DNA from: Octopus bimaculoides | Taxonomy: Eukaryota | Direction: 5' to 3' | DNA length: 46,199 nucleotides | Assembly (NCBI RefSeq): GCF_001194135.2 | Contig: NC_069004.1 | Location: 32,043,785 to 32,089,983, forward strand | Shown: positions 1-46,199 of the stretch, piece after piece | How the letters are laid out: each line of letters starts with the position of its first letter | How positions within the stretch are numbered: the stretch's first letter is position 1 | Notes under the pieces: generated by a model | What the model was told of the DNA's origin: nothing | What the model saw: the letters and a program-made list of their open reading frames with translations, nothing else | The model's database searches: none | Program-made: the position numbers and the translations under genes

Positions 1-145
1 TTCATCATTTGCTACAGAATAAACAACAACAACAAAAAAAATATAATTTCTTGCACACAAGCAGGAATCTAACAAATTTTGGCAGTCCATTATTATTCCA
101 AATCAAATTCATTCTTTCAATAAAAAAATACAAAACAAAAAAGTG

Positions 146-176
<31 letters not shown>

Positions 177-193
177 ACATGTGGATATTTCTA

Positions 194-345
194 AATAGCA
201 GTTTGACCCAGCTCCACATGACTAAGTTTCATGTGCGTGTAGGAGACACCAGTCTCATCAGATGATGCTCCAAGCATCTGATGAAATTGGCGTGTCCTAT
301 ACATTCAAGAAACTAAGTCATGTGGAGCTGAGTGAAGCCACTATT
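194..345. repeat. Imperfect foldback/palindrome of about 150 nt
   Basis: CAGCTCCACATGACT(209-223) is the reverse complement of AGTCATGTGGAGCTG(316-330); TCATCAGATG(255-264) pairs with CATCTGATGA(275-284); pairing is near-continuous in between. Confidence 0.88.
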
Positions 346-903
346 AAAAATATATATAACTCCTAAAAAAATGTATTGAGTGCTACTCAATTATATGTGA
401 ATGTGTGTGTGATTTTCATTTAATTTTGCTTCTTTTTCACTAGAGATAATTTGTGGGTCTTTATTCCTGCAGTTTTTATCACCAAAACCTATGAAATATT
501 TAAGAGGTAATGAACCCTTTTGAATTAATCCCTTCCAATCCCCAAAACAAAAAATAGAAACACCGATAATCTTATATAGTTATTTACTGGTTCCTAAATT
601 AATTAGATATTTATCACCTGAATAATTGTACACAGGTGAGACACTGAGTAGCAATGGTAGAGTGACTCATCAGAATGACAGTGTGTGTGTGTGTGTGCAT
701 ACACATACGTGTGTGTCCATGAAGGTGTACTTTCAGATGTCTATATATATATATTTGCATGCATGTGTGTCTGCTTGTGTGTGTATGCATATGTGTTGAA
801 ACTGTCTGCATCACTCTACCATCCGTAAATAAATAAATAAAATTTAAATATTTTAATTTGTTCTTAATTTTGTTGCAATCGATATATTTAACGACATTCA
901 CAT

Positions 904-1835
904 NNNNNNNNNNNNNNNNNNNNNNNNNNNNNNNNNNNNNNNNNNNNNNNNNNNNNNNNNNNNNNNNNNNNNNNNNNNNNNNNNNNNNNNNNNNNNNNNN
1001 NNNNNNNNNNNNNNNNNNNNNNNNNNNNNNNNNNNNNNNNNNNNNNNNNNNNNNNNNNNNNNNNNNNNNNNNNNNNNNNNNNNNNNNNNNNNNNNNNNNN
1101 NNNNNNNNNNNNNNNNNNNNNNNNNNNNNNNNNNNNNNNNNNNNNNNNNNNNNNNNNNNNNNNNNNNNNNNNNNNNNNNNNNNNNNNNNNNNNNNNNNNN
1201 NNNNNNNNNNNNNNNNNNNNNNNNNNNNNNNNNNNNNNNNNNNNNNNNNNNNNNNNNNNNNNNNNNNNNNNNNNNNNNNNNNNNNNNNNNNNNNNNNNNN
1301 NNNNNNNNNNNNNNNNNNNNNNNNNNNNNNNNNNNNNNNNNNNNNNNNNNNNNNNNNNNNNNNNNNNNNNNNNNNNNNNNNNNNNNNNNNNNNNNNNNNN
1401 NNNNNNNNNNNNNNNNNNNNNNNNNNNNNNNNNNNNNNNNNNNNNNNNNNNNNNNNNNNNNNNNNNNNNNNNNNNNNNNNNNNNNNNNNNNNNNNNNNNN
1501 NNNNNNNNNNNNNNNNNNNNNNNNNNNNNNNNNNNNNNNNNNNNNNNNNNNNNNNNNNNNNNNNNNNNNNNNNNNNNNNNNNNNNNNNNNNNNNNNNNNN
1601 NNNNNNNNNNNNNNNNNNNNNNNNNNNNNNNNNNNNNNNNNNNNNNNNNNNNNNNNNNNNNNNNNNNNNNNNNNNNNNNNNNNNNNNNNNNNNNNNNNNN
1701 NNNNNNNNNNNNNNNNNNNNNNNNNNNNNNNNNNNNNNNNNNNNNNNNNNNNNNNNNNNNNNNNNNNNNNNNNNNNNNNNNNNNNNNNNNNNNNNNNNNN
1801 NNNNNNNNNNNNNNNNNNNNNNNNNNNNNNNNNNN
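904..1835. other. Assembly gap (other gaps at 7557-8468, 16622-16831, 37588-37620, 44776-44785)
   Basis: Runs of N, mostly flanked by TA/CA microsatellites. Confidence 1.
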
Positions 1836-2173
1836 AACAAAAAAAAAAACAGAAAAAAAAAGATTTGCAATGATGCAACAATGTAAACAAAAAGCAGTTA
1901 TTGACTAAAATTTAGCACTGAAATAAGTCTAAAAATGACTAAATCATTGATTTTATTACTATTTATTATTATCATCATCATCGTTATTATTGCTATTATT
2001 ACTATTATTATTATTATTATTATTATTAAAATCACTATCATAGTCAGACTAATTATCAATCTAATCTTGTCTTCTATTATTTCCCTTAATAACTTAGGAA
2101 TTTCTCAATTTTCTCCTTTTTTTTTTCCAGCAAATCACCCATCAATATTTCAGAAGGTGTCTTCTGTATCACA

Positions 2174-2406
2174 GTTAATCTATGGCTAATGTTACAGTTG
2201 CTAGCTCTGAAACACTATCATATTATAGCTTATCTTAGGCTACATTATTGACACAATCACTGATAATCTGTGGCTATGTTATTGTTGCTAGCTCCGACAC
2301 ACAATTGCACCACTGTTAATCTCTGGCCACATTATAAATGCTAGCTTTGGTACACTATTATATCTGTGGCTACATTATAAATGCTAGCTCTGTGGCTATG
2401 TTATGG
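2174..2406. repeat. Diverged tandem repeat, about 6 units of 30-54 bp (ATCTGTGGCTAYRTTATAAATGCTAGCT)
   Basis: ATCT.TGGC and TGCTAGCT recur. Confidence 0.75.
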
Positions 2407-2611
2407 AGATAACATCTCACACAACCGACAGCCAGACAATAATTCATAACTGATTCACATGGGATATCAGGCTTCCTCTGTGTGGCTGAGGTCTGGCAGA
2501 TGATGATGATGATGGCATCATTATAAATAAACTTAAAATAGATTGCTTATTGTAATCATGTTTTACTTTGTTTTATTTCTTATTGAAATTTGTGGGGAAG
2601 GGGAGAGTTGA

Positions 2612-2762
2612 TCACATCGACCTGGTACTTATTTCATCGACCCCCAAAAAGATGAAAGGCAAAGTCGACCTCAGCAGAATTTGAATCCAGAATGTAAAGA
2701 TGGATGAAATGCCGCTAAGCATTTTGCCCGGTATGCTAATGATTCTGCCAGCTTGTCACCTT
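2612..2762 (-). mobile_element. tRNA-derived Nin/Deu-domain-like SINE (family B)
   Basis: Reverse complement of GGTGA..CTGGCAGAATC.TTAGCA..CCGGGCAAAATGCTTAGC...GTCGACTTTGCCTTTCATC...ATAAGTACCAG. Confidence 0.8.
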
Positions 2763-2771
2763 AATGATAAC

Positions 2772-2812
<41 letters not shown>

Positions 2813-2940
2813 CAATAGAGGAATCAGAAGAACCAAGTATAAAAGATTGATTGTGTAAAGCAGATTTAGTGTTTAATGATCTCGTAGTTCCAAAAATGGT
2901 AACATGCAGATTCTTCAGAAATATTTCTAAGACATTAAAT

Positions 2941-2997
2941 AGCTCCATAAAGCTCAGCTCCATAAAGCTCAGCTCCATAAAGCTCAGCTCCATAAAG
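2941..2997. repeat. Perfect 15-bp tandem repeat AGCTCCATAAAGCTC x3.8
   Basis: Read directly; the source of the FMELS repeats in ORF 2736-3056. Confidence 0.95.
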
Positions 2998-3415
2998 GAA
3001 GCAACAGACTTTTCGTTTTGGTGAAAGAGTGCGTTTCGACAACAAACAGATGTCATCGTCTACAGATACGACTTAAAGCTCTGTTTCAAAAGAACAAACA
3101 GAATTTCTAGGAACCCTATCTAAAGATTCATTCTGAAAAAAAAACAATTAACAAATATTCAGACTGCACACTCTCTCTCTCTCTCTCTCTCTCTGTCTGT
3201 CTGTCTCTCCTGGTTCGGATCAAATTTGTGTTACTTCATTCAAAAAAACAAAAAAAAAAAACAAAAAAACGTAATGTTGCCAAAATAGCACAATATAGAA
3301 TTTACCAAACTGTCACAGACAGCATTAGACATTATTCCATGCACCTTAGCGTGGGATCTTCAAGTAATGGGGAAAAAGAAAAGCAAGAATTTTCAAAGTT
3401 CTGAGTCCTCTGAGA

Positions 3416-3803
3416 AGTGATGACGGTGGTAAGCAAGTGGTGATGGACAGTAAAAAGATGTGACGGTCAAGAAAGTTGTGATGACATTTAGTAAAGAAGT
3501 AATGACAGCTGGCAAAGGGGTGGTGATGGCGGGTAATGGTGGCTGGCAAAGGGGTGATGACGGCCAGTAAAGGGTTGACGCCGCCGATCAGTAAAGAGGT
3601 GACACTGGTCAGTGATGAAATGGTGATGGTTGTTAATGAAGTGATGACGGCCAGTAACTAGGTGATAAGGCGGTAAAGGAGTGATGACAATTTAAATACC
3701 AGAGTCTGAATGGCAATGACAGGCTTAAATGGTGATGACAAGTCTGTCAAGAGATGATGGACAATCTGTTAAGATGTGATGACAAGTCTGTTAAATGATG
3801 ACA
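3416..3803. repeat. Degenerate ~20-bp minisatellite (AAAGRRGTGATGACRGYCAGT-like)
   Basis: Roughly 18-20 recurrences of GTGATGA/GTGATGG/GTGAC separated by purine-rich linkers. Confidence 0.75.
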
Positions 3804-4382
3804 GAAGAAGGAGGAGTTGTCATGGCAATTCTAAAATATCACGGATATGGTGAGGTCGGACCGTTTATCTTTCTCTTTAGCAACATGGAGGGATTGTTGG
3901 CGCCACGGTTACCACAATACGATGACAGACCATCAGTCATGTCATAGCAAGCGGCAAGAGAAATTGAAAATTTCCAAGGAGAAAAAAAGAAACAAAAAAC
4001 AAAAAAAAAAACATTTCATCATTCGTTGGCAGTGGGGGAGGGGGGTGGCGAGATTTTTCATTTTCTTTTCAGAACAAAAATCAATAAAAGAAAAAAAAAA
4101 GGACTCAGAACATAAAGAAGGGAAGGGTAGGGTAGGGCTGGGGATAGTTCATAGATAGTTCTAGTAGTAGCGGTGGTGTTGGTGGTGGTGGTAATAGCCG
4201 TTGTGGTGGTTGTAGTAGAGGTAATACTGCAGTGGTGGTGGTGATGGTGAGAGAAATACAAGTAGTAGTAAGGGCTATGGTAATAGTGTGGAGGTGGTGG
4301 TGGTTGTAATGAAGGTGGCGTAGATGGTAGGTGGATGGGTGGGTAGAGAAACGATTGAACAAGAGGAGCATGGGGGGTCGTT

Positions 4383-4542
4383 CTAAAAATGCAGATCCCC
4401 ATTCCTGAAGTAGTAAGGGTCACAGATATTGGACGTCGTTCTTGGCATCGAAGATCTCTGTCGGAGGAACTCACTGCCAGGGCTAACGAGTTCTTCTTGG
4501 ATGGAATCTTCATCGTCAGGCTCAAAGTCATCTTCGTAATTA
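4383..4542 (-). CDS. PPP2R3A: PPP2R3 terminal coding exon: (I)[52 protein letters not shown]
   Basis: Strong pyrimidine tract ctttcctttctgcag|T; phase 2 fits the preceding AT; acidic tail resembling the vertebrate FEDYETDEPASPSEF region; TAG at 4383-4385. Confidence 0.82.
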
Positions 4543-7518
4543 CTGCAGAAAGGAAAGAGAGAAAGAATGAAAAGATACGATCAGTCATTTGGCACCAAGA
4601 AATTATAATTTCAAGAAAAAGGAGTTGAGAGAAATAATGTAAAGGAGCCAGTGGCATGGTTATGAATAAAAGACAAATACAGGGATATTAAATACCATAC
4701 AACATAAATTCTGGATTAATGGTGCCATTCAAGAAAAGGAGGAGCTTATTGTTTGGAAATAGGAGGATAGATATAGACATATTTAGTGTGTATTTAATGC
4801 ACATGGCTCAGTGGTTAGAGTGTTGAGCTTACAACCATGAGGTAGTGAGTTTGATTCCTGAACTGGACTGTGTGTTGTGTTCTTAAGACTATTTCACGTT
4901 GCTCCAATTCACTCAGCTGTAGAAATGAGTTTGCAACGTCACTGGTGCTAAGCTGTACTGGCCCCTTTGCCCTTCCCTTGGGCCGACCAAAGCCTTGTGA
5001 GTGGATTTGGCAGACAGAAACTGAAAGAGACCCGTCGTATATATGTATATGTATGTCTGTGTGTGTGTGTTTGTGTGTCTGTATTTGTCAACGCAACATC
5101 GCTTGACAACTGATGCTGGTGTGTTTACGTCCCCGTAACTTAGCGGTTCGGCAAAACAGACCGATCGAATAAGTACTAGGCTTCCAAAGATTAAGTCCTG
5201 GGGTCGATTTGCTCGGCTAAAGGCAGTGCTCCAGCATGGCCACAGTCAAATGACTGAAACAAGTAAAAGAGTAAAAGAGTGGAATGTCAAGGGAGATTTA
5301 GCTGCTATTTCTAGCACGCTGAACCAACACCGTGGAGACGGCCTTCTCTTTCTCATTACATCAAATTTTAGATGGGTGACAAACGAGGTTATTTCATGTG
5401 AGCGCTGTTTGTATAACTATGCCATTACTCATCTATGTAGCATAAGTCTTCCACCATGTCCTTTAAAAGCACTTTAAATTTGAGGGAGACTTAGCTGCTA
5501 TTTCTAACAAGTTGACCAACAACATAGAGACAACCTTCCTTTTAATCTCTCTCATCATATCTCAGTTATTTTAGATGAATGACAATGAAATCTGAGAAAG
5601 ATTTAGCTGCTATTTCTAGCAAGTCGAACAACAATGCAGACGGGAGAAGCCCTCTCAACTCACCACAGTCGTTATTTAAAAGGGTGGATGACAAACAGGG
5701 CTATTCGCACCACAGCAATTTACGTTCCCACGTGGTTATTCAGCCATGCAGCCTTCCTTCTTTCTTTCTAAAACACTAGTGTGAGTCGAGGGAGATTTAG
5801 CTGCTATTTTTAGCAAATTGGACCCTCCCTCTTTTTGCTCCATTGCATCTCAGTTATTTTGGCGGGTCACTAAGGAGTTTATCTCGTGCTACTGTAATTT
5901 ATGTGCCTATATGGGCATTCAGGCATATAACCTCTCATTCCTTTTTGAAAACACTGCAGAGACATTTAAGGGACATTTAACTGCTATTTCTAACAATTTG
6001 ACCCTCTTCATCATCCATTAGTGCTCCATTATTTCAATGGGTGACAAAGTTATATGTCCCACAACTATTTTTTGTGAACCGATATAGATACTCAGCTACG
6101 TAGCTTGCCTTCGTTAGCTTTAAAAACACTGCAATAGGATTTGAGGAAGAATTAGCTGTTATTTCTAATAAGTTCAATAACAACACAGAGGGGAGAGGCT
6201 GTCTTTTTCATCACCATTCACTTATTTTGGTGGGTGACAAATGAGGTTATTTCACATCACTATTTCTGTGCCTACAGCCTTCCATTCTTTTAAAACACTA
6301 CAGTGAAGTGACGGACATTTAGCTGCTATTTCTAGCAAGTTGAACAACACAGCGAGGGAGAAAAGCCCTCTCTCCCTCCCTCATCACATTTCAGCTGTTT
6401 TGGCGGATGACAAAAGGGATTATTTCACACTTCTATCATATAGATACCTACAAACTTCCATTCTTTTAAAATACTACAACAATATGAGGGAGATTTGGCT
6501 GCTATTTCTACAGAGCTGAAAAGTGATTTGAGAGAGATTTAGCTGCTATTTCTAGAAAGTTGAACAGTGATGCGAGATTTAGCTGCTATATCTCAGGAGT
6601 GGCTATGTGGTAAGTAGCTTGCTTACGAACCACATGGTTCCCGGTTCAGTCCCACTGCGTAGCACCTTGGGGAAGTATCTTCTACTATAGCCTCGGGCCG
6701 ACCAAAGCCTTGTGAGTGGATTTGGTAGACGGAAACTGAAAGAAGCCCGTCGTATATATATATATATGTATGTGTGTGTATATGTTTGTGAGTCTGCGTT
6801 TGTCCTCCCAACATCGCTTGACAACCGATGCTGGTGTGTTTACGTCCCCGTAACTTAGCGGTTCAGCAAAAGCGACCGATAGAATAAGTACTAGGCTTAC
6901 AAAGAATAAGTCCTAGGGTCGATTTGATTTGACTAACGGCGGTGCTCCAGCATGTCCGCAGTCTAATGACTGAAACAAGTAAAAGAGTAAAGAGTAATAT
7001 GAGGGAGATTTAGCTGCTATTTCTACCGAGTTGAACAACAACAGATGGAAGAGGCTCTGCTCCCTAATCACCAGTTGAGCTATTCTGGTGGGTGACAAAC
7101 GAGGTTATTTCACACTTGAGCTATTTACGTTCCTTGGCTGTTAAGGCCAAACAGAGAGACACAACCCAACACACCCCTCCCTTCCATCCTACCTAACTAA
7201 ATTATACATGTTTGATATCACCTCCAAGGCTCCCCCGCTCTAATTATTCCCACACGTTATCGAATTATCGCTGTATCTTTATTGATTCTAAACTGGATTA
7301 TATTATCTTTGCAATGGGGTCTCTTTTTTCTTGTTTGTTTGTTTTTTGTTGGTTGGTTTTGTTTTCGTTTCGATATTCTTTGCTGGTTTATGCTAGTTGC
7401 TGACAGCAAATATTGCCCTAATAAATTATTATACTGGCAGAATAAATTGCATACACACAAACACACATTTTTAGGTATTAGGAACAGTAGGGAAACTCTG
7501 TGTGCATGTGTGTTGTGC

Positions 7519-7556
<38 letters not shown>

Positions 7557-8712
7557 NNNNNNNNNNNNNNNNNNNNNNNNNNNNNNNNNNNNNNNNNNNN
7601 NNNNNNNNNNNNNNNNNNNNNNNNNNNNNNNNNNNNNNNNNNNNNNNNNNNNNNNNNNNNNNNNNNNNNNNNNNNNNNNNNNNNNNNNNNNNNNNNNNNN
7701 NNNNNNNNNNNNNNNNNNNNNNNNNNNNNNNNNNNNNNNNNNNNNNNNNNNNNNNNNNNNNNNNNNNNNNNNNNNNNNNNNNNNNNNNNNNNNNNNNNNN
7801 NNNNNNNNNNNNNNNNNNNNNNNNNNNNNNNNNNNNNNNNNNNNNNNNNNNNNNNNNNNNNNNNNNNNNNNNNNNNNNNNNNNNNNNNNNNNNNNNNNNN
7901 NNNNNNNNNNNNNNNNNNNNNNNNNNNNNNNNNNNNNNNNNNNNNNNNNNNNNNNNNNNNNNNNNNNNNNNNNNNNNNNNNNNNNNNNNNNNNNNNNNNN
8001 NNNNNNNNNNNNNNNNNNNNNNNNNNNNNNNNNNNNNNNNNNNNNNNNNNNNNNNNNNNNNNNNNNNNNNNNNNNNNNNNNNNNNNNNNNNNNNNNNNNN
8101 NNNNNNNNNNNNNNNNNNNNNNNNNNNNNNNNNNNNNNNNNNNNNNNNNNNNNNNNNNNNNNNNNNNNNNNNNNNNNNNNNNNNNNNNNNNNNNNNNNNN
8201 NNNNNNNNNNNNNNNNNNNNNNNNNNNNNNNNNNNNNNNNNNNNNNNNNNNNNNNNNNNNNNNNNNNNNNNNNNNNNNNNNNNNNNNNNNNNNNNNNNNN
8301 NNNNNNNNNNNNNNNNNNNNNNNNNNNNNNNNNNNNNNNNNNNNNNNNNNNNNNNNNNNNNNNNNNNNNNNNNNNNNNNNNNNNNNNNNNNNNNNNNNNN
8401 NNNNNNNNNNNNNNNNNNNNNNNNNNNNNNNNNNNNNNNNNNNNNNNNNNNNNNNNNNNNNNNNNNNNCACACACACACACATATACACACAAACACATA
8501 AGAGGGTGCACGTGATATCTGAAATTGTAATTATTTCAAAATTATGAAAAGCAAAATCAAATTTATAGCTAAAACACACACACACACACACACACACACA
8601 GAAGTTACACCCCAACGCCACCCTCCCCTTCCAAAGCCTTCAGTAAATTACAAGTCCCAGTGAAGTGTGCTTATTACTGTGATTTATGGATTAGTGGTGG
8701 CGATGGTGATAG

Positions 8713-8745
<33 letters not shown>

Positions 8746-10360
8746 TGTGTGTGTGCATGAGCATGTATGTATGTATGTGTATATATTTAGATAGATATTA
8801 CTGGTGCTGTGGTGCTGCTCTTTACATACAACTGACTCTTTAATCATTGTTTTTCAATTGCTACCCTATATATATCTATCTGTCACTATCATTCTATATA
8901 CCTATCTATCTATCTAATTATTTATCTATCTATGTCTGTCATTATCATTCTGTCTATTTATCTATCTATCTATCCATCCACGTATCTATCTATCTCTATC
9001 CATCTATCTATCTATCTATCTATTTCTATCTATCTATCTCTCTATCCATCCATCCATCCATCTATCTATCTATGTATCTATCTATCCATCTATCTATCTA
9101 TGTCACTATCATTCTGTCTGTCTCTTTTTCTGTCGTCCTACCTATCCGTTTATCTACTTATCTATCTACCTCTATATTTATCCATCCATCTGTCCGGCCA
9201 ACCATCTGTGTGTGTGTGTCCTGGTCCCAGCCATCTATCTATGCCTATAGAGATATCCATCTACTCACCCATCACTCTATCTATATCTATCTGTCCTTCT
9301 CTGTATCTATTGGCAGAGCCATTACAGTAATAGACAAAATGACGCTGCAGTATCAGTTCCGGCTACCTACATTCCAGGTTCAAATCCTAGCAAAATCAAT
9401 AAAATTAAACACCAAGCACCCACATTATATATATATATATATATACTATCACCTCCCCTCTTAAAAGTCTTTGTCATGCAAGGTACTTGGTGACCCTGTC
9501 AGTGCAGAGGCCACTTAAAAGCACCCAGTCCACACTGTAAAGTGGTTGGTGTTCAGAAGGACATCCAGCTGTAAAAACCTTGCCAAAACTGACCTCACAT
9601 GTGCTTGTGCCATGTAAAAAGCACTAAGTCCACTTTGCTGGGTGGTTGGTGTTTGGAAGGGGCATCCAGCTGTAAAAATCCTGCGAAAACAGTCACAGAA
9701 GTCTAGTTCAGGCTTCTGCTGGGCCAGCTCTCGTGGCACCGTCCCACCCATGCTAGCTTAGAACACGGACCTTAAATGATGATATATATATATATATATA
9801 TATATTAGGAAGGGCATCCAGCTGTAGAAACTCTGCCAGATCAGAGGTAATAATAATAATGTTTAAGCAAATATTATTATGGAGCTAGGATAGATAGAAG
9901 AGACTGTCAGGATTAAAATTAGCTTATAATAAGTGAGTGTTAGGGATAAAAATTAGCTTAAGAGTGACCCCACTTTGCATATAAACACAGGGTAAATTTT
10001 CTGAGAAATTTTGTTGGGAAAAAATGTATCTTAATATGCAATCAATTATGGTAAGATGAAAGGTAGCCTAATATTTTCACACACACACACACACACGTAT
10101 ACAGAACGTGAGAAAGTGTAAAAGAATAACAGACTGGTGCCAAATATTGTACATTGTTTGAAAAGCTGAGATTTCATAACAGACACAGAATCACTGGAAA
10201 CCGATTTCTCACACAAGGACTTTTGACACTTCCATGTCAAAACATCACAAACTTGATATTTCGGTCACCCTGTTCCACCACCACCACATGCCCCTCTGCC
10301 CACTCTTTCTCATCCTGAAACTATTGCTGTCAGAGATGATGGTGTTGGTGGTAATAGTGA

Positions 10361-10392
<32 letters not shown>

Positions 10393-13300
10393 GTAAGAGC
10401 AGGAAATGTGGTGAGGGCGGAATGATGGTAGTGGTGTAAACGATGATGGCAGTGGTGGTCCTAGGGACGTGGTTGTAGTACTGGTGGTAGTTACAGTTCA
10501 ACTCTGCCGCAGGATTTGGCACCTTGCCATACCTCCAGATAGAGTCAGCAGAAGTGAGTGTCAGAGAATTTCTACAACTTCACCAGCCCCAACCTCTGGG
10601 CCCCTAATTCTTCTAATTGTAATCCCATGGATTACTCTGTGTGAGGTGCATTTGAGAAACACACACCCGACTGTTCGACCTGCAACACCAAGGCCAATCT
10701 AGTGGCCAAGACCAAAGAGGGGTTTGAAAATCTCCCCAGGCACAACAGTGATGAATGCATGTCCCAGGTTCCAGAACCATCCTGAAGCCACGGTGGAAGC
10801 CGAGGGCAACAACTTTGAGTAAATTGCTAACCCCCAACCATAATCTTCATGTCATTTACTCTTTAACTTGTTTCAGTCATTTGACTGGCCATGCTGGAGC
10901 ACCGCCTTTAGTCGAGAAAATCGCCCCCAGGATTTATTCTTTGTAAGCCTAGTACTTATTCTATCGGTCTCCTTTTGCCGAACTGCTAAGTTACAGGGAC
11001 GTAAACACACCACCATCGGTTGTCAAGCAATGCTGGGGAGGACAAACACATACATATATATATATATACATACGACGGGCTTCTTTCAGTTTCCGTCTAC
11101 CAAATCCACTATAGCCCGAGGCTATAGTAGAAGTCACTTGCCCAAGGTGCCACGCGGTGGGACTGAACCCGGAACCATGTGGTTGGTAAGCAAGCTACTT
11201 ACCACACAGCCTTTTTTATTTTAGGGCAGTGAGCTGGCAGAATTGTTAGCACACTGGTTGAAATGCTTAGCATTATTTCACCTGTCACTACGTTCTGAGT
11301 TCAAATTCCACCGAGGTTGACTTTGCCTTTCATTCTTTTGGGGGTCAATAAATTAAGTACCAGTGAAACACTGGGGTTGATATAATCGACTAGTCCCCTC
11401 CCCTCAAAAATTTCAGGCCTCGTACCCTAGTAGAAAGGGTGTTATTTGATTTCTGGCAGAATCGTTAACACATGGGGCAAAATGCTTAGCAGCATTTCAT
11501 TCAGGTTCTGAGTTCAAATTCTGCCAGGGGTCAACTTTGCCTTTCATCCTTTCGAGGTCATTAAATTAAGTACCAATTGAGTATTGGGGGTCGATGTAAT
11601 CAACTTAACCCCCTCACCCAAAATTTCAGGCCTTGTGCCGAGAGCAGAAAAGTGATGTATTTTGTCAGTCATGACTTGGTCATCTAGGTCAGTATTGCCC
11701 CCTTAGGGGTGGTAGAAAGATGGGGGTGGGGGGCTTGGAGAAAAGCTGAAGAAATCGACCCCAGGACTTATTCTTTGTAAGCCTAGTACTTATTCTATCA
11801 GTTCTTTTGCTAAACCACAAAGTTACAGGGACGTAAACACACTAACATCGGTTGTCAAGTGATGGAGGGGCGACAAACATAGACGCACAAACTTATACAC
11901 GATGGGCTTCTTTCAGTTTCCGTCTTCCAAATCGGCCCGAGGTTATAGAAGACACTTGCCCAAGGTGTCACGCAGTAGGACTGAACCCGGAACCATGTGG
12001 TTGGGAAGCTTCTTACCACACAGCCATGCCTGCGCCTACATACACACACACGTATATATATATATACATATATATATAGTGAAGTAGGGAAGGAAGCATG
12101 GCTTAGTGTTTAAGGTGTCACATTCACGATTGTGAGATTGTGGGTTCGATTCTCACACCTGGTGCTGCATGGTGTTTTTCAACAAAAACACTTCATTTCA
12201 CACTGCTCTGCGATCATTCCATCATCTGCCTTGTGACACGTCGTGCACCTGTACAGGTAAAGTCGATCTGATGGAGGGAGGTAGTGAGCTTATGTGCAAC
12301 ACAAACATTTGATTACTATAAACAAATCATCTGTGTGGTTGTTCGGCAAGAAATTGCCAAACCCTCATACGTCGTCTAACTATGGGCTTCTTTCAGTTTC
12401 CGTCTATCAAATCCACTAATAAGGCTCTAGTGGCCCCGGGACTATAGTAATCCCTTAGCAAAACACTTTCGATATCCCCTCTCTTCCAGCACAAAAGTTT
12501 TAATCATCCCAAAATATTTCAAATTAATATTTGCCTAACAACCCAGGGACACAACTTCCGTTTAAATATGCTGGAGTTAATTCCCCTTACAAAATAAAGC
12601 TCTTCGCAATTAACTGACGTACAAAGTGTTTGTTCTTTTTTGATGTTGTGCCAACTGAAGAATTAACCCAGAAGTTGAATTTAATTCAACAGTCCACTGG
12701 TACCAGCAACATTTTGGAACTTGGAAAAATGGGTTCCCCATAATTTGCCGGAGAAGAACTGAGCAGATTGATTGATCATCTTTTCCTAGACGTTTTATAG
12801 GTACGTTATGAAAGATAAGGATTAGTGAAGGTTAAACTCGTTAAACCACAACCCGAAGATGACCTCCACCAAAGAAAAGTATTAGTGTCTGGTGACGATT
12901 GTGTGGATATGATCGATTTTTCCATTTGATTTACGTCTGTTTTTTTATGCTAGCATGAGTTAGAGGTACACATTTTTGAGGAAGTGTTTTACAGTGATAT
13001 TCCTGGGCTTACCTGCTTTCCAGGAAAGGTTTAGCAACAGGAGTGGTATCCAAGATTCCTTATTTCACATGTTTTTGAAGGAACAAAGAAATTCTGGGAA
13101 AGGGTTACATCTGCTGGAACAGGATTTCACCACCACATCCTCATAACAATAATCAGTGAAATGCTGAAATATTTGATACTCACATGTCTTCATTAACACC
13201 GACTTCAGCCAGGAGGTTCTCGTATTCTTCAGCAGCATATTTCTCCCAGTCTGACATTTCGGGTCCATCTGTCTCTGGGTCCTGCAACAAATGGGGACAG

Positions 13301-13394
13301 AAGACTGCGGTGACTAACATTATTATCATTAAGGTGACAAGCTGGTGGAATTGTTAACCCTCAAAATTGCTGGCCTTGTGCCTAAATCAGAAAC

Positions 13395-13436
<42 letters not shown>

Positions 13437-15548
13437 GGAAGGTGGTGAGCTGACACAATCGTTAGCACGCTTGATGGTAATGCTTAACAGTATTTCGCCT
13501 GTCGCTACATTCTGAGTTCAAATTCCGCCGAGGTCAACTTTGCCTTTCATCCTTTTGTGGGGTCGATAACTTAAGTACCAGTGGAACACTGGGGTCAATG
13601 TAGTCAACTAGTCCCCTCCTGCCAAATTCCAAGCCTCGTGCCTTTAATAGAATGGATTATTATATATATACATACATACATCATATACTCATAGACATAT
13701 ATACTTACACAAAAATGTATGCATAAATGCATTCATACATATATATATATATATATACTTACAAACGTACATAAAATGCATAACACACAAACACACATAC
13801 ATATATACACATGTTTACACAAACATACGTATACACGCAAACATATGTATGCATTTATGTAAGCGTGTGTGTATAAATATACATATATATCTATATATAT
13901 ATATTATATATGCGCACGTAATTGTACGCATACGTGAAAATACATAGACAAGGAAACCAAGACGGGCACAAAACGTGAATAAGCTAAACCTACCCGTAAA
14001 TTTGTGAAAGGATCTCGTTGCTCGTGATCAAGGAATTTGTCCAAATTGAAGAACGTATCAAAGAAAACATCGCTCATCTTGCAGGCTTTGAGATCGTGGA
14101 GGGTTATTTTCTCTGGCACTTCTGGACAGACAAGATCTAGCATCTAAAAGTTACAAAAAGACACGCAAATAAACAAGGCTGTTAAGTGGGGAAACTTTAT
14201 CAAAGTAATTCGTTTTTGGATTTGGTTTGCAAGATTTTCTATGTGATTTCGTGTGTTGAAGCATATTCTGTTGTGTCTGGGGAGAGTCATTTTTCTTTTC
14301 GTGCCTTAAAATTTAACACAGTCACCGTTAAGATTTCCACTTATTATTTTTATTTTCCTAAAATTTTCGTTGCGCATGCAGAATACATACAAACACACAC
14401 ATACATGCATATATACATATGCACACACACAGACATACATACACACACATGCACACATACACGCATACATACATACACACACACACTGAGATACACGCAT
14501 GCGCAAAAAAAAAAAGAAAAGCAAAAACAGAACACAACGTGAATAACGGACAGATTCAAGACTATTGAAAAGGTTGCAAGACGCAACGAAAATTTTAGGA
14601 AAATAATAAGTGGAAATTTTAACGGCGGGTGTGTTAAATTTTAAGGCACGAAAAGAAAATTATTGGGAAAATAAATTCAATGTTTTTTTTTTGTTTGTAG
14701 TGAGAGAGAGAGGGGGGGGATATTAGAGTTGGTTGAATTCACTTGATTTCCAGTATATTACTGGTATCTATAATAACAATACCTGGTGTGTAAAAATGGC
14801 GAATGGCTGCCGGGCTGCCAGACAAGCGAGTTTGTACGTCTGGAGCTGACCATGTTCAAAAGTTCAGTTCGTTGCGAAACAACTGGGTAAAGGGAGATTA
14901 CTCTCGCTCAAACTGTAAACAACAGTTATCCCTCGCCATTTTGCGGTTTATTATTTAAGTTTACGTCGATTCCCCCGTTTTGTTGTTTTGCGTTTATAAT
15001 AAAATAAATATAAGCAAATTATAAAAATAGCAAAAAATTAAAAATACAGTACAGTACTGTTTCTATTTTGTGGATTTTTCACCTATCGCGGGGTATTTTG
15101 AAACGTAACACCCGCGATAGTCGAGGGATTGAGTGTGTGTGTGTATGAGAGCGAGTGTGTGTGAGAGAGATAGAGTGTGTGTATGAGAGTGAGTGTGTGT
15201 GTGTGTGAGTGAGAGAGAGAGAGAGAGCGTATATATGAGAATGAGTATGTGCATGTGTGGGAGTTGTGTGTGTGTGTGTGAGAGAGAGTTGTGTGTGTGT
15301 GCGCGTGCATAACATGGTGACAAGAGAGAGTTAATATACTTGGCAAAGGCAGTCTTCAAATTGTAATTTCTCAATGCCGAGAGCCTCCATTTTGTGCATC
15401 TGTTCTTCGTAGAAATACTCCATCTCGTAGATCGATAGGACGCCATCGCCATCAATATCCATACAACGGAACCAATACTCTATACTGAAAACAGAAACAA
15501 GGGTTACAAACAGGAAATGTTCAAGTTGGTCATCAGCTGCTATCTATG

Positions 15549-15598
<50 letters not shown>

Positions 15599-16987
15599 GA
15601 TAACCTGCCGCTTACCAAAGAGAGACGTCTAGTGTGTCCAGTGTTCAAAGAAAAAGGTCTTACCTAGTTGGATGTTTCTTGTCTTCTTCAGCAATGAGAA
15701 ACCAGACAAATTCAGGGTAACTCATTTTCCCCTCCTTCTGGGCCTCTCCTCTGCAAAACAGTAAACAAACAAAACATTATCATCATCATCATCATCATCA
15801 TTATTATTATTATTATTATTATTATCAAGGCATAAAGCTGGCAGAATCGTTAGCACACTGGGCAAAATGCTTAGCAGTATTTCGTCTGCCGCTATGTTCT
15901 AAGTTCAAATTCTGCCTAGGTTGACTTTGCCTTTCATCCTTTCAGGATCAATTAAATAAGTACCAGTTACACACTGAACAGGATCATGGGAGCAGCCCTC
16001 TCACTCACTCCTGACTGAACCATTAAAAGAAAATTAGGATGATGATGATGATGATGATGATGATTCTGGTACTTACCTCGTTACAGCACCCGAGAATATT
16101 CGATCCACTATTCTAGAAGACATGGCTGGAAAAGCAAGAGAAACAGGTGTAATTAACCATTTCTTGAGAAGGCTACCTATATACCTGTCTATCAATAGAG
16201 AGATAAAAGGATACAGAGAGATGGGGAGACAGATGGATGGATGGGGAGATGGATGGATGGATGGACAGCCAGACAGATGAATAGAAAAATAGACAGAAAA
16301 ATAAAGATAAAAAAACAGACAGACAGATGGATGGATGGATGGTTAGATGGACAGATAGATAGATGGCTGGGTGGAAGATATAAGGGCAGATGTAGAGGTA
16401 TAGTTGAGAAGTTTGCTTGCAATCACAGCTTTAGGTTCAGTCCCACTACACGGCATATGGGGCAAGTATCTCCCACTAAGACTGAAAGATCCCTGTCACA
16501 GTATGTGGGGGGGGAGTGCAGGAGGGGGTGGCATATAGCTAAATGCTTGTACATATCCGTTTATCTTCAGAATACATTTAGTTTTTGTATCCATATATAT
16601 ATATATCCTTATATATATATANNNNNNNNNNNNNNNNNNNNNNNNNNNNNNNNNNNNNNNNNNNNNNNNNNNNNNNNNNNNNNNNNNNNNNNNNNNNNNN
16701 NNNNNNNNNNNNNNNNNNNNNNNNNNNNNNNNNNNNNNNNNNNNNNNNNNNNNNNNNNNNNNNNNNNNNNNNNNNNNNNNNNNNNNNNNNNNNNNNNNNN
16801 NNNNNNNNNNNNNNNNNNNNNNNNNNNNNNNCCACTGATACAACAACACCTACTACCACTACCACCACCACCACCATGCCACATACTATCACAATCACAT
16901 CTCTTACTACAACTACTACCTACACACACACACACACACAAGCACCACCTTTTTACAAACTGCTAACACCACCACCACCACCACCAG

Positions 16988-17024
<37 letters not shown>

Positions 17025-18485
17025 GTGACACATACAAGGCTGAAAAGGTGAGAGACAATGTGAGAAGAGAGACAAGGTGGACTGTGACGTACCGTGGTCG
17101 TTGTGGCGCGCCAGGTCCGATCTGTCAATGTAGAGGTCGTGGTCTTGATCCAGTTCCCAGAATTTACAATATATCACATAGAAATGTTCGTAGGAAAAAT
17201 AGTCTGTTATTTGATTGATGTCGTCTTCTTCTTCCAGCAATAAGAGAGTCTGGTGGGGGGAGGACAACATCATCATCATTATTATCATCATCATCAGGAG
17301 AAGGAATAACAGAAACAACAACAACACTAACACCAAGAACAACAGTGACTCCAACAACAGCCGCAACAACAACAGCAGCAGCAACAACAACAACAACAAC
17401 AATTTGTCTGACTAAAATCCTTCAGGGCACTGCTCCAGTATGGCCACAGTCCAATGACTGCAACAAGTAAACGAATAAGAAAGTCACTACTTTGGCAAGA
17501 CTTACCTGTAAAAAATGGCTTCGCCTCAGTTCATTTGGTGTGATTTTCCCTGACCAAGATCTGTTTACACAGAAGAATATTCTGGAGATGACCTGAATGG
17601 GCAAGAAGAAGAAATAATAATAATAATGATAATAATAATAGTAATAATGATAATAAAAATAGTAATAATGATAATAAAAATAATAAGTGTTCCTGTTATT
17701 GTAGGTGCTCTAGGTATGATAAAAAAGGGGATTTCAGAAACATCGAGAAAAGATCCCAGGAGAACCATGTCTCACAGAAATCTAAAAGATTGTGCTGAGT
17801 AATGCCCACATCCTTAGAAAAAGCCTAACCATTTAGATGCCTGTGTTGTATTGCATGAAGGCATTTCACTACTGCCCCTGCCATTTCCCCAGCTTTCAGT
17901 CATACTGTAACATCTCTTATCCTTCACTTGCCCCAAGATGCTGGTTGTGTCTCAGCAGGTAGTATTATTCATTCTTTCAATCACTGGATATAAAATGTGG
18001 CCCACGAAACCAAGACCCCCCCCACACACATTCAGGTGATTTTCCTGCATCACCATCTTACCCTTATACACCAGTCTGTTACAAGGTTACCTGCTTACAG
18101 CTAAGTAGACTGGAACAACGTGAAATGAAGTATTTTGCTCAAGAACACAATATGCCACTTGTGCTGGGAATTGAAACCATGGTCCTGCAATCATGAATGC
18201 AACACCCTGACCACTAGGCCACCTGAACTCATGATCAAGAGATTATGGTTAAAATTGTAGCATGTGTATATCTTGTCATATCTTTTACTTGCTTCAGTCA
18301 TTAGACTGTGGCCATGCTGGAGCACCACCTCCAAGAACTTTTAGCTGAATGAATTGACCCCAATACTTTATATCTTTAAGCCTAATTCTTATTCGAGCTC
18401 TGTTGCCAAACTGCTAATTTGTGGGGATGTAAACACACCAACACTGGTTGTCAGGTGGTGACAGGGGACAAGCACAGACACAAAG

Positions 18486-18518
<33 letters not shown>

Positions 18519-18855
18519 CACAAAAGGCTTCTTTCAGGTTCCGTCTACCAAATCCACTCACGAGTCCTTGGTCAGCCCTCCCAAGGATATAGTAGAAGAC
18601 ATTTGCCCAAGGTGCCATGCAGTGGAACTGAACCTGGAACCATGTGGTTGGAAAGCAAGCTACTTACTACCCAGCCAAAAATTATTTATTAGAAGGTGTC
18701 AACTGATGTTTATAAGAGAGATGACTGATGATAAGGGAAAATAAATGATGAGTATTAACCCTTTCCATATCAACCCACCCAAGGCCACCACCACTGATTC
18801 TACAATACAAACATTGTTTTAATGTTATCTAAAAAGTTCTCATGTTTTTGGGTAG

Positions 18856-18894
<39 letters not shown>

Positions 18895-19498
18895 GATAGA
18901 TAGATATACACACACGTACATATATTTTATAAATATTTATATAAAGTCTATATTACAAATATGATATATATTCTGTATAATAGTAAATATAAAATGTGTG
19001 TATATATATATATATATATGTATAATACATATATGATATGAGATATGTATGTGAGAGAGAATATAAAACACTTCAAATAGTGATTTGCATGGGCAAAAAG
19101 GAAAAAAAAACAAACACAAAGAAGTACACAAAACACACATATATATATATATAGGCAGTGGTAATGTTCAGTATGTGTGTGTGTATGTAGTGTGATTGAG
19201 GAATAGGACTGTCTTTGTGTAAAGAATCTGATAACACAAACCACACATATGTGTGTGCACACACACACATGTGCACACACACACATGTGCACACACACAC
19301 ACACACACAGAGTGTTTTATGTAAAACCATTGATAAGAATGACATTCAACAACACTAAATGAAGAATATGAAAAACATCATGACTGCAAGAGAAAAAAAA
19401 CTTTTGTTTATATATATGTGTGTGTGTGTGTGTGTGTATTGTATATCTGAGTATAAATTGTTTGTATATTGTATGCTTGTATATATATGAGTGTGTAC

Positions 19499-19536
<38 letters not shown>

Positions 19537-20797
19537 GAGCGTTCAGCTCTTTTGCTGAAGGACCTGCACACATGATTTGTTCATAATGATCAAATCTTCA
19601 TGTTGTGCATCAGCTCACTCACTCCATCAAATCAACATTGTCTGAACAGGGGCACAGTGTGCCACGCATCAGGTGTCCAAAGTGATTGCAGAGCAATGTG
19701 AGATCAAGTGTTTTACTCAAGAATGCAATGCACCACCTGGTCCAGGAATTGAAACCGCACTAAAAACTGCACAAAACAGGCTGACCAAATACAAGTTTAA
19801 CCCTTTTGACACCAACCTGGCTGCAACCGCCTCTGGCTCTACTACAAAAATGGTTTTCATAACACTTGTTTAATGATAACTAAGTTATTTTACTAAACTC
19901 TTTACTATACTTAAAATTAATTGAAAGAAACACAGAGCATCTCAAAAGAAATACGGTAACGAAAGGGTTAAGTATTTCAATGACTTTATTTGATTTCCAG
20001 AAATAAAGCTTTCAAAAAAAAAGGGAAAAATGGTGTCTATTTATTTTTGGGACATCTCTGCACATCCAAGGCAACCAACTGTTGTCATTGCCTGGAAAAA
20101 TATTGGTTTCCTTTGTGTGAGTGTGTGTGTGTATGTGTGTAATAATTTGAAGCTTGTGCAGATGGGAATTTGCGATGTTCATGCTGAAGACAGTAAATAA
20201 CATAAGGGAGCCTGAAATAGTTTGATTAAGGAATCAAGATTGAGTTGGGGGTCTCACTGAATGAGTTTAGCTCAATTCAATCGCTGCCGTTTTCAGTGCT
20301 GTTGTTATGGTTATGATGATGGTGGTGGGTGGTGATGGTGGTGTGGGGGTTTTGTCGTGGGGATAGGAACACTAAAGAAAGAGAAAAAAAATTAAAGAAA
20401 AAAAATGGGTCCCATTTTGAAATTCTCTTTTTCAATGTTTTGTCTAGAAAACAGGGGGGAAGAAGAATGATTGTTATGAAAAAGGGGGAAGGAGAGAAGA
20501 TGAAGAAAAAGAAAAGGAAAGAAAATAAGGATGACGAGAAGATGAAGAGGATGAAGAGAAAGAAGTTTGAACAGAAAGAAGAACAGAAAGAGTAAGAAAC
20601 CAGAAGTAAAAAAGAGAAAGAAAGAAAGAAAGAAAAGCCATAAAAAAGAAAGAAATAAAAGAAAAAGACAAAAAGAAAGAAATAAAGAAAGAAAAGACAA
20701 AAACGAAAAAAGATAGGAAGGAAGAAGGAAGGGAGGGAGAAAGGAAGGAAGGAAAAGAGAGAAAGAAAGGAAGGAAAAGAGAAAGAAAGAAACGAAG

Positions 20798-20835
<38 letters not shown>

Positions 20836-23800
20836 AAGAAAGAAACGAAAATGTGTGTCTAATGTTTTCTGCAAACAATGTTTTTTTTTTTTCATCTGAC
20901 AAGTTGAACATTTGAAAAGACAAAACATTGAAAAAGAACCCCAAAAAAACCAAAGGTTTGTCAATTGACAAAACTCTGCCAGCTGCCATTCCTTCTTACC
21001 AAAAACTAATGGAATTTCACAGATGAGGAAGCTGCCAGATAAACATGAAATGGGAACATGGAGGGGGGGGGCATGACCAGGGGAGGATTTGCGGGGAGTT
21101 TGAGATTTTTTGCTGTTCTTTTCTTTTTGACATCAAATTTAATTTTTTCTCTTTTTATTGTAATTTTGTAAATTTTAATTTTCCTGGTTTCTTTCTGTTT
21201 CAAAAAACTCGGACAGGGCAGTAAATTCTGACAAACTCAAAAAGCTCCTGGTTTTTATTTATTATTTTTTTTTTGCTGTTTGGTCATGTAAGGAAAGGCA
21301 GTGACTGATCATTATTATTTAACCCTTTAGTTTTTTAAACCAGCCATATCCAGCACAAAATATTCTGTTTTATGTTCAAACTGGCCAGATCCAGCCTCTC
21401 ACACCAACCCTACAATGTCATTCTAAAAATAACCACATCATTGAAATCTCAAAGCTAACGAGATAATACATTGTTAACTCAAAGAAATGGGAATAAACAA
21501 ACAATACATTTGACAGAGTAATCCGATTGCTAAAGAATTAATTTCTGCTTTTCCATGCTGGTATGGGTGGGACAGTTTGACCAGCCAGATCTGGCTGTGC
21601 CAAATGCCAGTGTCTGTTTTGGTACGATTTCTTCAGTTGAATGTCCTTCCTAATGCCAACCACTTCACAGAATGTTAGACAAAATACCTTGTGGTATTTA
21701 TCCCAAATCACTGCATTTCAAGTCCCACCAAAGTGGACTTATGTTTTTCCTCTTTGCAAGAGTTGATTAACATCATCTTTGTTGGATTCTTGACAAAATA
21801 ATAATGAACAACACACACCGAAAAATAAGATGCAGCCGATTCTGTCCATTAGCTTGCTTGCAATCATTATTCTTGAGCTGTAGCTGTAACTACATATTTT
21901 GTCCTCTTGTTCGATGAAGAGCAGAAACGCTGGAGAGAAACAGGAGTCCAGTAAAGGGAGGTAATAATCGTTTCCAACCAGACAATTGGTCGAGTCATTT
22001 GAACATTAGCTGCAATGCTTCATGCTATTTGTAGCAGCTCACTGCATTCCGAGTTCAAACCCTACTGAAGTCAGCTTTACTTTTCATCCTTTTAGGGGCA
22101 AGAAGAAAATGATCCAGAGCTGTGGATTCTTGGAACTTGATGCCTTGTGGTATTTCTTTGCACTCTTTCTCTTCTAAGCTCAAACCCTATCATTATCTAC
22201 TTGGATGGCAGAGTTGTGTCAGATGTTGAGGTCCTTTAAAAAAGAAACTGTCAAACTATTGAGTCAATCAGCACCGACTCCGATAGGTGGGTTACTTAGT
22301 GAGGTTGGAGAACTACAGGATTCTGAAGACAGTTGCCCAAGGTGCCACATTGTGAGACTGAACCCAGAACCATGTGGCTGAGAAGCGAGCTTCTTACCGC
22401 ACAGCCATGTCAGCTCCTATTACAGTATATTACACAATATACACATACATTATATCATGCACTCTATATTATACACACATACTCAAAAAATTGTCAGTGA
22501 ATGAGGAAAAGAACTCAATACATGGCATGAAATATATCATTCTAAATTTAATTCCTGAGTTTCATGTCAAAGAAAGAGAGAAAGAGAAGAAAAGGGAGGG
22601 AGAGAAACTACAAGAGATAAGTGAGGACAAACAGACACAAAGTTACACCCTCACCACCACTCCTACACACACACACACACACACACACACTAACACACAG
22701 ACAGGCATCCTGACACAGTTACTAACAAAGTGCCAGACAGACAGACAAACACAAGTGATAAGATGATTAAAACAAAAAAATTAAATAAAACTATCTTAAC
22801 ACGGTGTAAGAACAGCGAAGTTATATGTAAAGTGAAGTCTCAAATTTCAGGAGTTGGCGGGTGGGGTAGGAAGATAGAGGAAGTGGGGAGTGGAAGGGGA
22901 GGAAGAAGCTAGAGGAAGGAGGAGTGGGGGGAGCAAGAGGCAGTTAACAGATGGAGGTGTTAGTAGTTACTGTGCAGGCAGTAGTAGAAGCAGTAGTTGT
23001 GACAACAACAGCAACTACAACAATAACTACAACAGGACAGTATAGCTATTAGTGTACTACTACTACTACCGCTACAGCAGTATCTACAACCACTAATACT
23101 ACCACATTAACGTCTACCACAGTAATACTGTAACAGCAATGAGCACTGCAACTGCAATCACAACAGTAATTATATCACCACTGCAACAACAACCACTACT
23201 ACAACACTAACTACAACGCAACTACATAAACCATAACTACTATTACGCTTTCTGTGACTGTCTGCTATAATACTCTTGTGGTTTTCTCTGTCACAACATA
23301 TGAATGAGAAAGGAAGGGGTGATGGCAAACTGGTAGTGGGAGCATTTCAATTCTGTGTGAGTGTGTGTGTATGTAAAAGGGAGGTCTGTGAATGTGTGTG
23401 TGTGTGTGTGCACAATGGAAGTGAGATGGTGAAGATTCAACGCTGAAAAGAAAAAGCAAACAGCGTTTCAACTAAAATACAACAAATTAGCCATCAGTTT
23501 TGACAGCATGGGGCCAGCTAATAAATATAATAGTAACTAAAACTACTACCACTACTACTGTAACCAGAACAGTGACCAATACTACTACTACTACTACTAC
23601 ACTACACATAAATACTACTACAGTGGCTATTAAATGAATTACAACAATTACTACTACTACTACACCACTGTAACTACAACAGTGGTCACAACTACCACCA
23701 CTACTGCAATTTCAAAAGTAACCACAATATCCACAACAGTAACCACTCCTATGATACTACTGCAGCAACAGTTGTAAGTACAACTACTACAGTAGCTATA

Positions 23801-26681
23801 ACACAAACCACAACAACCACTATTGTTGCCACGATAGAGATCACAACTACCACTACGACTACTGTAACCACAACCCTAACCACAATAACAGCAACTATCA
23901 CAACATTTACAACAACCACCAACACTACTACCACCACCACATCCGAGTTATTCAAGCATAAAAAAAAAATTGTTTAAAAAAAATAAAACACAAAACCACA
24001 ATTTAGATGTTTGGTGAAGCGGAAAACAGTTCTAAGACTTAACGACACTTCAGGTCTTCATTACCGCAACACTATTTATAGTATAGACTAACGAAGAACT
24101 AATGGTTCCTATGTCAAGCAGCTGATTGAATTAAATAGTCTGCTTGAAGAGACACATCGTCAATCTGCCAGACATAACTAAACTAATTGACGACCAGAAT
24201 GAATTCTATTCAAACAGACGTAACTAATGTTACACAACTTTACATTTTCCACTCAATTTAATCTCTTTCCCAGTGTTTATATTTTGTACACGCAATCTTT
24301 TTCTTCAGATCATTAGTTCTTCAATCACCTTCAATGGCATGTATACGAAGCTGGCTGACAAAGAAGGTTGTGAGTTCAGTTTGCAGAGAAAAAGATCTGT
24401 CCCAGCACTATCAAGGTATTTTTTACAAGTGTTTTCTTTTTCTATGTGATTTGTCTTTTTTTTTTAGTTGTTTAATCCTCTAGTATTCAAATTACTGTCA
24501 AATGTAATATTTACTTATTCATATTGTTTTTCAACTAATCATTTATCATCTTCTAGCATTAAGATTTCAATGATGTGATTGTATATTTTCAAAATGACAT
24601 TGCAGGTTAAGTGTGAGAGGCAGGACCTCACCAGTCTGAACATATAACAAACAGGATATCTGGGCCGGATATAGCCTGATTAAATGCTAAAGGGTTAAGT
24701 TTATCCCATGTTCATCATGTAGATTAATGCCACACTGCTAAATATCCTAAAATAACATCAAGGCACAAGCATGGCTGAGGGGTAAGGGAGTTTGCTTTTC
24801 AACCATGCGGTTTTGGGTTCAGTCTCATTGTGTGGTACCTTGGGCAAGTGATTTCTACTATAGCTTCAGGCTGAGTAATGATTTGTAAGGGAATTTGGAG
24901 GAAAGAAATTCTACAAATTTGGATGAAAGTAAATACAGGAGGATCAGTTAATTATGATTTTATTCAACATATTCCCTTCTCAGGTTCACACACTTATTGC
25001 AGTGGTCCTTCAGTTTTTCTAAGCCCTGTAAAAGAACTGTGAAGGTTGGGCCTCCAACCAAGCCTTTCGTGATACCCTTACAGCCAGGAACTTTTCAGCA
25101 CAACCTCACTGTCCTCTACATACACTACCATGCACCTCACCCACCAGTACTTCACTGTAATACAGCATTTGCTGTCATACACCACACAAGCATCTCTTTC
25201 ACCTTTTTAACACCCTGAAACCATAGCCTTTTACATTTTCATGTAAACCCTATAAAGGTGTGAAGAGATTTTCAGAGACTGAGATGAAAACAAGACCAGT
25301 TTTCAAACTTGTGGAAGGGGTAGGCCCAGGAAGTCATGGGAAGAGATGGTGACACATGACCTTCAAACATTGGGCCTCATGGACGTAATGATAACTGACC
25401 AAGACCTCTGACGATATGCCATGCTTGGGAAGACCCATCAAGCCAAGTGAAATCATAGTCGTGGCCAAGGCTGGTGTCACATAACTGGCACCCATTACAT
25501 TCTCGGGGTAGTTGGCATTAGGAAGGGCGTCCACACCCGTAGAAACCATGCCAAATCGGACAGGAACCCAGTGTAGCCCTACAGCTTATCAGAGTCAGTC
25601 AAACCATCCAACCCATGCCAGCATAGAAAATGGACGCTAAATGATGAGGACTTGGAACAGATGTGAACTGTGACAGAAAATAAGGGAATTAACATTGTCA
25701 ATGTGGATGGACCCCACATGAAAAAGAACATCTAGAACTGACCCCAGTATTTAATAATAAACAAATACTCACCGTGTGTACATATCTTGAATGGAACTCT
25801 TTTGCCTCCTGAAGGAAACTTAATCCAGGGTGAGTGTCAACAACATCCTGAAAAAGACAGGTAGACAGGCATAAACATATCGATAGACAGGTAGATGGAT
25901 AAAGTGAAGTCAAAAGTGAAGTCAACTTACCTGAACAAAATATACAAAGTCCTCTACTACCAAATATTTACATCCAGGTTTTGCTAATAACCTTACAAAC
26001 TTTGAAGCATCATCATGGCATGTCTGACAGATTCTGAAATTAAAAGAAAAAAAAAAAAACATTAGATTTATTCAAATTTACAATTGTCAATTTAACCCTT
26101 TTGCATTCTGGACTGGGGAAGTCTAGAAATGCTGATGATGGATTTAGGAACTTTCTTATTCCAAACAAACTGCAAAGTAATCATAGACAAAAAATTAAAA
26201 ATAAGCAAGAAAACTGCACAGAGCTGCGTGATAGTGGGGTCAGACATGGCACACAGGACCTTTATATAACTTGTTTGATGTTGCGTTTTTATTCTTTTCT
26301 TTTGTTTTATGAATTTAGTGTGCACATATTGCGTGTTTATACTTCTCTTTCCAGTTCATACTCAAAACTGTTTACAGATCACAACCGTCTCACAAACTTG
26401 CAGTCTTGAGGAGTGCTTTGCACTCTGATGGTTGTGGGAAAAGGTAATAATACAAGAACAGTTGTGTTTTCTATAAAAAACACAAACAAACACACACACA
26501 TTCACCCAAACACGTACAGCACACATGTATACATGACAAACACAGAGACACATTCAGATACCAAACACACACACACACACACACACATACAATTCCATTA
26601 CTAAAAGATGTTTCTCATATTCATAAAAGATTATTTGTAATTTTAAGGAAGGGCTGGACCATTGCAGTTTACTTCTACCAT

Positions 26682-26714
<33 letters not shown>

Positions 26715-28099
26715 GATCTCTATTCTAGCAAGGCAAGAGAAAGCTTATTGTATTTTACCACAACGATGGCTGCCACCACCACCACCACCACCACCATCAC
26801 CCTCACCATCTTCCTTGGAGCCAAACTGGACCAAACATTGCAATGTATTTAAGTTATATTTCAGTTCTTGTGTTCTGATAAGAAAGACAGAGATGATGGA
26901 GGAGGGTTTGCTAATAGAGAGGGGGAGGGGAGAGAGGGGGAGGGGAGAGAGAGAAAGACACACAGAGAGAAAGGTGAGAGAGGGTGAAAGAGTAAGAGAG
27001 AAGGAGCGAGAGAGAATGGGGAGCAAGAGGAGGGGGTTAGAGTGAGAGAGAGGGAAATTGACAGAGAGAGAGAAAGAAAAAGAAAGAGCAACAACAAGAA
27101 AGAGAGAAAATGCAAAAATAAGAAAGAGTGAAAGAAATAGACAGAAAGAAAAGAGAAAGAGAGAGAGAGAGGGAGAGAGAGAGAGAGGGAGAGGGAGAGA
27201 GAGAGGGAGCTGAATGAGGGACAGAGACTGACTGATAGAAACAGTGTAAGACCAGGGAGTGGTGGGGAGGAAGGATTGGTTTACAATACAATGTTCCATT
27301 TGTGTCATTCTATTTCTTCTTCTCAACTACATCTTAACTGTTGTTGCAGAAGAAAAAAACACAAAATGGAGAGCTTTGAAGAACTGATAAACAAACAGAC
27401 AGACAAGAAGACTACGGCTGGCACTAATGATGAAACAAGATAATTAACCCTTTACCGTTGCCAAAAGATAAAACCTATTTACTCGCATTGTTCTGAGTTA
27501 ATCGTACTTTATCTCGTAAACATGAAATTTCAATGATGTGATTGTTTAATTTCAAAATGACAGTGTAGGGTTGATATGAAAGGTTGGATCTGGCCAATTA
27601 CTAAATTACTGAAAGTAAAACAATCCAGTTTTTGTGTATTTCAATTCTGAATCGTTAGCATCATCATCATCATTTAACGTCTGTTTTCCATGTTGGCATG
27701 GGTTGGATGGTTCCAATCTGATTTGGTATGGTGCCCTTCAGCTGGCTGCCCTTCCTAACGTCACCCAATCTAAAGGGTCGTGGGTGCTTTTTTATGTGCC
27801 ACTGGCATAGGTGCCGGTTACAAAACACTGGCATCAGCCACGAATACCTTCTCATTTGGCCTGGCAGGTCTTCTCAAGCACCGTACATTGCCAACGATGA
27901 TGGTGGTGGTGATAGCAATGATGAAAATGATAAAGCAATGATGGTTGGCGATGAGAATGAGAATGACAAAGTGGCAATGAGGAGGAGTCAGAAATGCATG
28001 TACATGTGTGCATATGTGTGTGTGTGTGTGTATGGATTATGTATGTGTGTACATATGCATGTGTGTGTATGCATGTGTGTGTATGCATGAATGTATATG

Positions 28100-28137
<38 letters not shown>

Positions 28138-28513
28138 AAGCAGAGAGAGAAAGAGAAACTAGGTGACCTCAAGTGCTGAGTGTAAGAGTGAGTGAGGGGG
28201 AGAGCAAGGGAGTGAGTGAGTGACAGAGTGAGTGAGTGAATGAATGAAAGCAAGTGAGGGAGAGAGAAACTGGGGAAAGCAGGGAGTGAGAGAGTGAGTG
28301 AAGGAATGAGAGCAAGTGAGTGAGAGAAGCTGTGGGGAGAGTGGGGGGGACGAGTAAGTGGGTGAATGGGAGGGAGAGTGGGGGGATGAGTGAATGAGAG
28401 TGAGTGAGGGAGAGAGTGAATGAGAATCACAAAGTATGTTTACATGGAACAAGTACACACACACACTCACACACACAGTGTAAGAGGAGGGGGTTGATAA
28501 GCACACACACACA

Positions 28514-28549
<36 letters not shown>

Positions 28550-30550
28550 CATGTCACACAGAGTAAACATTGTGCAAATGCATCAGAATGTGCATATGTA
28601 GAATAATCCAGGTGCAGTGACCATTCATTTTTACCTTTCTATAAATACACCTGTCTATCTAATTTATCATTCCCTCTCTCTCTCTCTCTCTAAACACACA
28701 CATACATATGGACACATATCGCACACACATACAGATAAGCACATTTATGCATACACACACATATATACATTATATATACATACACACACACACACAACAC
28801 ATACATTATACATACATACACACACACAACACATATATACATTATATATACATACACACACACAACACATATATACATTATGTATACATACACACACACA
28901 CAACACATACATTATACATACATACACACACACACACAACACATATATACATTATATATACATACACACATACACACACACACATACACATAAATATATA
29001 TATATATACATACACACATAAACATCCATAGCTGTGTTTATGCACTTAAAAGGTTATGTGTAGCGAGAGAGCGATGTTTGCTAGGTGAAGCCGTGAAGCC
29101 AGACGGAGATGTTGAGATAAACAGGTAAACACGTAAACAGATGTGTCACAAGCAAAGAGACTTGCATCATAACAACAACACACAACAACAACACAACAAA
29201 AAACAAACATCTAATAACAACAACAATAATAATAATAATAATTATTATTATATAAGAAAAAACACAACTAAATATAGCAGCAAAACTTAAACGGCACCAC
29301 CCTTATCAGGGTGGATTCACTAACACAAGTCACAGCTACAAATGCTGCTAACCAACAGCTAACCTGGATCTTTTGGGTTTGATGGGCAACATTTTTCATT
29401 AATGTTTTATGTAGTGTTTTTGGTACCGAAACACTTTCAAACTTCGTATATTTGTATATTTTGTATTATAGAACAGATAAAAAATTTTGTATTCGAACTT
29501 ATTTCATGTAAAAAGTTGTCGGTAATTTCAACCAATCACTGACGTCTATTGAGGTGAAAACAATTAATATATCATGAAAATGTGATGGAAAGTATTTAGC
29601 CCCCTGTGGGCAATAAAGAAATAAATAATAATAATAATCCTTCCTATGATAGGGACAAGGCCTGAAATTGGGGGGGGGGCTAATCAATTATGTCGACCCC
29701 AATTCATAACTGGTACTTATTTCATCGCCCCTGAAAGGACGACAGGCAAAGTCGATCGAACTCGGTGGAATTTGAACTCCGACCCTAAGGACAGGCTAAA
29801 CATTTTGCCTGGCGTACTAACGAGTCTGGCATACTAACGAGTTTGGCATACTAACAAGTCTGGCGTACTAATGAGTCTGGCATACTAACGAGTCTGGCGT
29901 ACTGACGAGTCTGGCGTACTGACGAGTCTGGCGTACTGACGAGTCTGCCAGCTCACCGCCTTAATAATAATAATAAAATAATTATTCAGTTTTTCTTTGT
30001 AGCTTTCCACTTTCCAATTAAAAAAAAAAAAATTACATTTAATCAAAGGCCTGGAACCATGCGACACTGAAGCAAACTTCCTATCCTGACAAGGACAGTC
30101 TGTGTGTCTAAGTTAAAAATTCATTATGAAACAGGGCAGAGATCAAAAGTCAAGTGTGGTCTACTTGAGCGACAGACAGCTTTTATTTCACCCAATCCTC
30201 AAATACAGAGCCAACACTATACTCCATACATACTGAGAGGCAAATATGAATGCCTTCACAAGGAATATCTTTATCAAAAAACTTGTTGAGTACAGCAGGA
30301 GACCAGGGTCTGTTTTTAAATACTTTTTCGTTGCAGTAGTGCATGTAAATTAGTGCAGATAAATCGCATCATAGTCTTGCAACATGAATGCAATAGATAT
30401 TTCTCTCGTAAAATTTCATACCCCCAGGGACCAAAGGTAAACAGAGTTTATGAGTTTCCAAGTAGCTTGGAAGATTTTGCCTGTCATTTTTTCTCTCTTT
30501 CATCTACATACACGCAATTTTTCATATACACGTTAATTATGTATGCATAC

Positions 30551-30639
<89 letters not shown>

Positions 30640-30746
30640 TACACACATATATATAGAATTGACATTTGTGTATATGAATATGTGTTTGAATACAAATACA
30701 TGTGCATATGTGTATATATATGTTTGAGTATATATATATATTTATA

Positions 30747-30790
<44 letters not shown>

Positions 30791-30913
30791 GATATATATA
30801 TATACATATATATATATACTTATACACAGACACATACATTTACGTATATAGATATATACATACACATGTATATACACATGTTCACACGCACACGCACACA
30901 TATATATGTATAT

Positions 30914-30948
<35 letters not shown>

Positions 30949-32064
30949 CACACACACACATACACACACTTGTTTTCCAAACAACATATGAACACTGTTA
31001 CAAACTGGTTCAATCTGGCAACATCTAGAGTAAATATGTTAAACTCTCTGAAGGTAAAAACATCACCACGAATACCACCATCACACCACCACCACCACCA
31101 CCACCACCACCACCACCACCACAACAACAACAACAAGTCTAAACAGTTGAAATAGCAACTGAAAAAAATCCAAACTTGTCAAAAATAAAGACTCGCAGCA
31201 AACTGAATTAATAAAAATAGTTTTTTGGATTGTGTCCATCACATACACACAGATATCATTGTGTGTATACAAATCTGTGTGTGTGTGTATATATATATAT
31301 AATAAAGAGAGACAAGCATGGGCATGGCTTTGGTGTAAAGAAGTTCATTTTCCAACAAAATGGTTTTTGGTTTCAGTCCTATTATTTGTTGCTGTGGCCA
31401 AATGTCTCCTGTAATAGCTCAAGGCCAACCAAAGTCTTGTGGGTGGATTTGGTAGATGGTAACTGAAAGAAGCCAGCCATATAAATATGAGTGTGTGTGT
31501 GTGTGTGTTTATGCGATATATATCTAAGTGTGCTGGAATGTTATATTTATTTATTTATATGTATCAAACCAGAAGACTGGAAAAATTTGGTATGTTTTAG
31601 TTCCACGTCACCTGTGTTTCATTACAGGATCGGAGTGAGAATATCCAATCCGTAGTTCTTCAGACGAAGATTCAGAATTAATATTTATGGATAAGAGATT
31701 CTATACATTTTTTCCTACTTGTCTACCTTTGTAACTCCTATCCTGTATTGAAACACAAGTAACAAGGAATTAAAAATAGACAAAATTCTCCAGTTTTCTC
31801 TTCTGATATGTAATTACTCTACAAAAAAGAATTCACATAAAATTTAAATAGCTATGTATATTTTATTCAAAATAATAACCTCTATATACGCAGAAGTGCC
31901 TCTATAGATAGGCGCAGGGGTGGCTGTAGCTTGCTTACTAACCACATGGTTTTGGGTTCAGTCCCACTGCATGGCACCTTGGGCAAGTGTCTTCTACTAT
32001 AGCCTCGGGCCAACCAAAGCCTTGTGAGTGGATTTGGTAGACGGAAACTGAAAGAAGCCCATCG

Positions 32065-32099
<35 letters not shown>

Positions 32100-33555
32100 C
32101 TGTGTTTGTCGCCCCCAACATCGCTTGACAACCGATGCTGGTGTGTTTACGTCCCCGTAACGTAGTGGTTCGGCAAAAGAGACCGATAGAATAAGTACTA
32201 GACTTACAAAGAATAAGTCTTGGGGTCGATTTGCTCGACTAAAGGCGGTGCTCCAGCATGGCCGCAGTCAAATGGCTGAAACAAGTAAAAGGGTAAAAGA
32301 GAGAGAGAATATACATAGATTTGATTAATGTGAAAATGCAGATGTGCCTCACAAGGACAAAGCTTGGATAATAACCGACAGAAACTATGCAGGTCCCTCA
32401 GGGGACATTCAGATACACCAAGTGAGGATAAAAACCAAGTCTAGTAAAATTATCTCTAACTTGAGCATCACCGACATTTGTTATTGCTAGCTGGCACTGA
32501 GAGCCGATCTAAGATTTAATTCAGTAACCGCCAGGACTATCCGCTGCTCTGGCGGTGATCCCGCTTGGATGGTGCTGATAGCGCTCCACTGGCACGGGTG
32601 CCACTCATTAAATTTGGTTCAGTTTCGATCTCACTTGCTTCAACAGGTCTTCGCAAGCTGAGTTTAGTGTCCAATGAAGGAAGGTTGGCATGGGTGCCAG
32701 TCATCGAATTTGGTTCAATTTTGATCATAATAGTATAATAATAGTGCCGGTGGCATGTAAAAACCACCCACTACACTCTCGGAGTGGTTGGCGTTAGGAA
32801 GGGCATCCAGCTGTAGAAACACTGCCAGATCAGATTGGAGCCTGGTGCAGCCTCCTGGCTTCCCAGACCCCGGTCAAACCATCCAACCCATGCTAGCATG
32901 GAAAGCGGACGTTAAATGATGAGGATGATTACTATTATTATTATTATCATCACTATTATTATAATTATTATTATTATAATTATTATTATTATAATTATAA
33001 TTACTATTATAATTATTATTACTATCATAATTATTATTATTACTACTATAATTATTACTATTATTATAATTATTATTAGTATTACTATTGTAATTATTAT
33101 TACTATTATAATTATAATTATTACTGTTATAATTATTATTATTACTATTACTATTATAATTATTATTATAATTATTACTATTATTATTATTAGTTATTAC
33201 TATTGTTATTATTATTAGTTTCTTATTAATGTCAGTTTTGTTTTTATAATATTTTTCATTTTTTTTTTTTGGCTTTTTGTTGTGTTTTTTTTACCAAAAT
33301 TAAATTTAGCTGAAGAAGATAAAGTAGATGTGTGTGTATGCGTGTGTATGCGTGCGTGTGTGTGTGTGTTTGGCAGAAAGCCAGGAATGGAACCGACAAA
33401 CAGGTATCACAAATAGAAAAGTTCAAGCTAGAACACCAGAAGTAGAACTTCATGAAATGGTAATCAAAGACTTTCAACGCTAAAAACCAGTCCAAACATC
33501 GTTCCATTTTCTTGTTTATTTTTTGTTTTGTTTTTTATTTATTCCTAGATTTTTT

Positions 33556-33605
<50 letters not shown>

Positions 33606-34023
33606 AGATATTTTATAAGCAAAAATAAATGTAAAACAAACAAACAGAAAAGTAAATAATATGCTGGTTGGCTAAATGGGCCGACACCGAAACTCTGCAG
33701 CTGTAGGAAGATGGTAAGAACTACAAGACAGAAGTTGCCATTGGTATGTTGTAGAAATTTGGTAAGTTCGTGTGGTACCCAAACTCACCACTCTATGAGC
33801 TAGGCCACCCTTGGTTTTAGGAAGACATCCTTCTATTTTGCTTTATATATATATGTATGTATATGTGTGTGTGTGTGTGTATATATATATATACATATAT
33901 TTATATATGTGTGAGAATATACATATCTATATATATGTGTGTATCTATATATATATATATACACATATATAAATATATATATGTATACACATATGTATGT
34001 ATATATGTATACATCTACATATG

Positions 34024-34077
<54 letters not shown>

Positions 34078-34684
34078 CAAATAATAAATGAGTATATGCA
34101 TATATACGTACAAGTATGTGCATACCTGCATCTACCTGTATATATAGGTGCATATCTGGGTACAGGACATTGCAAACAAAACGTAGACAAAAAATAATAA
34201 TAAGCAGAGTACAGAAAACACACAGGCCACATAGAGAACATTTTCCTTCATCAGCTGCCCCCATTCTAACACAGGCGTTTCGAAGAGTTATATATATATA
34301 TATATGCATAAGTATGTATATGTGTGTGTGTATATATGTATATACACACACACATATAAGTAAGCATATCAATGCAAAACAAGGTGAAAAGAAAGAGTAC
34401 TGAAATAGCAAAGACGGAGTAATATGCTGTTTATTGGAGCCAAAAAATATCTCCACAAACTCTTACTCAGAGTTTCTCATTACTGTTTGTCGGAGAGTTC
34501 CTAGGCATGGCTGTGTGGTAAGGAGGTTGCTTCCCAACCGCATGGTTCTAAGTTCAGTCCCACTGCGTGGCACCTTGGGCACGTGTGTTCTGTTATAACC
34601 TCGGGTCAACCAAAGCCTTGTGAGTGGATCTGGTAGATGGAAACTAAAGGAAGCCCATCATACATACACACATATATATATATA

Positions 34685-34732
<48 letters not shown>

Positions 34733-35370
34733 CTTCACAACCGGTACTAGTGTGTTTATGTCCCCGTTACTTAGCAGTTCGGCAAAAGAAACCAACAGAA
34801 TAAGTTCTAGGCTTACAAAGAATAAGTCTTAGGTTTGATTTCTTTGGCTAATTGAGGGGAAAGGGCTAATTGAAGGAAAATGGTTAAATGGAGGGAAAAC
34901 GGTTAATTGAGGAAAAAGGGTTAATTGAGAGAAAATGCTTAATTGAGGGAAAAGGGTTGAGGGAAAAGTGTTAATTTAAGGGAAATATAAGGCCAACAAT
35001 TTTGAGGAAAAGGGTTGATGCCATCGACCCCAGTACTTGGCAGGTACCTTATTTTATTGATCCCTGAAAGGATGAAAAGAAAAGTCAGCCTTGGCTGGAT
35101 ATGAACTCAGAACATAAAGGATTGTAAGAACTAACATGAAACACTAGCAGAATAACAAATATAAGGAACAAAATATGGTGGAGGTTGGGAGTTAGGGTTC
35201 AAGTTAAGGTTAGGGAGTCAAGATAGAAAAATAATTTTTTTTTTTTTTTCTTTTTTTCAGACTTACTTTCTCCACATGGAAGAGAACATAGAAAACGTCA
35301 CATAGCCCAGCTTCTCTCCACCAGCACACCGGAACAACATACTTTTCCAATAAAGAGGAAAATTGAGGGC
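4383..35370 (-). CDS. PPP2R3A: PP2A regulatory subunit B'' (PR72/PR130, PPP2R3A/B family), 5'-partial spliced CDS: join(35267-35370, 25931-26033, 25773-25847, 17506-17592, 17093-17249, 16077-16125, 15664-15750, 15340-15484, 13994-14143, 13184-13281, 4383-4542)
   Basis: Manual splicing gives a continuous 404-aa frame with hallmark B'' motifs: [23 protein letters not shown]...[110 protein letters not shown]. All 10 introns are GT-AG with compatible phases. The A versus B paralogue assignment cannot be made from sequence alone. Confidence 0.97.
4797..5279 (+). mobile_element. Chimeric SINE: head of a second tRNA-SINE family (4797-4980) joined to a family A body and tail
   Basis: Head ATGGCTCAGTGGTTAGAG...GTTTGATTCC differs from family A; from GGCCGACCAAAGCC at 4981 onward it matches family A. 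Confidence 0.7.
5290..7130. repeat. Diverged tandem array of 11 units (mostly 167-194 bp) with conserved core GAGGGAGATTTAGCTGCTATTTCTAGCA
   Basis: Cores start at about 5290, 5482, 5594, 5788, 5968, 6143, 6310, 6486, 6530, 6572 and 7001. Secondary blocks TTATTTTGGYGGGTGACAAA and CATTCTTTTAAAACACT recur. Confidence 0.9.
6594..6995 (+). mobile_element. Full-length tRNA-derived CORE-like SINE (family A) inserted in the tandem array
   Basis: Head GTGGCTATGTGGTAAG..GGTTCAGTCCC (A/B-box-like), ACCTTGGG.AAGT CORE-like segment, central TA/TG microsatellite, tail GAAACAAGTAAAAGAGTAAAGAG; many near-identical copies in the window. Confidence 0.88.
8860..9310. repeat. Degenerate (TCTA/TCCA)n microsatellite field (a related GATG/GACA field at 16195-16380)
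   Basis: Read directly. Confidence 0.9.
9465..9845 (+). mobile_element. RTE-tailed SINE or LINE 3' UTR copy with internally duplicated GGTTGG..TTAGGAAGGGCATCCAGCTGTA block
   Basis: Block occurs three times (about 9543, 9641, 9806); tail ACCCATGCTAGC...GGACCTTAAATGATG. Confidence 0.7.
10856..11211 (-). mobile_element. Family A SINE, reverse orientation
   Basis: Reverse complement of the 6594-6995 copy. Confidence 0.87.
11224..11650 (+). mobile_element. Two head-to-tail family B SINEs (11224-11435 and 11453-11650)
   Basis: GAGTTCAAATT B-box and GACTTTGCCTTTCATCCTTT..GGTC...AATTAAGTACCA occur twice. Confidence 0.82.
11750..12037 (-). mobile_element. Family A SINE, reverse orientation, internally shortened
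   Basis: CCCAGGACTTATTCTTTGTAAGCC ... GGACTGAACCC ... CACAGCCATGCCTGCGCC. Confidence 0.83.
12092..12378 (+). mobile_element. tRNA-headed SINE of a separate family (also at 18040-18230 and 19570-19760 on the minus strand)
   Basis: GCATGGCTTAGTG...GGTTCGATTC boxes; CACTTCATTTCAC segment shared with the reverse copies. Confidence 0.6.
13184..13281 (-). CDS. PPP2R3A: PPP2R3 exon: [32 protein letters not shown]
   Basis: gttgcag|GAC ... AT|gtgagt; 98 nt, ends in phase 2; SDW..YA..EY motif. Confidence 0.95.
13438..13655 (+). mobile_element. Family B SINE (a truncated head also at 13330-13385)
   Basis: GGTGAGCTG...GAGTTCAAATTCCGCCGAGGTCAACTTTGCCTTTCATCC. Confidence 0.82.
13994..14143 (-). CDS. PPP2R3A: PPP2R3 exon: [50 protein letters not shown]
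   Basis: cttttag|ATG ... CGG|gtaggt; 150 nt. Confidence 0.97.
14291..14659. repeat. Long inverted repeat: arms 14291-14374 and 14582-14659, 207-nt spacer
   Basis: The reverse complement of the right arm matches the left arm at 74 of 78 positions apart from a 6-nt (TATTTT) insertion in the left arm. Confidence 0.93.
14923..15134. mobile_element. pogo/Tigger-like MITE
   Basis: Imperfect TIRs CAGTTATCCCTCGCCATTTTGCGG and CCGCGATAGTCGAGGGATTGA; AT-rich interior. Confidence 0.55.
15340..15484 (-). CDS. PPP2R3A: PPP2R3 exon with EF-hand 2: [48 protein letters not shown]
   Basis: ttttcag|T ... CAA|gtatat; 145 nt; canonical EF loop [12 protein letters not shown]. Confidence 0.97.
15664..15750 (-). 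CDS. PPP2R3A: PPP2R3 exon: [28 protein letters not shown](S)
   Basis: ttttgcag|A ... AG|gtaaga; 87 nt. Confidence 0.96.
15826..15975 (+). mobile_element. Family B SINE in the intron between the 16077 and 15750 exons
   Basis: Same head and Nin-like block as the other family B copies. Confidence 0.8.
16077..16125 (-). CDS. PPP2R3A: PPP2R3 exon: (A)[15 protein letters not shown](R)
   Basis: ttttccag|CC ... AG|gtaagt; 49 nt, phase 1 to 2; too short for the ORF track. Confidence 0.95.
17093..17249 (-). CDS. PPP2R3A: PPP2R3 exon with EF-hand 1: [52 protein letters not shown]
   Basis: ccaccag|ACT ... G|gtacgt; 157 nt; [12 protein letters not shown] motif plus DxDxD loop. Confidence 0.97.
17506..17592 (-). 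CDS. PPP2R3A: PPP2R3 exon: [29 protein letters not shown]
   Basis: cattcag|GTC ... CAG|gtaagt; 87 nt. Confidence 0.96.
18281..18677 (-). mobile_element. Family A SINE, reverse orientation
   Basis: TTTTACTTGCTTCAGTCA...GGAACTGAACCTGGAACCATGTGG. Confidence 0.85.
19797..19971. mobile_element. piggyBac-like MITE, 167 bp between TTAA target sites
   Basis: TTAA|CCCTTTTGACACC ... GGTAACGAAAGGG|TTAA; 13-bp TIR with 10/13 match; a truncated relative at 18755-18830. Confidence 0.78.
20380..20860. repeat. Purine-rich (GAAA/GA)n low-complexity tract
   Basis: Read directly. Confidence 0.9.
21319..21542. mobile_element. piggyBac-like MITE, second family, opposite orientation to 24472-24698
   Basis: TTAACCCTTTAG ... 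TGCTAAAGAATTAA; ACAATGTCATTCTAAAAAT is the reverse complement of the internal segment at 24585-24605. Confidence 0.75.
22960..23945. repeat. Degenerate (ACT/ACA/ACC)n trinucleotide fields (22960-23250 and 23520-23945)
   Basis: Read directly. Confidence 0.85.
24472..24698. mobile_element. piggyBac-like MITE, second family (~220 bp)
   Basis: TTAATCCTCTAGTATT ... AATGCTAAAGGGTTAA; internal sequence shared with 21319-21542 (inverted), 27444-27600 and 45800-46005. Confidence 0.75.
25255..25648 (+). mobile_element. 3' end of an RTE-clade non-LTR retrotransposon (degenerate ORF2 C-terminus plus 3' UTR)
   Basis: 25310-25450 reads [45 protein letters not shown], the GRGRPRK.W C-terminal motif typical of RTE ORF2; tail AACCCATGCCAGCAT..AAAA.GGACG.TAAATGATG. 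Confidence 0.75.
25773..25847 (-). CDS. PPP2R3A: PPP2R3 exon: [25 protein letters not shown]
   Basis: tttttcag|GAT ... ACG|gtgagt; 75 nt; follows an 83-nt intron. Confidence 0.96.
25931..26033 (-). CDS. PPP2R3A: PPP2R3 exon: (K)[34 protein letters not shown]
   Basis: tttcag|A ... CAG|gtaagt; 103 nt; HDDASKF..LLAKP motif. Confidence 0.94.
27661..27895 (-). mobile_element. RTE-clade 3' end, short 5'-truncated copy
   Basis: Minus strand reads [13 protein letters not shown] followed by the same AACCCATGCCAACATGGAAAACAGACGTTAAATGATGATG tail. Confidence 0.7.
27965..29020. repeat. Compound TG/GA/GAGT/CA/TA microsatellite field (similar fields at 30530-31130, 33840-34360, 40540-41690)
   Basis: Read directly. 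Confidence 0.9.
29640..29962 (-). mobile_element. Family B SINE carrying an internal 8 x 17-bp expansion
   Basis: TGGTACTTATTTCATCG...GGCAAAGTCGA...GAATTTGAACTC; CTGGCGTACTAACGAGT x8 at 29809-29944. Confidence 0.83.
31911..32300 (+). mobile_element. Family A SINE, full length
   Basis: GGCGCAGGGGTGGCTG...GGGTTCAGTCCC...GAAACAAGTAAAAG. Confidence 0.88.
32540..32920 (+). mobile_element. RTE-tailed SINE-like element ending in ATGATG then a degenerate (ATT)n tract
   Basis: GTGGTTGGCGTTAGGAAGGGCATCCAGCTGTAGAAAC...AACCCATGCTAGCATGGAAAGCGGACGTTAAATGATG. Confidence 0.75.
32921..33220. repeat. Degenerate (ATT)n microsatellite
   Basis: Read directly. Confidence 0.95.
34503..34845 (+). mobile_element. 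Family A SINE, 3'-truncated
   Basis: AGGCATGGCTGTGTGGTAAG...AAAGAATAAGTC. Confidence 0.85.
34849..35018. repeat. 18-bp minisatellite TAATTGAGGGAAAAGGGT, about 8-9 diverged copies
   Basis: Read directly. Confidence 0.85.
35020..35125 (-). mobile_element. Family B SINE fragment
   Basis: ATCGACCCCAGTACTTGG..GGTAC...GAAAGGATGAAA...AAAGTC. Confidence 0.65.
35267..35370 (-). CDS. PPP2R3A: PPP2R3 exon (first visible): [34 protein letters not shown](K)
   Basis: Acceptor tttttgcag|GCC, donor AA|gtaagt; 104 nt, phase 0 to 2; matches the vertebrate PR72 CPLYWKAPMFRAAGGEKTGFVT..MWRK segment. Confidence 0.93.
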
Positions 35371-35583
35371 CTGCAAAAAGAAAAAAAAACACATGAATAG
35401 ATGGAGATAAATAAGCAAATATATTTATTGATAATTTAATATACACCGTTACAAAAGAGCCACCAACGGTTTTATGCAATGGTACGCATTAAAACTAATA
35501 ATGGCTTCTTTGTAATTGTGTATGTTAAATGATATTTATCTATCACCAGATGTTTTTTGGTTGAATGTACCTATGATGGAGCC

Positions 35584-35622
<39 letters not shown>

Positions 35623-36197
35623 GAGAATTTACGAAAAAAACAACAACAGACGAGGAAAGGTGGTGTAAACATATATATTGCATGATACAAACAAGTAGGC
35701 AATATTTTTTTTCTTCGAATGCAGTGTTGCCATTAGAATGGCAGAAACAATGGGTAATATTACCCTTAGAAAGCAGAAAAAGTCATCAACAAACAGCTAT
35801 GGCATGGTTTCTATGACCGGCTGGCCTTCCTAATGCCAACCACTCCAAGAGTGTAATGAGTGCTTATTCCACAAAAAGTATTGAGAAATCTTTCAGTTTA
35901 TTGTGAAATTGTCTTTATTACAACTCAACATAAAAAACAAACGTACGTGCATATATATGTGTGTGTGTGTGTGTGTATGGATTAAAACTCTTGTAATAAA
36001 AGATCAAGGAGACTAAAACTCAAAGAGAACTCAATACAAGGTAATAACTGTAGACAGAATCTGTATATTTTTACAGATTCTTTGCTAAAACAATAAATCT
36101 GGAAAAAAAATTATCTTAGACATTATTATGCACCCACCCAAGTTTTAAATTGACACCATTTATTTTAAAATCTTACACTTTAATTGATGTGTATGGA

Positions 36198-36236
<39 letters not shown>

Positions 36237-36420
36237 ATATGTATGTATGTATGTATATATAAAACCATGTTTATAAACTGACATTACAAAGATAAACAAG
36301 ACATACAAAGCAATCGCAGATACAGACACATTAAACACACCTATATACACATGTGTAGATTTAATATAATGTGTGTGTGTGTGTGTGTGTGTGTATAAAC
36401 AAAAAGTGAAAAGACAGGAA

Positions 36421-36465
<45 letters not shown>

Positions 36466-36756
36466 ACAGATTAGGATCTGAATAAAAAAAACTGCAAAAG
36501 ACATTTTCTGAAGAATTTTGAAGAGCTCCTTTGGTAAGGGTTGGGGTGGGGTTAGGGTATATAATTTCTCAAAAACTGGAACCAAGAAGAATGCCAAATT
36601 CTATCTGTCTGTCTGTTTGTCTGTCCTGCTGGATTTGCATTGGAGAATGTATGGCAGAAGGGGTAGTCGTGTTCATGGTGGTACTACTACTACTACTACT
36701 AATACTACTACTACTACTACACACACTATGACAAATTTAACCAAATATGCTTATCT

Positions 36757-36965
36757 TTTATCTTTTACTTGCTTCAGTCACTGGACTGTGGCCATGCTAG
36801 GGCACCACATTGACAGACTTTTAGTCAAATGAATGGAGCCCAGTACTTATATTTTGTTCTGCCCAGTACTTAGTCTATCAGTCTGTTTTGACAAACCGTT
36901 AAGTTACAGGGACGTAAACAAACCAACGCCAGTTTTCAAGCAGTAATGGAGGGGCAGAAACAGAC
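36757..36965 (-). mobile_element. Family A SINE, 3' half, reverse orientation
   Basis: TTTTACTTGCTTCAGTCA...GGGACGTAAACA. Confidence 0.75.
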
Positions 36966-36970
36966 AGACA

Positions 36971-37018
<48 letters not shown>

Positions 37019-37381
37019 AATAAGTAAATAAAATGCAACTACATGTGGATTGTTGGTGATTTGAAGGGTACATGTTCACCCTTCCCTTGAGACGTTTTTA
37101 ACTAGAGACCTCACCACTAGTCACACACAAATCCATCTAATTTAAAATATGTATTTTAATTAGCATATTCATCTGCTAAAGTATGTATTTTAATACAGAT
37201 TTATTTGCTATGACTTTTGTTACACAGACATTATCAAATCTATATCAACCAGATTTAAACCGTCCCTCACATTATATATATATAGTTAATTCAAGGATGT
37301 CAGGTCCTCCTCATTAGGGATTAGATAATCCAAAAATTTCCCTGGTTAATCCCTATCATATAAGGAGAAAGTCCTGATGAT

Positions 37382-37644
37382 ATTCTTTTACTTGTTTCAG
37401 TCATTTGACTGTGGCCATGTTGGAGCACCGCATTTAGTCGAGCAAACCGCCCCCAGGACTTATTCTTTGTAAGCCTAGTACTTATTCTATCGGTCTCTTT
37501 TGCCGAACCACTAAGTGACGGGAACGTAAACACACCAGCACCAGTTGTCAAGCGATGTGGGGGGAGGGGGCACAAACATATACACACNNNNNNNNNNNNN
37601 NNNNNNNNNNNNNNNNNNNNATATATATACACCCGTTGTGTGTC

Positions 37645-37684
<40 letters not shown>

Positions 37685-37848
37685 TATATACATACACAAC
37701 AAGCTTCTTTAACTTTCTGTCTACCAAATCCACTCACAAGGCTTTGGTTGGCCCGAGGCTATAGTAGTAGACACGTGCCCATGATGCCACGCAGTTGGAC
37801 TGAACCCGGAACCATGTGGTTCGAAAGCAAGCTACTTACCACACAGTC
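37382..37848 (-). mobile_element. Family A SINE, full length, reverse orientation (contains a small N gap)
   Basis: Reverse complement of the family A consensus seen at 31911. Confidence 0.87.
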
Positions 37849-38699
37849 AGGTTTGTGCCTATGTTAGAGATTATTATAGTAATACACATTGTTAATAATG
37901 AAAGGAAATGGAGAATTATGGATGTTTAAATAATTTATTTGCATGATTCATACATCCATAATTCACCATTTTCTTTCTTTCTTTTATATTTATATATACA
38001 TAGAGAGAGAGAGAGAGAGAGAGAGAGAAACTTGGTGATACAAACAGGAAACACAGAATTCAAAACATGTGTATACATACATATATATATATATAGCAGA
38101 AGCAACAGGCTCAAGGGCCAACAGTTCCATGCATTAGCACTTATCACTCGATAAGTGCTAACACACAAATCTCTCAATCCTTGAGTCAAACTGTTGCTTC
38201 TCTGAAATATACATACACACACACACACATGCATACACACAAACACTTGAGTACTTGAGTTCTCAATAATGACAGAGCTATTGTTGAACAATGTATGTGA
38301 TGGAAGTTTGTAATGAAAGTATGAAGATGGAAATAAAAATGCCAAAATAAAAGGAAATTAAAAATAAGGAAAAACGTCATCCCTGTATCACAAAACATTA
38401 TAGACTCAATTGCTTTTAATATGTCCAATATGTCCAATAGTCAAATGATTCACTGGTTTTTCCATATACAGTTGTTTTCTACAATAACTGCTCTCTCTAA
38501 TTTCACAAATGCAGTACACATGTGTGTTCCAACCGATAAAAATACATCCATATTTATACATGGGTGCATGGTCTTACAAACAAGCTACATACATTTCTTT
38601 TTCAAAAACTTTCAACAGACACCAGGTTTAGTCTATGCAAAACTGTGTATTTGCAACATACTTGACATATTCCATGCAAAAGCTACAAATGTACATAAT

Positions 38700-38910
38700 A
38701 AGCTGTCCTCTTCTTTTAGACTCCATGTCCAGAATGTAGGACATGGGTGATCACGTCTTGCCAAGGTTTTCTGTTCTTTCTTGTAACAATTCCATTTCCT
38801 GATGTTTTATGTCTCTGGTTCTTCCAACCGGTTCTTTCAAGCTTCACATCCACATCATCTCTCTCCTTCCTCTGCTTCTGTCTCCATCAATCTTTCCATT
38901 CTCACTAAAT
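38700..38910 (-). mobile_element. Degenerate RTE-like LINE 3' end, second subfamily
   Basis: Minus strand GKIDGDRSRGRR..W and, after a frameshift, WQDVITHVLHSGHGV*; typical RTE C-terminal pattern. Confidence 0.5.
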
Positions 38911-38965
38911 TACCTCCCAGGAGACGGACATTAGGTGATGATGATGATGATAATACATATATGAG

Positions 38966-39256
38966 GGTCTTCTACTATAGCCTCAAGTCAACCAAAGCCT
39001 TGTGAATAGATCTGGTAGACAGAAACTAAAAGAAGCCTGTTCGTGTGTGTGTGTGTGTGTGTTTGTCCCACCACTGCTTGACAACTGGTGTTGGTGTTGT
39101 GTTCATACCCCCCACCTCTGAAACAACTTTGTGGTTCAGCTAAAGAGATCGACAGAATAAGTACAAGGTAATAAGTACAGGTGTCCATTCATTTGACTGA
39201 AATTCTTCAAGGCGGTGCCCCAGCATGACCAAAATCTGACAGAAACAAGTAAAAGA
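38966..39256 (+). mobile_element. Family A SINE, 5'-truncated
   Basis: TCTTCTACTATAGCC...GAAACAAGTAAAAGA. Confidence 0.78.
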
Positions 39257-39517
39257 TGCACACACACACACATAACAGAGAGAAAGGGAGAGGTCATTGT
39301 ATTGAGCTATAAATGTACATTTTCCAAGTCGATATGATACGAGTCAGATGAGTGAAGAGGATCCGGTGGATCGGAGAGCCCCATTACACTCCAATGTCAT
39401 GGGTATCGCATAGTTTCCACAACTGGGCGTCCTTCCTAACACAAGCCACTTTACAGAACACTTCCACCTCGGAAGTGACAGGTTAGCCTCACATATTTAT
39501 CTTACAACAAAACAATG

Positions 39518-39571
<54 letters not shown>

Positions 39572-39803
39572 TATTCTTGATGACCAGAAAAAAAAATCAA
39601 CCAAATTGTAATATTGTATTGGCAAGAGTACAACACCCACTGAAGAGAATAGATGGGACCACAACATATAAATAGTTGAGGTCTGACGTAGTCAGCAGTT
39701 CATAGTTTGGGCTTCGAAGTTCCAAGTACAGTTTACAGTTCGAGTTTCTTGGAAATATGAACTGTTGGTTCGTTACGTGATTATTACTACCATTGTTTCT
39801 ATT

Positions 39804-39847
39804 TGGATTTGGTAGACGGAAACTGAAAGAAGCCCATCGTATATATG

Positions 39848-39880
<33 letters not shown>

Positions 39881-40280
39881 ATATGTTTGTGTGTCTGTGT
39901 TTGTCCCCCCCCCCACCACCATCGTTTGACAACCGATGCTGGTGTGTTTATGTCCCTGCAACTTAGCGGTTCAGCTAAGAGACCGATAGAATGAGTACTA
40001 GGCTTACAAAGAATAAGTCCTGGGGTTAATTTGTTCGACTAAACGGCAGTGCTCCAGCATGGCTGCAGTCAAATGACTGAAACAATTAAAAGAAGAAAAA
40101 AAAAAGAAGACTACGATGGGCATCTTTCAGTTTCCTTCTACCAAATCCACTCATAAGGCTTTGGCTGGCCTGTGGATATAGTGGAAGACACTTGTTCAAG
40201 GTCAAGGTGTCACATAGTGGGACTGAACCCGGAACCATGTGTTTGGGAAGCAAGCTTCAATCCTCACAGCCATGCCTACG
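39804..40280. mobile_element. Adjacent inverted family A SINEs: 39804-40095 (+) and 40112-40280 (-)
   Basis: TGGATTTGGTAGACGGAAACTGAAAGAAGCCCATCGTA (39804-39841) versus TACGATGGGCATCTTTCAGTTTCCTTCTACCAAATCCA (40112-40149). Confidence 0.82.
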
Positions 40281-40918
40281 CATATAAGCAAATAAAATTG
40301 TGAAGGTTTATCACTAATTGAATGGAGCCAAGTCTCAGATCTATAGAGGAGGTAGAGATGAGAGTATGTGACCTTCATACCTTTCTCAAAGACATTACGG
40401 AATAATTAGAAGCATCTGTGAAGAATTACAAGGAAGTTAAATGTCATTAAAGACAAAACAAAAACCAGGTCACATTTTAACAGAATAAAACAGAGACGAA
40501 GCAGAACTCAGATGCTTCAACCATACGGTGTGTAGGTATATGTATTTCTGCACATGTGTGTGTGTGTATGTGTGTGTGTGTGTGAAAGTATGTGTATGTG
40601 TCTAGGTGTGTGTGTGTGTGTTTGTATGCATATGTTAGAAAAGGTATGTGTGTCTGGATATGTATGTGTATATTCATTAGTGTTTGTAAAGGTGTGTGTG
40701 TGTGTGTGTGCATTAATTGACAGTATGTGTATGCCTGTGTCTGCATGAATGTGTGTGTGTGTGTGTGTGTGCATGTGTGTGTGTGTGTGTGCGTATGTAT
40801 ATGCATGTTTGTAAATATATATGATCATGTGCCTCTAGATGTTTGGATACATAGGTGTGTGTGTAGGTATATATATATATATATATATATTTATTATATA
40901 CATGTGTGCGTGTCTGGA

Positions 40919-40970
<52 letters not shown>

Positions 40971-41377
40971 CACACACACATGTATGTATGTATCTACATA
41001 CATATGCACGCATGTGTGTGTGTGTGTGCAGGTAGATGGCTGTGTGTGGCCTCATCCAACAAATTTCTCAAGTGTTACAAAGACAATATAACTGTATTCC
41101 AAAATAAATACGCCCAACCCCCATCAGCCTTCCATCCTTGCCTCCCACTCACCAACACCGTGTTTTTTTTTTCCTTAATATAGGAACCGTGTTAGCAGAT
41201 TTAAGTAGCTTATCTTTATCATAATGCTTGCCTCTTGCCATTCAAAGACACACACACACACACACACACACAGATACAAAGACATACATATACACAGGCA
41301 TACAGATACAGACGTACAGACAGACAAACCCATGCTGGCACCAAATTGTCAAGAGAATTTAAGAATTATGGTAGTAG

Positions 41378-41445
<68 letters not shown>

Positions 41446-41538
41446 GTATATATATATATATATGACACACATACATAAACACATATATATATACACACAC
41501 ATACACATGCACACAAACATGTACGTACACACAGCATA

Positions 41539-41618
<80 letters not shown>

Positions 41619-42219
41619 TAGATACATGCAAACTCATATATATATACACACACATACACAACCCATACACACACCCATATATATTTCATACCTTGCAGAT
41701 ATCAACATCAAAGATATTTAGAAAGAACAACTTCAGAGTGAAAACGAGTCTTCAGGTCAGATCCTGGCATAAATAATAGACATTTTGGTGGAGGAAAATA
41801 CTAGAAAATTCTACAGAAACAATATTATTAATTAACTGTTTTATCTAACAATATAATCTCTTAAATTATCAACACACGCAAGAACATTAATTATCGTTTG
41901 GTCTTTTGTGGTTCATTGAAAAATAAAGGGTAAGTTTGGTGTAGAGAATATTTCATTTCATTCCATGGCTGTGTGGTTCAGAAGCTTGCCTGCTTGCTTC
42001 CAAACCATGTGGTCTCAGGTTCAGTCCCATTGCACAGCACTTTGAGCAAGTGGGTTCTTAGATAACCCTGTGATGACTAAAGCATTGTGAGTGGATTTCA
42101 TATGGATTCTATGGTTGGATACCTTCCCAAACAACAACTGCTTCAGAGTGTAAGGGGTGCTTTTATACACACACACACAGAGTATACCATCATCATCATC
42201 ATTTAAAGCGGACATTAAA

Positions 42220-42860
42220 CGATGATGATGATATTCACGGTGGTTTTCAGCTTTGTTATTTCCAAGAAAATTTGCCAGTGCCGTCTGACTGGCTCTCGTA
42301 CCAGTGGCATGTAAAGAGCACCATTCAAGCATGGTCGATGCCAGTACTGCTCATAGATATATCTGTGTGTGTACATGTAGGTGAGTATGTGTTCCTGTCT
42401 TGACATCATATATGGTCATAAATGAGCATTGTTGTCATACAAGCCATGTTGTTCACTTCCAATCTTCTGTTAAAAACATTTTCCTGCTTGGAAACAGATA
42501 AGGGTTGGTGACAGGAAGGGCTTCCAGCTGTAGAAAATCTGTTTCAATAAATTCTGTCTAACCCATGCAAGTGTGGAAAAGTGGACTCGAGGACCATGAC
42601 GATGATGATGAGAGTGTGTTCTTCACATTGTATTGATAGTTGTAAACGAGTGTCACCGTCATACAAACAGTGTTGTTCATTTCCAGTATTCTACTGGAAT
42701 GTGTCATGCTATGGAGGAAATATTAGCTAGCATGGAAAAGGGCGAGGGTTGGTAACAGGGAAGGCATCCATCTGCCGACTGCAGAAAACCTGCCTCAACT
42801 CAAATTCCCACAAAACCAAGCAAGCATGGAGAAGTAAATATCAAAATGATTATGATGATG
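42220..42860. mobile_element. Cluster of decayed RTE-tail element fragments
   Basis: GGTTGGTGACAGGAAGGGCTTCCAGCTGTAGAAAA and AACCCATGCAAGTGTGGAAAAGTGGAC motifs occur twice. Confidence 0.55.
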
Positions 42861-43149
42861 TAGCCTACTTAGGCAGAGCAGGCCTGGGGCTAAACAAAAA
42901 AAAAAAATTTTAATCTACAACTAATGATACTTAACCTCAACACCATCACCATGGCACTGACACAACATGACCATTATGCTACCACCCATACCACCCACCA
43001 CTATCTACTACTACAAGTGCTATATCACTAAACAAGTACCACCACCACCACCACCACTACAGAATAGGGAATATGAATCACCATCTTATTTTAGAAGGCT
43101 TTGAACAAGATAAACTTGTCAGCTCCCGTGTGTGTTTATGTATACACTC

Positions 43150-43209
<60 letters not shown>

Positions 43210-44346
43210 CACATACACGTGTATACAGGGTGTGAGGAGATGGTATATAGAAAGTTTATATTTATTTCATGTTTACTAATCCCTGCAAAGCAGGTATTGG
43301 TGGTGGTGGGTAGACAGGAGGGGATGTGGACCAGTGTGGTGGTGGTGGTGGTGGTGGTAGTGATGGTGACGATGATGGCAGTGGTGGTGGTGGTGGTGGT
43401 GGTGGTGGCTATACTGATTGTGTAACACTGTAGTAATGGTTAAAGTTGCAGCTGATGGATGGTAAGGATCTTTTGATGGATGTTTACAGTAGACAGCAGT
43501 GGTGGTAGTCATGGTGGAGGTAGGTATAAATGATGTGATGGTGGCGGCAGTGATGCTGGGAGTTATAAATGGTGGTGGTGGCGGTTACAAAAGGCGTGGT
43601 GTTAGTGGTTGATGGTTGAGGTGGTAGTGGTTAATGTTGATGGAGGTAGTTATAGATGGTCTACAATTCATCTACATACAGTAATCCCGCCATATCGTGG
43701 TTTATTTATTTAAGCTTACCTCAATTCCTCCATGGTGTTGTTTTGCATTTATAATAAAATAAATATATATAAATTATAAAAAAAAAAAAAAGATATGGGT
43801 TCAGTCCCACTGTGTGGTACCTTGGGCAAGTGTCTTCCACTATACTTCTCTCTATTTTTATAGAATAAATAACGACCATGAACTAATTATTTTCGTTGTT
43901 TCTCTGTCATTCTTTCTCTGTGGTGGTGGTGGTGGTGGTTTCAGCAGTATTGGTCATCTACAGCTACCCAATGTGTTCTTCACTGATTTTTAAGACAAAA
44001 AGAAGGAAGATTTGGCTGCTATTTCCAGTAGATTTCAAGACCACACAGAAGCTCCCTTACTGACAACACAAAGTCAATGGTAGTGGTGGTGGCAATAGTG
44101 GTAGTGGTGGTGGTGGTGGTGGTGGTGGTGGTGGTGGTGGTGATGGTTGTAGTGATAACAACAGTGGTATTTCCAGCTAATTTCTGGGTTAATTCTTTCA
44201 GTTTGTACTGCTTAACTCCTCTCAGATTCTATAAACAGTTTTTTTCAACAATTACTAACTTCCTACTCACATTCCCTGTATATATATATATATTTTATAT
44301 GTGTGTGTATATATATATATACATATATATACACATATATATATAT

Positions 44347-44737
44347 AGGCACAGGCATGGTTGTGTGGAAAGAAACTGGCTTCCCAACCACATGGTTCCA
44401 GGTTCAGTACCACTGCGTGGCACCTTGGACGAGTGTCTTCTACTATAGCCTCAGGCCGACCAAAGCCTTGTCAGTGGATTCGGTGGAAGGAAACTGAAAG
44501 AATCCCATCATGTGTGTGTGTGTGTGTGTGTGTGTCTTCGTATTTGTATGTGTGTGCGTCCCCATTACTGTTTGACAATTGGTGTTGGTGTGTTTATGTC
44601 CCAGTAACCTAGTAGTCCAGCAAAAGAGACTGATAGAATAAGTACTAGGCTTACAAAGAATAAATCCTGAGATCGATTTGCTTGATTAAAACTCTTTAAA
44701 CAGTGCTCCAGCATGGCCACAATCAAATGACTGAAAC
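44347..44737 (+). mobile_element. Family A SINE, full length
   Basis: Same head, CORE-like segment and tail as the other copies. Confidence 0.85.
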
Positions 44738-44738
44738 G

Positions 44739-44775
<37 letters not shown>

Positions 44776-45123
44776 NNNNNNNNNNTTTTTTTTTTTTGTA
44801 ACTCAACAACACAAAAAAGATCAATCTGCTCACAATATTGAGTCACTCTGTCCATAAATATTTTGATTTTATTCTTAAACTAGCTTTGATAAGAATAGTT
44901 TTTTAATTTGATATCTGCAATAACTTTATACATAAGTATTTAATAGATCAAGTGAGAAAACTTAGTCGTAACAGTGAATCACAAAATACACACGTGCACA
45001 GACTCACACACACACACAAAGTGGTGCTTACAATATCCTAAGTACCACCACCACCACCACTACCACCAGTACCATAACACTTGTGACCACAACTAACAAT
45101 CAAACATCACCACACCTATAATA

Positions 45124-45157
<34 letters not shown>

Positions 45158-45169
45158 CAAACATTTCAT

Positions 45170-45760
45170 TGCTATTATGTTAAACTGTTGTATGTCCAAG
45201 TTTGGCCAAATGCATTTTTTTTTAAATATTTATTTTTGCTTGTAATAATTGGTTCTTTGGGTCAAACTATCGTATCTCCAGCAGCTTCAGATGCCAAGAT
45301 AACAAAAATTGTCAGTGTAGTGCAACGGTTTTGCTATGCAATGGTGAAACTATTTTTTCGTTTTCTGAAAAAGCAATGTTTTGGACTTACAACACTTTTG
45401 CATAATAGCAATGATGTGTGTGTGTGTGTGTGTTTCTTTTGTTTTTAATTGTTTACATTCTCCCTCTGAAGGAGGAGCTGGTTTCAAACAAAGATACAAT
45501 GCTCCACTTTCGGGATACAGATAATGCAAACAATGTCACATTTTTAAACCTGGGAAATGTCTTGCATAATTTTACTGTTCCGCTTACAGTATGGATTTGT
45601 AATGTGCGAATCAGTTGGATGATTTCTTTGTCTGAAAATCCAAGATTATCTCACAGTAGGGCGTTTACTTACAAAACCAAATGCCCCAATTATTATTGGA
45701 ATAAATGTAAATTTGTAATCCAGATATAAAAGCTGGAGGCTTCAAAACAGTTTTCCATAG
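45170..45760 (-). pseudogene. Possible highly decayed non-LTR reverse-transcriptase fragment
   Basis: Minus strand PLHYTDNFCYLGI* resembles the F.YLG motif of non-LTR RT; upstream LGFSDKEIIQLIRTL is loosely RT-like; several stops. Confidence 0.3.
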
Positions 45761-45799
45761 TTATCTTCTTTCTCTTTGATTTTCAAAGAGAAATTCACA

Positions 45800-46005
45800 T
45801 CAGCACGATGGCACATATTTATTCCCACCATTTTGTATTAGTTGTGCATTATCTCGTAGCTTTCAGATTTCTATGATGTGGCTGTTTATTTTTAGAATGA
45901 CATTGTAGGGCAGGTGTGAGAGACTGGATCTGGTCAGTTTGAAAATGAATAAAACAGGTAGAATATTTGGGTCAGATATGGCCAGTTTAAATGCTGAAGA
46001 GTTAA
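45800..46005. mobile_element. piggyBac-like MITE, second family, left end decayed
   Basis: TTTTAGAATGACATTGTAGGG...TTTAAATGCTGAAGAGTTAA. Confidence 0.7.
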
Positions 46006-46199
46006 AGGCGACTCACACAGGATTTGAACTCAGAACATAAAAAAGGGCATAAAGCCAAACATAGCGAGGCATTCAAGCCACTGTTCTACCAGTTCTGCCA
46101 CTCAGCATTAACAACAACAACAAGATACAGTAATTAGTGGTAGTGATTCAAGCTAATTCTTCAAAGTACCCGGGGTGCAAGTGTCACTTGTTGAACCCA

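What the first reader, a model, noticed from the sequence alone, without database searches (positions are those of the whole stretch)
5290..7130. Intronic ~175-bp-period array with an invariant dyad-symmetric core and diverged linkers
Seen: 11 copies of GAGGGAGATTTAGCTGCTATTTCTAGCA at spacings of 192, 112, 194, 180, 175, 167, 176, 44 and 42 bp, then one more after a SINE insertion. The core AGA-TT-TAGC-T-GCTA-TT-TCT is a quasi-palindrome (14 of 19 positions symmetric). Two weaker blocks (TTATTTTGGYGGGTGACAAA, CATTCTTTTAAAACACT) recur, while the linkers are very diverged. The three shortest units keep little more than the core. A solo core-like copy lies at about 44005-44030. The array begins ~750 nt upstream of the terminal-exon acceptor. 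Established analogy: satellites such as alpha satellite combine a nucleosome-length unit with a short conserved protein-binding box. Inference: uneven conservation suggests selection on the core as a dimeric-protein or recombinase/transposase site, a nucleosome-phasing array, or a cluster of processed intronic RNAs. It looks CRISPR-like superficially, but the linkers are mutually homologous.
Basis: partly seen in the sequence, partly recalled or inferred. Interest (0 to 1): 0.7.

Follow-up and report, generated by a model that had tools for sequence, protein, structure and literature searches.

The report
Old intronic tandem repeat with conserved box
A decayed array of ~175-base repeats in the last intron of a phosphatase-subunit gene keeps one 18-20-base box nearly unchanged in every repeat; this resembles the transposon-borne mini-satellites of other molluscs and is probably a protein-recognition site rather than anything new in kind.

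Summary
The 20-mer AGATTTAGCTGCTATTTCTA (2 mismatches or fewer) occurs 11 times between 5294 and 7025 on the + strand and once more at 44008; none is expected by chance. Spacings are 193, 112, 194, 180, 175, 167, 176, 44 and 40 bp, then one copy beyond a 397-bp SINE. The box differs from its consensus at 4.5% of positions and the rest of the unit at 27%; no column shuffle out of 20,000 matched this.

The dyad symmetry is weak: about 3% by chance, and no hairpin forms. There is no Rfam hit, no tRNA and no conserved RNA fold.

The array lies antisense in the last intron of a PP2A B'' subunit gene. All partial units keep the box end and lose the far end. A half-unit 37 kb away shows the family is dispersed.

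My best reading (confidence 0.4) is a transposon-derived, satellite-like short array whose box is a protein-recognition and rearrangement site, as in bivalve pearl/DTC84/HINE elements. The flank features that define those elements were not found. I could not separate conservation within the repeat family from selection by the host or from local gene conversion, because no cephalopod genome was reachable. It is a new member of a known kind, of modest interest.

The parts
5283..5473 (+). Monomer 1 (full, 191 bp); box at 5294-5313, 0 changes
   Evidence: nhmmer unit profile E = 2e-42; 20-mer match
5477..5585 (+). Monomer 2 (109 bp; far end lost after block B); box at 5487-5506, 1 change
5587..5778 (+). 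Monomer 3 (full); box at 5599-5618, 0 changes
5781..5955 (+). Monomer 4 (full); box at 5793-5812, 1 change
5961..6130 (+). Monomer 5 (full); box at 5973-5992, 2 changes
6138..6300 (+). Monomer 6 (full); box at 6148-6167, 2 changes
6303..6476 (+). Monomer 7 (full); box at 6315-6334, 1 change
6481..6520 (+). Short monomer 8 (unit positions 4-43 only); box at 6491-6510, 1 change
6523..6566 (+). Short monomer 9 (unit positions 2-45 only); box at 6535-6554, 0 changes
6574..6594 (+). Box copy 10, cut by the SINE; its last 5 bases may belong to the SINE's 5' end. Possibly the 5' copy of a target-site duplication with monomer 11
6600..6996 (+). SINE 2 inserted in the array; tRNA-derived family with 10 or more copies in the window; 7.5% from the in-window consensus
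6994..7143 (+). Monomer 11 (unit positions 2-154; far end lost; right end of the array); box at 7006-7025, 0 changes
4780..5285 (+). SINE 1 (different head, same 3' body as SINE 2). It abuts the left end of the array, and its tail ends 8 bp before the first 20-mer
44003..44088 (+). Dispersed half-monomer (unit positions 9-101) in unique flanks, running into a (GGT)n microsatellite; box at 44008-44027, 2 changes
4386..4541 (-). Coding part of the terminal exon of the PP2A B'' regulatory-subunit gene; acceptor is 745 nt from monomer 1
   Evidence: tblastn with P0002, 81% identity over 52 aa ending in the same ...GDLHF
13183..13281 (-). Penultimate exon. The last intron therefore spans about 4542-13182 and contains the array, which lies antisense to the gene
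   Evidence: tblastn with P0002, 85% identity over 33 aa; upstream exons mapped

Best explanation
This is a short, old, satellite-like tandem array belonging to a dispersed and probably transposon-borne repeat family. It has seven long monomers of 163-192 bp, one 109-bp monomer and two or three cut down to about 44 bp. It sits antisense in the last intron of a PP2A B'' subunit gene and was later hit by two SINEs.

Each monomer begins, about 18 bp in, with the box ATTTAGCTGCTATTTCTA. I propose that this box is the recognition site of a sequence-specific DNA-binding or DNA-cutting protein: a transposase, a Rep-like or recombinase-type enzyme of the parent element, or a host factor it recruits. 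On this view the box is kept by selection on the repeat family. It also serves as the point where monomers are added, truncated and lost, which would explain why every partial monomer keeps the box end.

Shown here: the array, the very uneven conservation, the truncations that always spare the box end, a dispersed half-copy, and the absence of RNA signals.

Inferred: protein binding, transposon origin, and conservation at the level of the family rather than the host.
For: - Box against remainder: 4.5% versus 27% non-consensus, with 0 of 20,000 column shuffles as extreme. CpG decay does not explain it, because the linkers are already CpG-depleted and transitions to transversions are about 1.1.
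- The conservation is of the primary sequence, not of a hairpin. The 3' arm of the only foldable stem varies in 6 of the 10 array copies where it can be read, and in the solo copy.
- All partial monomers start at unit position 2-4 and lack their far ends (109 bp, 40 and 44 bp, 150 bp). The left edge of the array also lies at the unit start. Two independent deletions of about 85 and 131 bp that both miss the 28-bp box have a joint chance of about 0.03 (my calculation).
- A half-monomer sits in unrelated flanks 37 kb away. This implies dispersal; one extra copy in 46 kb suggests a family of thousands of copies in a genome of gigabase size (inference).
- The box's divergence (JC 0.046) is about that of the SINEs inserted into the array (JC 0.08). 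This fits an array that arrived with identical boxes and already diverged linkers.
- Published mollusc precedents exist. DTC84/pearl has ~160-bp core repeats with a conserved palindrome in a low-variability segment near each junction, proposed as a hotspot for array length change (PMC3879986). Cg_HINE has 140-180-bp monomers in arrays of 2-29, found also within genes, with boxed segments of reduced variability (PMC7492417). Conserved motifs are obligatory parts of monomer junctions in nematode satellites (PMC3694981).
Against: - No transposon flanks were found. There is no subterminal inverted-repeat pair between the flanks above chance (2 low-complexity hits against 0.8 expected). There is no palindrome with a stem of 6 bp or more in 4546-4790 or 7130-7520. 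No microsatellite adjoins either array end. The right flank is cut by an assembly gap at 7557 and the left flank is interrupted by SINE 1.
- Linker divergence (23-42%) is higher than within Cg_HINE clusters (8.5-21%).
- Only one outside copy is visible, and no copy could be found in any reachable collection.
- No autonomous partner element is in the window.
- The box has changed somewhat less than the younger SINEs (P 0.03-0.10), which leans towards constraint or homogenisation at this locus.
Confidence: 0.4

Rival explanations
1. Host-level cis element. The ten or eleven boxes form a cluster of identical binding sites for a host DNA-binding protein, such as a multi-finger C2H2 protein or another transcription or chromatin factor. 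The cluster would act as an intronic enhancer, silencer, insulator or nucleosome-positioning array for the PP2A B'' gene or a neighbour, and would be kept by purifying selection at this locus.
For: The box changed at 3.7-4.5%, while the younger SINEs that interrupt the array changed at 7.5-8.0% (P 0.03-0.10). All deletions spared the boxes. An 18-20-bp conserved stretch fits a long recognition site. The ~175-bp period is about one nucleosome plus linker. GCTATTTCTAGC is one base away from a MEF2-type CTA(A/T)4TAG site and one copy is a perfect match (the motif is recalled from memory, so this is a lead only).
Against: SINE divergence from a crude in-window consensus is an upper bound, so the rate contrast is not secure. 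A half-copy elsewhere in unique flanks argues for a mobile family. No cross-species, chromatin or expression data could be reached. Two SINE insertions, one of them in or next to a box, were tolerated.
Confidence: 0.2
2. No selection: local concerted evolution. Short-tract gene conversion or unequal exchange keeps re-copying the box among neighbouring units. Only the box retains enough identity to recombine, so an island of identity maintains itself while the linkers drift. Alternatively, the box is a local mutational cold spot.
For: Identity falls off gradually on both sides of the central 18 bp; GAGGGAG and AGCAAGTTGAAC are intermediate. Rearrangement junctions cluster next to the box. Two box variants are shared by units whose linkers are not close: G2>C in units 5 and 7, and A7>G in unit 8 and the solo copy.
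Against: Conversion tracts limited to about 20-28 bp for tens of millions of years are unusual (general knowledge). Blocks B and C are also conserved above background without being contiguous with the box. The solo copy 37 kb away keeps the box too (2 of 20 changes against about 24% in its linker). No hairpin or strong palindrome exists that would make the box a break hotspot.
Confidence: 0.15
3. Tandem array of a miniature inverted-repeat element. The quasi-palindrome would be the junction of the right and left terminal inverted repeats of a ~175-bp MITE arrayed head to tail, and the termini would be conserved because transposition needs them.
For: The box sits at the monomer junction and shows 7 of 9 symmetric pairs. 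MITE-derived satellites are documented in the literature cited in PMC3879986 and PMC7492417.
Against: The symmetry is only 9 bp per arm with 2 mismatches, stops abruptly, and occurs about 3% of the time by chance. The centre is a single T, so no recognisable target-site duplication is present. The solo copy begins upstream of the box rather than at the dyad centre.
Confidence: 0.1
4. Cluster of small processed RNA genes (snoRNA, miRNA, or piRNA-like units with a conserved promoter or processing box) hosted in the intron or transcribed antisense to it.
For: The layout is repetitive and intronic, with a conserved box followed by a variable body. The + strand has T-runs at unit ends.
Against: There is no Rfam match at E <= 1 in 4500-7556 apart from microsatellite artefacts, and no tRNA-like gene. 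Consensus folds are -7.1 and -3.0 kcal/mol over 212 columns with almost no covariation. Nothing in the unit is complementary to the box, and there are no C/D or H/ACA boxes. The bodies are homologous to one another but decayed by indels.
Confidence: 0.05

Closest known systems
pearl / DTC84 tandem-repeat-containing MITE-like elements of bivalves (PMC3879986)
   Same: Core repeats of ~160 bp in short head-to-tail arrays. [quoted passage not shown] Truncated repeats occur at array ends. Copies lie in euchromatin, including near genes.
   Different: DTC84 has defined L and R flanking modules with inverted repeats, an adjoining (ACGG)n microsatellite and an AA target duplication; none of these was found here. 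Its palindrome TTGTCCGGACAA is perfect and lies at the 3' end of the repeat. Here the box lies near the 5' end, is barely palindromic, and the linkers are far more diverged. The host here is presumably a cephalopod, not a bivalve. No sequence similarity could be tested.
Cg_HINE, Helentron-associated non-autonomous elements carrying satellite-like repeats in Crassostrea gigas (PMC7492417)
   Same: Monomers of 140-180 bp in arrays of 2-29, dispersed through the genome and present in non-coding parts of genes. Some monomer groups share only two motifs of reduced variability.
   Different: Cg_HINE is defined by a 5' subterminal inverted repeat, its complementary inverted repeat and a microsatellite in the left flank, and by a 3' subterminal inverted repeat plus palindrome in a 60-bp right flank. 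I tested for these and did not find them. Within-cluster monomer diversity is 8.5-21%, against 23-42% here.
Tandem repeats of Meloidogyne holocentromeres that share a 19-bp box (PMC8097292), and conserved junction motifs in Meloidogyne satellites (PMC3694981)
   Same: A ~19-bp box is almost fully conserved within monomers that are otherwise only 32-51% identical. Arrays are short and embedded in unrelated sequence. The conserved motifs sit at monomer junctions and are proposed to drive rearrangement by a transposition-like or illegitimate-recombination mechanism.
   Different: The nematode box is GC-rich (~80%) with a stable dyad (-5.4 kcal/mol) and is associated with CenH3. Here the box is AT-rich, its dyad has no folding energy, and the array is a single 1.9-kb locus inside an intron.
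Alpha satellite with the CENP-B box
   Same: A nucleosome-sized unit with a 17-bp protein-binding box that is conserved above the rest of the unit.
   Different: Alpha satellite forms megabase-scale, homogenised, centromeric arrays. This one is short, heavily diverged and intronic.

Membership tests
pearl/DTC84/HINE (Helentron-associated elements with central tandem repeats) | Central head-to-tail array of a few to about 30 monomers of 140-180 bp | tested here: met
   There are 10-11 monomers, all on the + strand. Full units are 163-192 bp.
pearl/DTC84/HINE (Helentron-associated elements with central tandem repeats) | Segment of reduced variability, often palindromic, next to the monomer junction | tested here: met
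   The box is 4.5% non-consensus against 27% for the rest, and lies about 18 bp from the unit start. The palindromic character is weak.
pearl/DTC84/HINE (Helentron-associated elements with central tandem repeats) | Short microsatellite directly adjoining one end of the array | tested here: not met
   The left end is SINE 1 followed by unique intron sequence. The right end runs into unique sequence, and the nearest simple repeat, (TTGT)n at 7324-7365, is about 180 bp away. The solo half-unit does run into (GGT)n, but such repeats are common in this window.
pearl/DTC84/HINE (Helentron-associated elements with central tandem repeats) | Left and right flanking modules with 11-12-bp subterminal inverted repeats and a 3' palindrome | tested here: not met
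   Inverted matches between 4546-4790 and 7130-7556 were 2 low-complexity hits against 0.8 expected. No stem of 6 bp or more was found apart from (TA)n. Caveats: old age, the SINE interruption on the left, and the assembly gap at 7557.
pearl/DTC84/HINE (Helentron-associated elements with central tandem repeats) | Many dispersed copies sharing flanks; AA (T^T) insertion site; empty paralogous sites | not testable with these tools
   No cephalopod genome is reachable. Only one extra half-copy is in the window. Exact ORF look-ups and a protein-profile search found nothing related.
Classical satellite DNA with a protein-binding box (alpha satellite / CENP-B box type) | Long homogenised arrays in heterochromatin or centromeres | tested here: not met
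   The locus spans 1.9 kb (about 1.46 kb of repeat once the SINE is excluded), inside an 8.6-kb intron of a conserved gene. Monomers are 58-77% identical.
Classical satellite DNA with a protein-binding box (alpha satellite / CENP-B box type) | Short box conserved above the rest of the monomer | tested here: met
Classical satellite DNA with a protein-binding box (alpha satellite / CENP-B box type) | Demonstrated protein binding to the box | not testable with these tools
   This needs a pull-down, EMSA or ChIP experiment.
Intronic small-RNA gene cluster (snoRNA / miRNA) | Match to a known RNA family, or a conserved secondary structure with covariation | tested here: not met
   Rfam gave no hit in the array. 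ARAGORN found none. RNAalifold gave -7.1 and -3.0 kcal/mol with about zero covariation.
CRISPR array | Identical repeats separated by unrelated spacers, in a prokaryotic setting with cas genes | tested here: not met
   The 'spacers' are homologous to one another. The setting is a spliced animal gene with SINEs.

The most novel reading that the evidence does not exclude
The box is the binding site of a lineage-specific host protein, for example a member of the greatly expanded cephalopod C2H2 zinc-finger set or a domesticated transposase. On this reading it has been held by purifying selection at ten or eleven sites in this intron for tens of millions of years. A transposon-derived array would then have been co-opted as a regulatory, insulator or chromatin-phasing module for the PP2A B'' gene.
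Probability: 0.12. Interest if true: 0.6.

Novelty: new member of a known kind. Interest (0 to 1): 0.3.

Why it matters
If the main reading is right, cephalopods join bivalves, insects and nematodes as lineages where short satellite-like arrays travel with mobile elements and carry a conserved junction box. The 18-mer is then a ready probe for finding the whole family, its flanks and the protein that recognises it. Repeats are reported to make up about two thirds of the Octopus vulgaris genome, much of it unclassified (PMC13282606).

If the host-level reading is right, this is a candidate co-opted regulatory cluster in a conserved signalling gene.

Either way the claim rests on one locus. The pattern itself, a conserved box in diverged monomers, is already well described elsewhere.

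Tried and rejected
- I scanned metagenome contigs for the exact 20-mer. The 4 hits are all single chance matches inside AT-rich bacterial coding sequence (peptide ...DLAAIS...) with no flanking similarity.
- I looked up ten window ORFs exactly in the 15-billion-protein collection. None is present, so the source genome is not in that collection.
- I searched 1.84 billion representative proteins with a profile of the open-frame unit translations ([14 protein letters not shown]...). It gave 2 hits, both translations of unrelated satellites: an 88-bp repeat in L005, and L006. Their scores are inflated by 21 and 4 weak stretches, and their DNA contains no box. This search would miss relatives that share only the box, because such matches score about 30 bits.
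- The collection showed no octopod genomic ORFs; the best exon hit was 93% identical, and only one cDNA-like relative, P0002, turned up.
- Cross-species intron comparison failed. L007 (P0078) is a compact non-cephalopod orthologue without the SINE, the unit or the terminal exon. L008 (P0002) is spliced cDNA.
- Full-text searches for the box and for SINE strings found no paper, and the supplement of the O. vulgaris repeat paper has no match.
- Rfam, ARAGORN and RNAalifold on both strands were negative.
The neighbouring TGCTA-TTTC-TAGCA stem gives -2.8 to -3.3 kcal/mol with z of -0.8 to -1.65, which is not significant.
- The test for HINE/pearl flanks was negative.
- A [SINE + unit] block duplication is rejected. 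The SINE parts are 88% identical but the adjoining units only 73%.
- A link between block B and the GTGATGAC repeat at 3417-3802 is not supported without allowing gaps.
Full report
**1. What is there**

The 20-mer AGATTTAGCTGCTATTTCTA, allowing 2 mismatches, occurs at 5294, 5487, 5599, 5793, 5973, 6148, 6315, 6491, 6535, 6575 and 7006, and once more at 44008. All copies are on the + strand, and dinucleotide-preserving shuffles give none.

Start-to-start spacings are 193, 112, 194, 180, 175, 167, 176, 44 and 40 bp. The next spacing, 431 bp, crosses an insert at 6600-6996 that has ten or more other copies in the window and is therefore a SINE. Tandem Repeats Finder sees only the three short units (period 44), because the long units are too diverged.

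A profile built from the seven long units finds exactly these eleven copies plus 44003-44088 (unit positions 9-101, E = 1.6e-5). It finds nothing else in 46 kb.

**2. How uneven the conservation is**

- In the multiple alignment the 20-mer shows 10 changes in 220 positions (4.5%). The other columns average 27% non-consensus.
- No 20-column window in 20,000 column shuffles is as conserved. The binomial probability at the background rate is about 5e-18.
- Pairwise, linkers are 58% identical in the multiple alignment and 62-77% in local BLAST alignments.
- The contrast is just as sharp in the 44-bp units, where the flanks next to the box are only about 55% alike (by inspection).
- CpG decay is not the cause. 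The linkers are already CpG-poor (0-6 CpG per unit against 5-9 expected), and transitions to transversions are about 1.1.
- A second block, TTTTGGYGGGTGACAAA, recurs in six units.
A short AAARYACT version ends six long units.

**3. The dyad**

Seven of nine pairs of AGATTTAGC-T-GCTATTTCT are symmetric. That is true of 0.3% of the window's 19-mers, or about 3% after allowing for the possible placements within the box.

As single-stranded DNA the 19-mer does not fold at all (0 kcal/mol). The only stem nearby, TGCTA-TTTC-TAGCA, gives -2.8 to -3.3 kcal/mol with z of -0.8 to -1.65. Its 3' arm lies outside the best-conserved 18 bp and varies in 6 of the 10 array copies where it can be read, and also in the solo copy.

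What is conserved is therefore a primary sequence, ATTTAGCTGCTATTTCTA, not a hairpin or a convincing dimer site.

**4. Setting**

- The window carries a spliced gene on the minus strand for a PP2A regulatory subunit B''. Hits reach 93% identity and carry Pfam PF17958 and PF13499. Exons map at 35385, 26035, 25856, 17592, 17249, 16129, 15752, 15486 and 14143.
- A cDNA-like ORF from a relative (P0002; Logan run SRR23936171) fixes the last three exons at about 14044-14000, 13281-13183 and 4541-4386.
- The array therefore lies in the last intron, about 4542-13182. Its nearest end is 745 nt from the terminal acceptor, and the box as written is antisense to the gene.
- I could not verify with tools that the organism is a cephalopod.
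- An assembly gap at 7557-8468 lies 410 bp beyond the right end of the array.

**5. Anatomy of the units**

Every partial unit keeps the box end and lacks the far end:

| Unit | Unit positions kept |
|---|---|
| 2 | 4-109 |
| 8 | 4-43 |
| 9 | 2-45 |
| 11 | 2-154 |

The left edge of the array is also at unit position 3 or lower. The natural monomer therefore starts about 18 bp upstream of the 20-mer, and rearrangement junctions recur at that point. Two independent deletions of about 85 and 131 bp that both miss the 28-bp box have a joint chance of roughly 0.03 (my arithmetic).

Copy 10 is cut by SINE 2. Its last five bases fit the SINE's 5' end about as well as they fit the box. The sequences ATGC-GAGATTTAGCTGCTAT before the SINE and ATGAGGGAGATTTAGCTGCTAT after it could be a target-site duplication of about 20 bp. 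There are thus ten or eleven independent boxes.

SINE 1 ends 8 bp before the first 20-mer. The two SINE-plus-unit blocks are not duplicates of each other, since the SINE parts are 88% identical and the adjoining units 73%.

**6. An internal clock**

Against an in-window consensus, SINE 2 differs at 7.5% and SINE 1 at 8.0%. The box differs at 4.5%, or at 3.7% if the five ambiguous bases of copy 10 are dropped. The one-sided Fisher P is 0.03-0.10.

A published octopus calibration gives JC 0.09 as about 25 My and JC 0.2 as about 56 My (PMC13282606). On that scale the SINEs are about 22 My old. The linkers, if they diverged in place, would be older than 50 My per lineage.

Two histories fit these numbers:
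- (i) The units duplicated here long ago and the box has been held ever since.
- (ii) The array arrived at about the time of the SINE burst as a copy of a master element whose units were already diverged but whose boxes were kept. Everything has since decayed roughly neutrally.

The data lean slightly towards some constraint or homogenisation at this locus but cannot decide between the two.

**7. What it is not**

- No Rfam family matches inside the array at E <= 1. The only hits are mir-297/466-type artefacts on a (TA)n run at 7502-7556.
- ARAGORN finds no tRNA-like gene.
- Consensus folding of seven units gives -7.1 kcal/mol on the + strand and -3.0 kcal/mol on the - strand over 212 columns, with negligible covariation.
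- Reading frames through the box are open in one frame per strand but shift between units, so the sequence is not coding.

**8. Search for relatives**

- The exact 20-mer in metagenome contigs gives four chance matches in bacterial genes.
- Ten window ORFs are absent from the protein collection.
- A profile of the unit translations against 1.84 billion representative proteins returns only two unrelated satellite translations whose DNA lacks the box.
- The best genomic orthologue reachable, L007, is a compact non-cephalopod gene without the SINE, the unit or the terminal exon.
- No paper in the library contains the box or the SINE strings.

The decisive genome-wide and cross-species tests could therefore not be run.

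**9. Comparison with what is known**

The pattern has good precedents:
- Bivalve DTC84/pearl elements have ~160-bp core repeats. Each ends with a conserved palindrome in a segment of reduced variability, proposed as the hotspot for changes in array length (PMC3879986).
- Oyster Cg_HINE elements have 140-180-bp monomers in arrays of 2-29, occurring also inside genes (PMC7492417).
- Meloidogyne tandem repeats share only a 19-bp dyad box in monomers that are otherwise 32-51% identical (PMC8097292).
- Conserved motifs are obligatory parts of monomer junctions and are proposed to drive cut-and-paste or illegitimate recombination (PMC3694981).

I tested the flank features that define HINE/pearl membership and did not find them. 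There is no subterminal inverted-repeat pair above chance, no flank palindrome and no adjoining microsatellite. Age, the SINE on the left and the gap on the right weaken this negative result. I therefore say the array works like those systems, not that it is a member of them.

**10. Verdict**

| Reading | Confidence |
|---|---|
| Transposon-derived, satellite-like short array whose box near the monomer junction is a protein-recognition and rearrangement site, conserved at the level of the repeat family | 0.4 |
| Host cis-regulatory or chromatin cluster | 0.2 |
| Local conversion without selection | 0.15 |
| MITE terminal-repeat junction | 0.1 |
| Small-RNA cluster | 0.05 |

It is a new member of a known kind, with interest 0.3.

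Noticed in passing
window 3417-3802 (+): Eleven copies of GTGATGAC (1 mismatch or fewer) at about 20-60-bp spacing. Tandem Repeats Finder reports a 22-bp unit, GGTGATGACAAGTCTGTTAAGA, at 3731-3803. The cluster lies 600-1000 nt downstream of the gene's stop codon in the gene's sense, so it may be in the 3' UTR. It loosely resembles block B of the array (GGTGGATGACAAA), but not without allowing a gap.
   Followed up: partly
window 4780-5285 and 6600-6996, plus about 11 further copies or fragments (e.g. 10855-11211, 18281-18677, 31907-32297, 34508-34851, 44358-44737): A tRNA-derived SINE family with an internal (TA/TG)n stretch and a GAGTAAAA-type tail is very abundant, with 13 or more copies or fragments in 46 kb. 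Divergence from the in-window consensus falls into roughly two age classes, about 5-8% and 14-20%. SINE 1 has a different head joined to the same 3' body. Both SINEs at the array end within 8-10 bp upstream of a box, which may reflect a target preference or a target-site duplication that includes the box.
   Followed up: partly
window 43918-43937 and 44080-44145: The solo half-unit is bracketed by (GGT)n microsatellites. The downstream one starts exactly where block B (GGTGGGTGAC) would be, as if the microsatellite grew out of that block.
   Followed up: no
window 2165-2404 (+): This is another small, degenerate tandem repeat: 4-5 copies of ATCTGTGGCTAYRTTAT...GCTAGCTC at spacings of 26-53 bp, lying downstream of the gene.
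   Followed up: partly
window 2941-2997 (+): A perfect 15-bp tandem repeat, AGCTCCATAAAGCTC, occurs 3.8 times.
   Followed up: no
window 7502-7556: Rfam gives sub-threshold mir-297, mir-466 and mir-3149 matches on both strands of a (TG)n(TA)n run that ends at the assembly gap. These are microsatellite artefacts (42 bits or less, against gathering scores of 85-100).
   Followed up: yes
window 904-1835, 7557-8468, 16622-16831, 37588-37620, 44776-44785: These are assembly gaps (runs of N), several directly after (TA)n or (TG)n runs. The gap at 7557 hides whatever lies beyond 410 bp to the right of the array.
   Followed up: no
L008 1-1690 (Logan SRR23936171 contig): A relative's PP2A B'' cDNA-like contig is split into two ORFs (1-1374 and 1388-1690) by a frame change inside the ...FFDTFFNL... 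exon. This may be an assembly indel or a real variant. Its C-terminal 52 residues are 81% identical to the window's terminal exon.
   Followed up: no
L005 3001-8649: An 88-bp satellite in an unrelated ENA contig had been called as a 1882-residue 'protein', because its unit length is not a multiple of three and it is read in all three frames. It matched the unit profile only through 21 summed weak stretches. This shows how repeat translations inflate HMMER E-values.
   Followed up: yes
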